DNA from: an uncultured candidate division Zixibacteria bacterium | Lineage (GTDB): Bacteria; Zixibacteria; MSB-5A5; RBG-16-43-9 | Reading direction: 5' to 3' | NCBI GenBank assembly: GCA_963713865.1 | Contig: OY970208.1 | Location: forward strand, 1,664,001-1,728,000 | Length of the DNA: 64,000 bases | Shown: positions 1-64,000 of the stretch, piece after piece | Layout: each line of letters begins with the position of its first letter | How positions within the stretch are numbered: position 1 is the first letter of the stretch | Notes under the pieces: model-generated | Seen by the model: only the letters and a program-made list of their open reading frames with translations | What the model was told of the DNA's origin: nothing | The model's database searches: none | Program-made: the position numbers and the translations under genes

Positions 1-1328
1 TAGCATTGAAAACCGTGGGGATTTTAGTTCTTATGGCTCAATCCGGGCTTCATATTCCTGCAGAGTCTGGCTCTTCACTTCCAATTTTCAAACAGGTTTT
101 CTCCGATATTGGAGATGAACAGTCCATAGAGATGTCCTTATCAACTTTTTCTTCACATATCGGTCAGATAATCAAAGCGCTAGAAAATGTTGATAAGGAT
201 AGCCTGGTTCTCTTAGATGAATTAGGTGCTGGGACTGATCCTAAGGAAGGAGCGGCCTTAGGTGAGGCGATCATTGCAGATTTAGCCCAGAAAAAAGCTA
301 AGACGATTATAACTACCCATCAGGGGGTTTTGAAAACCTTAGCCCAAATCTATCCAGAGGTTGAGAATGCCTCCTTAGAGTTTGACAAGGAAAGCCTAAA
401 GCCTACTTATGAATTTCATATCGGCTATCCTGGAGGAAGTTACGGAATAGACATAGCCAGAAAATTAGGCCTGCCTGAAAATATCGTCAAGAAATCATAT
501 GAACTTTTAGGTAGTCAGGAAAGGGATTTAGGTCTTTTGATAGAGGAACTTGAGAAAAATTTAAAGGTAGTAAGGGAGAACAGAAAAGCTCTTGAGGAGC
601 AGAAAAAAGTTTCAGACGAGCTTTTAAGTCTTTATCAAGATAGAATTAATAAGTTAGAAGCAAACCAGAAAGAGTTGAAGAGGAAAGCTCTTAAGGAATC
701 AAGGGAGTTAGTGGAGAAAACCAGAGTGGAGATAGAGCACCTGATCGCTGAGCTCAAGAAAACCCGGGCCCAAAGGAATAGTATAAAACAGGCTCATACT
801 TTTTTGGAAGAGAAGAAAAAGGGTTTAGAAAAGGAATTAACAGGTTTTGAGGAGGAAATACCTAAAGTTGAAGGTAAAATAAAAGCCGGGGATTTAGTCT
901 GGCTCGATTCCTTAAAGATTGAAGGAGAGGTCCTGGCTGAACCTGATAGATCAGGTAAGGTAAAACTGAAGATCGGGAACATCACTTATACTGTAGACCA
1001 AAGGGAATTGTCCAAAGTAGAAGGGGAGAAAAAAGAAAAACAGCTCTCTTCTGTTAGGTATGAATTGTATTCGATTGAGAATATCTCTCCGGAAATAGAT
1101 TTGAGAGGATTAACCGCAGATGAAGCCACAGAGAAAGTAGATAAATATCTGGATGATGCCTATTTAGCTGGGTTGTCTGAAGTGGTTTTAATTCACGGAA
1201 AGGGAACCGGAGCTCTGAGAAAGAAGATTGGTGAGTTTTTAACCGGCCATCATCGGGTTAAAGAGACCAGGATGGGGAGTTTAGAAGAAGGAGGAGCCGG
1301 GGTGACGATTGTTAAGTTGAAAGAGTAA
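1..1328 (+). CDS. mutS2: Endonuclease MutS2, C-terminal part (5' end outside window)
   Basis: DIGDEQSI, LLDELGAGTDP and TTH ATPase motifs, coiled coil, C-terminal Smr domain (IDLRG...IHGKGTGAL...GGAGVT); frame open at window start. Confidence 0.95.
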   Translation, partial: ALKTVGILVLMAQSGLHIPAESGSSLPIFKQVFSDIGDEQSIEMSLSTFSSHIGQIIKALENVDKDSLVLLDELGAGTDPKEGAALGEAIIADLAQKKAKTIITTHQGVLKTLAQIYPEVENASLEFDKESLKPTYEFHIGYPGGSYGIDIARKLGLPENIVKKSYELLGSQERDLGLLIEELEKNLKVVRENRKALEEQKKVSDELLSLYQDRINKLEANQKELKRKALKESRELVEKTRVEIEHLIAELKKTRAQRNSIKQAHTFLEEKKKGLEKELTGFEEEIPKVEGKIKAGDLVWLDSLKIEGEVLAEPDRSGKVKLKIGNITYTVDQRELSKVEGEKKEKQLSSVRYELYSIENISPEIDLRGLTADEATEKVDKYLDDAYLAGLSEVVLIHGKGTGALRKKIGEFLTGHHRVKETRMGSLEEGGAGVTIVKLKE

Positions 1329-1499
1329 TTAAGTAGCTCAATGGTTCAAAAGTTCAAGGGGAAAAAAGAATAAGATGTGAGACGTAAGATGTAAGAAAGA
1401 ATATTGTAGCGTCGGGCTCTATACCCGACGGAAGTGGTTTTGGAGTGTAAACCTTCAGGTTTGCCCTACTTTTAGAACGCAAAACTATAGACAAAAGAA

Positions 1500-3248
1500 A
1501 TGGCTAATTTTATTCCGGATGAACTGATAAACCAGATCAGGGAAGCAAACGACATCGTTGAGGTTATCTCTGAATATCTACCTCTGAAGAAAAAAGGGAA
1601 AAGCTATATGGCTTTGTGCCCTTTTCATCCGGAGAAGACCCCTTCTTTTTCAGTTAGCCAGGAAAGACAGATCTACCATTGTTTTGGTTGTGGCAAAGGT
1701 GGAAATGTCTATACTTTTCTGATGGAGCATGAGAAATTAAGTTTCTATGAAGCTTTGAAGCTCTTAGCTAAAAAAGCAAATATCTCACTTCCCCAAAAAC
1801 CTGTTGACCGCGAGAAGGTAGAGACTCTGGATCAACTTTTTTATGCCAATCAGGTGGCTGGTGAATATTTTCAACTTTCCTTAACTCACAGCAAAAGAGC
1901 TAAGGATTATCTGCATAGTCGGGGATTTACGAAAGAGATCATTGAGCTTTTCTCTTTGGGTTATGCACCTCCTGACTGGGAAGGATTAATAAAATTCTCA
2001 AAAGAAAAAGGATTGAAAAATGAGACTCTATTGTCTGCTGGGTTGGTAATAGAGAGGGAGAAAAAAGAGGGATGTTATGATCGTTTCAGGAATCGAATTA
2101 CCTTCCCCATCTTCAATCTCAGTCAGAAGATTGTGGGTTTTGGTGGAAGAGTCGTTGAGAATGAAGATGAACCCAAATATCTTAACTCGCCTGAATCTCT
2201 TATCTATCATAAGGGAAAAATCTTATACGGGCTGAATCTTTCTAAGGAGGTTATTCGGGAAAAAAGTGCCGCAGTGTTGGTAGAGGGGTATATCGACTTA
2301 ATCAGCCTTTATCAAGCCGGGATAAAAAACGTTGTTGCCGCATTAGGAACTTCCTTTACACAGGACCAGGCTCGTCTTATCTCCCGCTATGCTGAGAAGA
2401 CATATCTCTTATTCGATTCAGACCGGGCGGGTGAATCGGCGGTGTTTAGAAGCGTAGATCTTCTGTTTGACGCCGGAGTGGAGGTGATGATAGTGGTTTT
2501 TCCATCAGGTGAGGATCCAGATAGCTTTGTAAGAAAATCCGGGTTAAAAGGTATAGCTCAGAAATTTAGAGAAGCTAAAGGTTTTATCGAGTATAAAAAG
2601 GATACTCTGCCAGTTGAATTCAATTTACTCCCGATAAAAGAGCAGGAGAAGATAATCCGGGAATTAGCTGATACTGCCAGCCGGATAAAGAACCAGTTAT
2701 GGGAAGACCTTTTCATAAATAAGGTTGCCAAGGTTTTCAGGATAAATGAAAAGATCGTCCTGGATGGGATTAAAGGATTAAACCTCAGAGAAACAGGTCA
2801 AAAACTTAAACCAGAGGAAAAGTTAACCGGAGTCCATAAATTAGAAAGAGAACTTTTAAAGCTTCTAATTGAAGAAAGCAGTTTGATTGGTCAGGTTAAA
2901 ACCAGGATAAGCCAGGAAGATTTCTATTTTACGGAAGATAGTGAACTTTACGAGATGATCTTAAGTCTTTTTGAAGCTCAGGGAAAGTTTACACCAGCAG
3001 CACTGATAGATAAGACGAAAAATCAAAAAGTTAAAGAGCTGATATCCCAGATAGCTGCTTTAGACCTGGGTATGGCTGAGCCGCAGCTTTTATTAGAAGA
3101 TTATATCAAGAGAATTGAGCTGAGTAAAAAAACTAACCAGATAAAAAGATTGAAAGAAGAGATAAAAAATGCCTGGAATAAAGGGGATAAGAAAAAGGCT
3201 GAAGAACTGACAGTTGAACTTCATAAGCTGATGAAGTATAATCGTTAA
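1500..3248 (+). CDS. dnaG: DNA primase
   Basis: CPFH...CFGC zinc-binding domain, DRFRNR, PKYLNSPE, TOPRIM EGYID and FDSD. Confidence 0.97.
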   Translation: MANFIPDELINQIREANDIVEVISEYLPLKKKGKSYMALCPFHPEKTPSFSVSQERQIYHCFGCGKGGNVYTFLMEHEKLSFYEALKLLAKKANISLPQKPVDREKVETLDQLFYANQVAGEYFQLSLTHSKRAKDYLHSRGFTKEIIELFSLGYAPPDWEGLIKFSKEKGLKNETLLSAGLVIEREKKEGCYDRFRNRITFPIFNLSQKIVGFGGRVVENEDEPKYLNSPESLIYHKGKILYGLNLSKEVIREKSAAVLVEGYIDLISLYQAGIKNVVAALGTSFTQDQARLISRYAEKTYLLFDSDRAGESAVFRSVDLLFDAGVEVMIVVFPSGEDPDSFVRKSGLKGIAQKFREAKGFIEYKKDTLPVEFNLLPIKEQEKIIRELADTASRIKNQLWEDLFINKVAKVFRINEKIVLDGIKGLNLRETGQKLKPEEKLTGVHKLERELLKLLIEESSLIGQVKTRISQEDFYFTEDSELYEMILSLFEAQGKFTPAALIDKTKNQKVKELISQIAALDLGMAEPQLLLEDYIKRIELSKKTNQIKRLKEEIKNAWNKGDKKKAEELTVELHKLMKYNR

Positions 3249-3384
3249 GATCGCTCAGATTAACCTCAAGAAATAAGGATAGTAAGATTAAAAAGAACTT
3301 TTCATGAAAACGTATGGCTAATTAAGAGATGAATCCTGTTGTAGTTAAAAGAGAAAAAAGCTTGAAAGGTTAAGTAAAAAAATC

Positions 3385-3414
3385 TTGACTAATGAGATTT
3401 AAAAATCATATATT
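3385..3414 (+). promoter_or_regulatory. Putative sigma70 promoter for the tRNA pair
   Basis: TTGACT-N18-TATATT ending 17 nt upstream of the tRNA 5' end. Confidence 0.5.
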
Positions 3415-3431
3415 TCGTAAGTAGATTATTA

Positions 3432-3505
3432 GGGCCCATAGCTCAGTTGGTTAGAGCAACTGACTCATAATCAGTGGGTCCCAGGTTCAAGTCCTGGTGG
3501 GCCCA
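3432..3505 (+). tRNA. tRNA with CAU anticodon, most likely Ile2 (lysidine-modified); CCA not encoded
   Basis: Acceptor GGGCCCA/TGGGCCC-A, anticodon arm around CAT at 3466-3468, GGTTCAAGTCC T-arm; C4-G69/C5-G68 pairs favour Ile2 over Met. Confidence 0.88.
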
Positions 3506-3570
3506 AAAATGAGTGATTAAGTGACTGAGTGATAAAGTGATTAGTTAATCACTTCTTCACTAAAATATTT

Positions 3571-3647
3571 GGGCGATTAGCTCAGTTGGTTAGAGCGTTC
3601 GGTTCACATCCGAAAGGTCATCCGTTCAAGTCGGATATTGCCCACCA
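3571..3647 (+). tRNA. tRNA-Val(CAC)
   Basis: Acceptor GGGCGAT/ATTGCCC-ACCA, anticodon arm TTCGG-TTCACAT-CCGAA, GTTCAAG T-loop. Confidence 0.93.
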
Positions 3648-3757
3648 GAATATAGTTTGTGGTTGTTAGTTTATAGTTCATAGACAAGGGAGAATGGATG
3701 TCAGGTTTTCATGGAAAAGAAACTACTTTTTTACTCAAGAGTTATGCACGGTTTAAT

Positions 3758-3798
3758 AAACAAAGAAGTGTACGTTGGAAAGTGCACTTCTTTGTTTT
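3758..3798 (+). terminator. Hairpin plus T-tract downstream of the tRNAs
   Basis: AAACAAAGAAGTGTAC...GTGCACTTCTTTGTTTT inverted repeat. Confidence 0.5.
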
Positions 3799-3822
3799 AA
3801 GTAAAATAATTTAAGGAGATCT

Positions 3823-6028
<2,206 letters not shown>

Positions 6029-6155
6029 GAATATAAGAATAGAGCTCAGAGGTCTCAAATAAGAGTTTAAAGATTCAGTAAATGAATGATAATCTCTGGG
6101 ACTTTAAACAGATATAATGTTATGATTGAAATAATGAAAAGAACTCAGCTCTTTG

Positions 6156-6535
6156 ACCAAAACAGATCAGATGATCGCCCCACCTATGGCGGGGAGGAAA
6201 GTCCGAGCTCTCAAAGGCAGAATGCCTCGTAATTCGAGGGTCCCCTACGGGGGAACGGAAAGTGTCACAGAAACTATACCGCCCCCGCAGCAATGCGGGA
6301 GCAAGGGTGAAATGGTGGTGTAAGAGACTACCGTCTTGATAGTGATATCAGGAGCAGGACAAACCCCACTCGAGAGCAAGACCAAATATGGAAGGAGAAG
6401 TCGCCTGCTTCTTTTTACTTCCGGGTAGGTTGCTTGAGGCTGGAGGTAACCCCGGTCCCAGATAGATGATCGTCATACCTTGTATAGAGATAATCTTTCA
6501 GGGTAAACAGAACTCGGCTTATGGTCTGTTTTGGT
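6156..6535 (+). ncRNA. rnpB: RNase P RNA (type A)
   Basis: GAGGAAAGTCC, ACAGAAA, GGGTGAAA..GGTGTAAGAG, GAGCAAG and AACAGAACTCGGCTTA motifs; P1 pairing ACCAAAACAGATCA/TGGTCTGTTTTGGT. Confidence 0.96.
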
Positions 6536-6703
6536 TTAATTTTAAACATGTAGAGGAGGTCTTTAGACCTCCATATTAAAGATAATGAGAACAAAAGCAA
6601 GGAAGGCAAAAACCTTCTGCAATAATGATTGAAAGGATTTAAAAAAAGTGGTACTGCTTATTGGTGAACAGATCTCCTTAAGGGTGAAAAGGATCGGCTG
6701 ATT

Positions 6704-8407
6704 ATGGAAATAAAATGGGAGTTTCCAAAATATTTAGATCTGAATAAGTGTAAGGAACTATCAGCTGGATTAGAATTGCCTTTAGTAGTAGGGAAGATCC
6801 TACTTAACCGGGGAATCTCGCAAGTTGAGGAAGCCAAGACTTTTTTAAGCCCTAATCTAAAAGATCTTTATGATCCATTCAGTCTTAAGGATATGGAAAA
6901 GGGAGTTGATAAAGTGATCCAGGCGCTGAAAGAGAATGAAAAGATGATGATCTTCGGAGACTATGATGTGGATGGGATAACCTCAGCTTCTTTAATGTAT
7001 CTGGTTCTGAATAAATTAGGAGCTCAGATCTCATATTATCTACCTAACAGATTAGTGGAGGGTTATGGGCTATCAGAGGAAGGGATATTAGAGGCGGAGA
7101 GAAGAGGAGCAAAACTTATCATATCAGTTGATTGCGGATTACTGCAAGTAATGAAATCGATTTTGCCAGAAAGAAAGGGATAGAGTGTATAATCACTGAT
7201 CATCATGAACCAGCTGAAACCATACCGAAAGCTTGGGCAATTATTAATCCAAAGCAAGATGGAGAGGAATATAAAGGCAAGGAGCTTTCCGGAGTAGGAG
7301 TGGCTTTTAAATTTGCTCAGGCGATCTACAGGAAATTGGGACAGGATGAAAAAGAACTGGAGGAACATCTTGACTTGGTAGCTCTGGGAACTGCGGCGGA
7401 TATTGTTCCTTTAATAGGTGAGAACAGGATCCTGACCAGATTCGGATTATTTCAGGTTGCTAAAACCTCAAAACCAGGTCTTAAATCTTTAATATTTATA
7501 TCTGGTCTAATGGGAAAAGAGATCGGGACAGGTCAGGTGGTATTCGTCTTGGCACCCAGGATAAATGCAGTGGGAAGGTTAGGGGATGCAGAAAGAGCAA
7601 TTAAGCTTTTGACTACCAAGGATGAGAGATTAGCTTCGGAAATTGCCAGGGTCTTGGATAATGAGAACCGGAAGAGAAAAAATATCGATGAGGAAACCTT
7701 AGAGCAGGCTCTGGAGCTGGTCGAAGAGGGGGTAGATCTGAAGAAAGATAAGGCGATTGTTTTAGCTTCTACCGGATGGCATCAGGGAGTTATTGGGATC
7801 GTTGCCTCAAGGATTGCTGAAAGATTCTACAGACCCACCATAATGATCTCCATAGATGGCGATGAGGGTAGAGGGTTCTGCCAGGAGTATCCCGGGATTC
7901 CATTTGTTTGAGGCCCTGAAGGAATGTGAGATTCTTCTTTTAAAATATGGCGGTCATAAATATGCGGCAGGCCTTTCTATTTCTTCTAAAGAAATCGAAA
8001 CTTTTAAAGAGAGATTTAAACAGATCTCTGCCAGTAAACTTAAAGATGATGATTTGATTCCCAAGCTGTGCGTGGATGCCGAGATCGAGCTGGAGGAAAT
8101 AAATGATGAGCTGTTATCTGCCTTAGAACTTTTTGCCCCTTTTGGGCCTGGTAATCTCAAACCAGTTTTTGCTACCAGAGAGCTTGAGGTAACTGAAGAG
8201 CCTTATATAGTTGGTAAAAATCATCTGCGCTTGAAGGTAAGGAAAAACGGAATGGTTATGGATGCCATAGGTTTTAATCTGGGAGATTTTGCCAAACCTT
8301 TAGCGATGAGAGGGACTATGGTAGATTTAGCTTACGTGGTGGAGGTAAATATCTGGAATGGAAATACTAAAATCCAGATGCGGCTTAAAGATTTAAGGAT
8401 AAAATAA
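6704..8407 (+). CDS. recJ: ssDNA exonuclease RecJ, split by two single-base frameshifts (~7137, ~7874); probably sequencing error
   Basis: GDYDVDG, DCG(I), TDHH, GTAAD, APRINA, HQGVIGIVAS, GSAR and GGHKYAAG motifs spread colinearly over three overlapping ORFs. Confidence 0.9.
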
Positions 8408-8413
8408 AAATTT

Positions 8414-9357
8414 ATGTCTTTGTTAGAAAGGTTTTATCAAAAAGATGAACTGGCACTCTCCAGGCTTATTTCCTACGTTGAAAATCAGGCTCCGGATTAT
8501 TACAAGGTCTTATCTTCAATATATTCCGAACTGGAAAAGCCTATCGGATGGGGATAACCGGTCCACCAGGTGCAGGGAAAAGCACAATTGTTGATAAGCT
8601 AAGCAATTATTTAGCTCAAAATGGAGATCAAGTTGGGATAATCGCAGTTGACCCCTCCAGCCCATTTACCGGTGGTGCGCTATTAGGTGACCGGATCAGG
8701 ATGCAGGATTTGACCACCAAGAAAGGGATTTTTATCAGAAGCATGGCAACCCGGGGTTCTTTAGGTGGACTTGCCTTTACCACCAAAGAAGTAGCTTTAC
8801 TTTTAGATGCTTTTGGGAAAAATTATATTTTAATTGAGACTGTAGGGGTGGGGCAAGTGGAGTTAGATATAGCTGATACCTGTGATACTACCCTGGTGGT
8901 TTTGGTCCCGGAATCAGGGGATAGTATTCAAGGAATGAAAGCCGGCTTGATGGAGATTGCAGATATCTTAGTGGTAAATAAAGCTGATCGGGAAGGGGCG
9001 AAGAGGATTGTCTCGGAGTTAGATATGATCTTAGATGTACGCAGGAAGAAGGGTGAGTGGTGCTATCCAATTGTTTCTACCGAGGCGATTAATAATAAAG
9101 GGATAGATGAATTATTAAAACGAATTTTAGAACATAGAAAATATATAACTGAAAAAGGTCTTTTAGAGAAACATCGCAAAGAGCAGATTAAATCAGAGCT
9201 GAAAAAGATAGTTGAGGTAAGGATTAAAGAATTGATCGAAAAATACCTAGGTGATACTAATATAGAAAAGATAGCGGAAAAGGTCTATTCTGGCCAGGAA
9301 GACCCTTATTCAGCCGGGGAGAGGATTTTAGAGAAGTTAAACTTGAAGCTAGAATAA
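8414..9357 (+). CDS. meaB: MeaB/ArgK G-protein chaperone of B12 mutases; one frameshift near 8527
   Basis: GITGPPGAGKST, DPSSPFTGGALLGDRIRM, ETVGVGQ, NKAD; upstream frame from ATG 8414 (MSLLERF...LSRLISYVEN) supplies the missing N-terminus. Confidence 0.92.
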
Positions 9358-9371
9358 AAGGCAGGAGTCTT

Positions 9372-11039
9372 ATGTTTAATAAAGACGAACTTAAAAAAAT
9401 AGAAGAAGAGAAAAGAATTTGGGAAGAGCTATATAAAAGCTGTAAGGCTTCCAATAAGAAATTTATCACTGTTTCCGGGGAAGAAGTTAAGCCTCTTTAT
9501 ACTCCACTGGATATAAAAGAGATTGATTTCGAGAAAGACATCTCTTATCCAGGAGAATATCCTTATACCCGCGGGATCAGGACGAATATGTATCGGGGAA
9601 GAATGTGGACGATGCGCCAGTTCTCCGGAATGGGGACACCGAAACAGACTAACCAGAGGTATCATTTCCTGTTAGAGAAAGGGCAAACCGGGCTTTCAGT
9701 CGCTTTTGACCTGCCCACGCTAATGGGCTATGATTCAGACCACTCTCGCTCCTTAGGAGAAGTTGGAGTTTGCGGAGTAGCAGTAGATTCTTTAAGAGAT
9801 ATGGAGATAATCTTCGATGGGATCAGCCTGGATAAGATCTCGACTTCTATGACCATCAATGCTCCAGCTTCTGTTCTTTTTGCTATGTATATAGCGGTTG
9901 GGGAAAAGCAAGGGATACCTTCTGAAAAATTAACCGGGACCATTCAGAATGATATCTTGAAGGAATATATTGCCCAGAAGGAATGGGTTTTCCCGCCAAA
10001 ACCGCATATGCGTTTGATTACAGATACTTTAGCTTTTGCCTCTCAATATGTTCCCAAATGGAATACGATATCTATTTCCGGCTATCACATAAGGGAAGCA
10101 GGTTCTACTGCCGTGCAGGAACTAGCATTTACCCTGGCAGATGGGTTTGCCTATGTGGAGGCAGGGATTAAGACAGGCTTGGATGTGGACCAGTTTGCTC
10201 CGCGTCTTTCTTTTTTCTTTAATTCGCACCTGGATTTCTTTGAGGAAATTTCCAAATACCGTGCCGCTCGAAGGATCTGGGCAAGACATATGAAAGAAAG
10301 ATATAAAGCTAAAAAAGAAGAATCCTGGCTCTTGAGGTTCCATACTCAAACCGCAGGATGCAGTCTAACTGCTCAACAGCCGGAGAATAATATTACTCGT
10401 ACAGCTTTTGAAGCTTTAGCTGCGGTTTTAGGAGGAACTCAGAGTCTGCATACTAACTCGATGGATGAAACCTTTGCTCTACCATCAGAAAAGGCGGTTC
10501 AGATTGCTCTGAGAACTCAGCAGGTAATTGCTTATGAAACTGGTGTGGTTAATACCATTGATCCTTTAGCTGGCTCCTATTATGTTGAAGCTTTGACCAA
10601 TAAGATGGAGGAGGAAGCAGAGAAATATTTTGCTGAGATAGAGAGGAGAGGTGGTGTTTTAAAATGTATAGAGGAAGGATATTTTCAGAGAGAGATAGCT
10701 GAAGCAGCTTACCGTTATCAGAAAGAGATTGAAAGTAAGGACCGGATCGTGGTTGGGATTAACGATTTTGTAATTCCGGATGAACAGGTTGAAATCCCGA
10801 TTTTAAAATTAGATCCGGAGATTGAAAAGGAGCAGGTTCAGGCGGTTAAAAAGATTAGAACAGAAAGGGATAATGATAAGGTTAAAATGAACCTGGAGAA
10901 TTTGAAAAAAGTAATTCAAGGAACGGATAATACCATGCCCGCCATCTTAGAATGCGTGAGATGCTATACGACCGAAGGTGAGATTGTGGATGTGATGAGG
11001 GAGGTTTTTGGAGAGTATATAGAACCACCGTTGATATAA
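9372..11039 (+). CDS. icmA: B12-dependent acyl-CoA mutase large subunit, isobutyryl-CoA mutase type
   Basis: Mutase barrel without B12 domain; specificity residues Phe (WTMRQFSG) and Gln (KEYIAQKEW). Confidence 0.8.
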   Translation: MFNKDELKKIEEEKRIWEELYKSCKASNKKFITVSGEEVKPLYTPLDIKEIDFEKDISYPGEYPYTRGIRTNMYRGRMWTMRQFSGMGTPKQTNQRYHFLLEKGQTGLSVAFDLPTLMGYDSDHSRSLGEVGVCGVAVDSLRDMEIIFDGISLDKISTSMTINAPASVLFAMYIAVGEKQGIPSEKLTGTIQNDILKEYIAQKEWVFPPKPHMRLITDTLAFASQYVPKWNTISISGYHIREAGSTAVQELAFTLADGFAYVEAGIKTGLDVDQFAPRLSFFFNSHLDFFEEISKYRAARRIWARHMKERYKAKKEESWLLRFHTQTAGCSLTAQQPENNITRTAFEALAAVLGGTQSLHTNSMDETFALPSEKAVQIALRTQQVIAYETGVVNTIDPLAGSYYVEALTNKMEEEAEKYFAEIERRGGVLKCIEEGYFQREIAEAAYRYQKEIESKDRIVVGINDFVIPDEQVEIPILKLDPEIEKEQVQAVKKIRTERDNDKVKMNLENLKKVIQGTDNTMPAILECVRCYTTEGEIVDVMREVFGEYIEPPLI

Positions 11040-11135
11040 AAAAGATGACGAATGACTAATGAAGAATGAAAACTCGTAAGCGGAGTACCTTGCTCCGCCA
11101 TAGATGAATTGGAGGATTAAAGAGAAAGGTAATTT

Positions 11136-11555
11136 ATGCGAAGAAAATATCGAATCCTTTTAGCCAAACCCGGTCTGGATGGGCATGACCGGGGAATCAA
11201 GGTTGTAGCGGCTGCCCTCAGAGATGCGGGATTTGAAGTTATCTATACCGGTTTAAGACAGACTCCGGAAATGATTGTGGGAGCAGCAATCCAGGAAGAT
11301 GTAGATGCCATCGGGATGAGCATTTTATCCGGTGCGCATCTGACCCTTTTTCCTGCAGTTCTGGATTTATTGAAGAAAAGAAGAGGTGAGCATATCCTTC
11401 TTTTCGGGGGAGGGATTATCCCGGATGAGGATATTACAAGGCTAGAGAAATCAGGTGTAGGAAAGCTTTTTACCCCAGGGGCTACAACCGTAGAGATTAT
11501 TGAATATCTCAAGTCAATATTAAGCTCAGGAAGGAAAGAAGAGGCGATTTTCTAA
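11136..11555 (+). CDS. Cobalamin-binding small subunit of acyl-CoA mutase
   Basis: [17 protein letters not shown] and GGGIIP motifs. Confidence 0.95.
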
Positions 11556-11719
11556 GAAAAGACGTGACCGGGACTCGTTCCTCGTGATCGTGAAAATAAA
11601 TTATAACTGACGAATATCGAATGACATATAAAAAAAATAACCGTAGAGCCACGTTGCCCGAAACGTGGATTTAAATAAGAAAAGCTATAAAATAATAACA
11701 TTCAAATACAGGAGGTAGG

Positions 11720-12862
11720 ATGAGTTTTAACCTGGATGATAAACAACAAGCAGTAAGAGATCTGGCCAAGGAGTTCGGTGAGAAATATATCGCTCCGGTA
11801 GCTAAGGAAATGGACCGGAAACCACCGGAATTTCCAATGGAGCTTTTCAAAAAGATGGCGGAGAAGGGGTTTTTAGCTTTTCCGGTGAAGAAAGAATATG
11901 GAGGTCTGGGTAAAAGTAAACTGGAATATGTTACCTTGATCGAGGAGGTTTCCTGGTTTGATGCTTCCTCTGCCATTATTATGGCGGTGAATAATCTGGC
12001 AAGTTATCCGATTGAGGCTTTTGGCTCTGATGAACAGAAGAAAAAATATCTGCCCAGGATGTGCTCGGGTGGGATGGTGGGTGCATTTGCTTTAACTGAA
12101 CCGAATGCAGGCTCTGATGCGGCTAATCAGCAGACTACTGCTAAGGTGGATGGGGATTATTTCGTGATAAATGGAGAAAAAATCTTCATCACCAGCGGAA
12201 ACGTGGCAGATATAATCATTCTTATTGCCAAGATAATAGAGGATGGAGATAAGGAAAAAGTCTCTGCTATTTTAATAGATGGGAAAACCCCTGGACTATC
12301 CTCAGAGGTTTTGAAATGGAAGATGGGATTAAGAGCTTCTACCACTGCACGGTTGAAATTAAACAACGTAAGAGTCCCGCGGACAAACCTCTTAGGTGAA
12401 GCGGGTAAAGGTTTCAGGATGTCTTTGATGACCTTAGATGGTGCCAGGATTGGAGTAGCTTCTCAGGCGGTGGGGATTGCCCAGAGAGCCTTTGATGAGT
12501 CAGTAAAATATGCCAAAACCAGGGAGCAGTTCGGAGCACCAATTGCCAAATTACAGGCTATCCAGTGGATGATTGCGGATATGAGCACCCGTTTAGAAGC
12601 GGCGCGGATGCTGACTTACAAAGCGGCATTGATGGAGGATAAAGGGGAGAAGATCTCCAGGGAGGCGGCTCAAGCCAAGCTATTTGCCTCTGAGGCTTCA
12701 AATTTTATCGTGGACCGGGCTATGCAAATTCATGGTGGATACGGTTATATTGGTGAGTTCTCTGAGATAGAAAAACTCTACCGGGATCAGAGAATTACAG
12801 AGATATATGAAGGGACTTCTGAGGTGCAGAGGTTAGTAATTTCCAGCGCTTATTTAAGATAG
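11720..12862 (+). CDS. Acyl-CoA dehydrogenase (short/branched chain)
   Basis: FALTEPNAGSD, REQFG, QIHGGYG, IYEGTSE. Confidence 0.94.
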   Translation: MSFNLDDKQQAVRDLAKEFGEKYIAPVAKEMDRKPPEFPMELFKKMAEKGFLAFPVKKEYGGLGKSKLEYVTLIEEVSWFDASSAIIMAVNNLASYPIEAFGSDEQKKKYLPRMCSGGMVGAFALTEPNAGSDAANQQTTAKVDGDYFVINGEKIFITSGNVADIIILIAKIIEDGDKEKVSAILIDGKTPGLSSEVLKWKMGLRASTTARLKLNNVRVPRTNLLGEAGKGFRMSLMTLDGARIGVASQAVGIAQRAFDESVKYAKTREQFGAPIAKLQAIQWMIADMSTRLEAARMLTYKAALMEDKGEKISREAAQAKLFASEASNFIVDRAMQIHGGYGYIGEFSEIEKLYRDQRITEIYEGTSEVQRLVISSAYLR

Positions 12863-12887
12863 AGAGATTGTTCATTTTGGGTCTTTA

Positions 12888-12923
12888 GTAAGGGCGACCC
12901 GGTGGGTGCCCTTGCTTTTTTTT
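12888..12923 (+). terminator. Intrinsic terminator
   Basis: AAGGGCGACCC-GGT-GGGTGCCCTT hairpin followed by a T-tract just after the ACAD stop. Confidence 0.75.
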
Positions 12924-12936
12924 AATAAATATATTT

Positions 12937-13128
12937 GCAGGGATAAAATCTACCTCTGGCAGACTCTGTTCTTTTATTGGTAAACCTGCCCGAGAAGCGG
13001 AGACTTCTACCTTGGGGCCCGCCCTGTGGGCGTTTGGCGTCCTATCCTATGGATCTGTAGGAGGCGTAGGCTGGTTCGTAGCCATCGTAAGGCTTTTATC
13101 GACCACCCCTATGCGGGTCTAAAGCTGC
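12937..13128. other. Unidentified GC-rich multi-hairpin element (candidate ncRNA)
   Basis: Several local hairpins enclosed by GATAAAA/TTTTATC and GCAG/CTGC; no convincing ORF. Confidence 0.4.
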
Positions 13129-13433
13129 TATCAAAATTGTGAAGTGGTACAAAAGTTAATTCGTCTTTTTTTAGATATTTTTGGATTTTAATAGTGCTGG
13201 AAGATTATTCTAACGTTTAGTTTTATCACAAAAACGCATGATTGAAAAACCAACAGTACTAATTCATTCTAAATACATGCACAATTTTAATCTTACACCA
13301 TAATAGTCACTCTCCTGAGCTAACTTGTAAACTTTTCCTTGACTTGAAGCTTAAAAGTATTAAATTTTGCGGTGACTAAAAGGTTAAAGAGTTTAATCCA
13401 CCAGAGGCGGAAAGGGTTCAAGGGAAAAAACTT

Positions 13434-14276
13434 ATGCTTAAACTTGATGACAAAGAAGTCTATTCTATAGTGGATAATTCCTTTAAGATCGATGGTGGGG
13501 CGATGTTCGGAGTGGTTCCTAAAATTATCTGGGAAAGGTTAATGGTTCCGGATGAGTCAAACAGGATAACTTTAGACTTAAATCTTCTACTAGTTAAATC
13601 AGAAAATAAAAACATCCTGGTCGATAGCGGAATTGGTGATACTCTGAATGAAAAACAGAAGAAGATATATGGAGTGGAAAAAGAGTCTAATCTTGAAAAA
13701 GCTCTTTTCGAGATAGGGTTAAAACCTGAGGATATTGATCTGGTTATTCTTTCTCATCTTCATTTAGACCACGCAGGAGGGATTGTTAAATTTAATTCTC
13801 AAGGTGAGAAGGTTCCCCGTTTTCCAAAAGCGAAACATGTGATTCAAACCGAAGAATGGAAATATGCGCTTCATCCGGACGAGAGGACTAAAGCAACTTA
13901 TATGGTGGAGAATTTTCAGGTTCTGGATGAATACGGGTTGATAGAGTTAGTGAAAGGAGATAGGGAGATTGTGCCGGGGATAAGGGTGAAATTAACCGGA
14001 GGACATACAAAAGGACAGCAGGTGGTTTTTATCCAGGGAGGGGATAAAACGATTCTTTATCCTGGAGATATAATTCCTACTATTTCTCATCTTAGAATCC
14101 CTTATGTAGCCGGTGTAGATATTTATCCCTTAGAGGTTATGGAAGTCAAAAAGAAGTTGATTCAGGATTGTCTGGAATATAACTGGATGATTGCTTTTGA
14201 CCATGAGATCGAGACCAAGCTCAGTCATTTAGAAAAAATGAATGACAAGATAGAAATTAAAAAAGTTCCAATTTAG
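13434..14276 (+). CDS. MBL-fold metallohydrolase, YtnP-like
   Basis: [12 protein letters not shown]-terminal signature, [15 protein letters not shown] motifs. Confidence 0.88.
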
Positions 14277-14290
14277 AAAAAAGGTGTTTT

Positions 14291-15841
14291 ATGTCCTTAG
14301 AGAAAAAATTAGAAGAGTTAAAGAAGAAAAGAGCAGAAGCGAAATTAGGCGGAGGTCCCAAAAGGATAGAGGAACAGCATAAAAAGGGGAAATTAACTGC
14401 CAGGGAGAGATTGGACCTGCTTTTAGATGATGGTAGTTTTGAGGAATTCGATATGTTTGTTTTGCACCGCTGTACAGATTTTGGTCTGGATAAACAAAGG
14501 ATTTTCGGTGATGCGGTAGTCACCGGATACGGAACCATCGAAGGTAGATTGGTCTTTGTCTTCTCTCAGGATTTCACCACCTTTGGCGGGTCTTTATCCG
14601 AAGCCCATTCAGAGAAAATCTGCAAGATTATGGATTTAGCAATGAAAATTGGTGCTCCGGTTATAGGTTTGAACGACTCCGGGGGTGCCAGGATTCAGGA
14701 GGGGGTGGTGAGTTTAGGGGCTTATGCCAATATATTTTTAAAAAACACCTTAGCTTCAGGCGTGATTCCGCAGATCTCGGTAATACTGGGTCCCTGCGCC
14801 GGAGGTGCTGTCTATTCGCCAGCGATTACTGATTTTACCTTGATGGTCAAAGGGACAAGTTATATGTTTGTTACCGGACCTTCAGTGGTTAAGACGGTTA
14901 CGCATGAAGAGGTAAGTTACGATGAGTTAGGTGGTGCTCTGGTTCATTCAACCAAGAGCGGGGTGGCTCATTTTGCCTGTGAAAATGAAGCAGAGACTCT
15001 TCTTATAACCCGGAAGCTTTTTAATTTCATTCCTCTGAACAATATGGAAGACCCTCCGGATAAGAAATGCACTGACCCAGTTGAGCGAATGGATGAAGAG
15101 TTAAATTTCGTTGTTCCAGAGGAACCGGCCAAGCCTTATGATATGAAAGATGTGATAAAAAGGGTAGTGGATGATGGCGATTTCCTTGAGGTTCATAAAG
15201 ACTATGCTCAGAATTTAGTGGTGGGGTTTGCGCGAATGGGTGGTAAATCCGTAGGGATTGTGGGTAATCAACCAGCGGTCTTAGCCGGGGTTTTAGATAT
15301 AGATTCTGCTATTAAAGGAGCAAGGTTTGTCAGGTTCTGTGATGCTTTTAACATACCTTTAGTGGTATTTGAAGATGTACCAGGATTTCTGCCTGGCACT
15401 GCTCAGGAGTTTGGCGGGATAATAAAACACGGAGCAAAACTACTTTATGCTTTCTGTGAGGCAACAGTTCCCAAGGTAACGGTTATTACACGCAAAGCTT
15501 ATGGGGGGGCTTATGATGTTATGAACTCCAAACACGTGAGAGGGGATATAAACTATGGCTGGCCCACTGCGGAGATAGCGGTGATGGGCCCCAAAGGGGC
15601 GGTGGAGATTATATTTAAAAAAGAGATCGCTGAATCTCCTGATCGGGAAAAGGCAACTGAAGAGAAGCTTAAAGAGTTCATTGAAAAATTTGCCAACCCC
15701 TATATCGCGGCTGAAAGAGGGTATTTAGATGATGTGATTGAGCCCAAAGAGACCAGACCAAGATTAATCAAGGCTTTGTCGATGCTGGAGACGAAGAAAG
15801 ATTCTAATCCGCCGAAAAAGCACGGGAATATACCGTTGTAA
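14291..15841 (+). CDS. pccB: Acyl-CoA carboxylase carboxyltransferase (PccB / methylmalonyl-CoA decarboxylase alpha type)
   Basis: [39 protein letters not shown]-terminal KKHGNIPL. Confidence 0.9.
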
Positions 15842-15900
15842 AAACAGTTTGGAGTTTGTTCGTTTGTTAGTTTGGAGATCTGGCGTTGAACTAGAAAGGT

Positions 15901-15996
15901 TGTCATTCTGAGCCCGTAGGGCGAAGAATCTATATAAGACTCAAAGTTGACAGATTCTTCGGTCGTCTCGCCAAAGCGGACTCCCTCAGAATGACA
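15901..15996. repeat. TGTCATTCTGAG...CTCAGAATGACA palindromic element, copy 1
   Basis: Terminal inverted repeat plus internal GAAGAATCT/AGATTCTTC; near-identical to 43188-43255. Confidence 0.85.
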
Positions 15997-16023
15997 AAAA
16001 AAGAAAACCACGAAACCAATACT

Positions 16024-17550
16024 ATGTTCAAAAAAATTCTCATAGCTAACCGTGGAGAAATTGCGGTCAGGATTATCCGTGCTTGCAGGGAGCTTGGGAT
16101 AAAGGCAGTTGCGGTTTTCTCTGAGATCGATCGGAAGGGTCTGCACGTTAGAATGGCAGATGAAGCTTATTTTATCGGACCCTCACCTTCAGTTGCCAGT
16201 TACCTTAATATGGAAAAATTGATTGAAGTAGCTAAAAAAGCTAATTGTGAAGGGATTCATCCAGGATATGGATTTTTGGCTGAGAACCCTGTGTTTGCCC
16301 GATTAGTTGAAAAAGAGGGATTGGTTTTCATCGGTCCGCCTGACTCTGCCATTAAGCTTTTAGGGGATAAGATGGCTGCCAGAAAAACGATGAAAAAAGC
16401 CGGGATCGAAGTTGTTCCCGGAACTGAAGAGCCTTTGGAAACTGAAAAGCAGGGGCTTTCTATTGCTCAAAAAATAGGTTTCCCGATTTTAATTAAAGCG
16501 GCTGGTGGTGGAGGGGGAAAAGGGATGAGGATTGTCAGAAATGAAAAAGATTTGAAAGAGGCCATGAGAGCTTGCTCCTCTGAAGCTAAATCCGCTTTCG
16601 CGGATGCCAGGATCTATATAGAGAAATATTTAGAAAAACCCAGGCACATCGAGATTCAGATATTAGGTGATAAATTCGGGAATGTTATTTATTTAGGGGA
16701 GAGAGAGTGCTCAATTCAGAGAAGACACCAGAAGGTGATTGAGGAATCACCATCACCGATTGTAGATGAGATTATGCGAAAGAAAATGGGTGAGACGGCG
16801 GTCAAAGCAGCCAAAACTGCAGGATATAACAATGCTGGCACGATGGAGTTTTTAGTTGACTCGGACAAAAACTTCTATTTTTTGGAGGCTAATACCAGAC
16901 TTCAGGTAGAACATCCGGTTACAGAGATGGTTACCGGGATAGACATAGCCAAGGAACAGATGAAGATTGCCTCTGGTTTGCCTTTAAGCTATAAGCAGGA
17001 GGATATATCCTGGAGAGGGAACTCAATAGAATGTAGAATTTATGCAGAAGACCCGGAAAACAATTTTCTGCCTTCAACCGGTAAGGTTTCATATTATGAA
17101 GAGCCAGCCGGTCCAGGGATCAGGGTTGACTCTGGTTTATATGAAGGGTGCGAAGTTCCAATCTATTATGACCCGATAATAGGTAAATTAATCACCTGGG
17201 GTAAAAATCGGGAGGAAGCTATCCAAAGGATGAAAAGAGCTTTGTCTGAATATCATATTTCCGGTGTAGCTACCACCATACCTTTTCATATTCAGGTGAT
17301 GGAGAATGAAAAATTCAAGCAAGGAGAATTGTCTACTCATTTTATTGAAGAGGAGTTTAATCAAGACAGAAAAGCTCAACTCGAAGAAAATAGTTATAGA
17401 ATGGTGGCTTTGTTCTCGGCGTTGGCTGAATATCAAGATAAAAAAAGGATACAAGGGTTTAAGGGTTTAAGTGTTCAAGGAGAGAAGATAAAAGAAAGTC
17501 AGTGGAAGGTGGAGGGGAGAAGAAGAGGATTAAGAAAATTTAGGATTTAA
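16024..17550 (+). CDS. Biotin carboxylase subunit (propionyl-CoA carboxylase alpha-like)
   Basis: ANRGEIA, HPGYGFLAEN, GGGGKGMR, ERECSIQRRHQK, RLQVEHPVTE; the track start at 15991 lies inside a repeat, so ATG 16024 is used. Confidence 0.95.
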   Translation: MFKKILIANRGEIAVRIIRACRELGIKAVAVFSEIDRKGLHVRMADEAYFIGPSPSVASYLNMEKLIEVAKKANCEGIHPGYGFLAENPVFARLVEKEGLVFIGPPDSAIKLLGDKMAARKTMKKAGIEVVPGTEEPLETEKQGLSIAQKIGFPILIKAAGGGGGKGMRIVRNEKDLKEAMRACSSEAKSAFADARIYIEKYLEKPRHIEIQILGDKFGNVIYLGERECSIQRRHQKVIEESPSPIVDEIMRKKMGETAVKAAKTAGYNNAGTMEFLVDSDKNFYFLEANTRLQVEHPVTEMVTGIDIAKEQMKIASGLPLSYKQEDISWRGNSIECRIYAEDPENNFLPSTGKVSYYEEPAGPGIRVDSGLYEGCEVPIYYDPIIGKLITWGKNREEAIQRMKRALSEYHISGVATTIPFHIQVMENEKFKQGELSTHFIEEEFNQDRKAQLEENSYRMVALFSALAEYQDKKRIQGFKGLSVQGEKIKESQWKVEGRRRGLRKFRI

Positions 17551-17576
17551 GTATAAAGTAATACTTTAAAGCATAT

Positions 17577-18083
17577 ATGAAATACATTGCTAATATTGAA
17601 GATAAGAATTTTGAAGTTGATATAATCGAGACTGACGGTAAACTGATAACAAAGCTTGATGGTCAGCCTGTTGCGGTTGATTTTGTGCAAGTTAAACCAC
17701 CTAATCTTTTTTCATTTCTGGTGGATAATCAATCGTTTGATGTGGAGATAGTAAAAAATGCTGAAGGGTACTGGGTAAATTTTAATGGAAGAAGATATGA
17801 ATGTATTTTAGAGGATGAGAAAATTCAAAAGATAAAAGATATTGTCGGGTTTAAAAAAGAGATTTTACATGATAGAGAACTTAAATCTCCAATGCCTGGT
17901 TTAGTCGTTGCCATAGAAGTTAAAGAAGGGGAGATGGTGAAAACGGGGCAGGGAGTTGCCATAGTTGAGGCGATGAAGATGGAAAATGAGTTAAAGGCTA
18001 AATTTGATGGGAGAGTAAAAAAAGTCAGGGTGAAACCAGGACAAGCAGTGGAGAAAGATGAAGTGATGGTGGTATTTGAATAG
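17577..18083 (+). CDS. Biotin carboxyl carrier protein with BT-like N-terminal domain
   Basis: SPMPG and EAMKMEN biotinylation motif. Confidence 0.95.
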   Translation: MKYIANIEDKNFEVDIIETDGKLITKLDGQPVAVDFVQVKPPNLFSFLVDNQSFDVEIVKNAEGYWVNFNGRRYECILEDEKIQKIKDIVGFKKEILHDRELKSPMPGLVVAIEVKEGEMVKTGQGVAIVEAMKMENELKAKFDGRVKKVRVKPGQAVEKDEVMVVFE

Positions 18084-18129
18084 AAGAATTCAAAAGTTCA
18101 AAGGTTCAAGAGTTCAAGGGAGAAAAATC

Positions 18130-18155
18130 GTAGCGTTGCCACCCCTGTGGCAACG
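18130..18155. repeat. GTAG-headed REP-like hairpin
   Basis: GTAG-CGTTGCCAC-CCCT-GTGGCAACG. Confidence 0.7.
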
Positions 18156-18177
18156 AATGGACTGAAAGGAGGAAAAA

Positions 18178-18918
18178 ATGGCATTAAAATTTAAGTGCGG
18201 GAAGTGTGAAGAGGATATCATTACTAAATTTGTTAAAATCGGTGAGATCGCTCAATGTCGCAATTGTGGTGCTGAAACTATGGTACCGGAGAATGCTATA
18301 GAAGTAGATGAGGAACCAAAATACAAAACACCCACAGTCACTAGGCAGGATGCAGTTACAAAAGTAAAGGATAAAGTCAGACCGATTTGGGATGTGCTTT
18401 TACTGTCTATCATAACGCTCTCAATATATTTCTGGGTCTATCTCTTTAAAACGCTTCGAGAAATGAAAAATACCTTCACATTCGAGGCTCAAGAAATAAA
18501 CCCAGATAAAGTTAGACCTATTTTGATTACCTACCTGATAGTAACAATAATATGGGTTATTAGTGTTATAGCAATTAGCGTTTCCTTGGGGTTTTTAGTT
18601 TACATCTTTAAAACCTACGAATTTTATGTTTTGGAGATGATTGGTACTGTCATTTCTACAGCGCTTTTTGTTGCATTTTTTCTATCTTTTGTAAAGTTGA
18701 TCGAAGTGTGTCAAAAGAAAGGAGGAATGGTTCCTTTAAACAAATCCATTTTCTGGACAGTAATTGCGATATCTGCAGTAATCTCTTTTGTCTATATTGG
18801 CATTCCATCTTTATCACATCCCGTCCCGCTCGTCCTCGTGGATATGGTTGTAAGCCTGGTCTTAATTTACCTAATAGTAAAACAAGTTAATAGAATCTGG
18901 GAAGAATCACACTTGTAG
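18178..18918 (+). CDS. Zinc-ribbon membrane protein (DUF4234-like)
   Basis: AAAGGAGG RBS; CGKC...CRNC at the N-terminus; LLSIITLSIYFWVY and about 5 hydrophobic segments. Confidence 0.7.
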   Translation: MALKFKCGKCEEDIITKFVKIGEIAQCRNCGAETMVPENAIEVDEEPKYKTPTVTRQDAVTKVKDKVRPIWDVLLLSIITLSIYFWVYLFKTLREMKNTFTFEAQEINPDKVRPILITYLIVTIIWVISVIAISVSLGFLVYIFKTYEFYVLEMIGTVISTALFVAFFLSFVKLIEVCQKKGGMVPLNKSIFWTVIAISAVISFVYIGIPSLSHPVPLVLVDMVVSLVLIYLIVKQVNRIWEESHL

Positions 18919-18920
18919 TA

Positions 18921-18986
18921 ATGACAATTAGGCTAAGAAATCGTCAAATAGTGGAAAGGGATGAGATGCTGATAGTATTTGAGTAA
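18921..18986 (+). pseudogene. 21-codon relic homologous to the C-terminus of the upstream biotin carrier gene
   Basis: MTIRLRNRQIVERDEMLIVFE* aligns with KKVRVKPGQAVEKDEVMVVFE*. Confidence 0.6.
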
Positions 18987-19111
18987 AAAGACGTTATTGC
19001 TAGTGGTGTCAGGAGTTACCTCCTGACACCCATAAGACTATCAATGGATTTTTTAGCTACTTGCTCCAGGCTACGAGCTTAATGCTATAAAGAAATTTAA
19101 GAGGTAATTAA

Positions 19112-20710
19112 TTGACGAATGATAAACCAAAATTCTTCACCAGCTCTAATATTCCCATAAACGAGCTTTACACTCCGGAAGACCTTTCTGATTTCGATTA
19201 CACCAGTAACTTAAGCTATCCAGGGCAATATCCTTTCACCCGTGGGGTGCAGAAAGATATGTATCGAGGTCGATTGTGGACGATGAGGCAGTATGCTGGC
19301 TTTGGGACTGCTCCGGAGACTAATAAAAGGTTTAAATATCTTTTAGAACAAGGGCAGACTGGACTATCTGTGGCTTTTGACCTGCCTACCCAGATAGGTT
19401 ATGATTCTGACCATTCTTTATCTTCAGGTGAGGTAGGAAAGACCGGGGTAGCAATCGATACGCTTAAGGATATGGAAATACTTTTTGATGGAATTCCATT
19501 GGATAAAGTCAGCACCTCAATGACCATCAATGCTACAGCTTCAATCCTTTTAGCGATGTACGTGGCTTTAGCTAAAAAGCAAAATGTCCCCCTAAATCTA
19601 CTCTCCGGCACGATTCAAAATGATATTTTAAAAGAATATATTGCCAGAGGAACATACATCTTTCCCCCTTGCCCTTCGATGAGACTAACTACTGACATTT
19701 TTAAATACTCCAGTGAAAATCTTCCAAAATTTAATCCAATAAGTGTTAGCGGTTATCATATTAGAGAGGCTGGGGCAACTGCAGTTCAGGAGGTTGCTTT
19801 TACATTGGCTAACGGCATAACCTATGTGCAGGAGGCGATAAATTCCGGGCTGGAAGTGAATGATTTCGCTAAACGGGTTTCATTTTTCCTGAATTCTCAC
19901 AGTAATTTCTTTGAGGAGATAGCCAAGTTCAGAGCCACCAGGAGACTCTGGGCGAAAATCATAAAAGAGAGATTCGGGGCAGAAGAAGATGCATGTAAAT
20001 TAAGATTTCATACTCAGACTGCAGGAGGTACCCTTACTGCCCAGCAGCCTGAAAATAATATAATCAGAGTTGCCCTGCAGGCACTTTCCTCAATCCTGGG
20101 AGGGACTCAGTCTTTACATACTAATTCTATGGATGAGGCCTTAAGCCTTCCCTCAGAAAAAGCGGCCGAGATAGCTTTGAGAACACAGCAGATTATTGCC
20201 TATGAGAGCGGGGTTACTGATACGGTTGACCCCTTAGCTGGAGCTTATTTTATTGAAGCTTTGACCAATAGATTAGAGGATGAGGTGAGAAAATATATAG
20301 ATTATATTGTAAAGAATGGTGGTGCATTATGGGCGGTCGAATCTGGATATTATCAGAAGGAAATTCAGAAAAGCGCTTATGAATATCAAAAGATGATAGA
20401 ATCAAAAGAGAAAATTATTGTAGGGGTGAACAAATTTGAGACTGAAGTTGAAAAAGAAAAAAGAAAAAAGATTTTTAAGGTAAGTAAAAAGGGAACATTG
20501 GATCAGATTAAAAGATTAAAAGAAGTAAAAGAAAAAAGAGATAAAGAAAAGGTGAAATTTTCGCTGGATGAATTGAGAAACAAAATCAATACGGATGAGA
20601 ATCTTATGTATCCGATTATCCAGTGCGTAGAAGCTTATGTCTCAATTGGCGAGATATGTGAGGTATTAAAAAGCGTTTGGGGAGAGTATGAACAAAAAGT
20701 GATAATCTAA
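19112..20710 (+). CDS. Methylmalonyl-CoA mutase large (substrate-binding) subunit
   Basis: [10 protein letters not shown] (Tyr) and KEYIARGTY (Arg) carboxylate-binding residues; no B12 domain; TTG start with GAGGT RBS. Confidence 0.9.
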
Positions 20711-20742
20711 AATACGTGTGAAGGATTAGATGATTGGAGATT

Positions 20743-20833
20743 TTAGCGCGAGGCCGTCAAGGTCTTGAGACTTTCAGCCTCGCAATGCGACCATGTCCTA
20801 CGGATCCGTTATTAGGAAAAGGGTTGCGCTACG
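20743..20833. repeat. REP-like element with nested insertions
   Basis: Reverse complement matches 40160-40210 and 44903-44985 (GTAGCGC.ACCCTTTT...GAGGCTGAAAGTCTC...GCGCTA). Confidence 0.75.
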
Positions 20834-20847
20834 AAAGGTCAAAAATT

Positions 20848-21246
20848 ATGAAAATAGAAAAAATCGAACATGTCGGGATTGCAGTAAAAAGTATAGATGA
20901 TGCTGCTAAGTTCTATGAGGGTATCCTGAATCTCAAGTTAACAGATAAAATCGAGGTTCCTCAGAGAAAAATCAGAATTGCTTTTGTGCAGGTATCTGAA
21001 ACTAAATTAGAGCTTTTAGAGTCTATGGAGGAAGGGAGTGTTATTGATAAATTCATTCAGAAAAAGGGAGAAGGGATTCATCATATTTGCTTTGAGGTGG
21101 AGGGATTTGATGAAGTTGTAGATGAGCTAAAGTCGAAAAAGGTTGAATTGGTAGACGAACCCCGAATAGGTGCAGAAGGGAAGAAAATCGTTTTCCTTCA
21201 GCCTAAAAATGCTTTCGGGGTTTTGATTGAGTTGAAGGAGAAGTAG
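20848..21246 (+). CDS. mce: Methylmalonyl-CoA epimerase
   Basis: VOC fold HVGIAV, ELLE, GEGIHHICFEV, GVLIEL; the track N-terminal extension is repeat DNA. Confidence 0.93.
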   Translation: MKIEKIEHVGIAVKSIDDAAKFYEGILNLKLTDKIEVPQRKIRIAFVQVSETKLELLESMEEGSVIDKFIQKKGEGIHHICFEVEGFDEVVDELKSKKVELVDEPRIGAEGKKIVFLQPKNAFGVLIELKEK

Positions 21247-21358
21247 TATAGCTGATTAGATGGATTAAGCAGATGGACTAAATAGCAGATTGTAGAACAT
21301 TCGCCCGACACAAAGGTCGGGCACTGCGAATAAAGAAAGATAAAAAGAGAGGAACAAT

Positions 21359-22432
21359 ATGGGTCTTTTTGAGATGATGGAGGAGAAAGGGCACGAGCAG
21401 CTGATATTCTGCTATAATCAGCCCACTCAGCTAAAAGCCATAATCGCCATTCACGATACTACCCTGGGAAAAGCTGTGGGTGGTTGCAGGCTCTGGAAAT
21501 ATAATACAGAGACAGAGGCGATTACGGATGCTTTGATTTTGTCTGAAATTATGACTTATCAATCTGCTATCTCGGATTGCGATACCGGCGGGGGCAAAGT
21601 AGTTTTGTGGCATGATTTTGAAGAAGAGGCAGATGAGGCTTATTATCGTGCTTTAGGAAGGTATATCGAGGGGCTAAAAGGAAGGATCGTGACCTATCCA
21701 GATTTAGGCACTGATACTCAGGAGATGAAATATATAAGAAGAGAAACCGAGCATGTCCTTTTTTATGAAACCTCCTCAGGCTTAAGAGCAGAAAGCTCAG
21801 AGCTTACCGCTTACGGTGTTTACTGGGGGATGAAAGCCTGCGTTAAAGAGCTTTATGGTATATCCTCTTTAGATGGGCTTACTGTGGCAATTCAAGGAGT
21901 AGGGAGTGTAGGTCGAATACTGGCTGATTATCTCAAGGAAGAAAAAGTAAAGCTTATCGTTACTGATTTGAACTACGATTCTATCAAAAAAGTTCAGGAT
22001 AAATTTCCGGATACAGTGATTACACACCCGGATAAAATCTTAAACTGCGAGTGCGATGTTTTTTCACCCTGTGCCTTGGGTCCGGTATTCACCAAACGTA
22101 ATATAGATACACTTCGTTGTAAAATCATTGCTGGAGGAGCTTATAATATTTTAGAAGAGGTTTCATTGGCTGAGGAACTATTTAAACGAGGGATTCTGTA
22201 TGCTCCGGACTTTGTGATAAACAGTGGTGAGCTTTTTATGACTGCGGATGCTTTAAAGATATTATCCAAAGATGAAGCTTTAGCCTCAGCTAAAAAGATC
22301 TATGATATAATGGCAAAAGTACTGGCTATATCCAGAAGAGGGAATATCTCCCCTTATAAAGCTGCTTACCAGTTGGCAAAAGAAAGGATAAAAAAAGTAG
22401 GGGATATAAAGAATATTTTATGTTGTATTTAA
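21359..22432 (+). CDS. Leu/Phe/Val dehydrogenase-family protein with altered carboxylate site
   Basis: AIHDTTLG, GGCR, MTYQ, GGGK, QGVGSVG, FSPCALG, YAPDFVIN. Confidence 0.85.
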   Translation: MGLFEMMEEKGHEQLIFCYNQPTQLKAIIAIHDTTLGKAVGGCRLWKYNTETEAITDALILSEIMTYQSAISDCDTGGGKVVLWHDFEEEADEAYYRALGRYIEGLKGRIVTYPDLGTDTQEMKYIRRETEHVLFYETSSGLRAESSELTAYGVYWGMKACVKELYGISSLDGLTVAIQGVGSVGRILADYLKEEKVKLIVTDLNYDSIKKVQDKFPDTVITHPDKILNCECDVFSPCALGPVFTKRNIDTLRCKIIAGGAYNILEEVSLAEELFKRGILYAPDFVINSGELFMTADALKILSKDEALASAKKIYDIMAKVLAISRRGNISPYKAAYQLAKERIKKVGDIKNILCCI

Positions 22433-22545
22433 AAAATATAGTTCAAGGGTTTAAGGATTCAAGGGTAAGAAAAATTAAGAAGAAAGAAAATCAAATTGTT
22501 AATAGTTAGTTTCGATATCAAAGAAATAAAAGGACAAATAAAATT

Positions 22546-23638
22546 ATGAATAAGAAAAATAGTTTCAGGATTTTGGTGATTAACCCGGGATCGACCTCTA
22601 CCAAGGTCTCAATTTTTGAAGATGAAAAGGAGCTTTTTGGAAAAGCAATCTCCCATAGCAAATTAGAACTGGAACCATTTAAAAGGGTTCTGGGATCAAT
22701 ATGAGTTCAGAAAGAAGCTGATTAAAGACTTATTGGAAGTGTATGAGATTAAGCCAGAAACTCTTTCGGCAGTAGTAGGTAGAGGTGGACTTTTCAGGCC
22801 AGTGGTTGGTGGAACTTATCTGGTAAATGAACTGATGATCGAGGATGGTAGAAATGCTTTTGGAGGAGAGCATGCGGCTAATTTAGGTGCAGTTTTAGCT
22901 TTTGGGCTTGGCTGGGATTATCATATACCCGCTTTCATTGTGGATCCACCCTCTGTGGATGAATTCGAAGAATACTCCCGCTATTCAGGTTTGCCGGAGT
23001 TTCCCAGGAAAAGTCTTTTTCACGCACTAAACGTAAAAGCCACAGCCCGATTAGCCGCAAACGATTTGAAGAAAAAGTTAGAGGAGACAAATCTGATTGT
23101 GGCTCATTTGGGAGGTGGGATTACCGCAGCGGCTTTGAGAAAGGGAAGAGCAATTGATGTTAATAATGGCTTGCATAGTGGTCCGTTTACACCGGAAAGG
23201 TCTGGAACTTTACCGATGTTTGATTTTGCGGAATGGTGTTTTTCCGGGAAAGTGATTTTAGAACAGGTGAAAAAAAGGATGGTGGGTGGTGGTGGCCTGG
23301 TGGCTTATTTAGGGACAAACGATGCTAAAGAGGTGGAAAAAAGAATTAAACAAGGGGATAAAAAGGCTGAAGCTGTCTATAATGCAATGATCTATCAGAT
23401 TGCCTGTGAAATTGGTGCCAGAACTGTAGCCCTCAAGGGTAAGGTGGATGCTATCGTTTTAACCGGAGGATTGGCTTACTCGGATATGGTGGTTGAGAAG
23501 TTGAGAGAATATGTAGGTTTTGTTGCTAAGATATTAGTCTATCCAGGACAGGATGAGATGAAGGCTTTGGCTTTAGGTGCTCTCAGGGTGTTAAGAGGGG
23601 AGGAGGAGGCAAAGACCTATCCGGAGGTGGTCAAATAA
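22546..23638 (+). CDS. buk: Butyrate (branched-chain acyl) kinase; one frameshift at ~22692
   Basis: INPGSTSTK in the frame from ATG 22546; VGRGG, HAANLG, HALN, HLGGG, GPFTPERSG and LTGG in the second frame. Confidence 0.9.
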
Positions 23639-23762
23639 AAAACGTTCAAAAGCTCAAAAGTTCAAATGTTCAAAGGTAAAAAAAGAAGTGATGTTGGAAT
23701 GCTTAGGTTGGTTCGGGAATTGTCGTTCAGATTTTCTAGGGTGAGAATTCCTGAACCAGAAA

Positions 23763-23876
23763 CGTAACGTCCGACAATCCTGTCGGACGTTATTATTTTT
23801 GTAGCGGATCCGCCTTTGGCGGACAGGTTTCCATCTTCCTTTAACAAGAGAATGGAAGGCTGAAGCCTTCCGCTAC
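23763..23876. repeat. Cluster of REP-like hairpins between convergent gene blocks
   Basis: CGTCCGACA..TGTCGGACG; GTAGCGGA with nested TCCGCCTTTGGCGGA; GGAAGGCTGAAGCCTTCCGCTAC. Confidence 0.7.
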
Positions 23877-23923
23877 ACAAATCGGACTTGTCTGCTCATT
23901 ACACTCATACAAGAATGTCTGAG

Positions 23924-24784
23924 CTACTTCAGAGGTTTTGCGTTATCAGGAATCTTGAACTGGAATTTATTTTCCGAAATAGATGAATTTATCTGAATTT
24001 CCAAAAATTTAAGCCTGAGCTTCTCTTTTCCATCTAATGATTTTATCTCTATTGTCTGAGGGAGTTTTATCCCGTTGAATTTCCTAAAATCTTTATATTC
24101 TATCACAAATCCCTGAGCTTTTTCTTGTGCTGCTTCTAAAATATTCAACCTCTCCCAGATACTCTTTCTTAAAAGTGCCTCTTTTCTATCCAGCCAGAAT
24201 TTTCTTTTCCACATTTGAATGCTATCTTCATAGATGTAATTTTTCTGGTCAGCTCCGGTATAATAAGCCCTATCTTCTTTTATCTGGATTTCAACTGTAA
24301 GAATTTTTAAAAGACAGAAAAGGCTGATTTCACTCTCATAAATAGAATCACAAGAGCAGTTTTGAGTGATACCGTTATAATATTTTTTTAGACGGGGGAA
24401 ATAAAGAAGTAAGGTATCGCTATAAGCTACTCCAGACATGTAATCGGGCCCTAAAAACGCTTTTACTCTGAAAGCAAGACTATCCGGTTTTTTTAAAAAT
24501 AGTTCTAAGTCTCCGGAGAAATTTCCCTGTTTAGATTTGTAGTTGAAGTTTATAAGCGAAGAAGTGGTTTTGATCTGGCTTTGATTTGAGATCGCTTTTT
24601 CTAATACTTTTTGCGGAGTAAGCTCCTCTGGAGGAGGTTTCAGGCGAGCTGCTGGATAACAGCTGAAAAAAAAGAGAATTAGATAAGAAAAGAGAAGAAG
24701 CATTTTCAATTCTAGCTTTGTTATTCTGGGTATAATACTCAAAAGGTATTGCTTTTTTAGCTTGAATTGAAATATAGATTCCAT
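23924..24784 (-). CDS. Putative lipoprotein, LolB-like/DUF4292 fold; start uncertain
   Basis: Hydrophobic stretch ending FFFSC (lipobox-like), beta-rich body, C-terminal FQFKIPDNAK. Confidence 0.6.
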   Translation of the reverse strand: MESIFQFKLKKQYLLSIIPRITKLELKMLLLFSYLILFFFSCYPAARLKPPPEELTPQKVLEKAISNQSQIKTTSSLINFNYKSKQGNFSGDLELFLKKPDSLAFRVKAFLGPDYMSGVAYSDTLLLYFPRLKKYYNGITQNCSCDSIYESEISLFCLLKILTVEIQIKEDRAYYTGADQKNYIYEDSIQMWKRKFWLDRKEALLRKSIWERLNILEAAQEKAQGFVIEYKDFRKFNGIKLPQTIEIKSLDGKEKLRLKFLEIQINSSISENKFQFKIPDNAKPLK

Positions 24785-24797
24785 ATAAAGTCAGTCA

Positions 24798-24880
24798 GTA
24801 GGTCGGGCTGTTCAGCTTTTGACGGAACTGCCCGACATAATCTTATAATCAGTGTCGGGTAGCTTTGCAACCCGACCTAC
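24798..24880. repeat. REPIN-like pair of GTAG hairpins
   Basis: GTAGGTCGGG...CCCGAC ... GTCGGGT...ACCCGACCTAC inverted arrangement. Confidence 0.75.
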
Positions 24881-24886
24881 TAAAGC

Positions 24887-24968
24887 TGTCATTCTGAAGG
24901 AGTCCCCTACGGGACGACTGAAGAATCTCGAGATTCTTCGTCCGCCTGTGGCAAGACTCAGAATTTCA
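24887..24968. repeat. TGTCATTCTGA palindromic element, degenerate copy
   Basis: TGTCATTCTGA...GAAGAATCTCGAGATTCTTC...CTCAGAAT. Confidence 0.75.
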
Positions 24969-25004
24969 GTAGAGGATGTTGAAATCTTAAAACCTGAATC
25001 TTTT

Positions 25005-25667
25005 TCATACATAGATAAGCCGGATAAACTCCGGACCTGCGAAGAGTGTTCCAAAAAAGAGGATAAATGGTTTGAAAATAGACCAGAGTATTCCAAGATT
25101 TAAAAAATAATCTAAAAGGATCACACCCAATAAAATATAAGGTGCATATTTTTGAATCTGACTTATCTGGATATAATATTTAGGAGGTAAAAGGCCACTT
25201 AAGATATGGGAACCATCTAAAGGATTTACCGGGATAAGATTGAAGACTGCTAAAACCAGGTTCAATTGTATTCCCTTAACCAGCATTATCAGGAAAAGTT
25301 GCTGGGTAGAAGGTTCTGAGCTAAGAGTGTAGGGTGTGATAAGTAACCTGAAGATAAGTCCGAGAATTAAAGCTAAAAGCATATTTGAGCCAGGTCCAGC
25401 CAAGGAGACCCAGAGTTCATCTTTATGAGGATTTTTAAAATTGAAAGGATTTACCGGAACTGGCTTTGCCCAGCCGAAACCATAGAAATAGAGAAGCACC
25501 AGCCCGACTATATCGATATGGGAGAGTGGATTTAAGGTGAGCCTTCCAGCTTGTTTGGCAGTGGGATCGCCTTTGCGGTATGCCATCCAGGCATGGGAAT
25601 ATTCGTGCACGGTTATAGCGAAAAGAAGAGGGGGGGTTATTATCAGATAATATACAAGTCGATCCAT
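25005..25667 (-). CDS. Site-2 protease family (M50) membrane metalloprotease
   Basis: HEYSH, GDPT...GRLTLNP, FGWAKPVP, AGP, FNLIPVNPLDG; ATG 25667 has a GAGG RBS. Confidence 0.92.
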   Translation of the reverse strand: MDRLVYYLIITPPLLFAITVHEYSHAWMAYRKGDPTAKQAGRLTLNPLSHIDIVGLVLLYFYGFGWAKPVPVNPFNFKNPHKDELWVSLAGPGSNMLLALILGLIFRLLITPYTLSSEPSTQQLFLIMLVKGIQLNLVLAVFNLIPVNPLDGSHILSGLLPPKYYIQISQIQKYAPYILLGVILLDYFLNLGILWSIFKPFILFFGTLFAGPEFIRLIYV

Positions 25668-25668
25668 T

Positions 25669-26247
25669 TTATTTCCTCGAAACAAAGCCACTTTCTTTTA
25701 TATAAAAACGCCACTTTTTCTCTTTTCCTTTATCTACCCCAACCCGGTTAGTAGAAACGATTTTTCCTGTAGATTCACCTCTATCTTCTACATAGATGAC
25801 CTCAGAGCAGAGGTCAGCCCCGCATAAGGCTCTATCTATTCCCATAGCCAGACATAACTTTCCTGGACCGTTGGTTAGTTCTTCCATTATTTCTGTTTTC
25901 CTTCTTTGTTTCATCGTATCGATTCCTTGCTCCGGCTCTAAGGCCCGAATTAAAACTGCGGCTGGGTATCCATTTCTTTCGGTTACGAAATTCAGACAAT
26001 GGTACATTCCGTATGTAAAATATACGTAGGCATAGCCAGGTGCACCAAACATTATCTTATTTCTCTCAGACATTCCTCTGTGAGCATGAGAGGCAGGGTC
26101 GTTCAGGCCGATATAAGCTTCGGTCTCCACAATCTTTCCGGAAAGCTTTTCTCCATTCTTATGCACAACTAAATATTTACCTAATAACTCTTTTGCCACC
26201 TTTAAAGTTGAGCGATTGTAAAACTTTCTCTGTAGTATTTTTCTCAT
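25669..26247 (-). CDS. mpg: 3-methyladenine DNA glycosylase (AAG/MPG family)
   Basis: IVETEAY, YVYFTYGMY, AVLIRALEP, NGPGKLC. Confidence 0.94.
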   Translation of the reverse strand: MRKILQRKFYNRSTLKVAKELLGKYLVVHKNGEKLSGKIVETEAYIGLNDPASHAHRGMSERNKIMFGAPGYAYVYFTYGMYHCLNFVTERNGYPAAVLIRALEPEQGIDTMKQRRKTEIMEELTNGPGKLCLAMGIDRALCGADLCSEVIYVEDRGESTGKIVSTNRVGVDKGKEKKWRFYIKESGFVSRK

Positions 26248-26278
26248 AATTTGTTAAATTAGTTCGGGTCACCAGGAT

Positions 26279-27238
26279 TCAGCTGTAGGCAGAATAATCC
26301 AATCTCCGAACCAACGAAGATACAGCTTTAAGCTCATCTAAGGTTTCTTTTATCTTTCTTTTAACAAAGGGATGACTTTCTGTTTTAGATAAATCGATAA
26401 TTGCCTTTATTCCATTTTTATCTCCTATCTTTCCTAAAGCTTCTACTGCAAAACCTCGTTCAGCCCAATCCTCTGATCTTAATTTTTCTAAAAGATATGG
26501 AACCGCACGAGGGTCTTTAAGTTTTCCTAAGGACTCGATAGCTAGATACCTGGTATTATCGACTGAGTCGTTCAAAACTTTCAAAAGAGGGTCAACTGCT
26601 TTTTGTCCCAGTTTAACCAGAGAGATTGAAGCGGTCATCCTCACGCTGAAATGTTTATCTTTTAAAGCTTTCATCAGAAAATCTATTGCTACCGGATTAT
26701 TCAAATCCCCCAATGAAACTGCGGCACTTTTTCTTACTACTTCCACTGAATCGCTTAACAAAAAGCTTATATTATTTAAAATCGTGGTATCTCCTATTTT
26801 ACCCAGAGAGGAGCAAGCATTCGCACGGATGTTGAAATCGGGGTTATCCAGTAAATCTGAAAGTGGTTGAACTGCTCTTTTATCTTTTATATCTCCTAAT
26901 ATCCGGGAGGCAGTTTTGATTTTATCTTTGTTTTCACTTTTCAGACAATCGATCAGAGGGAGGACTGCCGGCTCTCTAATTTTACCTAAAATATCAACCA
27001 AGGCTAAAATCTCCCTGGCATCCTGAGTTTCTAATTTATCAACTAGAAAAGGAACTGCATCTTTTCCCATCTCTATTAAAGCTTTTTTAGATGGTTCTAC
27101 CAAATCCCGGTATTTTTCTTCAGCCGAGGAGGCTTTGATGAAAAGTTCATCAACCTGCGATTTTAAGTCTGAAGAAAAAGACAAAGAAAAAAGATTAACA
27201 AAAATCATTGAAATTAAATATAAGAAAAAAGAACGCAT
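26279..27238 (-). CDS. HEAT/PBS-lyase repeat protein with N-terminal signal peptide
   Basis: Repeated VRxxAAxxLGxI-D-xxAV-xL units; hydrophobic N-terminus. Confidence 0.85.
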   Translation of the reverse strand: MRSFFLYLISMIFVNLFSLSFSSDLKSQVDELFIKASSAEEKYRDLVEPSKKALIEMGKDAVPFLVDKLETQDAREILALVDILGKIREPAVLPLIDCLKSENKDKIKTASRILGDIKDKRAVQPLSDLLDNPDFNIRANACSSLGKIGDTTILNNISFLLSDSVEVVRKSAAVSLGDLNNPVAIDFLMKALKDKHFSVRMTASISLVKLGQKAVDPLLKVLNDSVDNTRYLAIESLGKLKDPRAVPYLLEKLRSEDWAERGFAVEALGKIGDKNGIKAIIDLSKTESHPFVKRKIKETLDELKAVSSLVRRLDYSAYS

Positions 27239-27273
27239 AGATAATTTCTCTTATTTATAAATTCTAACGCTAT

Positions 27274-28170
27274 TCAACTTACCACCGCACCTAAGGCTAT
27301 GGACAAAAGTTTAATCTCAGCTGAATCCGAGCGGGAGAGTAAGACGATGGGAGCACCACCTCCAACTACTATACCTCCCACTTTAGCTCCGGCCAAATAG
27401 ATTAATCCTTTAACCAGGATATTGCAGGAAGAAATGTTTGGACAGAGGAAGATGTCTGTCTCCCCTGAGACAGGTGAGATAATCCCTTTGATCTGTGCGG
27501 ATTTGGAATCGATAGCTACATCAAAGGCTATGGGACCATCCACTATCACGTCTTTTATCTCACCTCTTTCAGCCATCTTTGAAATTATAGAGGCATCGAT
27601 GGTCTCCGGCATATCCGGATTTACCAATTCCACTGCAGCCAAACAGGCAGTTTTGGGTTTCTCTATTTCCAACTTTTTTGCAACCTCAATTGCGTTTTTC
27701 AAGATATCGATTTTTTTCATAACATCAGGCGCGATATTCATCCCGCCATCAGTTATAAGCATAAGCTTGGGATATTTTTCTACTTCCATCACTGCTACAT
27801 GGCTTAACAGTTTTCCACTTTTAAGTCCTTTTTCCTTATCCAGCACTGCTTTTAAAAGAGTAGGGGTATCTACTTTCCCTTTCATCAGCATATCAGCTTT
27901 CTTCTGTTTAACCAGCTCAACCGCTAAGGAAGCTATTTTCTGAGGCTCTTTCTCTCCTAAAATCTCTAATCGACTTAAATCAAAGTTTAATTTTTTACAT
28001 AAACTCTCGATTTTATCCGGATCGCCAATCAGAATCGGAGAAATAATCTTTTCTTCAGTAGCAATCTTAACTGCTTCTATTATCTCCTCGCCCTCTGCAC
28101 CGGCAATTGCCAGGTATTTTTTCTCTTTGTTTTTGACTGATTCGAGAAGCCCTTTAAAACTCTTTATCAT
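27274..28170 (-). CDS. ptb: Phosphate butyryltransferase
   Basis: LMKG, LLSHVAV, TDGGMNIAP, VDGP, VLLSRSDS. Confidence 0.9.
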   Translation of the reverse strand: MIKSFKGLLESVKNKEKKYLAIAGAEGEEIIEAVKIATEEKIISPILIGDPDKIESLCKKLNFDLSRLEILGEKEPQKIASLAVELVKQKKADMLMKGKVDTPTLLKAVLDKEKGLKSGKLLSHVAVMEVEKYPKLMLITDGGMNIAPDVMKKIDILKNAIEVAKKLEIEKPKTACLAAVELVNPDMPETIDASIISKMAERGEIKDVIVDGPIAFDVAIDSKSAQIKGIISPVSGETDIFLCPNISSCNILVKGLIYLAGAKVGGIVVGGGAPIVLLSRSDSAEIKLLSIALGAVVS

Positions 28171-28208
28171 CTTTACCCTCTGGAAAAGTCTAACTTCTGT
28201 CTTCCAAT

Positions 28209-29132
28209 TTATTTCACGTAAGTAAGCCAGCCGTATTTATCTTCAGCCTCACATGACACTATCTGGAAAAACCTCTCCTGTAATTTTGCAGTTATAGGAC
28301 CTCGTTTTCCTGAACCAATGATTACCTTGTCGATTGAGCTTATCGGGGTAATCTCTGCGGCACTGCCTGTAAAGAAAACCTCATCTGCGATATAAAGCGC
28401 TTCACGGGGGATGTTTTCCTCGATCACCTTTATTTTTAACTCCTGGGCTAAATAAAGCACCGTATTACGAATAATTCCAGGTAGAATTGAGGAACCAAAG
28501 GATGGGGTGATTAAAGCGCCATCCCTGACTATGAATATATTCTCACCGCTTCCCTCGCTTACATATCCATAAACATCCAGGGCAATTCCTTCGACATATC
28601 CATGTTCTTTGGCTTCTAATTTTATCAACTGGGAGTTCATATAGTTGGCTCCGCTTTTTGCCATGGCTGGAAATGTGTTAGGTGCCATCCTGTTCCAGGA
28701 GGAGACACAAACCGGAACGCCATTCTCCAGAGCATCTTTGCCCAGATACTTTCCCCATTTCCAGACTGCAATGGAGACATCGATGGGACAGCCGGTTGGA
28801 TCAACTCCTAATTGTTCGTATCCGCGGTAAGCCACTGGTCGAATATAACATTCGTCTAATTTATTGACTTTAATAAGATCAATTATTGCCTGATTTATCT
28901 CCTCTTTAGTAAAGGGGATTTTCATCCGGTAGATCTTGGCAGAATTAAAAAGCCTGTCAGTATGTTCTTTCAACCGGAAAATAGCTGGACCTTTTTTGGA
29001 TTTATAACATCTGGCCCCCTCAAAAACACTGGAGCCATAATGCACCACATGGGAAAGGACGTGAATCTTGGCATCATCCCAGTTTACAATCTTTCCATTC
29101 ATCCATATTTTTTCGACTTTTTCAAACGGCAT
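28209..29132 (-). CDS. ilvE: Branched-chain amino acid aminotransferase
   Basis: [42 protein letters not shown]. Confidence 0.96.
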
Positions 29133-29153
29133 ACAATCCTCCTTTTTTTCGTT

Positions 29154-29188
29154 AGGTCATAGGTAATAGGTTATAGGTCATAGGTTTT
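29154..29188. repeat. Degenerate heptamer tandem repeat (AGGTNAT) x5
   Basis: AGGTCAT AGGTAAT AGGTTAT AGGTCAT AGGTTTT. Confidence 0.8.
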
Positions 29189-29279
29189 TAATACCTCAAA
29201 AATATTTTTCCAGTTTAATTTAACAAAATTAATGATTCGCTTTCTATTTTCATATTTGTAAAACATATTTAATCCTTTA

Positions 29280-29474
29280 TTATTTTTTAGATTCCCAATA
29301 AATTATGATAACTGCCACATTACGATATTTGCCCGGTCTTACTGCGTAAATAAATTGAACTATAGATTTATCCTTATTAGAATCCAGCCACTTATTAAGT
29401 GCTTTATTAACTGTCAGAGAAAACATTTTATCTTCAACTGGCTCTAACTCCACCGTATCAAATCCCCTATCCAT
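29280..29474 (-). CDS. Small hypothetical protein
   Basis: 64-aa ORF co-oriented with neighbours; no motif recognised. Confidence 0.3.
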   Translation of the reverse strand: MDRGFDTVELEPVEDKMFSLTVNKALNKWLDSNKDKSIVQFIYAVRPGKYRNVAVIIIYWESKK

Positions 29475-29573
29475 AGATCTACTTTTAAAAAAGGTTTAAA
29501 GTTAACTGTTCCGTGAAAATTTTCTTTATAAAAAGTTTAGACTACATTTTAAAAAACCTCCTCACACTCTGGA

Positions 29574-29963
29574 TTAACGGTGGAACAGTACTTTCTGTCT
29601 TTCTAAAGACCTTTCTAATCCCTTTAACATCCTTCCACATTCATCATACCGTGCAATATAATCAGTGTAGAGTTCCTTAGTGAGATAATTTTTTTTAAAA
29701 GCTATAGTTAGATGATGTGCAGTTTCTCTTAATTCTCCTAAGGCTCTATTTATGCCTTCTAAATAAAGATTTATATGTTTATTATTCCAGCCCTCAGCCA
29801 GATTAGCTGGAATCGAATTAGAAGACCTTCTTAACTGCGAACCTAACTCATGCAACTCGAATTTAGGGAAAGCTAATGTCAATTTATGAATATCCAAATG
29901 CAGCTTACAGAGCTTCTGATAAACTTCTAAATCCTCAAAACTTTTAATCCTTTCCTTTTCCAT
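29574..29963 (-). CDS. Four-helix bundle protein (23S rRNA IVS protein family)
   Basis: SFEDLEVYQ, FPKFE, SQLRRSSNSIPANLAEG, ALGELRET; codons upstream of ATG 29963 are TAGGT tandem repeat. Confidence 0.9.
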   Translation of the reverse strand: MEKERIKSFEDLEVYQKLCKLHLDIHKLTLAFPKFELHELGSQLRRSSNSIPANLAEGWNNKHINLYLEGINRALGELRETAHHLTIAFKKNYLTKELYTDYIARYDECGRMLKGLERSLERQKVLFHR

Positions 29964-29988
29964 CCTACTACCTACCACCTATTACCTA

Positions 29989-30888
29989 TCACCTACTACT
30001 TGCCACCCCCAAGGCAATCGACATAAACTTGGTCTCGTGTGAATCAGCCCTTGAAGTTAAAACCACTGGTACTTTTGTGCCTAAGACGACAGCGGCGCAT
30101 TTGGCTTTGGCGAATTCAACTAAAGTTTTGTATATGACATTCCCAGTTTCTATATCCGGACAGAGGAGGATATCTGCTTTTCCTGCAACAGGGCTTTTCA
30201 CCCCTTTTATTTTGGCTGACTCTTCGGAGATGACATTATCTAAGCCAAAAGGACCATCTACTATTGCTCCTTTGATCTGTCCCCTTTTTGCCATCATTGA
30301 CAGACAGGCGGCATCTACAGTTGCTGGCATCTTTTCTGGATTGACCTTTTCCGTTGCCGCAATACAGGCAACTTTGGGTTTTTCAATTCCTAAAGATATT
30401 GCTAAATCAACAGCATTCTGTATTATCTGAGCTTTTTCCATAAGGGTGGGGGCGATATTTATGGCCGCATCAGTTAGGATTAAAAGTCGAGGAAAATCCG
30501 GTATCTCGAAAACCGCTACATGGGTTAGAAGTTTTCCAATGGCTAACCCTTTTTCTTTATCTAAGATCCCCTTCATAAAAATACCGGTATCTAAAAGCCC
30601 TTTCATCATCAAATCTGCTTTTCCTTGATTAATTAATTGGGCACATAAAAGTGAAGCTTTCAATGAACCTTTTTCCTCAACTAATTCATACTCTGAGAGG
30701 TCTATCTTATTTTTATCAGCCAGTTCTTTTATCTTCTCCTCGGAACCAACTAAAATACATTGAATAACTTTTTCTCTGCGAGCCTGGTCTAAAGCTAAGA
30801 GTACTTCTTCATCCTCGGCCTTAGCCACAGCGATTATTTTAGGTCCGATTGATTTAGCTAAACTTAATATCTCCCTTAGTTCCTTCAC
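29989..30888 (-). CDS. ptb: Phosphate butyryltransferase
   Basis: MMKG, LTHVAV, TDAAINIAP, VDGPFGLD, VLTSRADS; GTG start. Confidence 0.92.
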   Translation of the reverse strand: MKELREILSLAKSIGPKIIAVAKAEDEEVLLALDQARREKVIQCILVGSEEKIKELADKNKIDLSEYELVEEKGSLKASLLCAQLINQGKADLMMKGLLDTGIFMKGILDKEKGLAIGKLLTHVAVFEIPDFPRLLILTDAAINIAPTLMEKAQIIQNAVDLAISLGIEKPKVACIAATEKVNPEKMPATVDAACLSMMAKRGQIKGAIVDGPFGLDNVISEESAKIKGVKSPVAGKADILLCPDIETGNVIYKTLVEFAKAKCAAVVLGTKVPVVLTSRADSHETKFMSIALGVASSR

Positions 30889-30898
30889 AAAAATTCCT

Positions 30899-30947
30899 TT
30901 GACAAAAAATCTCGGTATAATATATTGATTAAGAAGATATTTATCAA
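30899..30947. promoter_or_regulatory. Overlapping opposite-strand sigma70-like promoters
   Basis: + strand TTGACA-N16-TATATT and - strand TTGATA-N17-TATATT share the palindrome AATATATT. Confidence 0.4.
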
Positions 30948-31205
30948 CAGAAAAAGATGAAACGTAGTAGGGTTAACCAGATGATATAATATAATGTCGG
31001 GGACAAGTCCTGACGATACGAAAAATATTACCTCTCCTTTTCAAGAAAGGGCAGGGGAAAGGCTAAAAAATATCTTGCTAAAAATAATTTATATGCTATA
31101 CTTATAAATGGAGAAGTAAGTTAGATACATGAAATTATTCCGCCTGATCAGGGAATCTGACCGGTAGATAGATAGAGGAATAATATCAACGGGAAGGAGG
31201 TTTTT

Positions 31206-31586
31206 ATGTCCTTCTGTCCTTTCTGCGGAGAAGAAATAACTGAAGAGAAAACTTTTTGTCAGCGCTGTGGTTACTCGAACAGTTTAGCCCTTCCCTATCC
31301 TTCAACTAAGATTAGCTTTTCTAATATATTATTAGCTTCCGTGGGATTGATTTCAGGAATAGGCTCATGTATTTTTTCTTTGCTCCCATATTATAATTAT
31401 TTAGGATTTATTCTGGTCATATCCACGGTTGTCTTTTCGGGTATTTCTCTGGAGAAGCTAACTAAGAAATTTGATTCCGTTCCGATTAAAGTTCTTTCAG
31501 TAATTGCTCTGGTTTTTGCTGCGGCTGGTTATCTTCTTTTTATTTTCTATAACTCCCGTATGCCCGGTAGTGGTAGCCACGCATGA
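31206..31586 (+). CDS. Small zinc-ribbon membrane protein
   Basis: AAGGAGG RBS; FCPFCG...FCQRCG; three hydrophobic helices. Confidence 0.8.
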   Translation: MSFCPFCGEEITEEKTFCQRCGYSNSLALPYPSTKISFSNILLASVGLISGIGSCIFSLLPYYNYLGFILVISTVVFSGISLEKLTKKFDSVPIKVLSVIALVFAAAGYLLFIFYNSRMPGSGSHA

Positions 31587-31590
31587 TTTT

Positions 31591-31648
31591 GTAGCGTCGG
31601 GTTTTATGTCCGACGTGAAAAAACATCAGGGACAGGTCCTGACGCTAC
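31591..31648. repeat. REPIN-like element
   Basis: GTAGCGTCGGG..CCGACG and TCAGGGAC..GTCCTGACGCTAC; halves also at 1406-1430 and 30996-31020. Confidence 0.8.
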
Positions 31649-31673
31649 GAAATAAGGGAACGTCCTACAAGTT

Positions 31674-32741
31674 TTAGTACTCTTTTTCTTTCTCTTCTTC
31701 TGTCAATGCCCTTAAGGCTCCTAAGGTTAAAGCCTCCATCTCATCCTCACCTGGGAAAACCAGAACTTTGGAGAGGAAATCGACCCTCTGTTTAATCATA
31801 TTAATCAATCTTTCCGAATTGGCTATCCCTCCGGTGAGAACAATCGCATCTACTTTACCAGATAGAGTGGGTGCCATTGCCCCGATCTCTTTGGCGATCT
31901 GATAGACCATTGCCTCATAGATCAGTTTTGCTTTTTGATCTCCAGAGTCGATCATTTTTTCAATTTCTTCCACATTGTCTGTATCCAGATAAGCTAAAAG
32001 TCCACCTTTTTTGGTTATCTTATCATACATCTCCACATAGGTGTATTTTCCAGAGAAGCATAGCTTAACTAAACCCGTTACTGGAAGATTGCCAGTCCTC
32101 TGGGGTGAGAAAGGTCCACCATCATTAGCATTATTTACATCGATCATCTGCCCTTTTAAATGGGAACTAACGCTGATTCCTGAACCGAGATGCACGATGA
32201 TCAGATTAAGCTCCTCATATCTTTTTCCCAGTTCAAATGCAGATTTCCTTGCCACCATTTTGATATTCAAGGCGTGAGAGAGACTTTTTCTTTCCAACTC
32301 CGGCATACCAGAAATTCGTGAAATTGGAGGGAATTCATCTACTGAGACCGGATCAACAATGAAAGCAGGTATGTCAGTCTCTCTGATTAATCCATAAGCA
32401 ATCAGTGCTCCCAGATTTGAAACATGGTCTGCCTGGACATTGCCAGCTCTTATATCTGAGAGCATCTTCTGGTTAACTCGGTAGGTGCCACTGGATAAAG
32501 GTTTAAAAGCACCTCCTCTTCCTACCACTGCAGAAAGGTCCGTGATTTTCAGATTGTTCCTCAGCAAGAATTTCATTACTATATTCTTTCTGTAATCCAA
32601 CTGGTCTAAGGTCTTAGGATAGTCTTTAAGCTCATCTGCAGAATGCCTTAAAACCTCCACGATCAGAGGATTTTTATCCTCATACAGAGCTACCTTGGTA
32701 GAAGTTGCCCCGGGATTGATGCTTAAAATTTTATAGGTCAT
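31674..32741 (-). CDS. buk: Butyrate (branched-chain acyl) kinase
   Basis: INPGATSTK, VGRGG, HVSNLG, HALN, HLGSG, GPFSPQRTG, LTGG. Confidence 0.95.
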   Translation of the reverse strand: MTYKILSINPGATSTKVALYEDKNPLIVEVLRHSADELKDYPKTLDQLDYRKNIVMKFLLRNNLKITDLSAVVGRGGAFKPLSSGTYRVNQKMLSDIRAGNVQADHVSNLGALIAYGLIRETDIPAFIVDPVSVDEFPPISRISGMPELERKSLSHALNIKMVARKSAFELGKRYEELNLIIVHLGSGISVSSHLKGQMIDVNNANDGGPFSPQRTGNLPVTGLVKLCFSGKYTYVEMYDKITKKGGLLAYLDTDNVEEIEKMIDSGDQKAKLIYEAMVYQIAKEIGAMAPTLSGKVDAIVLTGGIANSERLINMIKQRVDFLSKVLVFPGEDEMEALTLGALRALTEEEKEKEY

Positions 32742-32897
32742 ATTTTTATTTTTGCAAGGCTGAAGCCTTGCCTACGATCATAGTCCCGCACAAATGCGGG
32801 ACCCTACAGCTCTTTGACCAATCATCAGGGAAAGCACAGGGGTCTGCCCCAACAATTTTTTATCCGTCATCCTTCATACGTCATTCGATATATTTTA

Positions 32898-33962
32898 TTA
32901 CGCATGTCTCTGTCTGAATTTCTTAACTTCGGCGATCCTGGCTTTGGCTAAGATATTAGCAGCTTTGTAGGTTGGTATTTTCGAGTCCTCAGAAATCTCT
33001 AAGATTCTTTTCATAATATCATAAATTCCAGTTGCCTGTTTTATTGCTTTTTCTCTGATATAACCTCCTAATTCATTAGCTACATTGATCATACCGCCTG
33101 CACCGATTACAAAATCTGGTGCATATAGTATTCCTTTTTTATGCAAGATCTCCCCATATTTTTCCTCCGCCAGTTGATTATTAGCTGGACCAGCGATGAT
33201 CTTCACTTTAAATTTCTCCATAGTTTCAGCATTTATCACTCCGCCTAAGGCACAGGGTGAGAAGACATCTGCTTTAACTTCAAAGATCTTTTCTGGCGAA
33301 ACGATCTCTGCATCTAACTCCTGCCTGGCTTTCTCGGTTTTCTCAGTTATAATATCCGCAACGATTAATCTGCATCCTGCCTCTTTCAATTTCTGAGCCA
33401 GATGATACCCAACATGACCCACCCCTTGAATCGCCACCGAGATACCTTCCAGAGATTTTCTATTAAAAACTTTCTCCACACAGGCTAAAAGTCCGTTGTA
33501 TAGACCGATAGCAGTGATGGGGCCCGGATCTCCGCTTCCTCCTAAAGCCCTGGATAGACCTACTACATATTTGGTCTCATAGCGGACTATCTCCATATCC
33601 TCAACTGTGGTTCCAACATCTTCGGCAGTGATATATCTTCCGTTAAGACCTTGCACAAATCTTCCAAATGCTCTTAAGAGTAATTCGTTTTTATTTTTTA
33701 GAGGGTCTCCAATTATCACCCCTTGACCCCCACCAAAGTTAATCCCAGCAGCAGAGGCTTTATAAGTCATAGCTTTAGAAAGAAGCAATACGTCTTTTAA
33801 TGCCTCCTCCTCAGATTTGTAAGGAAACATCCTTACTCCACCAATGGCCGGTCCTAAGGTGGTATCGTGGATAGCGATGATTCCTCGGAGTTGTGCTACT
33901 TTATCCGAGCAGAAGATTATCTGCTCATGTTGGTCTTCAGCTAAAGATTCAAAAATTTCCAT
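32898..33962 (-). CDS. Leucine dehydrogenase-like protein with catalytic Lys replaced by Gln
   Basis: AIHDTTLGPAIGGVR, MTYK, GGGQ (normally GGGK), TAEDVG, QGVGHVG, ANNQL. Confidence 0.88.
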   Translation of the reverse strand: MEIFESLAEDQHEQIIFCSDKVAQLRGIIAIHDTTLGPAIGGVRMFPYKSEEEALKDVLLLSKAMTYKASAAGINFGGGQGVIIGDPLKNKNELLLRAFGRFVQGLNGRYITAEDVGTTVEDMEIVRYETKYVVGLSRALGGSGDPGPITAIGLYNGLLACVEKVFNRKSLEGISVAIQGVGHVGYHLAQKLKEAGCRLIVADIITEKTEKARQELDAEIVSPEKIFEVKADVFSPCALGGVINAETMEKFKVKIIAGPANNQLAEEKYGEILHKKGILYAPDFVIGAGGMINVANELGGYIREKAIKQATGIYDIMKRILEISEDSKIPTYKAANILAKARIAEVKKFRQRHA

Positions 33963-34112
33963 AGTTTTGATCTAATCCTTTTATTACTACAGGGCTGGAG
34001 TGTAAAGTCTCAAGATCCTGTTGACTTTAGCTTTACTTCTTTGCCTGGTAAACCTGAAGGTTTACGCTCCATAATTACGTTCACGAAAAACGAATAACGT
34101 TCACGTTTTTTC

Positions 34113-34886
34113 CTAAACCCAGTTCGGTTTTCTTTTCTGTAAAAATGCCTCCATTCCTTCTTTTGCCTCTCCCGCTGCAAAACATTCTCCAAAGGCATCT
34201 ACTTCAAAGGAACTACCTGTGGCAAAATCTGTTTCCACTCCCCGGCCGATCACCCTTTTAGCCTGTCTGACTGCAGTTGGTCCTTTGGAAGCAATCTTTT
34301 TTGCCATCTCCATACAGACATCCATCAGGTTATCATGGGGGACCACTTGATTAACCAGTCCGATATTCAAAGCAGTTTGAGCATCGACCATATCTGCAGT
34401 TAAAATCAACTCTTTAGCTTTAGCAGCACCGACCATTCGAGCCAATCTTTGAGTTCCGGCAAAACCGGGAATTACTCCCAGGTTCACCTCCGGCTGTCCT
34501 AATTTAGCTTTATCTGAGGCTATCCGGATATCACAAGCCATAGCTAATTCACACCCTCCACCCAAAGCAAAACCATTGACCGCTGCAATGACCGGCCTAT
34601 CCTGAGATTCTATCAGGGAGAAAACTTTTTGTCCCATCTCAGAGAAATCTATTGCCTGCTGTCTGGTCATATCCTTCATCTCAGCAATATCCGCTCCAGC
34701 CACGAATGCCTTTCCCTCTCCAGTAATTATGATTACTTTGATCTTTTCATCTCTACTCCACTGATGGGCTATATCGTTAAGCTCATGAATAGTCTCAGTA
34801 TTTAAGGCATTTAACTGCATAGGTCGGTTGATTTTTATTATGCCAATACTGTCTTTAATCTCTGTCAGAAGATTCTTATATTCCAC
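34113..34886 (-). CDS. crt: Enoyl-CoA hydratase (crotonase)
   Basis: AFVAGADI, ALGGGCELAMACD, GQPEVNLG..PGFAGTQRL. Confidence 0.92.
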   Translation of the reverse strand: MEYKNLLTEIKDSIGIIKINRPMQLNALNTETIHELNDIAHQWSRDEKIKVIIITGEGKAFVAGADIAEMKDMTRQQAIDFSEMGQKVFSLIESQDRPVIAAVNGFALGGGCELAMACDIRIASDKAKLGQPEVNLGVIPGFAGTQRLARMVGAAKAKELILTADMVDAQTALNIGLVNQVVPHDNLMDVCMEMAKKIASKGPTAVRQAKRVIGRGVETDFATGSSFEVDAFGECFAAGEAKEGMEAFLQKRKPNWV

Positions 34887-34996
34887 ATCTCCTCCTTTCC
34901 TTTTAGCTATTAGCAGGTAGCTTGTAGCTATTAGCTTTAAAACTCTATGCTTTTGAACATATTCTTTAGACTTTAGCCTATAGCCTTTTGACTATT

Positions 34997-36130
34997 TTAT
35001 TTCATCAACTCTCTGAAGATAACCAATCTCTGAATCTCTGAAGTTCCCTCACCTATCTCGCAGAGCTTTACGTCACGCAGGTACCTTTCAACCGGGTAAT
35101 CTCTGGAATATCCATATCCTCCAAAGATTTGAATTGCCTGATAAGTGACAAACCTGCCGACTTCTGATGCGTAAAGTTTTGCCATAGCTGATTCTTTAAC
35201 GTATCTCTCTCCTCTGTCTTCTAAAAAAGCAGCATGGTAAATCAGATGTCGGGCAGCTTCAATCTGAGTTGCCATATCCGCTAATTTAAACTGGATGGCT
35301 TGAAATTCGATTAAGGGCTTTTCAAATTGAATCCTTTCCCTGGCGTATCTCAAGGCTTTATCAAAGGCTCCCTGGGCTATGCCTAATGCCATCGCACCTA
35401 TGCTTATCCTTCCGCCATCCAAGGTAATCAAAAACTGCTTGAATCCTTCTCCTTCTTTACCTAAAATATTCTCTTTAGGAATTTTTAAATCCTCAAAATG
35501 CAGGGTAGCGGTATCAGAACCTCGTAAACCCATTTTGGTTTCTTTTTTACCTACGGAGAATCCTTTCAGCCCTTTTTCCAGGATAAAAGAGCTGATCCCT
35601 TTGGTACCTTTGGTTTTGTCGGTTACTGCAGTAGTCACAAAAATTTCCGCAACTGAGGCATTGGTGATAAAACATTTAGAGCCGTTGATTACATAACTAT
35701 CACCATCTAAAGCCGCCGTGGTTTTAGTTCCTCCAGCATCTGAGCCAGCATCAGGTTCGGTTAAACCGAAGGCACCTAACTTTTCTCCCTTGGCTAAAGG
35801 TGGGATATATTTTTTCTTCTGTTCTTCATTACCAAAAAGATATATAGGGCAGATGGCTAAGGAATTGTGTGCAGCAACTGTTATTCCAGTTGAACCACAG
35901 ACGCGGGAGAGTTCCTCTACAGCGATGGCATATCTTAAGGTGTCTATGCCTGTGCCTCCATATTCCGGAGGAGCGACCATCCCTAAAAGACCGAGATTTG
36001 CTACCTTCCTTATATTCTCAAAAGGGAATTCTGCTTTCTCGTCTATTTCCTTAGCTTTAGGTTCAATCTCTTTTTCTGCAAACTCTCTTATCTTGTTTCT
36101 AAAGGCTAAATATTTTTTATCTAAATACAT
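34997..36130 (-). CDS. Acyl-CoA dehydrogenase
   Basis: FGLTEPDAGSD, LDGGRI, QIFGGYG, EIGEGTSE. Confidence 0.94.
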   Translation of the reverse strand: MYLDKKYLAFRNKIREFAEKEIEPKAKEIDEKAEFPFENIRKVANLGLLGMVAPPEYGGTGIDTLRYAIAVEELSRVCGSTGITVAAHNSLAICPIYLFGNEEQKKKYIPPLAKGEKLGAFGLTEPDAGSDAGGTKTTAALDGDSYVINGSKCFITNASVAEIFVTTAVTDKTKGTKGISSFILEKGLKGFSVGKKETKMGLRGSDTATLHFEDLKIPKENILGKEGEGFKQFLITLDGGRISIGAMALGIAQGAFDKALRYARERIQFEKPLIEFQAIQFKLADMATQIEAARHLIYHAAFLEDRGERYVKESAMAKLYASEVGRFVTYQAIQIFGGYGYSRDYPVERYLRDVKLCEIGEGTSEIQRLVIFRELMK

Positions 36131-36156
36131 TCTGCTCCCTTATCCCATGGATTTTT

Positions 36157-37299
36157 TTAGGATTTTAAAAGGTCTCTGGAGATGACCATTCTCTGAGCTT
36201 CAGAGGTTCCCTCATAGATCTCGGTTACCCTGGCATCCCGGAAATATCTTTCCACTGCATATTCTTTCATATATCCATACCCGCCGTGAATCTGAACCGC
36301 CTCGTTTACCACATAGTTGGCTATTTCAGAAGCAAAGAGTTTAGCCATTGAAGCCTCTATACTGCATCTTATTTTATTCTGTTTCAACCAGGCGGCACGA
36401 TAGACTAAAAGGCGAGCAGCTTCTATCTGGGTAGCCATATTAGCTAATTTGAATTGAATCGCCTGAAAGTTGCAGATCGGCTGACCGAATTGAACCCGCT
36501 CTTTCGAATATTTTAAAGCTTCAGCCAGGGCTGATTGGGCAATTCCTACCGATTGAGCCCCTACTCCGATCCTTCCAGAATCGAGTAATTCTAAGGCTAT
36601 ACGAAAACCTTTGTTTTCCTCTCCAATTAAGCTTACTTTAGGCACAAGGCAATCCTCAAAGGAGATCTCTCTGGTATCAGAGCCTCTGATCCCCATTTTC
36701 TTTTCTTTGGTACCGATATTAAATCCTTTTAAACCCTTATCAACTATCAGACAGGAGATGCCTTTGGATTTAGCCTCAGGATTGGTTAAGACAAAAAGAA
36801 CAAAGAGATCTGCAATCCCGCCGTTGGTAACAAAGGTTTTGGTACCATTAACTAAATAGTGGTCTCCTTTTAAAAGTGCAGTAGTCTTTAAACTTCCAGC
36901 ATCGGTTCCAGCCTGTGGTTCAGTTAAAGAATAAGCTCCGATAAATTCTCCTTTAGTTAATTTAGACAGATATTTTTTCTTCTGCTCCTCAGTTCCAAAT
37001 TTGTAAATGGCTTCGCAGACCAAGGAATTATGAACTGATAAGGAGATCATTAAAGCGGCACAGGCTTTGGAGAACTCCTCCATAGTCAGGATGTAGCTAA
37101 TGAAATCCAAGCCCGAGCCACCATACTCTTCGGGCATTAACATTCCCAAATAACCTAAATCGGCTAATTCTTTGTATAGTTCTCTGGGAAGCTCTTCCTT
37201 CTCATCGAACTCCTGAGCTTTAGGTGCTAATTTCTCAGAAGCAAATTCCCTGGCGGCTTCTTTTATCATCTTTTGGTCTTCATTAAATTCAAAGTCCAT
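36157..37299 (-). CDS. Acyl-CoA dehydrogenase
   Basis: SLTEPQAGTD, RVQFG, QIHGGYG, IYEGTSE. Confidence 0.94.
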   Translation of the reverse strand: MDFEFNEDQKMIKEAAREFASEKLAPKAQEFDEKEELPRELYKELADLGYLGMLMPEEYGGSGLDFISYILTMEEFSKACAALMISLSVHNSLVCEAIYKFGTEEQKKKYLSKLTKGEFIGAYSLTEPQAGTDAGSLKTTALLKGDHYLVNGTKTFVTNGGIADLFVLFVLTNPEAKSKGISCLIVDKGLKGFNIGTKEKKMGIRGSDTREISFEDCLVPKVSLIGEENKGFRIALELLDSGRIGVGAQSVGIAQSALAEALKYSKERVQFGQPICNFQAIQFKLANMATQIEAARLLVYRAAWLKQNKIRCSIEASMAKLFASEIANYVVNEAVQIHGGYGYMKEYAVERYFRDARVTEIYEGTSEAQRMVISRDLLKS

Positions 37300-37422
37300 A
37301 ATTTTCTCCCGGGTTAAGAGATTTTAGCGGGCAAGGTACTCACCCTACGAAAAATAGATAGGTTAACAATCGTAGGCCGAACTCCCCGCTCCGCTAACTC
37401 GAATCTTTCAGAATCATCTTTA

Positions 37423-38670
37423 TTACTCTGCCTTTTTGAAAATCATTGCAACCACGGTTTTGTCGTTCCCACCCATACTGATCATCAAGGCATAAGGTTT
37501 ATACGGGTTAAGTTTTACCTGATACTCTCCAGCTTTACCGGTCAGCTGATGAACACAATCTACTGCCTGCCTGACTCCTGTTCCACCAACGTAATGACCG
37601 AAACCGATCAAACCACCACCTAGGTTTGTGGGAAGTTCACTTTTTAGATTGGTTTTTCCTGCCTGGACGAAAGCTGAACCTTCTCCATATTTAGCAAAAC
37701 CGGCTGCCTCTAATGCCAAAATACCTCCAACTGTGAAACAGTCATGGACTTCTAAAATGCCAATATCTTTGGGACCAAGTCCAGCCATTTTATAGGCTTT
37801 CTCAACTGCTCTTTTGGTAGTGCTCATCACGGTCATATCTTCAGGGGCTTTGGTTAGATCTGCTACTGCCGTACCAAATCCTACTACTTCAATCGCATCC
37901 TTTTTCCCCACGTCAATTTTCTTCAAACCCTCTTCGGAAGCGAAAATCAAGGCAGAAGCCCCATCCGATACCTTGGAACAATCATAGATATTGAGATGGT
38001 CAACAAAAGCTTTTGGATTTGGAGGGGTCATTCCGGCTGCAAATAAGTCTTCTATACTATTATGATATTCCTGAGCTTTTGGGTTTTTCCGGGCGTTCTC
38101 TATGGCTTGTTTATACCACAGAGCCATACCTTTTCTCATATAATCGTATCCGAATTTGTCATAACAAACACCGGCTCTATCTGAGAATAGAGCCGGGAAA
38201 AAGTAGGCATGCCCGTTTTTCCTCTCGGTGAGATAATGCCCTGCACCAGCTAATATATCTGCACCGTAAATAGCTTTAACGGTGTTCTGCACCTCCACTC
38301 CAATGGTCAATACTACATCCGATACTTCTGATGCGATGCTCTTCAGGGAAGTAAGTAAAGCTAATCCACCGGAACCACAGGCACCTTCAACCCGGGTATG
38401 AGGTTTGTATTCCAGGGATGGGTGAATCGTGGGTATGAGTGCAGCTAAATTGCCTTGTTTGTTAAACCGTGCGGCCATGAAGTTGGAGATTATACCTTCA
38501 TCTATATTTTCCGGATTATTTATCTGAGCAATTGCTCCTCTGCCCGCTTCCTGAATATACTGCTCCAATCCCGGTCTGGGCTTTTTAGGATTGAATTCCT
38601 TTCTTCCCGAGCCAAAGGAAATGGTGTTATATCCGGCGGTTAGATATACTTTCTTTCTTAATTTAGGCAT
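37423..38670 (-). CDS. Thiolase, SCP2/HDCF type
   Basis: EGACGSGG, DCSKVSDGA, EVHDCF, GHYVGGTG. Confidence 0.88.
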   Translation of the reverse strand: MPKLRKKVYLTAGYNTISFGSGRKEFNPKKPRPGLEQYIQEAGRGAIAQINNPENIDEGIISNFMAARFNKQGNLAALIPTIHPSLEYKPHTRVEGACGSGGLALLTSLKSIASEVSDVVLTIGVEVQNTVKAIYGADILAGAGHYLTERKNGHAYFFPALFSDRAGVCYDKFGYDYMRKGMALWYKQAIENARKNPKAQEYHNSIEDLFAAGMTPPNPKAFVDHLNIYDCSKVSDGASALIFASEEGLKKIDVGKKDAIEVVGFGTAVADLTKAPEDMTVMSTTKRAVEKAYKMAGLGPKDIGILEVHDCFTVGGILALEAAGFAKYGEGSAFVQAGKTNLKSELPTNLGGGLIGFGHYVGGTGVRQAVDCVHQLTGKAGEYQVKLNPYKPYALMISMGGNDKTVVAMIFKKAE

Positions 38671-38682
38671 CTTTTTCCTCCA

Positions 38683-40023
38683 TTAAATATAATCGTTTAT
38701 TGGTCCATACAAATGATAGAATCCATTTAATAATACGTTATTCACATCCTCAGATGTTTTAGCTACACCTGTTTTCACCAGCTTTTCGCCAATTTCTTTG
38801 GAGTTTTTAAGGTAAGCTAATGCAAGTTTTGCACCGAGGGTATTGGAGGTTTTCAGATTCTTGAAAAATACTGAAAGCTTATCGCCCTTTTTAGGGTCCA
38901 TAAGCAGATTTTTCCAGGGTGAGAAGCCGGAGGGATATTCGCCTAACTTTTTATCTATATCCCCGCTCCAGCCTTTAGGATTGAAAAGCTTATATTCTCC
39001 CTTGTCTATGTCATAGACACCAACCGGTCTGTTCCTGTCATATTTCAGGAAGCCATCTTTCTGAGAACCGTCGCTTCTCTGTCCACCCAGGACTTTTTTA
39101 TCGTACATTTTTTTCAAAAGTTCGTCCTTTAAATCCTCGCTTTCAATATAGTGATCAATTGTCTCGGAGATACTCTGGAAAACATCCACCCCCACATAAT
39201 CGATCAACTGGAAGATTCCCATAGGTCTGATCAACAAATCTTGACTGATTTTATTCATTATATAAAGAGCACCGGGCAGGGTATAGTCTTTTGCTAATTT
39301 CTTGGCTTCCCGTAGAGCATATAAGCCATCTCTTAAGAAATGCCCGTTCCCGATAAACCCGGCAATGTCGTTGGAGGGAACGATCTTCTTGTTCAGCCTT
39401 TTTGCCAGCTCAAGGGAGAAATCTTTTAATTCCTGAATGGTCGTATCGGCGGAGATAAGCTCTGCCAATCTCTGCACTGCTGGCGGATTGTAAAAATGGA
39501 ATCCGATTAGCCTTCCTCCAAGGTTGGATTCTTTATTTAAGATAGTTATGGGGATAGATGAGGTGTTGGTAAGGTAGAGGGTATCTTTGCTACAGAAGTT
39601 GTCAATCTTTTTCAATAGATTTACTTTTAAATCTTTATTTTCCAATACCGCCTCGAAGATCACTTTAGAATCTTTTATTACACTTAAATCTGTTTCTGGA
39701 CGTAATACCGAAAGAGCGTCTTCAATGTACTGGTTAATGCAGTCCTGATTCTCTATTAAATCCTCACGGCCTTTATACATCTGTCTTAACATCACACAGG
39801 CTTTTTCTCCAGCTTTAACTAACTGCGATTTTAAATATTGCAATAAACCTGCCAGATGGTCGGGATGAATATCGATCAGGTACAAGCGATAATCTTTATC
39901 CTTGTTCTCTGGTAAATTTTTCAGCCTTGCCATCTCCTGAGCTAAAAGCAGAGCTATCCCGCTTCCCATCTTCCCAGCCGCCCCGATTACCGCCACATTT
40001 TGCATCCTCTCGTCAAAATTCAT
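38683..40023 (-). CDS. 3-hydroxyacyl-CoA dehydrogenase family protein
   Basis: GAAGKMGSGIA, EAVLE, NTSSIP, HFYNP, GFIGN, PMGIFQLIDYVG. Confidence 0.88.
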   Translation of the reverse strand: MNFDERMQNVAVIGAAGKMGSGIALLLAQEMARLKNLPENKDKDYRLYLIDIHPDHLAGLLQYLKSQLVKAGEKACVMLRQMYKGREDLIENQDCINQYIEDALSVLRPETDLSVIKDSKVIFEAVLENKDLKVNLLKKIDNFCSKDTLYLTNTSSIPITILNKESNLGGRLIGFHFYNPPAVQRLAELISADTTIQELKDFSLELAKRLNKKIVPSNDIAGFIGNGHFLRDGLYALREAKKLAKDYTLPGALYIMNKISQDLLIRPMGIFQLIDYVGVDVFQSISETIDHYIESEDLKDELLKKMYDKKVLGGQRSDGSQKDGFLKYDRNRPVGVYDIDKGEYKLFNPKGWSGDIDKKLGEYPSGFSPWKNLLMDPKKGDKLSVFFKNLKTSNTLGAKLALAYLKNSKEIGEKLVKTGVAKTSEDVNNVLLNGFYHLYGPINDYI

Positions 40024-40159
40024 AAAGTGAACCTCCTGTGATTATTATTTATTTCAAAAGATCAAAATTATCCTTCTATATATAAGGATTTTTGAATTAA
40101 ATTTCAAGGGTTTTTTGTTAAGTTTGAGATTTTTTTCACAAGGGGCTTTATTGTATTTC

Positions 40160-40210
40160 GTAGCGCGTCCCTTTTAGGGACGCAATGTGAGGCTGAAAGT
40201 CTCGCGCTAC
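40160..40210. repeat. REPIN-like element, compact form
   Basis: GTAGCGCGTCCC-TTTTA-GGGACGC...GAGGCTGAAAGTCTCGCGCTAC. Confidence 0.8.
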
Positions 40211-40260
40211 GTTTTAAACCGATGAACCTTTGAACCATTGAACTCTTGAACAGTCTTATT

Positions 40261-40767
40261 TTATTTATCCTGTTCCAACTCCATAATAGGCTCTTCGGTA
40301 TCGACCAACTGGTTTTCTTTGAAATTCACCTTTTTTACTATTCCATCCAAAGCTGATTTTATCTCATGCTCCATCTTCATTGCTTCTACGATTGCCAGGC
40401 TCTGTTTCTTTTTCACCTTTTCACCTTCGGAAACTAAAATTTTTAGTATCCGTCCGGGCATTGGAGCACAGACTGACTGTTTTCCTTCAGCTAAACCTGA
40501 TTCCTCTTCTTTTCTTTTAGCTCTGGTGGTGTCTTTTTCGTGGAGTATGAATTGTTCGCCCTGGACAAAGATATATCTTTTATTCTCAGCTTCTGCTAAA
40601 TAGACTGTCTGAATTTTACCATCAATTTCCAGGGACAAGCAGTTAGGGGAGATGACCTGACAATCAAACTCTTTTTTATTGTTCCCGAAATCTACAAAGT
40701 ATTTATCACCCTTTTTCTCAAGGTTGACTTTGTAGATTTTATCCTCTAAAACGAATTCAAATTCCAT
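40261..40767 (-). CDS. Biotin carboxyl carrier subunit (3-methylcrotonyl-CoA carboxylase)
   Basis: APMPG, EAMKMEH; ATG 40767 directly follows the carboxylase stop. Confidence 0.92.
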   Translation of the reverse strand: MEFEFVLEDKIYKVNLEKKGDKYFVDFGNNKKEFDCQVISPNCLSLEIDGKIQTVYLAEAENKRYIFVQGEQFILHEKDTTRAKRKEEESGLAEGKQSVCAPMPGRILKILVSEGEKVKKKQSLAIVEAMKMEHEIKSALDGIVKKVNFKENQLVDTEEPIMELEQDK

Positions 40768-40769
40768 AT

Positions 40770-42266
40770 CTAAACACCGATCTCCCATTTGCCCAGGGAA
40801 AGCCAGGGATCATACCCTGTGGCTTTAATCATCTTCCCCTTGGTAGAAGTTTTATCTGTTGATTGAATAACTCCGGCAATTAAAGCGATCTCTTTGAATT
40901 TCTCATTCTCTCTTTTCTCTTTCCATTCACCCATATTCTTGGGAATAAAATCGGTCTGGGTATTACCGGCAGTGAATTCTGGATGGGATAATAAATCTTT
41001 AAGATAGTTTATCTGGGTTTTAATGCCCAAGATGGCATAATCGGAAAGAGCCTGAATGGATCTTTTTCTGGCAGACTCTCTATTCTCGGCCCAGCAGATA
41101 AGTTTAGCCAGAATCGGGTCATAGTGCATAGTTACTTCGATTCCGGAGTATAGTCCTGAGTCATTCCTGATTCCGGGTCCGGAAGGCTCTTTAACATATA
41201 ATATTTTACCAAAGGAGGGGAGGAAATCATTTTCCGGGTCTTCGGCGTAGATCCTGCATTCAATCGCGTGTCCTCTTTGTGAAAGCTCCTCCTGCTTGAA
41301 AGGAAGTTTTTCACCACTTGCAATTTTTATCTGGGTTTTAACTAAATCCACACCAGTTACCAACTCGGTTATGGGATGCTCCACCTGAATGCGGGCATTG
41401 ACTTCCAGGAAATAGTATTTCCCATTCTCATCCAAGAGGAACTCGACTGTGCCTGCGTTGTTATAATTAGCGGTTTGAATAACTTTCACTGCAGTTTTTC
41501 CCATCTCAGCTCGGAGCTCAGGAGTTAAAGCAGTAGAGGGAGCTTCCTCTATGATCTTCTGATGTCTTCTCTGGATGGAACACTCCCTTTCAAAAAGATG
41601 GACTGCATTTCCATAATTGTCGGCTAATACCTGAAACTCAATGTGTCTTGGTCTCTCAATACATTTCTCCAGATAAACCGATTCATCTCCAAAAGCAGAT
41701 TTTGCTTCTCTCATTCCAGCTTCTATTGAGGATTTCAAATCTTCTTTGGAGTGGATGATTCTCATCCCTTTTCCTCCACCACCAGCAGAGGCTTTGAGCA
41801 TCACCGGATAGCCGATTCTTTCTGCCTGCTCTTCAAACTCTTTCAGGTTTCCACCTTTCATCTTCATACCGGGGATTATGGGGATTTTTGCCTGGGTCAT
41901 AGTCTTACGGGATTCAATTTTATCTCCAACCAATCTTAAAGCCTCTGAATTAGGTCCGATGAAAATTATTTTCTCGTCCTCACATCTTTTAGAAAAAAGA
42001 TGATTTTCAGCTAAGAAACCGTAACCCGGATGAATTGCTTCTACTTTAGATTTTTGGGCGATATCAATGATTTTGTCAATATTCAGGTAACTTTCTAACG
42101 GGGGAGCAGGACCTAATAGATGGGCTTCATCTGTCATCTGAACGTGAAGCGCTTTTCTATCCACCTCAGAGTATACCGCTACGGTTTCTATCCCCATCTC
42201 CTTGCAAGCCCGGATAATCCGGACTGCGATCTCACCCCGATTGGCAATTAGAATATTTTTGAACAT
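40770..42266 (-). CDS. Biotin carboxylase subunit (LiuD-like)
   Basis: ANRGEIA, HPGYGFLAEN, ERECSIQRRHQK, RIQVEHP; lies beside liuBC-like genes. Confidence 0.93.
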   Translation of the reverse strand: MFKNILIANRGEIAVRIIRACKEMGIETVAVYSEVDRKALHVQMTDEAHLLGPAPPLESYLNIDKIIDIAQKSKVEAIHPGYGFLAENHLFSKRCEDEKIIFIGPNSEALRLVGDKIESRKTMTQAKIPIIPGMKMKGGNLKEFEEQAERIGYPVMLKASAGGGGKGMRIIHSKEDLKSSIEAGMREAKSAFGDESVYLEKCIERPRHIEFQVLADNYGNAVHLFERECSIQRRHQKIIEEAPSTALTPELRAEMGKTAVKVIQTANYNNAGTVEFLLDENGKYYFLEVNARIQVEHPITELVTGVDLVKTQIKIASGEKLPFKQEELSQRGHAIECRIYAEDPENDFLPSFGKILYVKEPSGPGIRNDSGLYSGIEVTMHYDPILAKLICWAENRESARKRSIQALSDYAILGIKTQINYLKDLLSHPEFTAGNTQTDFIPKNMGEWKEKRENEKFKEIALIAGVIQSTDKTSTKGKMIKATGYDPWLSLGKWEIGV

Positions 42267-42280
42267 AGTATATGTTTTTC

Positions 42281-42359
42281 GTAGCGCGACCCTTTCAGGG
42301 TCGCTAAGTGAGGCTTAAGCCTCACACTGCATTCGTCCGACACTAAGGTCGGACGTTAC
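42281..42359. repeat. REP-like hairpin cluster
   Basis: GTAGCGCGACCC-TTTCA-GGGTCGC, GTGAGGCTTAAGCCTCAC, CGTCCGAC..GTCGGACGTTAC. Confidence 0.8.
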
Positions 42360-42382
42360 GTTTTTTTAACCCTTGAACTTTT

Positions 42383-43174
42383 TTATTCTTGACTCCACTT
42401 AGGCTTTCTTTTTTCCAGAAATGCGTTCATCCCTTCCTGTCCTTCTTCGCTTATTCTCATCTTGGCAATGACTTCAGCAGTGTATCTTTTGAATTCTTCT
42501 GGCTTCATCCCAGGAACATTATGCAACAAATCTTTGCACATAGCTGAAGCTTTGGGACCTGAGGAAAGGAGCTGTTTTATCCTTTCGTTTACGGCTTCAT
42601 CTAATTTATCTTCTGGAACCACCTGGTTTGCCATACCGGATTGTAAAGCTTTTTGAGCATCTATTCTTTCGCCGGTTAAAAATAACTCCCTGGCTACTCT
42701 TTCACCAACTCTTCGCAGAACATAGGGAGAGATGCAGGCGGGGACTAAACCTAATTTTACCTCAGATAAGCTGAACTTAGCCTTTTCTGAGGCTATGACT
42801 ATGTCACATACTGCCACCAAACCAGCTCCTCCTCCGATGGCTGCACCATTGACCCGGGCAATAGTTGGCTGAGGGAGGGTATACATCAAATAGAAAAGTT
42901 CAGCTAACTGCAGAGATTCTTTCAGATTTTCTTCATAAGAAAAATTTATTACCCTTTTCATCCAGTTCAAATCCGCACCTGCACAGAAAGATTGACCATT
43001 CCCGGTGAGAACCGCGATTCTAATTTTTTCGTCTGCTGAAATTATTTTAAAAATTTCAGTAAGCTCGAAAATCATAATGTCGTTAAAGGCATTATGCACT
43101 TCCGGACGATTCAGAAAAATACGGGCAATTTGATTTTCGATTTTAAAAGTGATGGTTTGATATTCCGAAGGCAT
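42383..43174 (-). CDS. liuC: Methylglutaconyl-CoA hydratase (LiuC-like)
   Basis: LNRPEVHNAF, FCAGADLNWM, GGGAGLVAVCD, SEVKLGLVPACISPY. Confidence 0.85.
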   Translation of the reverse strand: MPSEYQTITFKIENQIARIFLNRPEVHNAFNDIMIFELTEIFKIISADEKIRIAVLTGNGQSFCAGADLNWMKRVINFSYEENLKESLQLAELFYLMYTLPQPTIARVNGAAIGGGAGLVAVCDIVIASEKAKFSLSEVKLGLVPACISPYVLRRVGERVARELFLTGERIDAQKALQSGMANQVVPEDKLDEAVNERIKQLLSSGPKASAMCKDLLHNVPGMKPEEFKRYTAEVIAKMRISEEGQEGMNAFLEKRKPKWSQE

Positions 43175-43187
43175 CTTTATTATCCTT

Positions 43188-43255
43188 TGTCATTCTGAGC
43201 CCGTAGGGCGAAGAATCTGTAGATTCTTCGGTCGCCATGCTCCCTCAGAATGACA
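43188..43255. repeat. TGTCATTCTGAG...CTCAGAATGACA palindromic element, copy 2
   Basis: First 31 nt identical to 15901-15931. Confidence 0.85.
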
Positions 43256-43267
43256 GCTCTAATTATT

Positions 43268-44875
43268 TTACATCCTGAAAATCCCATATTTAGTCTCTGG
43301 GATAGGTTCATTCAGAGCCATAGAGATTCCTAAAGCTAATGCAGTTCTGGTCTCGACTGGGTCGACTATACCATCATCCCATAACCTGGCAGTGCTGTAA
43401 TAAGGGCTGGATTCCTCTTCGTATTTTTTCAAAATCGGCTCTTTGAATTTCTCTTGCTCCTCCTCGGTCATCTTAATCCCTTTAGCTTCCAAGGTTCTCA
43501 TCCTTACGGTTAATAAAACATTTGCCGCCTGATCCCCTCCCATCACGCAGATTTTGGCATTGGGCCACATCCATAAAAGACGCGGGTTATAAGCCCTTCC
43601 GCACATCCCGTAATTTCCAGCACCATAGGAACCGCCAACAATTACCGTGAATTTTGGCACATCTGCATTGGCAACTGCATGCACCATCTTGGCTCCATCT
43701 TTGGCAATTCCGCCGTGCTCATATTGTTTGCCGACAATAAACCCGGTGATATTCTGCAAGAATATCAAAGGGATTTTTCTCATAGTGCAAAGGGTGATAA
43801 AATGTGCAGCTTTAACTGAGCTTTCGGAGAATAGAACACCATTATTAGCTAAAATTCCCACGGGATAACCCATTATCTTAGCAAAGCCTGTGACAATCGT
43901 AGGTCCATAAAGCTCCTTGAACTCCTGGAACTTACTCCCGTCCACTATGCGGGCGATAATCTCCCTCTGGTCATAAGGTTTTCTTATGTCACGAGGTATA
44001 ACCCCGTATATTTCTTTTGGGTCATAATAAGGTTCTTCAGGTTCCTTTGTATCCAGCTCAAATTTTTTGGGGTGATCTAAATTCTCGATTATATTTCTGG
44101 TAATCTCTATGGCATGTTCATCATTTAAAGCATAGTGGTCTGCTACACCTGAAATCCGGCAGTGAACATCAGCCCCGCCTAATTCCTCATCGGTGACTTC
44201 CTCTCCGGTTGCGGCTTTGACCAGAGGAGGACCTCCGATGAAAATAGTTCCCTGTTTTTTTACTATTACCGCCTCATCGCTCATCGCCGGGACATAAGCT
44301 CCTCCTGCAGTGCAGGAACCTAAGACCACTGCTATCTGGGGAATTCCCAAGGCAGAAAGTCTTGCCTGGTTATAAAAGATTTTGCCAAAATGGTTTTTGT
44401 CCGGGAAGGTTCCGGATTGATATGGTAAGAAAATCCCGCCAGAATCGACTAAGTAAACGCAGGGGAGATGGTTCTGCTCTGCTATTTCCTGAGCGCGAAC
44501 ATGTTTTTTTATGGTAGAGGGGAAATAGGTTCCGCCCTTGACTGTGGCATCATTTGCCACAATCAGAACCTCTCTTCCGTGAACCACACCCACTCCGGTT
44601 ATTATTCCTGAGCTTGGAGGTTCTTCCTCATACATTTTATAACCAGCTAAATGGGAGAACTCCAAAAAAGGAGTATTTTTATCGAAGAGAAGATTTAATC
44701 TTTCCCTGGGTAGAAGTTTTCCTCTGGCTTTATGTCTTGCCTTATCTTTGGCAGAGCCACCCTCCTTAATCTTGGCTAAAACCTCCTTATACTCATCCAC
44801 CACCCTCTGCATGGCGTCAAGATTGGCTTTGAATTCTAAGGAACTGGTATCGATTTTTGATTCTATACGGAACAT
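43268..44875 (-). CDS. liuB: 3-methylcrotonyl-CoA carboxylase carboxyltransferase subunit
   Basis: [54 protein letters not shown]-terminal GIFRM. Confidence 0.93.
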
Positions 44876-44902
44876 TTTTTACCTTTACCTTAGTTATATT
44901 TC

Positions 44903-45021
44903 GTAGTGCGACCCTTTTCCTATTAACGGATCCGAAGCAAGCCCCCGTAGGGTATGATATGGTCGTATTGCCCTACGGGCGCTACTTTTTAAATACGTCC
45001 GACAGAAACGTCAGACGTTAC
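44903..45021. repeat. REP-like cluster with nested palindromes
   Basis: GTAGTGCGACCCTTTTCC..ACGGATCCG..GCCCTACGGGCGCTAC; CGTCCGAC..GTCAGACGTTAC. Confidence 0.75.
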
Positions 45022-45056
45022 GTCTCCAAACTCCAAACGAACAAGCTTCAAACTTT

Positions 45057-45446
45057 TTACACCGGCACGCATTTATACCCGTAACAGATAATCCCGGCTT
45101 CGCCTTCCTGGAAGATTTTCCGGAACTCGATTCTCACCGGCATCCCGATCTCCAATTTGTCAAAATCGCAGTCTGCTACCTGGGATAAAATCTTAACTCC
45201 CTCATTTAGTTCCACTATTCCCATGGCATAAGGAGTCTGATCTGTGAATTGACTGGGCGCTACCCGGATTACGGTATAGGTAAGAAGCTTGCCTTCTTTT
45301 TGTAAATTAATCTTCTCGAATTCTCTGGATTTACAACCATCGCAGATTAATCTTGGCGGAAAGAATATCTTACCGCATTTTTTGCATTTCCCAGCCTCTA
45401 ATCTATATCTCTGAGGGATTTCCCTCCAGTATTTTGGCGATGACAT
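45057..45446 (-). CDS. DUF35 Zn-ribbon/OB-fold scaffold protein
   Basis: CKKC..FFPPR..CDGC plus OB fold; start overlaps the thiolase stop. Confidence 0.93.
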   Translation of the reverse strand: MSSPKYWREIPQRYRLEAGKCKKCGKIFFPPRLICDGCKSREFEKINLQKEGKLLTYTVIRVAPSQFTDQTPYAMGIVELNEGVKILSQVADCDFDKLEIGMPVRIEFRKIFQEGEAGIICYGYKCVPV

Positions 45447-46603
45447 TATACCACCTCCATTATATGAACAATGCTGCTTCCCCCGCTTCCTCCCATATTC
45501 TGGGTCAAGCCGATTTTGGCATTTTTGACCTGTCTTTCACCAGCATCACCCCTGAGCTGTTTTACTATCTCGATTGCCTGGGCAACTCCGGTTGCTCCAA
45601 CTGGATGACCTTTCGATTTTAGTCCGCCAGAAGTATTAACCGGTATCTTTCCACCGAGAGTGGTTAACCCGTGCTCGGTTTCGGGACCGCCTTTTCCTTT
45701 TTCCACAAAACCTAACGCCTCGATCACGCAGATCTCCGCAATAGTGAAACAGTCGTGAACCTCTGCTAAATCTATCTCTTCTGGTCTTTTGCCTGACATA
45801 TCATAAGCGATTTTTGCGGCTCGCTCAGTTGATTTAATCTCAGTTAAATCATTCCGGCTGTGAAGAGCAATAGTATCTGTGGCATGGCCTATACCGATTA
45901 TTTTGACAACTGGTTTTTTAGAAATCTTCTTAGCTAAATCCAGGGGTGCTAAAATTACTGCAGCGGCTCCATCGGTTATAGGAGAGCAGTCTAAAATTCT
46001 TAACGGATCTGCTACCATGACCGAGTCCAGAACCTCCTCTAAAGTTATCTTCTGAGGATATTGAGACAGGGGGTTCATTGAGCCGTGATAATGGTTTTTC
46101 ACCGCGACCTGAGCAAGCTGTTTTCTTGTGGTTCCATATTTCTGCATATGGGCACGCGCCATCAAAGCATAAAGTCCAGGAAAAGTTATTCCCTGATAGA
46201 CCTCATATTCCTGGTCTGCGGCAGTGGAGAGGGCAAAAGTAGCGCCAGCTACTGAAACGTCGGTCATCTTCTCCACACCTCCCACTAAAACTATATCGTT
46301 TAATCCTGAGGCAACCTCGATAAATCCTGTTTTCAAAGCTAATCCTCCGGATGCGCAGGCAGATTCAACCCTGGTAGCTGGAATTTGTCCCATTCCCAAA
46401 TAATCAGATAAAAGAGAGGAGAGGTGCTCCTGATCCACAAAAAGACCCGAGGACATACATCCAACATACATAGAGTCGATATGGTCAACACCCGCATCTT
46501 CAATTGCCAGTAAAGCCGCCTCAGTGAATATGTCCCTTAAAGATTTTTCCCATAACTCCCCCCATTTATTCATTCCCACACCGATTATTGCGACGTCTCT
46601 CAT
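45446..46603 (-). CDS. Archaeal-type acetoacetyl-CoA thiolase
   Basis: [45 protein letters not shown]. Confidence 0.92.
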
Positions 46604-46611
46604 TTTCTCTC

Positions 46612-47658
46612 CTATTCCCCTTTCCTGATTTTTCCGCGGTATTTAGCGTAAGTCCCGTATTCCACATAGCTTTTATTATTGTTCAGCATATCTCTGGTCT
46701 TAATCGCTTTGTCCCTGACCTGGTTTATCCTCTCAGTCACCCTCCAGACAAAAGCATCACTTCCTGCACCTGAGCCATAAGAGACCATAAAAATTAAATC
46801 ATCTGGTTTGGCTTCATCTAAAATCGCAGTTAATCCCATAGGGGAGGAACCTGAATAAGTATTTCCCAGTTTCGGACACAAAAGACCTGTTTCCATCTGT
46901 TCCTTTTCAAACCCTAAGAGCTTACCTACCTTCACAGGAAATTTTCCATTGGGCTGGTGAAAAACCGCATACTGGAAATCCTTAGGCTTCATTTTTAATT
47001 TCTCTAACATCCCTTTTCCCGCGCCTAAGATATGTTTGAAATAAGCCGGGTCACCGGTAAATCTGGAGGCATGTCTGGGATAGAATTGATACTCTCTTCT
47101 CCAGAAATCCGGGGTATCGGTCATATAGGAATAGGTATCAACTGCCTCAGCGATAATATTGTCCTTCCCCATAATGAAAGCTGCAGCTCCGGCCGCAGCG
47201 GTATATTCTAATGCATCCCCGGGTGCTCCCTGAGAAGTATCTGCTCCAACTGCCAAGCCATATTCGATTGAGCCGGATCCGACCAAACCCAGGCAGACGA
47301 ACATCGCTTCAGTCCCAGCTTTGCAGGCAAATTCAAAATCTGCGCAGTGAACGTCCGGAGTGGCTCCGATGGCTTCTCCTACCACTGTTCCGCTTGGTTT
47401 TACTGCATAAGGATGTGATTCTGAGCCTACATAAACCGCCCCAATTTTTTTAGGGTCAATCTGTGCCCGTTTCAAAGCACTAAAAGCGGCTTCGACTGAC
47501 ATAGTGATAGTGTCCTGATCTGGAGCGGGGACAGATTTTTCTTCCACACTAAGCCCCTTTTTATAGGCTTGTGCATCAGCACCCCAGACTTTGGCGATCT
47601 CTTCCACCTTTATCCTGTGTCTGGGGATATATGCCCCGTATCCTGTGATTCCAACCAT
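46612..47658 (-). CDS. Archaeal-type hydroxymethylglutaryl-CoA synthase
   Basis: 348 aa; [51 protein letters not shown]. Confidence 0.94.
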
Positions 47659-47698
47659 AGATTACCCTCGCTTTCTTTTTATTTTCAAAAGGAAAAGT

Positions 47699-47728
47699 AT
47701 TATACTAAATAAACATGGAAAAAGTCAA
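47699..47728 (-). promoter_or_regulatory. Putative sigma70 promoter of the HMG-CoA synthase-led operon
   Basis: TTGACT-N18-TATAAT on the - strand, 40 nt upstream of the ATG. Confidence 0.55.
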
Positions 47729-48141
47729 GATTTTTTGACAGAATATTTTTTAAAAATTTCGGGAATCTAGATTTTGAGAAAACCCAGGTGACTTTCAATG
47801 TAAATTCGCAGTGCAACGAGTCACTGCGAATTTCTTCTTAAAAGAAGAGATAATATGACCTTATCCTGTCCCTTTCCTAAGAGGAGAGGAAACTGTAGAT
47901 TGTAGAATCGGGTTTTATACCTGACGTTAATTTCCCCCGTTGGGTCAGGGGACCCGACGGTCACAGTAAAACATCCATGGGGATGCACTCCATAGTCAAC
48001 TCCTGCCTGAATTAAGAGCGGAGGATTTAGAGTTATAGAGACCAGTAGAATCATTAGAGATTACATTCTCTTCACGGAAGTAAATTATATTTATCTACTT
48101 CATGAAATTGAGAAATCAGCAGATATTAAGCTATTTTTTAA

Positions 48142-48170
48142 TTGACAACCATCATTAAGAATATTAACTT
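48142..48170 (+). promoter_or_regulatory. Putative sigma70 promoter for lapAB
   Basis: TTGACA-N17-TAACTT. Confidence 0.5.
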
Positions 48171-48239
48171 TTAAAAAATTTTATCGGGTTTTAGCACCAT
48201 AAATATCCAAATCTGGATACGGAGGAAAGGAGGTAATCT

Positions 48240-48542
48240 ATGTGGGTTTTGAAGATACTTTTAATCCTGGCGATAATTATGATTTTAATTGGCTTCTCTA
48301 TATATAACTCCGGTGAATATGTCTCGGTCAATCTCTTCGGCTATCAATATTCTGGAGTGCCAATGATAATCGTAGCTTACTGGTCTTTAGTAATCGGGAT
48401 GTTCATCTCTTTCCTGTTAGGGGTATCTTATTACCTGCGAATTCAAGCAGAGCTAAGAGAACAAAGAAAAGAAAATGCAAGACTGACCGAGGAAATAACC
48501 ACTCTCAGAAATCTACCATTAGAAGAAGAAAAGATGGAATAA
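48240..48542 (+). CDS. lapA: LapA family (DUF1049) membrane protein
   Basis: Two TM segments and a C-terminal coiled coil (LRNLP); precedes a lapB-like gene. Confidence 0.8.
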   Translation: MWVLKILLILAIIMILIGFSIYNSGEYVSVNLFGYQYSGVPMIIVAYWSLVIGMFISFLLGVSYYLRIQAELREQRKENARLTEEITTLRNLPLEEEKME

Positions 48543-48610
48543 AATTTTAATAACGAATAGCTAATAGCGAATGACGAATATCTAACATCGAACAGCTAAG
48601 TGGAGGTAAC

Positions 48611-49762
48611 GTGAGCTCTTCTCATATCATTTCGATTTTTGCAGTTAGTTTGCTTATCTTGATTCTTATTGCTTACTTCCTGTCAAAATCTAAAAGAAAA
48701 GAAGCCAAGCCAGCTCAGAGGTTATATCTTGAAGCTTTAAGAGCTTTAGTCTCGGGGGATGATAAAGTAGCCTTTCAGAGATTTAAACAGGTGGTGACTG
48801 AGGATACAGACAATGTGGATGCTTATTTAAAATTAGGGGATCTTTTCCGCAAAAGAGGGCAGATCGAAAAAGCCCTCCAGGTTCATAATGAGCTTACTTT
48901 AAGGTATGGACTTTCGGATGAAACCCGGATTGAGATCCTCAAGAGCTTAGCGGAAGATTATTTAGAGGCAAAGGATTGGGAGAAGGGCGTTTCGATTTTG
49001 AATGATATTCTTAAATTAGATCATCATAATTTATGGGCGAAGAGAAATCTTTTAACCTGTTATGAAGGACTTTCTTCCTGGGAGGAGGCAACCAGGTTCA
49101 GAGAGGAATTAGCTAAAGATAAATCTGAAAAAGAGAGAAGTTACCCTGTTTTAGCTTTATACCAAGTATTTCAAGGGAATGAGCTTGCCGGAAAAGGGGA
49201 ATATCATAAAGCCAGACTTTGTTATAAAGGGGCATTAAACTACGACGATAAATGTGTACCAGCCTATCTTTATCTGGGGGAAGCCTATATTGCAGACCGG
49301 AGACCAGAGGATGCTATAACCTACTGGAGAAAGCTCTTAGAAATAGTACCGCAGAGTGGATATTTAATATTTGATCGGTTAGAAGAAACTTTATTTGAGA
49401 TTGGAAGTTATAGCGAGATGGCTGAAATCTATAACCGGCTCTTAAAAAACAATCCTAAAGATATAATAGCATTACAGGCTCTGGCAATTATCTACGAGAA
49501 AAAGGGTAGATTTGAAGTAGCACAGCAAAATTATAAAACTATCTTAGAGATAGACCCCAATTACCTGCCAGCACATCTTAATCTTATAAAAATTTACCAG
49601 GAAACCGGTCAACTTGACAAAGCTCAGATTGTAATAGATGAGCTTTCTACAAAATTAGGGAAAAGAGGGGAATTTTTCAGCTGTTCTAAATGCGGGCATA
49701 AGTCTGAAGAGCCTTTATGGAAATGCCCGAATTGTCTGGAATGGAATAGCTTTAATATCTAA
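48611..49762 (+). CDS. lapB: LPS assembly protein LapB-like (TM, TPRs, rubredoxin)
   Basis: N-terminal TM, LGDLFRKRG, TPRs, CSKCG...WKCPNC. Confidence 0.88.
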   Translation: MSSSHIISIFAVSLLILILIAYFLSKSKRKEAKPAQRLYLEALRALVSGDDKVAFQRFKQVVTEDTDNVDAYLKLGDLFRKRGQIEKALQVHNELTLRYGLSDETRIEILKSLAEDYLEAKDWEKGVSILNDILKLDHHNLWAKRNLLTCYEGLSSWEEATRFREELAKDKSEKERSYPVLALYQVFQGNELAGKGEYHKARLCYKGALNYDDKCVPAYLYLGEAYIADRRPEDAITYWRKLLEIVPQSGYLIFDRLEETLFEIGSYSEMAEIYNRLLKNNPKDIIALQALAIIYEKKGRFEVAQQNYKTILEIDPNYLPAHLNLIKIYQETGQLDKAQIVIDELSTKLGKRGEFFSCSKCGHKSEEPLWKCPNCLEWNSFNI

Positions 49763-49771
49763 TCTACTTAA

Positions 49772-50788
49772 ATGGACTTCAGGAATATACTTGCTGTAAT
49801 CAGAATATTATTATCGGGACTGATTTTGTTCTGTTCCTCCGCAGTCGGTCAGGGATTAAATACGGCCATCAGCTACTATAATCAGGGAGATTTCAAATCC
49901 GCTCAGGAAGAGTTGCGGAGTTATTTAGAATCAAATCCTTCTGATTTTGAAGCTTTATATTATGCGGGTAAATTAGAAGTGGATGCGGAAAAATCGGTTG
50001 AATATTTCAAAAAGGTCTGGAAAAACTCCTCCAAAGTTAAGAGAGAGGAGTCAGCTCTGGAACTCTGCTGGTATTATCAAGCCGAGGGATTAAACGATTC
50101 TCTATTTTCGTTTTGCTCTGAGTTTAAAAAAAGTTTTCTCCGGAGCGCTTTTTTACCACAGATATTGTGGTTGGAGAGCAAGACTTATTTATCTATTGGC
50201 AGAACGGACCAAGCTTTGAAAGGGTTTAAAAATATAGTTGATCTTTATCCTCTTTCTTTCTGGTCAGCCCTGGCGCAGCTGGGGTTGGGGGAGGTTTATT
50301 TTTCTCTGGGGGAATTCGATAAAAGCATAAAGGAATATAATAAGGTAATGGATGAATATGCAGAGACGGAAGCTTTTCCTTTGACTCTTGCAGAAATCTA
50401 TCGTTTGTTTGAGAGTTCTGGAGACAAAAATAAAGCAATTCTTTATTTGAACCTTTATAAGGAGAAATTCCCGGAAGGGATAGATACAGAAAGTCAGATT
50501 TTAACTGAAGATATTATTCCAGAAAAAAAATCAGGTGACGCAGAGAAATTAACCGGGACAAAATATACTGTGCAAATAGGTGTGTTCTCCAATAAGGTAA
50601 ACGCAGCTAAGATCATGAAAGAATTGAAATCCAGAGGATACAAGCCAGAGCAGAATTATAAGACAATTCAAACTAAGAAGTATAGTGTGATTCAGGTTGG
50701 CGCTTTTGATTCCCTGTCAGAGGCTCAAAAACTAAGGGAGAAACTGGAGAAGGAAATGGGGGAAGTTTATAATATCGTGATCAAGTAA
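49772..50788 (+). CDS. Exported TPR and SPOR domain protein
   Basis: Signal peptide, TPRs, YTVQIGVFS...NA SPOR motif. Confidence 0.82.
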   Translation: MDFRNILAVIRILLSGLILFCSSAVGQGLNTAISYYNQGDFKSAQEELRSYLESNPSDFEALYYAGKLEVDAEKSVEYFKKVWKNSSKVKREESALELCWYYQAEGLNDSLFSFCSEFKKSFLRSAFLPQILWLESKTYLSIGRTDQALKGFKNIVDLYPLSFWSALAQLGLGEVYFSLGEFDKSIKEYNKVMDEYAETEAFPLTLAEIYRLFESSGDKNKAILYLNLYKEKFPEGIDTESQILTEDIIPEKKSGDAEKLTGTKYTVQIGVFSNKVNAAKIMKELKSRGYKPEQNYKTIQTKKYSVIQVGAFDSLSEAQKLREKLEKEMGEVYNIVIK

Positions 50789-50836
50789 CATTTTTTGAAA
50801 TATAACCTGCCCCAAAATCTTTTCAAGCTATAAAAG

Positions 50837-53440
50837 ATGGAAAATTTCTCGACCCCTTTGATGGAACAATATAATCGGATTAAAAGCCAGCATCCGGATG
50901 AGATCATTTTTTTCCGAATGGGGGATTTCTATGAGATGTTCGGTGAAGATGCCAAAATTGCCTCCAGGATCCTGGGAATAGCCTTAACTTCCAGAGCACA
51001 TGGTAAGATGGAAAGAGTTCCCTTGGCTGGAGTGCCTTATCATTCAGCAGAAAAATATCTGACTAAATTATTAAAAGCCGGGAAAAAGGTGGTGGTATGT
51101 GAACAAACTGAAGACCCAAGAAAAGCCAAGGGATTAGTGAAAAGGGAAATCGTAGAGATAATCACTCCCGGAACTATTACTCTGGATCAAGCTCTGGATA
51201 GTCAGGAGAATAACTACCTGGTTAGTCTTTTCGAGAGTAAGGAAAAATATGGATTGGGTTTAATTGACCTTTCTACGGGCGAGTTTAAAATAGATGAAGT
51301 TTTCCCGGAGAAACTTTCGGAGATGCTGAACACTCTTGCTCCTTCAGAAATATTAGTTCCGGAGGAATGGGAACAGAATAAAAAAGAGAATTTGAAAAAT
51401 GGAATAAATTTTAATTTCACTTTAACTCCCCTGGAAAGCTGGAAATTCTCCTATGATTTTGCTTTTAGACTATTAACCGAACATTTCAGGACCTCCTCCT
51501 TAGAAGGATTCGGTGTCCAGGACTTGAAATTGGGTATCTGCTCAGCCGGGGCAATTTTATCTTATCTGAATCAAACCAAAAAGACCTTTATCTTGCATAT
51601 AAATAATATCTCGAAAATTTTTAACTCTGAGGAGATGTTCTTAGATACAAATACTATTCGCAATCTGGAATTGCTTTCTTCTCTTTCGACCAGGGATAAA
51701 GAAAACACCCTTTTTTCTCTTATAAACAGGACAAAAACACCTATGGGCACCAGGCTTTTGAAAAACTGGGTCATAAAACCTCTTTTGAATTTACAGAAGA
51801 TAAAAGAACGCCAGGAGGGGATTAAAGAGTTTTTTGATAATAAAAACTTATTCGATGAAATAGAAAAGAAATTAGAATCTATTTCTGATTTAGAAAGGCT
51901 AAGTGGCAAGTTAGGTTATGGAAAAGCTAATCCAAAAGACCTCATAGGCATAAAAGAATCATTTAAAGTAATGCCTGAAATCAAAAATGTTCTGGGAAAT
52001 GTAAGCTCTTTCATCCTTAAAGAGATCATTAAGGCTATCCCAGAAATTTCAGATATAGTAAATCTCATTGAGCATTCCATGGTTGAAGATCCTCCTCTGA
52101 TTTTGACTGAAGGCGGGATTATCAAGAAAGGTTATGACCAGGAACTGGATGCTCTTAAGAAAGATGTCTCTGATAATAAAAACTGGATTGCTCATTTAGA
52201 GAAAAATGAAAAGGAGAGAACTGGTATTCCATCTTTGAAGGTTGGGTTTAATCAGATATTTGGATATTATATTGAGGTTACCCGGCATCATCTATCAAAG
52301 GTGCCTTTAGATTATATAAGAAAACAGACGATGGTCAATGCAGAAAGGTTTGTAACGCCTGAGCTAAAGGAGAGAGAAGCAAAGATAGTTGGCGCTGAAG
52401 AGAAAATCTTTCAAATGGAATATGAGCTTTTTCTCAAGGTGAGGGACCAGGTTGCCAGAAGAACAAAGGACATTCAACTTTGCGCAGAGATAATTGCCCG
52501 GCTGGATTTACTCTTATCATTTTCCAAAGTGGCAAAAGAAAATGATTATATTCTTCCTGAGGTAGAGAATGGAGATGAAATTATTATTGAAGAGGGGAGA
52601 CATCCAGTTATCGAGCAGGTTCTGGATTACGGGACATTTATCCCCAATGATACTAAAATAGGTGAGGATGAAAGGATTCATATCATCACCGGGCCAAATA
52701 TGGCTGGGAAATCTACTTATCTACGTCAGGTTGGTCTTTTAGTCCTTTTAGCTCAGATCGGCTCCTTTATTCCAGCGAAAAAAGCTAAAATCGGAATTGT
52801 TGACCGCATTTTTACGCGGGTAGGAGCTATGGATAATATCGCTTTAGGACAGAGCACTTTCTTAGTTGAAATGAACGAGACTGCTAATATCTTAAATAAC
52901 GCCACCTCAAAAAGTCTTATCCTCTTAGATGAGATCGGCAGAGGAACTTCTACTTTTGATGGGCTTTCCATAGCCTGGGCTGTAACCGAATATCTGCATA
53001 ATAGTGAGAAAGTCTGTGCCAAGACATTATTTACCACCCATTATCATGAGTTGACTGAACTGGCAAAGTTTTTGCCCAAGGTTAGAAATTATAATGTAGC
53101 GGTTAAAGAATGGGAAGATGAGATCATCTTTTTGAGGAAGATAATCCCTGGAGGGTGTGACGATAGCTATGGCATTCAGGTAGCGCGTTTAGCCGGGATA
53201 CCAAAAATCGTTTTGGAAAGAGCCAAAGAGATTTTAGCTGAATTAGAATCGGGCGAGCTTTCCTATGAGAAACTTCCCAGACCTGAAACAGGACAGCTAA
53301 TTAAAGATTTTCAGTTGAGCTTTTTCTCGCCTAAAGAGAGCTTGATTTGTGATGAGCTCAAGAAACTTGAGATCGAGAAATTAACTCCCCTGGAAGCGTT
53401 GAATAAGTTAGAAGAGCTGAAGAAAAAATTAAAGAAATAA
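50837..53440 (+). CDS. mutS: DNA mismatch repair protein MutS
   Basis: TPLMEQY, GDFYEMF, TGPNMAGKST, STFLVEM, DEIGRGTST, SYGIQVA. Confidence 0.98.
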   Translation: MENFSTPLMEQYNRIKSQHPDEIIFFRMGDFYEMFGEDAKIASRILGIALTSRAHGKMERVPLAGVPYHSAEKYLTKLLKAGKKVVVCEQTEDPRKAKGLVKREIVEIITPGTITLDQALDSQENNYLVSLFESKEKYGLGLIDLSTGEFKIDEVFPEKLSEMLNTLAPSEILVPEEWEQNKKENLKNGINFNFTLTPLESWKFSYDFAFRLLTEHFRTSSLEGFGVQDLKLGICSAGAILSYLNQTKKTFILHINNISKIFNSEEMFLDTNTIRNLELLSSLSTRDKENTLFSLINRTKTPMGTRLLKNWVIKPLLNLQKIKERQEGIKEFFDNKNLFDEIEKKLESISDLERLSGKLGYGKANPKDLIGIKESFKVMPEIKNVLGNVSSFILKEIIKAIPEISDIVNLIEHSMVEDPPLILTEGGIIKKGYDQELDALKKDVSDNKNWIAHLEKNEKERTGIPSLKVGFNQIFGYYIEVTRHHLSKVPLDYIRKQTMVNAERFVTPELKEREAKIVGAEEKIFQMEYELFLKVRDQVARRTKDIQLCAEIIARLDLLLSFSKVAKENDYILPEVENGDEIIIEEGRHPVIEQVLDYGTFIPNDTKIGEDERIHIITGPNMAGKSTYLRQVGLLVLLAQIGSFIPAKKAKIGIVDRIFTRVGAMDNIALGQSTFLVEMNETANILNNATSKSLILLDEIGRGTSTFDGLSIAWAVTEYLHNSEKVCAKTLFTTHYHELTELAKFLPKVRNYNVAVKEWEDEIIFLRKIIPGGCDDSYGIQVARLAGIPKIVLERAKEILAELESGELSYEKLPRPETGQLIKDFQLSFFSPKESLICDELKKLEIEKLTPLEALNKLEELKKKLKK

Positions 53441-53669
53441 TAGTAGACAGTAGACAGGGAAAAGGTGATAGGTTATAGGTATTGGGATTTTTTGTTCGTG
53501 CAGGTATTGTCATCAAGGCTTAGTCAAAGACTAAGGAATTCCCGCACGGTTTGGTTCAGGTCACCAGGATTCCTCCTTTGGCGGAAAAATCCAATTCCCA
53601 AACCATCTGAGACGCATGCAATGCGTCTCTACAACTCCAGAAAAAATCGAACTTTTTTTTATCGAACTA

Positions 53670-53698
53670 TTGACAAGATAGAATGCATATATTATAAT
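53670..53698 (+). promoter_or_regulatory. Consensus sigma70 promoter
   Basis: Perfect TTGACA-N17-TATAAT upstream of the OMP gene. Confidence 0.8.
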
Positions 53699-53743
53699 CA
53701 AAAAGTTTTAGTTAACCTTTAACCTTTTTTGAAGGAGATTAAG

Positions 53744-54385
53744 ATGAGAAAGTTTAAAATCGTTATACTGATAGTCTTGGGTTTGTCATTCTCTGTTGCA
53801 TCAGCTCAGGCTCAATTCCTGGGTCAGCTTTCTACTGCACGGACTCTGCCTGTAGGTCAATATGATTTAGGGGGGTATTTCGGTGTATATCAGGATGCTT
53901 TCGCCTTCTTCGGACAGTTTAGAGGCGGAGTAGCAGATTATTTTGATTTAGGTATGAAGTTAGGGTTGATCAGTTTTGATCCGGGTGGAGAAGGAATCAT
54001 CTTAAGCGGAGATTTTAAGTATCAGCTTTTAGACGTCAAGCAGAAGGATCCTTTTGATCTTTCTATTGGGGCCGGATTAGAATTCTCCAGTGTTAGCGAT
54101 TTCAATACCTTCTCTTTTGGGGCAAATTTCTGTGGTTCTTATGATTTTGCTTTAAGTAAGGGAAGGGTGATTTCGCCTTACGCTCGAATGAATTTGAGAA
54201 GTCAAAGGGAGCATGTTGAAGGAGGGCCTCACTGGCTCGATCATGATTTTACGAATACAGATTTCAAGGTAGGGATTAATCCGGGTGTAAGTCTAAAGGT
54301 ATCTACTAATTTTCAAATATTAGGAGAACTGCAGTTTGACGAGAATTTTGGGTTCATTGGAGGAGTAACCTATACTTTTTATTAA
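53744..54385 (+). CDS. Outer-membrane beta-barrel protein
   Basis: AAGGAG RBS, signal peptide ending ASAQA, amphipathic strands, aromatic C-terminus GVTYTFY. Confidence 0.75.
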   Translation: MRKFKIVILIVLGLSFSVASAQAQFLGQLSTARTLPVGQYDLGGYFGVYQDAFAFFGQFRGGVADYFDLGMKLGLISFDPGGEGIILSGDFKYQLLDVKQKDPFDLSIGAGLEFSSVSDFNTFSFGANFCGSYDFALSKGRVISPYARMNLRSQREHVEGGPHWLDHDFTNTDFKVGINPGVSLKVSTNFQILGELQFDENFGFIGGVTYTFY

Positions 54386-54497
54386 TCTAAAATAAATCCA
54401 TTTTTGGCAAAGCTCTGGTTTTTACAAGTTATTCTTGACCACCAGAGCTTTTCGTTTTATTTATCTAAGAGTATTGAAGAAGAAAGGAGAATTTTGA

Positions 54498-55301
54498 ATG
54501 AACTGGATTGAGGTTGCAATATTGGGGATTGTTCAAGGGCTGACCGAATTTTTACCCGTTTCCAGCTCCGGGCATTTAGTCCTGACTGAAAAGATATTTA
54601 ATATTCATACAGAGAATATCTATTTAGAGGTATTTTTACATTTTGGGACTTTTATGGCAGTGGTTATTGTATTCTGGAAAGATATTTTAGGGATTATAAA
54701 AGCGCTCTGGGTGAATATATTTTCAGCTGATAGAAACAGCACTTCAGTTGATTATTTTAAACTATTTTTATGTCTTTTAATCGGTACTGTTCCAGCCGGG
54801 GTTTTGGGATTATTATTTAAAGACTTTGTGGAAAGCTTTTTTAAAAGCTCTTCACTTGTATCTTTTATGTTAGTCTGCACAGGAATTTTTCTTATTCTAA
54901 CCAGATTCTCAAAAATAAAAAAAGAGTCAGTTGGTTTCTTCGATTCTCTGATAATTGGATTAGCTCAAGGTTTAGCTTTACTTCCAGGGATTTCACGGTC
55001 TGGCTGGACTATAAGTGCCGGGTTATTCAGAGAGATAAAGGGAAATAAAGCGGCAGAATTCTCTTTTCTTTTATCTCTACCAGCAATTTTAGGAGCATCA
55101 GTTTTGAAGTTAAAGGAGAGTATAGGTCAAAATTTACCTTCTAAGACAATGGCACTTTATCTTTCAGGGGTTTTGTTTGCTTTTATCTTCGGTTATTTTT
55201 CAATAAAATTTATGTTACGGATTTTGAAGAAAGGTAAATTAGAATATTTTGGATATTATTGTATTATAATAGGTATTCTAAGTTTGATATTTTTGAGATA
55301 G
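54498..55301 (+). CDS. uppP: Undecaprenyl-diphosphate phosphatase
   Basis: QGLTEFLPVSSSGHL, PGISRSG, AAEFSFLL. Confidence 0.96.
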   Translation: MNWIEVAILGIVQGLTEFLPVSSSGHLVLTEKIFNIHTENIYLEVFLHFGTFMAVVIVFWKDILGIIKALWVNIFSADRNSTSVDYFKLFLCLLIGTVPAGVLGLLFKDFVESFFKSSSLVSFMLVCTGIFLILTRFSKIKKESVGFFDSLIIGLAQGLALLPGISRSGWTISAGLFREIKGNKAAEFSFLLSLPAILGASVLKLKESIGQNLPSKTMALYLSGVLFAFIFGYFSIKFMLRILKKGKLEYFGYYCIIIGILSLIFLR

Positions 55302-55317
55302 AGAAGAGATCTAAGAC

Positions 55318-56970
55318 ATGCAGCAAAATAAATACAAGATACTGATTATAAGATTAAGCTCCTTGGGAGATATCATCTTAACTGCTCCGGTGTTGGATGC
55401 CTTAAAAGAGAATTTCAAAAACTCTGAAATTTATTTTTTAACAAAGCGAAAATACCAGGGGCTTTTTGAGTCCGACCCGAGGGTTTCTTCATTAATCTAT
55501 TTTGAACCTAAGGGAAAGGATAAAGGGCTTTCCGGATTATTTCGATTGATAAGTAAATTAAATCAGGAAGAATTTAATCTAATTGTTGATTTGCATTCTA
55601 ACCTCAGAAGTTATTTTATTCGCCATTTAGTTAAAACCAAGAAGAAGATTCGGTACCATAAAAGGTTAATCCCTCGTCTTTTTATGGTTTATTTCAAACA
55701 ATGGAAAGTTAAGCCTGTTTCAATTGTTGACTGCTATCTCAAGAGCCTAGAGGAAATCGGTTTGAAAATTTATAATAGAATTCCAAGGCTCTATTTAAAA
55801 GAAGAAGAAAGACTCTGGGCTAATAACTTTTTAAAGGAATCAGGAATTAAAAAAGATGAGGTTTTGATAGGTATTGCTCCTGGAGCTAAATGGGAGACGA
55901 AACGATGGGATAAAGAAAAATTCTCCATAGTGGCTAATAGTTTGAGTCAGGCTTTATCTGTCCAGAATGAATCCATTTGGACAAGAATCTTTCTGGTTGG
56001 AGATAAGAATGATCAAAAGTTGATTGAGAATATAGAAGACAACGTAGGCATAGATAAAGTAATCCAAGCAGTAGGTTTACCTCTGAATAGGTTAATGGCT
56101 CTGGTGGAAAAATGTGAACTTTTCGTCTCTAACGATTCTGGACCTATGCATCTTGCATCTGCACTTGGGATTCCAACCATAGGTATTTTTGGACCAACTC
56201 ATCCCGGTTTAGGTTTTTCACCAAAAGGATTAGGAGATAAAATATTCTGGGCAGGAGTTGAATGTTCCCCCTGCAGCCTGCACGGAGAAAAAAAATGTGT
56301 TAAGGAATCAAAGTTTTGTATGGATAACATAAAGCCGGAAAAAATTATTGAAGAAGCAAAAAAAATGATAACTGCTTCAAAAGTTATCTTCTTGGATCGG
56401 GATGGGACTATTACCGTGGAAAAAGATTTTGGGTCCAAAATTGAAGAGGTAGAATTTATTCCAAGGGTTAAAGAGGCATTGAAGATACTTCAAGGATTAG
56501 GGTATAAATTAGTGATAACTTCTAATCAATCGGGAATCGGCAGGGGGATAATGACTGAAAAACAGGTGGAGGAGATAGATAACTTTATTTCAGGAGAACT
56601 GGAAAAAGAAGGGATAAAAGTTTCTGGAATTTATTACTGTCCTCATCTTAAAGAAGAGAATTGCAATTGCCGTAAACCTAAAACCGGTTTAATTGAAAAA
56701 GCTCTGCAGAATAAATATTTAAAGTTGAAAGGGTCCTGGGTTATTGGTGATAAATTGAGTGATGTCTTATTAGGCAAAAACATAAATGGACAATCAATCC
56801 TGGTTTTGACAGGGTATGGTCAGGGCGAGAAGCAAAAAATCGAATCGAATCTTGAAATATATGATTGGCAGAAACCGGATTATGTTGCCAAAGACCTTTG
56901 GGATGCGGCATTATTTATAAAATCGGAAAATTCAAAGAAATCAACCGAAACCATATTCAGTAAGCCATGA
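55318..56970 (+). CDS. Fusion: GT9 heptosyltransferase (WaaF-like) plus heptose-1,7-bisphosphate phosphatase (GmhB)
   Basis: RLSSLGDI, NDSGPMHLA, FGPT; then FLDRDGT, SNQSGIGRG, CPH..CNCRKP, IGDK in one frame. Confidence 0.9.
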   Translation: MQQNKYKILIIRLSSLGDIILTAPVLDALKENFKNSEIYFLTKRKYQGLFESDPRVSSLIYFEPKGKDKGLSGLFRLISKLNQEEFNLIVDLHSNLRSYFIRHLVKTKKKIRYHKRLIPRLFMVYFKQWKVKPVSIVDCYLKSLEEIGLKIYNRIPRLYLKEEERLWANNFLKESGIKKDEVLIGIAPGAKWETKRWDKEKFSIVANSLSQALSVQNESIWTRIFLVGDKNDQKLIENIEDNVGIDKVIQAVGLPLNRLMALVEKCELFVSNDSGPMHLASALGIPTIGIFGPTHPGLGFSPKGLGDKIFWAGVECSPCSLHGEKKCVKESKFCMDNIKPEKIIEEAKKMITASKVIFLDRDGTITVEKDFGSKIEEVEFIPRVKEALKILQGLGYKLVITSNQSGIGRGIMTEKQVEEIDNFISGELEKEGIKVSGIYYCPHLKEENCNCRKPKTGLIEKALQNKYLKLKGSWVIGDKLSDVLLGKNINGQSILVLTGYGQGEKQKIESNLEIYDWQKPDYVAKDLWDAALFIKSENSKKSTETIFSKP

Positions 56971-57596
56971 AAATGATTTTCAAAACTTTAATCGTTGGAG
57001 AGCTGGAGACTAACTGTTATGTCTTGGGAGACGAGAAAACCAGAGAAGGGGTTGTTATTGATCCAGGCGGAGAACCCAAGGAGATCGAAAAAGCTATTGA
57101 AAAATTGAATCTGGAAATCAAATATATCATCCTTACACACGGCCATGGTGACCATATCGGGGTTCTATCTGAGTTGAAAAAGAAGACCGGAGCTAAAATT
57201 TTAATTCACGAAGATGATGCGGAGATGCTCTCTGATCCGGAGAAAAATCTGTCGATTTTTTCATATACCCCAATCTCAGCTCCGGAAGCAGATAAACTCC
57301 TGAAGGATAAAGATAAAATAAAGATTGGCAAGATCGAGCTTGAGGTATTACATACACCTGGACATACGCAAGGAAGTATCTCCCTCTGGACCGATAAAAT
57401 CATTTTTACCGGAGATCTGATCTTTTATGGCTCAGTTGGCAGAACCGACCTTCCTGGTGGTTCTTATCAGGAGCTCTTAAGATCAATTCAGGATAAGATT
57501 CTGGATAAAGAGGATGATACTGTAATCTACCCCGGGCATGGTCCTTCAACTATCATAGGAGAAGAGAGAAAGAATAATCCTTTTCTAAATCTATAA
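56967..57596 (+). CDS. MBL-fold hydrolase (glyoxalase II/YcbL-like)
   Basis: TNCY, IDPG, THGHGDH, TPGHT, GDL, GRTD, PGHG. Confidence 0.92.
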   Translation: MKMIFKTLIVGELETNCYVLGDEKTREGVVIDPGGEPKEIEKAIEKLNLEIKYIILTHGHGDHIGVLSELKKKTGAKILIHEDDAEMLSDPEKNLSIFSYTPISAPEADKLLKDKDKIKIGKIELEVLHTPGHTQGSISLWTDKIIFTGDLIFYGSVGRTDLPGGSYQELLRSIQDKILDKEDDTVIYPGHGPSTIIGEERKNNPFLNL

Positions 57597-57611
57597 ATCT
57601 AAAAAACACAG

Positions 57612-58460
57612 ATGATATTAAACACAGATCAAAAAATTGAACTTTTTGATTGTCACGTTCATCCGGACTACTCTCTGGATGCCTCAGGCACGATGGATGA
57701 ATTTTGCCAGAAAGCCCTGAGGATTGGATTGAAGGGGATCTGTTTTACATCGCATTATGATATCGATCCGGAAAGAAAGGACATCGATGCTTTTATGAAG
57801 GTTAAGGGGAAAGTTATTCCTCTTTCTGAAGAGACAGTCAATATCTACCTTGAAGATATAGAAAAGGCTAAACACAAATATGAGCCATTAGGGCTGAAAG
57901 TCAGATCCGGTCTGGAAATAGATTATGCTCCTCGTATCGAAGAGCAATTGAGAGAAGACCTTTCAAAATTTAAGTTGGATTATATCTTAGGAGCAATTCA
58001 CTGTCTGGAACATATCGCTATTACCTCTTCAGAAGAGGTTTTTCTATATTTGGAAAAGAGGACGGCACAGAATCTATGCGATGACTATTATGATAATCTT
58101 CTTTCCGGGATTAAGTCAGGTTTATTTCACTCCGTCGCTCATTTAGATGGGTTCAAGAAGTATGCCCTTGGTTATTATGGAGAAAAGCTTTTAATGGCAG
58201 AAAGAATTTGGATAGGTCCAGTTTTACAGGAACTGAAAAACAGGAAAATCGGAATTGAACTCAATACTGGCTGGTTCAAGAAGGGGATAAAGAAGTTCTT
58301 CCCGGATGAAGATATTTTAAAATCAGCAGCTGATTCAGGCATAAATATTACGGCAATAGGCTCAGATGCTCACCGCATAGAAGAATTGGGTTTGGGCTTA
58401 CCAGAGGCAGTATCTTATATCGAAAATAACAAACTCAGCTTCGCACCTTTTCTAACATAA
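57612..58460 (+). CDS. PHP-family phosphatase (HisJ histidinol-phosphatase-like)
   Basis: DCHVH, FTSH, GLEID, GAIH, AHLD, ELNT, GSDAH. Confidence 0.85.
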   Translation: MILNTDQKIELFDCHVHPDYSLDASGTMDEFCQKALRIGLKGICFTSHYDIDPERKDIDAFMKVKGKVIPLSEETVNIYLEDIEKAKHKYEPLGLKVRSGLEIDYAPRIEEQLREDLSKFKLDYILGAIHCLEHIAITSSEEVFLYLEKRTAQNLCDDYYDNLLSGIKSGLFHSVAHLDGFKKYALGYYGEKLLMAERIWIGPVLQELKNRKIGIELNTGWFKKGIKKFFPDEDILKSAADSGINITAIGSDAHRIEELGLGLPEAVSYIENNKLSFAPFLT

Positions 58461-58759
58461 CGAGCAATAGATTATCTGCAAATAGTTTTGCTCTAAAATA
58501 ATCTGGAACAACCGTGTAAGTTGAAATCCCGCCTTAAGGGCGTGGCGGGATTAACTATTTTATAAGGAAGAAAACTGGGGAGTCTTCTGTTGGGGATTTC
58601 CCCCGGTTCAGAATGTGCTATCTCGAAACGATAAAATTCGGGACGAACTAAAGGAGGCATTATGATCTACCTCATCTGATATTTATGGGTGAATATTACT
58701 CTTGATTTGCCGATAGAAATAATAAAATCGGAATTTAGATTCATTAGACAGGAGAGTAG

Positions 58760-60022
58760 ATGAGAAAGGGAAGTGTTATTACAAAAAACGACTCAATCAC
58801 GGTATTGCCTATTCTTCCCCGAACCCTCTGGGAACTGGTAAAGCTGTCCCAGCAAAAGGAACCTGATTTAAAAAGATTGAAAGCATTACTTCTTGAGGAT
58901 GTTGGCCTGTGCGCCAAAGCATTGAACGAGATCAATTCAATCGAAAATCTAAAAGAGCCAGTTAAATCTTTTAACCAAGCATTGGAAACCATAGACTTTG
59001 AACATTTTTTGATCAAAGGCTTAAGCTCACCTCTTTATGATCTTAAGAATTCAGAAGAGACAGCCTGGCATACTAAATTTAACCAGCGGTCAGTTATATC
59101 TGCTTTAGCCTGTAAATTTATCGGGGAGGAGATTGCCTATCCGGATCTGGAGGAACTCTATCTCTGTGGTCTATTGCATGATGTTGGGATTCTTTTTTTA
59201 AAAGAAGGATTTCCAGAAGAATACTCACTGGTGCTTGAAAGAAATAATAAAGGGGCGAAGCTTTCCCAGATCGAAAGGGAGATTTTAGCCACAGACCATC
59301 TGGAGGCAGGAGAAGGAGTAATTGCGGAATGGGGTTTTCCCAGGAATTTGATAAAATCGATTACAGGTCACGAAAACAATGCGAAGGGAAATTACGAGTC
59401 GGCAGAGCTTGTGGCCGGAATAGTAAGTGTGGCTGAACAGATAACTGAAATTATTTTTGTCGAGACAGAGCCTCATGCTTTGGAAGATTTAACAAAATAC
59501 TGGGGTAAAATTATAAATTTACCATCTGAGTTTTTTAACCGCGTCTATGCAAAGCTTTCTGAAGAAATAAGCAGAGAAGCTAACCATTATCAAAAACTGC
59601 CCGAGGACCTGTATGAGGTGATTCTGCAAGCTCACCGGCTGATCAACAGATTGGTTCAAAACTGCGAGGAGAGAACCAGGAACAAATTCAGGGAGATTTA
59701 CAGAGAAAATGAGGAGGAGAGAAAGAAGGCTGAGCTGGAATCTCTAAAGATTATTTTAGCCACTTTTTCACATTACATCAATAACGCTACCACCTCGATA
59801 ATGGGGAAATCTCAGCTTATCGATATAGCTATAAGAAGAGGGGATATCAAAGATGAGAATGGTAAGATCACCTCTTCCATGAAGATAATCCAGCAGGGGG
59901 TGGAGAATATCACCGCAGTTTTAAATGGGCTTAAAAGGCTTGATTCCTTTCGTACGGTAAGATACCACGAGCATTCCAACATCATCGATATCCGGGATAA
60001 AATCGAAATCAAAGGCTTATAA
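58760..60022 (+). CDS. HDOD-domain protein with C-terminal HisKA-like helix pair
   Basis: LPILP, GLLHDVG, DHLEAG...WGFP; C-terminal FSHYINNATTSIMG. Confidence 0.8.
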   Translation: MRKGSVITKNDSITVLPILPRTLWELVKLSQQKEPDLKRLKALLLEDVGLCAKALNEINSIENLKEPVKSFNQALETIDFEHFLIKGLSSPLYDLKNSEETAWHTKFNQRSVISALACKFIGEEIAYPDLEELYLCGLLHDVGILFLKEGFPEEYSLVLERNNKGAKLSQIEREILATDHLEAGEGVIAEWGFPRNLIKSITGHENNAKGNYESAELVAGIVSVAEQITEIIFVETEPHALEDLTKYWGKIINLPSEFFNRVYAKLSEEISREANHYQKLPEDLYEVILQAHRLINRLVQNCEERTRNKFREIYRENEEERKKAELESLKIILATFSHYINNATTSIMGKSQLIDIAIRRGDIKDENGKITSSMKIIQQGVENITAVLNGLKRLDSFRTVRYHEHSNIIDIRDKIEIKGL

Positions 60023-60034
60023 TCTGAAAAATAT

Positions 60035-60066
60035 AAAAAAGCCCTCCCCCAGGGAGGGCTTTTTTA
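60035..60066. terminator. Intrinsic terminator, probably bidirectional
   Basis: AAAAAAGCCCTCCC-CCA-GGGAGGGCTTTTTT. Confidence 0.88.
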
Positions 60067-60115
60067 TTTCAGGGGATTTTAAAAATTTGCTTAACCCAAC
60101 TGGAGAGTTTTTTAT

Positions 60116-60144
60116 TTGACATATTAGTTTTGATAAGCTATTCT
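60116..60144 (+). promoter_or_regulatory. Putative sigma70 promoter for the PAS sensor
   Basis: TTGACA-N17-TATTCT. Confidence 0.55.
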
Positions 60145-60216
60145 AACAGGAGTATTTTAGGGGACATTGGAAAATAAAATAATTTTATATGGTTAGATAT
60201 AACTGGAGAGAAATCT

Positions 60217-63200
60217 ATGAAGTTAAAAAATTGGGAAAAGATAACCGGGGGTAGAGCAGGGCTGATAATGATATGTGCTCTTGCGGTCTTGAGCTTAATA
60301 CTTATCTTAGAGCACATTTTGAATCTGGGTCAACTTCTCGGAGGCTCCAATAAGTTTAATATGATATGGGGTGAGCTAATCATCGACTTGGTTTCAATCT
60401 TCTCCATAGGCATTATCTCCCTGTCTTTAGTTCGCGCAGCTGAATCGAAACGAAGTAAAACCGAGCGGACTCTTTCCTATAGCGAAGAGCGTTACAAAGA
60501 GCTGTTTGAAAATTCGCCTCTGGGTATCTACCGTACCACTCCTGACGGACAGATTCTCCTGGCAAACTCTGCTCTGATTCATATGTTAGGGTATTCCTCT
60601 TTTAAGGAACTGGCAAAACGAAACCTGGAAAAGGAAGGGTTTGAGCCAGACTATCCGCGTAGTCAATTCAAGGAGATAATGGAAAAGGAGGGTGAAGTCA
60701 AGGGTTTGGAATCAGCCTGGTTAAGGCGTGATAGAACAGCGACTTTCGTTTGTGAAAATGCTAAGGCAATTAGAGATGAAAAGGGCAAAATCCTGTATTA
60801 TGAGGGGACAGTTGAAGATATCACGGAGAAGAAAAAGGCAGAGGAGAGACTAAAGCAATCTGAAAAGGAGTATCGGGGATTATTTGAAGGTGCTCATGAT
60901 GCTATAATTATTTTTAAACCTGAAAGGGAAATTGTTTTAGATGTAAACCAGAGAGCATGCGAGGTCTATGGATTTAATCACTCAGAGTTTATCGGGATGT
61001 CGTTGGAAAGAATTTCAAGGGATGTCCCTCGATGTAAAAGGGAAATTAAAACCGTTTTGGACAAGGGTGTTTACCATCATTTTGAAACGGTTCAGTATCG
61101 AAAAGATAGAACGGAGATGTTCCTGGAGATTAATGCATCGGTGGTGGATTTTAAAGGTCAACCAGCTATCCTGAGCATTAATCGAGACGTAACCAAGCGC
61201 CAAAAAGCAGAAGTAGCATTACGTGCTTCAGAACAAAGATATAAGCTGTTATTCGAGAAAAATCTTGCCGGTGTTTACCACACAACTTTAGATGGAAAAA
61301 TGCTGAATTGTAATGAATCCTTTGCTCGTCTTCTGGGCTATGACTCTGCAGAAGAGGTAATGACCCACCGGGCTTTGGAGTTTTATTTCAAAGACGCTGA
61401 ACGAAAAGAGTTTTTAGCACTTTTACTGAGAAAAGGGAATCTCAATGATTTTGAAATCTGCATGAGAAGAAGAGATGGGAAACCTGTCTGGATCCTGGAA
61501 AACGTCACCTTGATCAAAGATGAAAAAAGTGAACAAGTTTCCATACAGGGTACTTCCATTGATATTACCGAGCGTAAGAAAGCACAGGAGGCACTGCGTG
61601 AAAACGAAGAGCGCCTAAAATTGGTGTTGGAAGGAGCCGAGCTCGGCACTTGGGACCAAGACATGAAAACGGGAGAGGTCGTCCGCAATCGCCGTTGGGT
61701 CGAAATGCTCGGCTATACTTTGGAAGAAATCGATTCGCGTGCAGATGCATGGAAAGAGCTGATCCATCCCGATGATCTGCCAATAGTTAACAGGATAGTC
61801 GAAGACCACGAAGCCGGCCGGACGCCGTTTTTAAGGTGCGAACACCGCATGAAGACGAAATCAGGTGAGTGGAAGTGGATACTCAATTGTGGAAAAATCA
61901 TCCAGTGGGACAGCGACGGGAAACCGGTTCGGGCGACGGGTACGCACACAGACATCACCGAGCGTAAGCGGGTAGAGGAAGAATTGCGTGTTAGCGAGGA
62001 AAAACACAGATTAGTTCTTGATAATATTCCTGTTTTGATCGCGGCTATTGACCAGACAGGCAAATTTGTTCTATGGAATAGATACGCCAAAAAGATGCTT
62101 GGTTATTCGCCACAAGAGGCGATCTGGAAGATAATTCCTTTGGATATACATGAGACAAAAGCAGATGCAGATGAGGTCATTCGGGTTGCCAGCGAAAGAG
62201 GTATCTATGATAAAGAAATAAGATTCAGGTGTAAAGACAAAACTCTTATTCCAGTTCACTTGGTTGTTGTTCCAAATAAGGACTCTACAGGGAAGATTGT
62301 GGGTTTTTATGGTTTTGCGGAAGACATCACCGAGCGCAAGCGGGCGGAGACAGCATTGCGCGAAAGCGGGGAGCGGTTCCGACAGTTTGCGGAGAACATA
62401 GACCAGGTCTTTTGGCTTACGGATTGGGATGCCAAAAAGCTGCTCTACGTGAACCCTGCCTACGAGAGGTTGTACGGCCGTTCCTGTCAGAGTGCGTATG
62501 AAGACAGGAAGAGCTGGCAAGATGTCATCCACCCTGAGGATCGGACCCGGATCTCGGAATCCTTCGCCCGGAGTGCAGACTTAGGCCAGTACGTAGAGGC
62601 AGAGTACCGGATCTTGCGTGATGACGGCACGCTGCGCTGGGTTTTAGATCGCAACTATCCGATCCGGGACAAATACGGGAGAATCTACCGTTTCGCAAGC
62701 GTAGCCGATGACATCACCGAACGTAAGAAAGCAGAGGATGCGCTGAAAGAGTCCGAGGAAAAGTATAGGGCGATAATCGAAGCGGTAGGGAGGGCAGGTG
62801 AGGGAATCATCATCATTCAAGATAACGAACAAGGAGAAGCAGCGTTTGTTTTTGTGAACGACCAGTTTTGCCAGATGTCGGACTATTCGCAGGAAGAGCT
62901 GATGGGCAGGTCACCCTGGGATTTTGTTCCCCATGAAGTCTCAGTTCGGCTTAAAGACTGGTATAAGCGAAGACATACGGGAGAGTCTCTCCCTGGTCAC
63001 TACGAGGCAGCGGGAATTCGTAAAGATGGTGCAATCGTGCCTTTAGATCTTAGTATAGTTACTATGCCATGGCAAGGGAATATAGCGACGGTGCTTTATT
63101 TAAGGGACATCACCGAACGCAAGAAAGCAGAGGAGGCACTGCGCGAGAGCGAGGAAAAACATCGAACATACGTCGAAAACGCTCCGGACGGCATTTTCAT

Positions 63201-64000
63201 TGTCGATTCCGAAGCCAGGTACGTCGACGTCAACGAGGCGGCATGCCGCATGACCGGTTATTCCAGGGATAAGTTACTGAATATGACCATTATGCAGCTC
63301 GCCCCTTCGGATACACCGCCCGAAGTATTCGAAACCTTCGAGAAACTCAAGAGAAACGGCAAGACAAGCTCTGGAATCGTCATTCAGCGAAAGGATGGCT
63401 CCGTTATTCATGCCTCACTCGACGCAGTTGCCCTATCGGATGGACGGTATATGGCATTCTGTTCCGATGTAACCAGGCGCAAGAAGGCTGAAGAGGCGCT
63501 TAAAACAAGCCAAGCCCAACTATCCAATGCAGTGAAGATCGCTAAACTGGGGTATTGGGAATATGACGTGGTAAAAGACCTGTTTACGTTCGACGATCAT
63601 TTTTACGCCATCTTCCGCACGACAGCAGAAAAAGTAGGTGGCTATAAAATGTCATCTGCTCGTTACGCTGAGCTTTTTGTTCATCCTGACGACCGGCCTT
63701 TAGTCGGCATAGAGATTCGTAAAGCCCTTGAGACTAATGATCCCCACTTCAGCCGTCAACTGGAACACCGCATTATCTATGCAGACGGCGAGATCGGTTA
63801 CATAACCGTCCGTTTTTTCATCATCAAAGATGACAAGGGAAAAACGATAAAAACCTATGGCGCAAATCAGGACATAACCGAACGCAAGAGGGCAGAGGAG
63901 GAGTTGAGAGAATCCGAACAAAAGTATAGAGGGGTAGTGGATAATATCGGGATTGGGGTATCGCTTATCAGCCCGAAGATGGAAATACTATTCTTGAACA
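60217..64000 (+). CDS. Large membrane-anchored multi-PAS sensor protein (3' end outside window; missing from ORF track)
   Basis: ATG 60217 with GGAG RBS; two TM helices; in-frame D(I/V)T(E/K/R)xK/Q linkers at 60817, 61186, 61561, 61951, 62323, 62710, 63106, 63466 and 63871 give 9 PAS/PAC units plus the start of a tenth. Confidence 0.92.
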   Translation, partial: MKLKNWEKITGGRAGLIMICALAVLSLILILEHILNLGQLLGGSNKFNMIWGELIIDLVSIFSIGIISLSLVRAAESKRSKTERTLSYSEERYKELFENSPLGIYRTTPDGQILLANSALIHMLGYSSFKELAKRNLEKEGFEPDYPRSQFKEIMEKEGEVKGLESAWLRRDRTATFVCENAKAIRDEKGKILYYEGTVEDITEKKKAEERLKQSEKEYRGLFEGAHDAIIIFKPEREIVLDVNQRACEVYGFNHSEFIGMSLERISRDVPRCKREIKTVLDKGVYHHFETVQYRKDRTEMFLEINASVVDFKGQPAILSINRDVTKRQKAEVALRASEQRYKLLFEKNLAGVYHTTLDGKMLNCNESFARLLGYDSAEEVMTHRALEFYFKDAERKEFLALLLRKGNLNDFEICMRRRDGKPVWILENVTLIKDEKSEQVSIQGTSIDITERKKAQEALRENEERLKLVLEGAELGTWDQDMKTGEVVRNRRWVEMLGYTLEEIDSRADAWKELIHPDDLPIVNRIVEDHEAGRTPFLRCEHRMKTKSGEWKWILNCGKIIQWDSDGKPVRATGTHTDITERKRVEEELRVSEEKHRLVLDNIPVLIAAIDQTGKFVLWNRYAKKMLGYSPQEAIWKIIPLDIHETKADADEVIRVASERGIYDKEIRFRCKDKTLIPVHLVVVPNKDSTGKIVGFYGFAEDITERKRAETALRESGERFRQFAENIDQVFWLTDWDAKKLLYVNPAYERLYGRSCQSAYEDRKSWQDVIHPEDRTRISESFARSADLGQYVEAEYRILRDDGTLRWVLDRNYPIRDKYGRIYRFASVADDITERKKAEDALKESEEKYRAIIEAVGRAGEGIIIIQDNEQGEAAFVFVNDQFCQMSDYSQEELMGRSPWDFVPHEVSVRLKDWYKRRHTGESLPGHYEAAGIRKDGAIVPLDLSIVTMPWQGNIATVLYLRDITERKKAEEALRESEEKHRTYVENAPDGIFIVDSEARYVDVNEAACRMTGYSRDKLLNMTIMQLAPSDTPPEVFETFEKLKRNGKTSSGIVIQRKDGSVIHASLDAVALSDGRYMAFCSDVTRRKKAEEALKTSQAQLSNAVKIAKLGYWEYDVVKDLFTFDDHFYAIFRTTAEKVGGYKMSSARYAELFVHPDDRPLVGIEIRKALETNDPHFSRQLEHRIIYADGEIGYITVRFFIIKDDKGKTIKTYGANQDITERKRAEEELRESEQKYRGVVDNIGIGVSLISPKMEILFLN

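Follow-up and report, generated by a model that had tools for sequence, protein, structure and literature searches.

The locus described here raises the question of what a protein of the leucine dehydrogenase (LeuDH) family may do once both residues that bind the substrate carboxylate have been replaced. The gene, PAR1, was analysed within a 64,000-nucleotide stretch of contig OY970208.1 from an uncultured candidate division Zixibacteria bacterium (the window), which also contains a second LeuDH paralog, PAR2. Both are labelled 'leucine dehydrogenase' in public sources. Coordinates of all features are given in Table 1.

Table 1. Features of the window around PAR1 and PAR2, with residue-level positions for PAR1.
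Feature	Position	Strand	Basis or remark
MCM-B, methylmalonyl-CoA-mutase-type large subunit, two genes upstream of PAR1	19112..20710	+	Pfam PF01642, TIGR00641
Methylmalonyl-CoA epimerase-like VOC protein, directly upstream of PAR1	20845..21246	+	Pfam Glyoxalase_4, synteny
PAR1, LeuDH-family (ELFV) paralog, 357 aa, ATG start	21359..22432	+	ORF, Pfam, structure-database alignments
Q68 (codon CAA), replacing carboxylate-binding K68	21560..21562	+	Alignment; Q in 121/121
K80 (codon AAA), catalytic lysine retained	21596..21598	+	Alignment; K in 121/121
Y113-P114-D115, canonical A113-E114-D115	21695..21703	+	Y113 119/121, D115 121/121
GVGSVG, residues 180-185	21896..21913	+	NAD-binding motif by sequence
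Y262 (codon TAT), replacing carboxylate-binding N261	22142..22144	+	Y in 121/121
E291-L292-F293, canonical LeuDH G290-V291-I292	22229..22237	+	E291 codon GAG 22229-22231
buk1, butyrate kinase, directly downstream of PAR1	22547..23638	+	Frame broken by one extra base at 22688
Terminator-like hairpin, 13-bp stem and T tail, closing the + strand row after buk1	23764..23793	+	Consensus scan
Class IV aminotransferase	28209..29132		Pfam-stage annotation
buk2, butyrate kinase, directly downstream of PAR2	31674..32741	-	TIGR02707 488 bits; synteny
PAR2, second LeuDH paralog, 354 aa, 44% identical to PAR1	32898..33962	-	K80 to Q (codon CAA 33723-33725), N287 to G

PAR1 contains both domains of the ELFV (Glu/Leu/Phe/Val) dehydrogenase superfamily, N-terminal dimerisation/catalytic and C-terminal NAD(P)-binding, with Pfam matches to PF02812 (E 1.2e-20, 74 bits, cut-off 25.3) and PF00208 (E 8.9e-15, 55.5 bits, cut-off 23.4). 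Full-length alignments were obtained with the solved LeuDHs 8gxd (E 2.5e-94), 3vpx (4.3e-94), 6acf (6.9e-92) and 1leh (3.5e-88). The top Foldseek match of the AF2 model (pLDDT 89.1, pTM 0.87) was LeuDH 8gxd (TM 0.91); PDB 3AOE was also among the fold matches. Searches of a protein atlas matched generic Leu/Phe/Val dehydrogenase clusters only, and PAR1 scored 302.3 bits against the tryptophan dehydrogenase ScyB family (NCBIfam NF035922), below the curated cut-off of 600. Like canonical LeuDH (EC 1.4.1.9; 8GXD, 3VPX, 6ACF, 1LEH), to which it is 43-45% identical, PAR1 has the two-domain fold and the expected length, retains K80, D115, G41/G42, M65, T150, the GxGxxG motif as GVGSVG, and D203, and has a butyrate kinase gene behind it, a neighbour that it shares with the LeuDH genes of many ptb-LeuDH-buk operons.

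Residues of PAR1 are numbered as in the G. stearothermophilus/Sporosarcina LeuDH to approximately 216, and one higher thereafter. In the printed alignments of PAR1 with LeuDH, 'mtyQ' was placed opposite 'mtyK', 'iaggaYnil' opposite 'iagsaNnql' and 'tYPdlg' opposite 'tAEdvg', with 'gggK' retained. The first-pass annotation had described, from an alignment by eye, a LeuDH-family paralog with both carboxylate-binding residues changed. Alignment to the solved enzymes bore this out, giving K68 to Q and N261 to Y (Y262), and the eye alignment also proved correct for A113 to Y, for E114 to P and for retention of the catalytic Lys, the Asp and GVGSVG. According to PMC8766677, LeuDH recognises the carboxylate through K68 together with N261, and these are, as the annotation had stated, the pair mutated to engineer amine dehydrogenases; altering them is reported there to abolish keto-acid activity in the engineered enzymes.

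Of the features that define LeuDH, PAR1 has the catalytic Lys80 and Asp115 and, for NAD binding, the GxGxxG motif (GVGSVG) together with an acidic residue, D203, that follows beta-2 (121/121). It lacks recognition of the alpha-carboxylate by Lys68 and Asn261 (Q68, Y262) and the hydrophobic side-chain pocket L40/A113/V291/V294 (V40, Y113, L292, T295). Unlike canonical LeuDH, it carries K68Q, N75D, A113Y, E114P, N261Y, G290E and I292F, reported as fixed in the PAR1 clade. The altered pocket set comprises Q68, D73, D75, W84, Y113, P114, Y262, E291 and F293, in which E291 (acidic) and F293 (aromatic) occupy positions that line the pocket according to Table 1 of PMC8766677. These alignments show a predicted pocket that has been rebuilt, with the carboxylate binders swapped (K68Q, N261Y), the side-chain pocket narrowed (A113Y, I292F) and the acidic residues D75 and E291 added. 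Judged by its sequence, PAR1 would not work as an ordinary leucine dehydrogenase.

Conservation was assessed in PAR1 and its 120 best homologs (121 sequences, 50-94% identity). Q68, D75, K80, D115, G180, G182, G185, D203 and Y262 were each present in 121/121 sequences, E291 in 120/121, and Y113 and F293 in 119/121. Conservation of the K-to-Q and N-to-Y changes among orthologs, which the first-pass annotation had proposed to check, was therefore complete (121/121 each), and canonical 2-oxo-acid recognition by PAR1 is accordingly unlikely. The invariance of Q68, K80, D115 and Y262 also indicates that the substitutions are due neither to chance nor to sequencing error. D75 (121/121), E291 (120/121) and F293 (119/121) are conserved changes additional to those first described.

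The 28 pocket positions, namely the LeuDH list in Table 1 of PMC8766677 plus K80, had a mean entropy of 0.74 bits in the PAR1 clade, compared with 1.10 bits at the other 329 positions (one-sided Mann-Whitney p 0.012). A pocket more conserved than the rest of the protein is what a functioning ligand site would show, and decay would not, and the earlier suggestion that the bulky Tyr residues merely block the pocket of a decaying protein does not agree with it. A difference was termed fixed when 90% or more of the sequences sampled from the PAR1 clade shared the top residue and this differed from one carried by 60% or more of the 115 canonical representatives. By this definition, fixed differences occurred only at 68, 83, 113, the inserted P217, 262, 291 and 293; five of these seven (68, 113, 262, 291, 293) are on the pocket list as published in PMC8766677 Table 1.

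PAR1 was placed in a separate, well-supported clade lacking K68 (SH-aLRT 99; SH-like 99). Among the 150 best matches, clustered at 50% identity, 13 representatives lacked K68; K80 was retained in five of these and D115 in eight. The PAR1 ORF was intact in every genome and locus examined. PAR1 is thus an intact, selected member of an uncharacterised K68-less clade of LeuDH-like proteins.

PAR1 is encoded within a conserved row of branched-chain amino acid, propionyl-CoA and leucine-catabolic genes, in the order propionyl-CoA carboxylase, methylmalonyl-CoA mutase, epimerase, PAR1, butyrate kinase and then the leucine-catabolic genes, and its neighbours are catabolic acyl-CoA enzymes. MCM-B was aligned to 4r3u and human MCM and contains 'RQYAGF' and 'ARGTYIFPP', which we take to be the Tyr/Arg pair of MCM. 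The listed ORF of the epimerase-like protein starts at 20734; its 133-aa orthologs suggest a start near 20848. Neither a genome of the same genus nor the contigs from 4/4 public runs had the extra base of buk1, and intact buk1 orthologs are 362-367 aa long. Scans of genome and metagenome contigs were dominated by canonical LeuDH, one of the two patterns being general, with PAR1-type proteins in approximately 5 and 12 examined loci. The gene after PAR1 was buk1 in all genome loci (9/9) and in all metagenome loci with sequence on that side (8/8), and epimerase and mutase genes preceded PAR1 in 6/9 and 8/8, respectively. LeuDH and buk are also adjacent in ordinary ptb-LeuDH-buk operons (37/62 canonical loci); the PAR1-buk adjacency is inherited from these, and the gene order therefore says little about substrate.

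PAR2 is located 10.5 kb from PAR1 and has a canonical pocket (K68, A113, E114, D115, N261). Its Q80 and G287 were found in 13/13 orthologs examined and in 90 of the 120 best PAR2 homologs. The losses in the two proteins are complementary, K68/N261 in PAR1 and K80/N287 in PAR2, and by their residues neither looks like a normal leucine dehydrogenase. The LeuDH-family content of the genome consisted of PAR1, PAR2 and one GDH-like match; a canonical LeuDH was not found in it. In a sample of 121 genomes of the Zixibacteria phylum, both paralogs were present in 13, PAR2 alone in one and PAR1 alone in none. The corresponding counts in 31 genomes of an Eisenbacteria-labelled phylum were 14 with both, four with a PAR1-like gene alone and none with a PAR2-like gene alone. 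PAR1 and PAR2 genes were often 11-13 kb apart on the same contig.

The Eisenbacteria-labelled PAR1-like copies, encoded in a gene order like that of PAR1 loci, contained Q68 in 17/18 and D75, Y113 and E291 in 18/18 each, together with A/G115 (18/18), A80 (9/18) and S262 (18/18). The PAR2-like copies had A/S80 and G115 in 12/12. G182, G185 and D203 were retained in all 30 copies of both kinds. The losses of D115 and K80 from the PAR1-like copies indicate that the function shared by the family does not need the chemistry residues. HMG-CoA synthase, and not buk, followed the PAR1-like gene in 15/18 of these loci; for this reason, and because LeuDH-buk adjacency is ancestral, a PAR1-Buk1 complex was given a low prior. 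The PAR2 groups of the two phyla were separated in the unconstrained tree. We considered and rejected the idea that the two phyla lost K80 convergently: a tree constrained to a single PAR2 clade was 26 lnL better, and such a clade was not rejected by the AU test (p 0.78).

The explanation that we tentatively favour is that PAR1 is a retargeted NAD-linked dehydrogenase acting on a substrate without a canonical alpha-carboxylate. It would still run NAD(H)-linked C-N/C=O chemistry through K80 and D115, most likely on a neutral or cationic amine/carbonyl compound from amino-acid fermentation, such as amines, amino-aldehydes or beta/omega-amino compounds derived from branched-chain amino acids. In such a pocket, hydrogen bonds to the substrate would come from Q68, Y113 and Y262, with counter-charges supplied by D75 and E291. 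Counted for retargeting were the fold and motifs, the fixed residues, the conservation of the pocket, the differences on the pocket list and the gene order. Counted against it were the Eisenbacteria-type losses, the K68-less relatives without K80 or D115, the absence of K80 from PAR2, the precedents for pseudoenzyme regulators, acidic and aromatic residues unlike the S/L of engineered amine dehydrogenases, and the inherited LeuDH-buk adjacency. A close rival, and a serious possibility in its own right, is that PAR1 is a non-catalytic accessory or regulatory pseudo-dehydrogenase, which would serve as a sensor for the redox state, for a small cationic ligand or for both, and would modulate a partner, either PAR2 in a hetero-oligomer or a neighbouring acyl-CoA/acyl-phosphate enzyme. 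Such a protein would still fold like LeuDH, keep its surfaces for oligomer formation and bind NAD(H). The dinucleotide-binding motif that pseudo-dehydrogenases of the GdhA/ADLP type keep is present in PAR1 at the level of sequence motifs (G180/G182/G185/D203 in 121/121); the loss of a catalytic residue that also marks them is found in PAR2 (Q80) and in the Eisenbacteria-type PAR1-like proteins, but not in PAR1. Conservation of the PAR1-like/PAR2-like pair in two phyla argues for the accessory role, as do the Eisenbacteria-labelled copies, which are both without catalytic residues yet intact with the Rossmann motif, and the absence of K80 from 8/13 K68-less representatives. GdhA and ADLP, described below, are precedents for regulators derived from amino-acid dehydrogenases. 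Invariance of K80 and D115 (121/121) down to 50% identity would nevertheless be unexpected if these residues had no role, and the ADLP clade has lost its Lys everywhere. The co-occurrence of the pair may, moreover, stem from one ancestral event (AU p 0.78), so that the counts are not independent. LeuDH active sites lie within a single subunit, and under this arrangement a hetero-oligomer cannot pool K80 of PAR1 with K68/N261 of PAR2.

It is improbable that PAR1 is still an amino-acid (2-oxo-acid) dehydrogenase. In that reading, the amide of Q68 and the hydroxyls of Y262 and Y113, as neutral hydrogen-bond donors, would hold the alpha-carboxylate in place of K68/N261, and the narrower pocket would be selective for a small amino acid feeding propionyl-CoA/leucine catabolism. 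K80, D115, G41/G42, M65 and T150 are retained, Q and Y should on chemical grounds be able to donate hydrogen bonds, the gene sits at the slot of the catabolic row where a deaminating enzyme is expected, and the genome, without a canonical LeuDH, has five 2-oxoacid:ferredoxin oxidoreductase alpha-type genes elsewhere. However, loss of the K68 salt bridge and the acidic D75 and E291 should disfavour an anionic substrate, the changes at K68/N261 abolish keto-acid activity in the engineered enzymes as far as reported in PMC8766677, and the class IV aminotransferase is available for deaminating branched-chain amino acids. That PAR1 is a decaying, functionless duplicate with a blocked pocket is scarcely credible. 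Two bulky Tyr residues do occupy pocket positions and the adjoining buk1 is frameshifted in this assembly, but that frameshift was seen in neither the same-genus genome nor the public-run contigs, the ORF is intact everywhere examined, and the pocket residues are invariant among orthologs 50-94% identical. Decay is, on these aligned residues, already contradicted by the conservation data. A broader proposal, which we consider rather unlikely, is that PAR1 and PAR2 form an obligate two-paralog LeuDH-derived system in at least two phyla, acting as a hetero-oligomeric redox/amino-acid sensor or a two-step relay that controls branched-chain amino acid fermentation. As a relay, PAR2 would perform hydride transfer only, on an amino/imino acid, and PAR1 would carry out chemistry on a carboxylate-free intermediate. 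As a sub-case of the two-paralog proposal, PAR1 might be the first natural ELFV-fold amine dehydrogenase.

The two readings offered in the first-pass annotation, an amine/ketone enzyme or a regulatory subunit, both remain candidates. [quoted passage not shown] This reading was lowered because PAR1 has gained polar or acidic side chains (Q, Y, D75, E291), unlike the small or hydrophobic S/L of engineered AmDHs, because the Eisenbacteria-labelled PAR1-like copies lack residues that an AmDH also needs (D115 in 18/18, K80 in 9/18), and because PAR1 co-occurs with the K80-less PAR2. AmDHs engineered from LeuDH/PheDH, such as K68S/N261L (Abrahamson et al. 2012, as cited in PMC8766677), resemble PAR1 in being altered at 68 and 261 and at 114 (E114V in improved variants, P114 in PAR1) with K80/D115 retained, as described in PMC8766677. 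They differ from PAR1, as compared by sequence, in that it has polar, bulky Q/Y in place of S/L, and Y113, D75 and E291, which would narrow the pocket and add negative charge. Native amine dehydrogenases (nat-AmDHs) use NAD(P)H for the reductive amination of substrates that carry no carboxylate, the activity first proposed for PAR1. They belong to a fold family other than ELFV. In PMC11164908 they are listed apart from AmDHs engineered out of amino-acid dehydrogenases.

Two regulatory systems are comparable. According to PMC9570180, the hetero-hexameric GDH of Thermus thermophilus contains GdhA as a regulatory subunit that has no catalytic activity. GdhA/GdhB, like PAR1/PAR2, are two paralogs of the ELFV superfamily; they form a GDH in which one subunit is a complete enzyme, whereas PAR1 and PAR2 are LeuDH-type and each without the full canonical set. 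ADLP, an accessory protein that resembles alanine dehydrogenase and senses NAD+, is described in bioRxiv 10.1101/2025.10.31.685773: its catalytic Lys is replaced clade-wide, and the protein binds NAD+/NADH and regulates a short-chain-acyl CoA transferase encoded adjacent to it. Derivation from an amino-acid dehydrogenase, altered catalytic residues, NAD(H) binding (a motif only in PAR1) and a short-chain acyl gene setting are common to ADLP, as so described, and the PAR1/PAR2 family. ADLP belongs to the AlaDH fold family and has lost its catalytic Lys, whereas PAR1 is ELFV and retains it (the Lys is lost in PAR2 and in some Eisenbacteria-type PAR1-like copies), and the CoA transferase partner is absent here. 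In a literature search that covered sources other than subscription journals, neither natural LeuDH homologs lacking K68/N261 or K80 nor leucine dehydrogenase in connection with Zixibacteria were found described.

If a natural lineage has swapped K68/N261 and long retained the chemistry residues, it would provide a ready-made scaffold with Q/Y plus Asp/Glu instead of S/L, and PAR1 would show the use that nature makes of an enzyme with replaced carboxylate binders. Co-inherited PAR1 and PAR2, with complementary losses and with both catalytically depleted in the sister phylum, would be a clean natural case of enzymes becoming something else within a fermentation gene cluster, parallel to the recently described dehydrogenase-derived NAD+ sensors. 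Since both are labelled 'leucine dehydrogenase', metabolic reconstructions that trust this label for Zixibacteria and Eisenbacteria are probably wrong. The rebuilt PAR1 pocket is maintained across many uncultured sediment bacteria.

PAR1, a paralog of leucine dehydrogenase (LeuDH), was aligned over its full length to solved LeuDHs (8gxd, E 2.5e-94; 3vpx, 4.3e-94; 6acf, 6.9e-92; 1leh, 3.5e-88). Residue numbers for PAR1 and its PAR1-like relatives are those of PAR1, which equal canonical LeuDH numbers up to approximately residue 216 and run one ahead after it. The alignments gave K68 to Q, A113 to Y, E114 to P and N261 to Y (query residue 262), with K80, D115 and the GVGSVG Rossmann motif kept. 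The changes at 68 and 261, and retention of the catalytic Lys (K80), Asp (D115) and GVGSVG, had been claimed in the first-pass annotation and were borne out by the alignments. PMC8766677 names K68/N261 as the carboxylate-recognition pair altered when LeuDH is made into amine dehydrogenases. On these alignments, canonical alpha-carboxylate binding would be closed to PAR1. No NCBIfam model scored above its cut-off for PAR1, the top one being ScyB (302 bits, cut-off 600). An AlphaFold2 model built from a 20-sequence alignment was confident (pLDDT 89.1, pTM 0.87), had LeuDH 8gxd as top structural match (TM 0.91), and predicts a folded protein.

Homologs of PAR1 were collected by a word-indexed search in which 8000 candidates were scored and 6890 proteins matched at E ≤ 1e-20. 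The conservation set comprised the query plus the 120 best of these 6890 matches (50–94% identity to the query); where the source gave any name, the 120 were labelled Zixibacteria, Eisenbacteria or plain 'leucine dehydrogenase'. The first-pass annotation had proposed checking both exchanges in orthologs, and Q68 and Y262 were each found in 121/121 sequences, as were D75, K80, D115, G180, G182, G185 and D203. E291 was present in 120/121, Y113 and F293 in 119 each, D73 in 112 and W84 in 104. At 28 positions of the pocket (Table 1 of PMC8766677 supplies 27, to which K80 was added) mean entropy was 0.74 bits, against 1.10 bits at the other 329, the pocket being the more conserved (one-sided Mann-Whitney p 0.012). 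The positions at which the top residue reached at least 90% in the sampled PAR1 clade and differed from one shared by 60% or more of 115 canonical representatives were 68, 83, 113, inserted P217, 262, 291 and 293. No new fixed Lys, Arg or His able to replace the carboxylate binder was found in this comparison. PAR1 is a selected protein carrying an NAD-binding motif, and its pocket is rebuilt and conserved.

When 1.84 billion representatives were searched exhaustively with HMMER, 6818 matched at E ≤ 0.001, 1155 of them at E ≤ 1e-30. Among the 150 best, the canonical K68/K80/D115/N261 set was found in 121, and K68 was absent from 13 (P0074, P0121-P0123, P0126-P0130, P0133, P0135, P0149 and P0172), of which only 5 kept K80 and 8 kept D115. 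Trees were made using FastTree (90 rows) and IQ-TREE in quick mode (65 rows), without the short rows, P0128 among them. Each tree placed PAR1 in a single clade with the K68-less representatives it contained, separate from canonical LeuDH (support 99 in both). Published K68/N261 variants found in literature available without subscription were engineered ones only. AADH-derived enzymes are likewise given as engineered only in a 2024 publication about native amine dehydrogenases (PMC11164908).

Three ELFV matches were present in the genome: PAR1, a second LeuDH paralog (PAR2, 44% identical to PAR1) and a GDH-like protein. Q80, together with G287, was found in all 13 PAR2 orthologs examined, from 13 genomes. 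The linked set I40/Q80/G147/G287 occurred in 90 of the 120 best PAR2 homologs (61–97% identity; two short rows lack one position) and L40/K80/S147/N287 in the other 30 (58–61%), the nearest K80-bearing relatives lying at about 60%. N287 is listed within 6 Å of the substrate in PMC8766677. LeuDH K80 mutants, K80Q included, are described as strongly impaired and partially rescued by ammonia (Sekimoto et al. 1993, as cited in the review PMC12018205). PAR2 has a gene row of its own, with the order acyl-CoA dehydrogenase (ACAD), crotonase, PAR2 and the butyrate kinase gene buk2 in 10/13 loci, and ACAD, PAR2, ptb, BCAT in 3/13.

The two form a conserved pair, each a non-canonical paralog of LeuDH. 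In a sample of 121 genomes of the window's phylum, its own included, both occurred in 13 (one of them has PAR1 divided between the ends of two contigs, and a single PAR2 was counted without a residue check), PAR2 alone in one genome (93% complete) and PAR1 alone in none. The remainder had neither; six of them carry ELFV proteins that are more distant and in which K68/K80/N261 are retained. A second sample comprised 31 genomes from the phylum of one Eisenbacteria-labelled match. A PAR1-like gene (48–52% identity) was present in 18, accompanied in 14 by a PAR2-like gene, often 11–13 kb from it on one contig; PAR1-like stood alone in 4 genomes and PAR2-like alone in 0, and 13 had neither. The PAR1-like proteins kept Q68 in 17/18 and D75, Y113 and E291 in 18/18 each, with A/G115 and S262 in 18/18 and A80 in 9/18. 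PAR2-like proteins kept K68 and N261 (12/12) with A/S80 and G115 (12/12), and G182, G185 and D203 were kept in 30/30 proteins of both types. The order mutase, epimerase, PAR1-like, HMG-CoA synthase was found in 15/18 loci, and buk, crotonase, PAR2-like in 10/12. The AU test did not reject one common origin for the PAR2 lineage lacking K80 (p 0.78), the constrained tree being 26 lnL units better. Because the genomes are kin and a single PAR2 origin was not rejected, the counts are taken as one old, stable arrangement and not as repeated independent events. In the Eisenbacteria-labelled loci L208-L237, both paralogs lacked D115 and most lacked K80, with the Rossmann motif retained; several six-frame matches there ran across an in-frame stop (1 TGA or TAG).

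Two readings of PAR1, both of which we infer, stand nearly level. The one tentatively preferred is an active, retargeted dehydrogenase, whose substrate would be neutral or cationic and not a 2-oxo acid; such a substrate is proposed because of D75 and E291. The invariance of K80 and D115 in 121/121 sequences of the window's lineage and the stronger constraint on the pocket argue for activity. In the strict sense used in biocatalysis, a 'natural amine dehydrogenase' would be a subset of this reading, and is rather unlikely. Almost as probable as the retargeted dehydrogenase is a non-catalytic accessory protein: the same-position gene in the sister phylum persists despite loss of D115 and often K80, K80 is readily shed in the K68-less clade, and the partner PAR2 lacks it. 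GdhA (PMC9570180) and the AlaDH-like NAD+ sensor ADLP (bioRxiv 10.1101/2025.10.31.685773) are precedents.

That PAR1 acts on 2-oxo acids, holding the carboxylate in another way, is improbable. Decay is very improbable indeed, the pocket changes being, from the alignment, fixed and not noise.

Features of the window around PAR1 and PAR2
Feature	Position	Strand	Remarks
MeaB, mutase large subunit, B12-binding subunit, acyl-CoA dehydrogenase, MBL-fold protein		+	upstream of PAR1
Carboxyltransferase, biotin carboxylase, BCCP		+	upstream of PAR1
First mutase large-subunit paralog (the one in the top row)	8548..11555	+	
ORF without assigned function	18178..18918	+	246 aa; between BCCP and second mutase large subunit
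Second mutase large subunit	19112..20710	+	upstream of epimerase-like gene; carries Tyr/Arg pair
Methylmalonyl-CoA-epimerase-like protein		+	last gene before PAR1
Epimerase-PAR1 spacer	21290..21330	+	perfect 7-bp hairpin (GCCCGAC...GTCGGGC), flanked by second inverted pair, no T tail
PAR1	21359..22432	+	357 aa; both ELFV dehydrogenase domains found
buk1 (butyrate kinase)	22547..23638	+	downstream of PAR1; then terminator-like hairpin
PAR2	32898..33962	-	canonical pocket K68, A113, E114, D115, N261; K80 to Q (codon 33723-33725), N287 to G
Archaeal-type HMG-CoA synthase, thiolase, DUF35 trio	40770..47658	-	adjoins carboxyltransferase, methylglutaconyl-CoA-hydratase-like crotonase, biotin carboxylase

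The PAR1 row is catabolic, for branched-chain amino acids, propionyl-CoA and leucine. In the related genomes PAR1 was followed by buk1 at 9/9 loci, as it was at the 8/8 metagenome loci having downstream sequence; epimerase and mutase preceded PAR1 in 6/9 and 8/8, respectively. Next in several loci came the archaeal-type HMG-CoA synthase/thiolase/DUF35 trio and methylcrotonyl-CoA-carboxylase-like genes. Canonical LeuDH was itself directly followed by buk in 37/62 loci of named genomes, so the adjacency is inherited and gives no evidence of a special PAR1-buk link. The minus-strand HMG-CoA synthase gene set resembles a module for leucine catabolism (or for the reverse direction), and in relatives the corresponding module directly follows PAR1-buk1.

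Although the window has two paralogs of the mutase large subunit, MeaB and the B12-binding small subunit each occur in it only once. The Tyr/Arg pair of the second is one we take to be typical of methylmalonyl-CoA mutase; despite it, the best solved match was 2-hydroxyisobutyryl-CoA mutase (4r3u). The 246-aa ORF had no Pfam or NCBIfam match, and at least two related loci (L032, L135) carry a conserved counterpart (56–62% identity). buk1 was split by a frameshift from one extra base at 22688, which was absent from a genome of the same genus; in 4/4 public runs, from three studies, the contigs covering the site lacked it as well. An assembly error or a strain-private mutation is the likely cause.

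Follow-up and report, generated by a model that had tools for sequence, protein, structure and literature searches.

We found that an HMG-CoA synthase (HMGS), a thiolase and a DUF35 protein (the trio) head a block of seven genes in a Zixibacteria-like genome, and that this block is best explained as a single operon with which a Zixibacterium that degrades amino acids would carry out the lower half of leucine/isovalerate breakdown. With a probability of roughly 0.55, the trio would run the reaction HMG-CoA + 2 CoA -> 3 acetyl-CoA. The sequence-only reading had offered this reversal as one of three options, and it is now the best fit: the genome holds no known HMG-CoA sink and no lyase of the three families searched, the synteny is conserved, the context is catabolic and the net reaction lies near equilibrium. 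It is from these that we infer the direction.

Organization of the operon

The window, i.e. the whole analysed stretch of 64,000 nucleotides, is part of a single-contig genome of 2.72 Mb (completeness 94.16% by markers), and the host is a sediment-type bacterium. Genome-wide searches cover the whole contig. The block (47658-40261, minus strand throughout) encodes, in this order, HMGS, thiolase, DUF35, the beta subunit of methylcrotonyl-CoA carboxylase (MCC), a crotonase, biotin carboxylase (BC) and BCCP (Table 1). The sequence-only reading had called HMGS, thiolase, DUF35 and liuB-, liuC-, BC- and BCCP-like genes, and these calls are borne out by the open reading frames, profile matches and motifs. 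In these three genes, read earlier as translationally coupled, HMGS and thiolase are separated by 8 nt and the thiolase stop overlaps the DUF35 start by 1 nt. As BC and BCCP are two genes overlapping by 19 nt, the MCC alpha subunit is split. A single promoter had also been predicted; the site at 47728-47699 (minus strand) is indeed the best of the region, with a score of 11/12, but promoter-like sites as a whole are in no excess there (32 in total vs 34.5 +/- 5.9 in shuffles).

Table 1. Window positions of the operon, its promoter-like site and the adjoining genes
Feature	Position	Strand	Evidence or remark
Promoter-like site TTGACT-18-TATAAT	47699..47728	-	~40 nt upstream of HMGS start
HMG-CoA synthase (HMGS), archaeal-type, 348 aa	46612..47658	-	TIGR00748, NF003274, 6ESQ_I
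Acetoacetyl-CoA thiolase, archaeal-type (SCP2-like), 385 aa, HDCF motif	45446..46603	-	NF004720, 6ESQ_A, 7YVY_A
DUF35 scaffold protein, 129 aa, Zn ribbon + OB fold	45057..45446	-	PF01796, PF12172, 6ESQ_E
MCC beta (carboxyltransferase, CT), 535 aa	43268..44875	-	PF01039, 3U9R_B
Crotonase, 263 aa, probably 3-methylglutaconyl-CoA hydratase (LiuC/AtuE-like)	42383..43174	-	ECH_1; role from position
Biotin carboxylase (BC) subunit, 498 aa	40770..42266	-	three BC domains, NF006367
BCCP, 175 aa	40261..40788	-	Biotin_lipoyl, weak BT-domain match
3-Hydroxyacyl-CoA dehydrogenase-like (446 aa) + second SCP2-type thiolase-like (415 aa)	37423..40023	-	profile matches
Two acyl-CoA dehydrogenases (ACADs; 380, 377 aa) + crotonase (257 aa)	34113..37299	-	best model AcrC-like, sub-cut-off
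ELFV dehydrogenase, butyrate kinase, phosphate butyryltransferase (PTB), small PF05635 protein, BCAT	28209..33962	-	profile matches

To judge by the predicted proteins, the surroundings of the operon are catabolic. The neighbourhood comprises a branched-chain aminotransferase (BCAT), Glu/Leu/Phe/Val-family amino-acid dehydrogenases (ELFV), butyrate kinase, PTB, two to three ACADs, a PCC-like set, MeaB and two mutases, and within its stretch at 28209..33962 the scores reach 488 bits for TIGR02707 (cut-off 289), 405 for NF004472 (399) and 448 for TIGR01122 (246). The two tabulated ACADs are candidates for oxidising isovaleryl-CoA and 2-methylbutyryl-CoA. EtfAB and five alpha subunits of 2-oxoacid:ferredoxin oxidoreductases (OFORs) are encoded elsewhere in the genome. 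The pair of dehydrogenase-like and second thiolase-like genes is kept beside the operon in two related loci, L004 and L005, at 72-86% identity.

Encoded enzymes

HMGS scored 554.7 bits with TIGR00748 (cut-off 353.35), 559.1 bits with NF003274 (cut-off 244) and 499 bits with chain 6ESQ_I, and reached just 112 bits with TIGR01835 (cut-off 360). The thiolase scored 550.6 bits with NF004720 (cut-off 420) and, among solved chains, 365 bits with 6ESQ_A and 370 bits with 7YVY_A. The intact E, C and H motifs of HMGS and the HDCF motif of the thiolase described earlier were found again (E80, C112 and H234; C83, H283-D-C-F and H333), and N266 completes the catalytic tetrad of HMGS. DUF35 carries OB_ChsH2_C (PF01796) and zf-ChsH2 (PF12172) domains with the CxxC pairs of a Zn ribbon at residues 21-24 and 35-38, and matches 6ESQ_E with 128 bits. 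The accessible part of one source names the E-C-H-N tetrad and HDxF as features of the archaeal complex and describes the trio as the archaeal entry into mevalonate (PMC12960953). From sequence, we infer that the trio forms a complex here as well.

By its similarities, the carboxyltransferase (CT; PF01039, 515 bits) is of the MCC type: among solved chains it matched best P. aeruginosa MCC beta (3U9R_B, 747.7 bits), with 745 bits to human MCCB, vs 469.7 bits to geranyl-CoA carboxylase (GCC) and at most 286 bits to PCC. BC scored 640 bits with NF006367 (cut-off 597) and has the motifs GGGGKG at 162 and E288-x-N-x-R (E288/N290/R292); BCCP has a Biotin_lipoyl domain (66 bits) and an AMKM motif with K137. 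That the ATP-grasp subunit has kept its active-site motifs fits carboxylation, i.e. flow toward HMG-CoA. The crotonase (ECH_1, 220 bits) remained below cut-off with PRK07468 (282.6 bits, cut-off 350) and with the gamma-carboxygeranoyl-CoA hydratase model PRK05674 (267.7 bits, cut-off 426), and its matches among solved chains were unnamed crotonases only; given the position of its gene, it is probably a 3-methylglutaconyl-CoA hydratase.

HMG-CoA sinks and conservation of the gene order

Across the 2.72 Mb contig, PF00682, which covers HMG-CoA lyase and any HMGL-like protein, had no match, in a search that was positive in 14/14 control genomes. The HMG-CoA lyase model NF004283 found nothing in this genome or in the 27 genomes of its own order. 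Zero matches in the genome were likewise obtained for CitE-type lyase (PF03328), AtuA (PF07287), family-I CoA-transferase (PF01144) and HMG-CoA reductase (PF00368), so that the absence of lyase, CoA-transferase and reductase reported earlier for the window holds genome-wide.

Synteny was counted on 80 related loci sorted by available length. Thiolase and DUF35 accompany HMGS in all 60 loci of at least 3.6 kb, and CT, ECH and BC occur together in 33/40 loci of at least 9.5 kb. The synteny of the triad with liu genes, which the sequence-only reading had proposed to look for, does recur, with CT behind the trio in 40 of the 45 loci of at least 7.5 kb; the trio stands without CT in 5/45, which counts against reverse operation. 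Loci with the trio are labelled Zixibacteria, Aminicenantes, Ignavibacteria, Eisenbacteria and others; the trio-CT order is conserved across phyla. No published account of a trio-MCC operon was found in literature searches.

The phylum census covered 251 genomes, 219 of them with CT; these genomes are related, so the samples are not independent. At least one candidate HMG-CoA sink, i.e. HMGS (trio), AtuA or lyase, is held by 216 of the 219, and in 127, this genome included, HMGS is the sole candidate. The three CT-positive genomes that have none are G023, in which a contig break leaves thiolase and DUF35 still visible, and two fragmented assemblies. Lyase occurs in 28/192 CT-positive genomes with HMGS vs 6/27 without it; the anticorrelation of trio and liuE that had been envisaged is weak, and the 28 genomes with both, which make the exclusion weak, count against reverse operation. 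HMGS is also retained in 17 of 32 genomes lacking CT, and this again counts against reverse operation.

AtuA is present in 63/251 genomes of the phylum. In other Zixibacteria it precedes CT in the same slot as the trio, alone or together with it, which is a new observation of this study. AtuA is expected to remove acetate from 3-hydroxy-3-alkylglutaryl-CoA, an activity that is presumed in the accessible parts of the sources (PMC4847356, PMC13689101). A presumed acetate-cleaving enzyme ahead of CT marks the slot as an HMG-CoA-cleaving position, and AtuA would cut the same bond as HMGS in reverse. AtuA and the trio coexist in 44/219 CT-positive genomes, within one operon in loci L096-L098, and hence are not simple alternatives, a further point against reverse operation.

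Direction of the pathway

In the proposed pathway, leucine would be converted to isovaleryl-CoA by the aminotransferase or a dehydrogenase encoded nearby, together with one of the five OFORs, and isovaleryl-CoA would be oxidised to 3-methylcrotonyl-CoA by an ACAD with EtfAB. The biotin enzyme (CT + BC + BCCP) would carboxylate 3-methylcrotonyl-CoA at the cost of one ATP, and the crotonase would hydrate the product to (S)-HMG-CoA. In place of a lyase, the DUF35-scaffolded HMGS/thiolase complex may then receive HMG-CoA and act opposite to the archaeal direction: HMGS would take off the free carboxymethyl group as acetyl-enzyme and hand the acetyl to CoA, while the residual acetoacetyl-CoA, held at the shared CoA site, would swing over to the thiolase and be cleaved. 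The net reaction would be HMG-CoA + 2 CoA -> 3 acetyl-CoA + H2O. Since every carbon would remain a thioester, one extra acetyl-CoA (~1 ATP) would be kept per leucine compared with lyase plus CoA-transferase or with AtuA-type cleavage, which releases acetate.

For the thiolase step, +25.2 kJ/mol is given in the accessible part of the source (PMC10562921). With HMGS assumed at -20 to -30 kJ/mol, the coupled delta-G, which had been named earlier as a check, was computed at -5 to +5 kJ/mol for the net reverse reaction, i.e. near equilibrium under that assumption, and the reaction becomes exergonic when the CoA/acetyl-CoA ratio is high. HMGS is commonly regarded as practically irreversible, which counts against the reversal.

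Near equilibrium, the enzymes could also be read in the biosynthetic direction, another of the three earlier options: the trio would make HMG-CoA from three acetyl-CoA, the crotonase would dehydrate it, the biotin enzyme would work backwards and decarboxylate the product, possibly yielding ATP, and ACAD/Etf would reduce 3-methylcrotonyl-CoA to isovaleryl-CoA for iso-fatty acids or, via reductive carboxylation and an ELFV dehydrogenase or BCAT, for leucine. Such a pathway would be a counterpart of the myxobacterial route, but a biotin-dependent one. Neither IlvD nor a LeuA-like (HMGL-like) enzyme was found in this genome, which suggests a need for branched precursors that the forward pathway could serve and thus argues against the reversal; an aminotransferase, ELFV dehydrogenases and OFORs are all present, forward is the known archaeal direction of the trio, and acyl-CoA carboxylases are reversible in vitro. 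We nevertheless consider biosynthesis unlikely. A dedicated decarboxylase would need no ATP-grasp subunit, yet the subunit persists here with its motifs intact; the myxobacterial decarboxylase AibA/AibB has a CoA-transferase fold, and the genome yields no PF01144 match. The trio moreover shares its slot with a presumed catabolic lyase, the neighbours (PCC, mutase, PTB, butyrate kinase) are catabolic, and the pathway would leave valine and isoleucine without a route.

A not yet recognised enzyme might split HMG-CoA, with thiolase/DUF35 alone being catabolic in acetoacetyl-CoA thiolysis and HMGS serving as a partner or recapturing acetoacetyl-CoA. This we hold to be quite improbable, as the four catalytic residues of HMGS are kept, HMGS is with the pair in every one of the 60 loci, and 127 CT-positive genomes, including the present one, lack all three searched lyase families; pointing the other way are the 44 genomes with both trio and AtuA, a BbsAB profile match among the results for the trio proteins, and thiolase/DUF35 pairs without HMGS that use other substrates, according to the accessible part of a preprint (bioRxiv 10.1101/2024.07.05.601840). 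That ordinary mevalonate genes, or genes providing HMG-CoA for some other product, lie beside liu genes by chance is very improbable: archaea enter the mevalonate pathway through the trio (PMC12960953, accessible part) and 29/209 HMGS-positive genomes of the phylum have HMG-CoA reductase, but it is absent from the other 180, from this genome and from all 27 of its order, mevalonate kinase (TIGR00549) reached at best 84.9 bits genome-wide against a cut-off of 163, the genome encodes IspH of the MEP route, and the trio-CT order is kept across phyla. With IspH present and no reductase, the earlier option of leucine carbon entering mevalonate is refuted for this genome.

Comparison with known systems

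PDB entries 6ESQ and 6ET9, which we take to be the thiolase/HMGS/DUF35 complex of Methanothermococcus thermolithotrophicus, reportedly stem from Vogeli et al. 2018. All three Zixibacteria subunits match its chains (499, 365 and 128 bits), the E-C-H-N tetrad, HDxF and Zn ribbon are kept, and the three genes adjoin. Unlike the Methanothermococcus complex, the predicted Zixibacteria complex belongs to a bacterial host with the MEP route and without HMG-CoA reductase, its genes head an MCC operon, and its proposed direction is opposite.

A parallel to the proposed reversal is the roTCA cycle of Desulfurella and Thermosulfidibacter, in which citrate synthase works in reverse; it too is a Claisen-type synthase with thioester hydrolysis, long regarded as irreversible and driven back by mass action. 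HMGS is of another enzyme family and pathway, and we know of no channelling partner for the citrate synthase. The myxobacterial alternative isovaleryl-CoA pathway (MvaS, LiuC, AibA/B, AibC) likewise joins acetyl-CoA and isovaleryl-CoA via HMG-CoA and 3-methylglutaconyl-CoA; it uses a bacterial MvaS and the biotin-free decarboxylase AibA/AibB, whereas the Zixibacteria HMGS is archaeal-type (112 bits vs 360 with TIGR01835) and the genome has no PF01144 match.

With the AtuA-led MCC operon of other Zixibacteria, the trio would share both the slot before CT and the target, the C3-C4 bond of 3-hydroxy-3-alkylglutaryl-CoA; AtuA, absent from the present genome, would free acetate. As in the liu pathway of Pseudomonas (liuABCDE) and in the Desulfococcus multivorans cluster for anaerobic isovalerate use (PMC5109826, accessible part), MCC beta, BC/BCCP and what is probably a hydratase would lead to HMG-CoA, and ACADs are near. 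Unlike in these two, the Zixibacteria genome lacks any LiuE/HmgL, MCC alpha is divided into BC and BCCP, and the trio occupies the place where the lyase would be expected.

Gene content and conservation of the operon

Between positions 47658 and 40261 of the window, seven open reading frames on the minus strand encode, in this order, HMG-CoA synthase (HMGS), thiolase, DUF35 protein, carboxyltransferase (CT), crotonase, biotin carboxylase (BC) and BCCP. Profile scores, motifs and chain matches confirmed this content, as first read from the sequence alone. HMGS, thiolase and DUF35 (hereafter the trio) scored 499, 365 and 128 bits, respectively, against their counterparts in the archaeal complex structures 6ESQ/6ET9, and retain the E-C-H-N tetrad and HDxF, residues that passages of PMC12960953 describe as missing in the repurposed bacterial PhlABC/Muc complexes. 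CT scored 747.7 bits against the beta subunit of P. aeruginosa methylcrotonyl-CoA carboxylase (MCC), 469.7 against geranyl-CoA carboxylase and at most 286 against PCC, and is of the methylcrotonyl-CoA type. BC keeps the glycine loop and E288/N290/R292, and BCCP keeps AMKM. The trio genes are tightly spaced, thiolase following HMGS after a gap of 8 nt and DUF35 overlapping thiolase by 1 nt, and the best promoter-like site in the region lies ~40 nt upstream of HMGS, promoter-like sites as a class being without enrichment.

Table. Features of the operon and of its surroundings in the window
Feature	Position	Strand	Detail
HMG-CoA synthase, archaeal-type	47658-46612	minus	TIGR00748, 554.7 bits (cut-off 353)
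Thiolase, SCP2-type	46603-45446	minus	NF004720, 550.6 bits (cut-off 420)
DUF35 protein	45446-45057	minus
Carboxyltransferase	44875-43268	minus
Crotonase	43174-42383	minus
Biotin carboxylase	42266-40770	minus
BCCP	40788-40261	minus
3-hydroxyacyl-CoA-dehydrogenase-like protein, then SCP2-type thiolase-like protein	37423-40023	minus	446 aa; 415 aa
ELFV dehydrogenase, butyrate kinase, phosphate butyryltransferase set	27274-33962	minus
PF05635 protein	29574-29978	minus	134 aa
Duplicate of this set	21359-23638	plus
Second butyrate kinase frame	22733-23638	plus	301 aa
MeaB, ACAD, metallo-beta-lactamase-fold protein	within 8548-20710	plus
Methylmalonyl-CoA-mutase-like large subunits, two	9372-11039, 19112-20710	plus
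Second carboxyltransferase	14291-15841	plus
Second biotin carboxylase	15991-17550	plus

Searching genome contigs gave 572 stretches encoding an HMGS relative, and synteny was scored on the best 80. Among these best 80 of 572, thiolase and DUF35 were present in 60 of 60 loci extending 3.6 kb past the HMGS start, MCC CT in 40 of 45 loci extending at least 7.5 kb, and CT, crotonase and BC together in 33 of 40 extending 9.5 kb, so that the order of trio and carboxylase recurs; five long loci (L019, L036, L039, L046 and L050) carry the trio without CT. The same 80 include Zixibacteria, Aminicenantes/Acidobacteriota, Ignavibacteria, Calditrichaceae, Gemmatimonadota, Eisenbacteria and others, the nearest relatives being Candidatus Zixiibacteriota MAGs (top HMGS identity 93%). 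In the closest relative (locus L003, 12213-14890) the starts of DUF35 and CT lie 2.7 kb apart, versus ~0.6 kb here, and the interval holds an insert that is not AtuA.

Genomic setting and direction of the pathway

A branched-chain amino-acid island surrounds the operon. Its minus-strand part, downstream of the operon, encodes 3HCDH-like and thiolase-like proteins, two ACADs, a crotonase, an amino-acid dehydrogenase of the ELFV family, butyrate kinase, phosphate butyryltransferase and an IlvE-type aminotransferase, while the plus-strand cluster at 8548-20710 resembles a module converting propionyl-CoA to succinyl-CoA, in which one of the two mutases might be of the isobutyryl-CoA type. Five OFOR alpha subunits are encoded elsewhere in the genome, as is a single EtfAB pair. 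This setting is degradative and, together with the ATP-dependent carboxylase, points to a flow from isovaleryl-CoA to HMG-CoA. Given also the recurring gene order and the missing HMG-CoA sinks described below, the most likely function, to which we assign a probability of about 0.55, is a lyase-free, thioester-conserving catabolism of leucine or isovalerate through a reversed trio. The sequence-only reading had listed this as one of three options; it is now the favoured one, the direction being inferred from context.

The main rival holds that the whole operon runs biosynthetically in reverse, making isovaleryl-CoA. Neither IlvD (PF00920) nor a LeuA-like protein was found in the genome, so that a forward pathway to isovaleryl-CoA would have a use; however, the missing IlvD weakens the argument for a leucine-specific auxotrophy, even though an isolated ketol-acid reductoisomerase (IlvC) gene exists (contig positions 624877-625848; NF004017, 421 bits), and both the degradative setting and the carboxylase point toward HMG-CoA. 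We consider this rival unlikely. A LeuCD-like pair, which may act as aconitase, adjoins isocitrate dehydrogenase (contig positions 2184-2187 kb).

Several neighbouring genes have features of their own. The 3-hydroxyacyl-CoA-dehydrogenase-like protein has an NAD domain of 211 residues versus a 180-position model, and with its thiolase-like partner it adjoins the operon also in loci L004 and L005 (72-86% identity). The second butyrate kinase frame matches model positions 62-350 only, indicating either a start upstream of the listed TTG or a truncated gene. The PF05635 protein ('23S rRNA intervening sequence protein') is encoded between the phosphate butyryltransferase and aminotransferase genes.

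HMG-CoA sinks in the genome and in the phylum

Profile searches extended the absence of HMG-CoA lyase, CoA-transferase and HMG-CoA reductase, noticed earlier in the window, to the whole genome (one contig of 2,723,046 bases; completeness by markers 94.16%). PF00682, which covers all HMGL-like proteins (LiuE, also LeuA), had no match in this genome and was positive in 14 of 14 control genomes; no family-I CoA-transferase or HMG-CoA reductase was found in the genome either. Of other lyase families, CitE/HpcH and AtuA were searched for and had no match in it. Judged by these profiles, HMG-CoA made by the carboxylase and hydratase would have no recognised disposal enzyme in this genome. The option that leucine carbon enters mevalonate is ruled out here, because the reductase is missing, mevalonate kinase reaches 84.9 bits, under the cut-off of 163, and IspH is present.

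The census comprised 251 phylum genomes of at least 80% completeness, this one included; as they are related and not independent samples, no test statistic is given. Archaeal HMGS was above cut-off in 201 genomes, and 209 had a match stronger than E 1e-28, which defines HMGS+ in the table. MCC CT (E <= 1e-120) was detected in 219, lyase NF004283 (E <= 1e-40) in 41 and AtuA in 63. HMG-CoA reductase occurred in 30 (29 of the 209 HMGS+ genomes, none of the 27 in the genome's own order). The reductase matches fall mostly within open frames of ~770-800 aa (e.g. G017:C41:18993-20108, in another phylum genome), which suggests a fusion, possibly with a thiolase as in the thiolase-reductase MvaE.

Table. 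Candidate HMG-CoA sinks in CT+ genomes (n=219)
Sinks	Genomes
HMGS only	127
HMGS + AtuA	37
HMGS + lyase	21
All three	7
AtuA only	18
AtuA + lyase	1
Lyase only	5
None	3

Nearly all MCC-bearing genomes possess at least one of the three candidate sinks. An apparent group of 21 genomes with MCC and no sink dissolved, since 18 carry AtuA and in one (G023) the contig stops right after thiolase and DUF35; the other two (G168 and G175), both fragmented assemblies, stay unexplained. The 32 CT- genomes have HMGS (17), lyase only (4) or none (11). An anticorrelation of trio and liuE proved weak, with lyase in 28 of 192 CT+HMGS+ versus 6 of 27 CT+HMGS- genomes, and a strict exclusion was not found.

AtuA and the trio share a position upstream of CT

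In three genomes with MCC and seemingly neither trio nor lyase (G001, G065 and G033), the gene immediately upstream of CT encodes AtuA (623 aa; PF07287, 503 bits), and a classical thiolase, a 3-hydroxyacyl-CoA dehydrogenase and two ACADs are encoded downstream. Loci L096, L097 and L098 show the order HMGS-thiolase-DUF35-AtuA-CT-ECH-BC-BCCP. In terpene and naphthalene degradation, AtuA is presumed, in sections of PMC4847356 and PMC13689101, to remove acetate from 3-hydroxy-3-isohexenylglutaryl-CoA, leaving a 3-oxoacyl-CoA. Reversed HMGS and AtuA would both yield acetoacetyl-CoA, HMGS freeing acetyl-CoA and AtuA freeing acetate. Since, by the textbook mechanism, the free carboxymethyl arm of HMG-CoA originates from the acetyl-enzyme of HMGS, the two would cut the same bond, making the slot upstream of CT the HMG-CoA-cleaving position. 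The AtuA slot also provides a direct handle on the long-unclear function of AtuA. Coexistence of trio and AtuA would then reflect a high-yield, near-equilibrium route kept alongside an irreversible one. Classical (type II) thiolases lie near AtuA in operons L092 (3777-4997) and L097 (14897-16000), which fits a need for acetoacetyl-CoA cleavage where the trio's thiolase is absent.

Energetics of the reversed trio

Thiolase condensation is given as +25.2 kJ/mol in part of PMC10562921. No standard free energy for HMGS was found in the literature searched, and -20 to -30 kJ/mol was assumed. With this assumed term the coupled reverse reaction came out near zero under standard conditions (-5 to +5 kJ/mol), at -17 to -7 kJ/mol with 0.1 mM acetyl-CoA, 1 mM CoA and 0.1 mM HMG-CoA, and endergonic when acetyl-CoA/CoA is high. 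The reverse HMGS step alone was computed to require free acetoacetyl-CoA below ~1e-7 to 1e-9 M, a demand that would mirror the problem solved by channelling in archaea. Counting substrate-level phosphorylation per isovaleryl-CoA, lyase plus CoA-transferase, AtuA-type cleavage and stopping at isovalerate each net +1 ATP, and the reverse trio +2.

Discussion

In textbooks HMG-CoA synthase works in one direction, and leucine catabolism is, to our knowledge, given no end other than HMG-CoA lyase. The reversed trio would instead cleave HMG-CoA thiolytically to three acetyl-CoA, conserving the thioesters and gaining one ATP per leucine over any lyase route. By the ATP count above, an anaerobe gains nothing from the lyase route over halting at isovalerate, and its reason for oxidising isovalerate at all is puzzling; a reversible, channelled HMGS/thiolase would explain it. 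That sediment bacteria of many phyla finish leucine or isovalerate breakdown in this way, with AtuA as the irreversible, acetate-releasing counterpart and retention of one or both a choice between yield and driving force, is a tentative proposal that we hold at slightly under even odds. If true, leucine turnover would have to be reread in abundant protein-degrading sediment phyla (Zixibacteria, Aminicenantes and Ignavibacteria), where automatic annotation would label the pathway incomplete or take the trio for mevalonate genes.

No description of a trio-MCC operon or of reverse HMGS in leucine catabolism was found in the literature searched, whose coverage mostly excludes subscription journals. 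New here are a closed-contig genome in which all recognised sinks were sought and none was found, the four-way census, the slot common to AtuA and the trio, and the weakness of the liuE anticorrelation. Reversed HMGS would be the second 'irreversible' synthase driven backwards, after reversed citrate synthase. Repurposed PhlABC/Muc acylases (in part of PMC12960953), archaeal channelling of leucine into mevalonate (likewise PMC12979851) and a lyase-dependent anaerobic isovalerate cluster (likewise PMC5109826) are known. The operon itself is a new arrangement of known parts.
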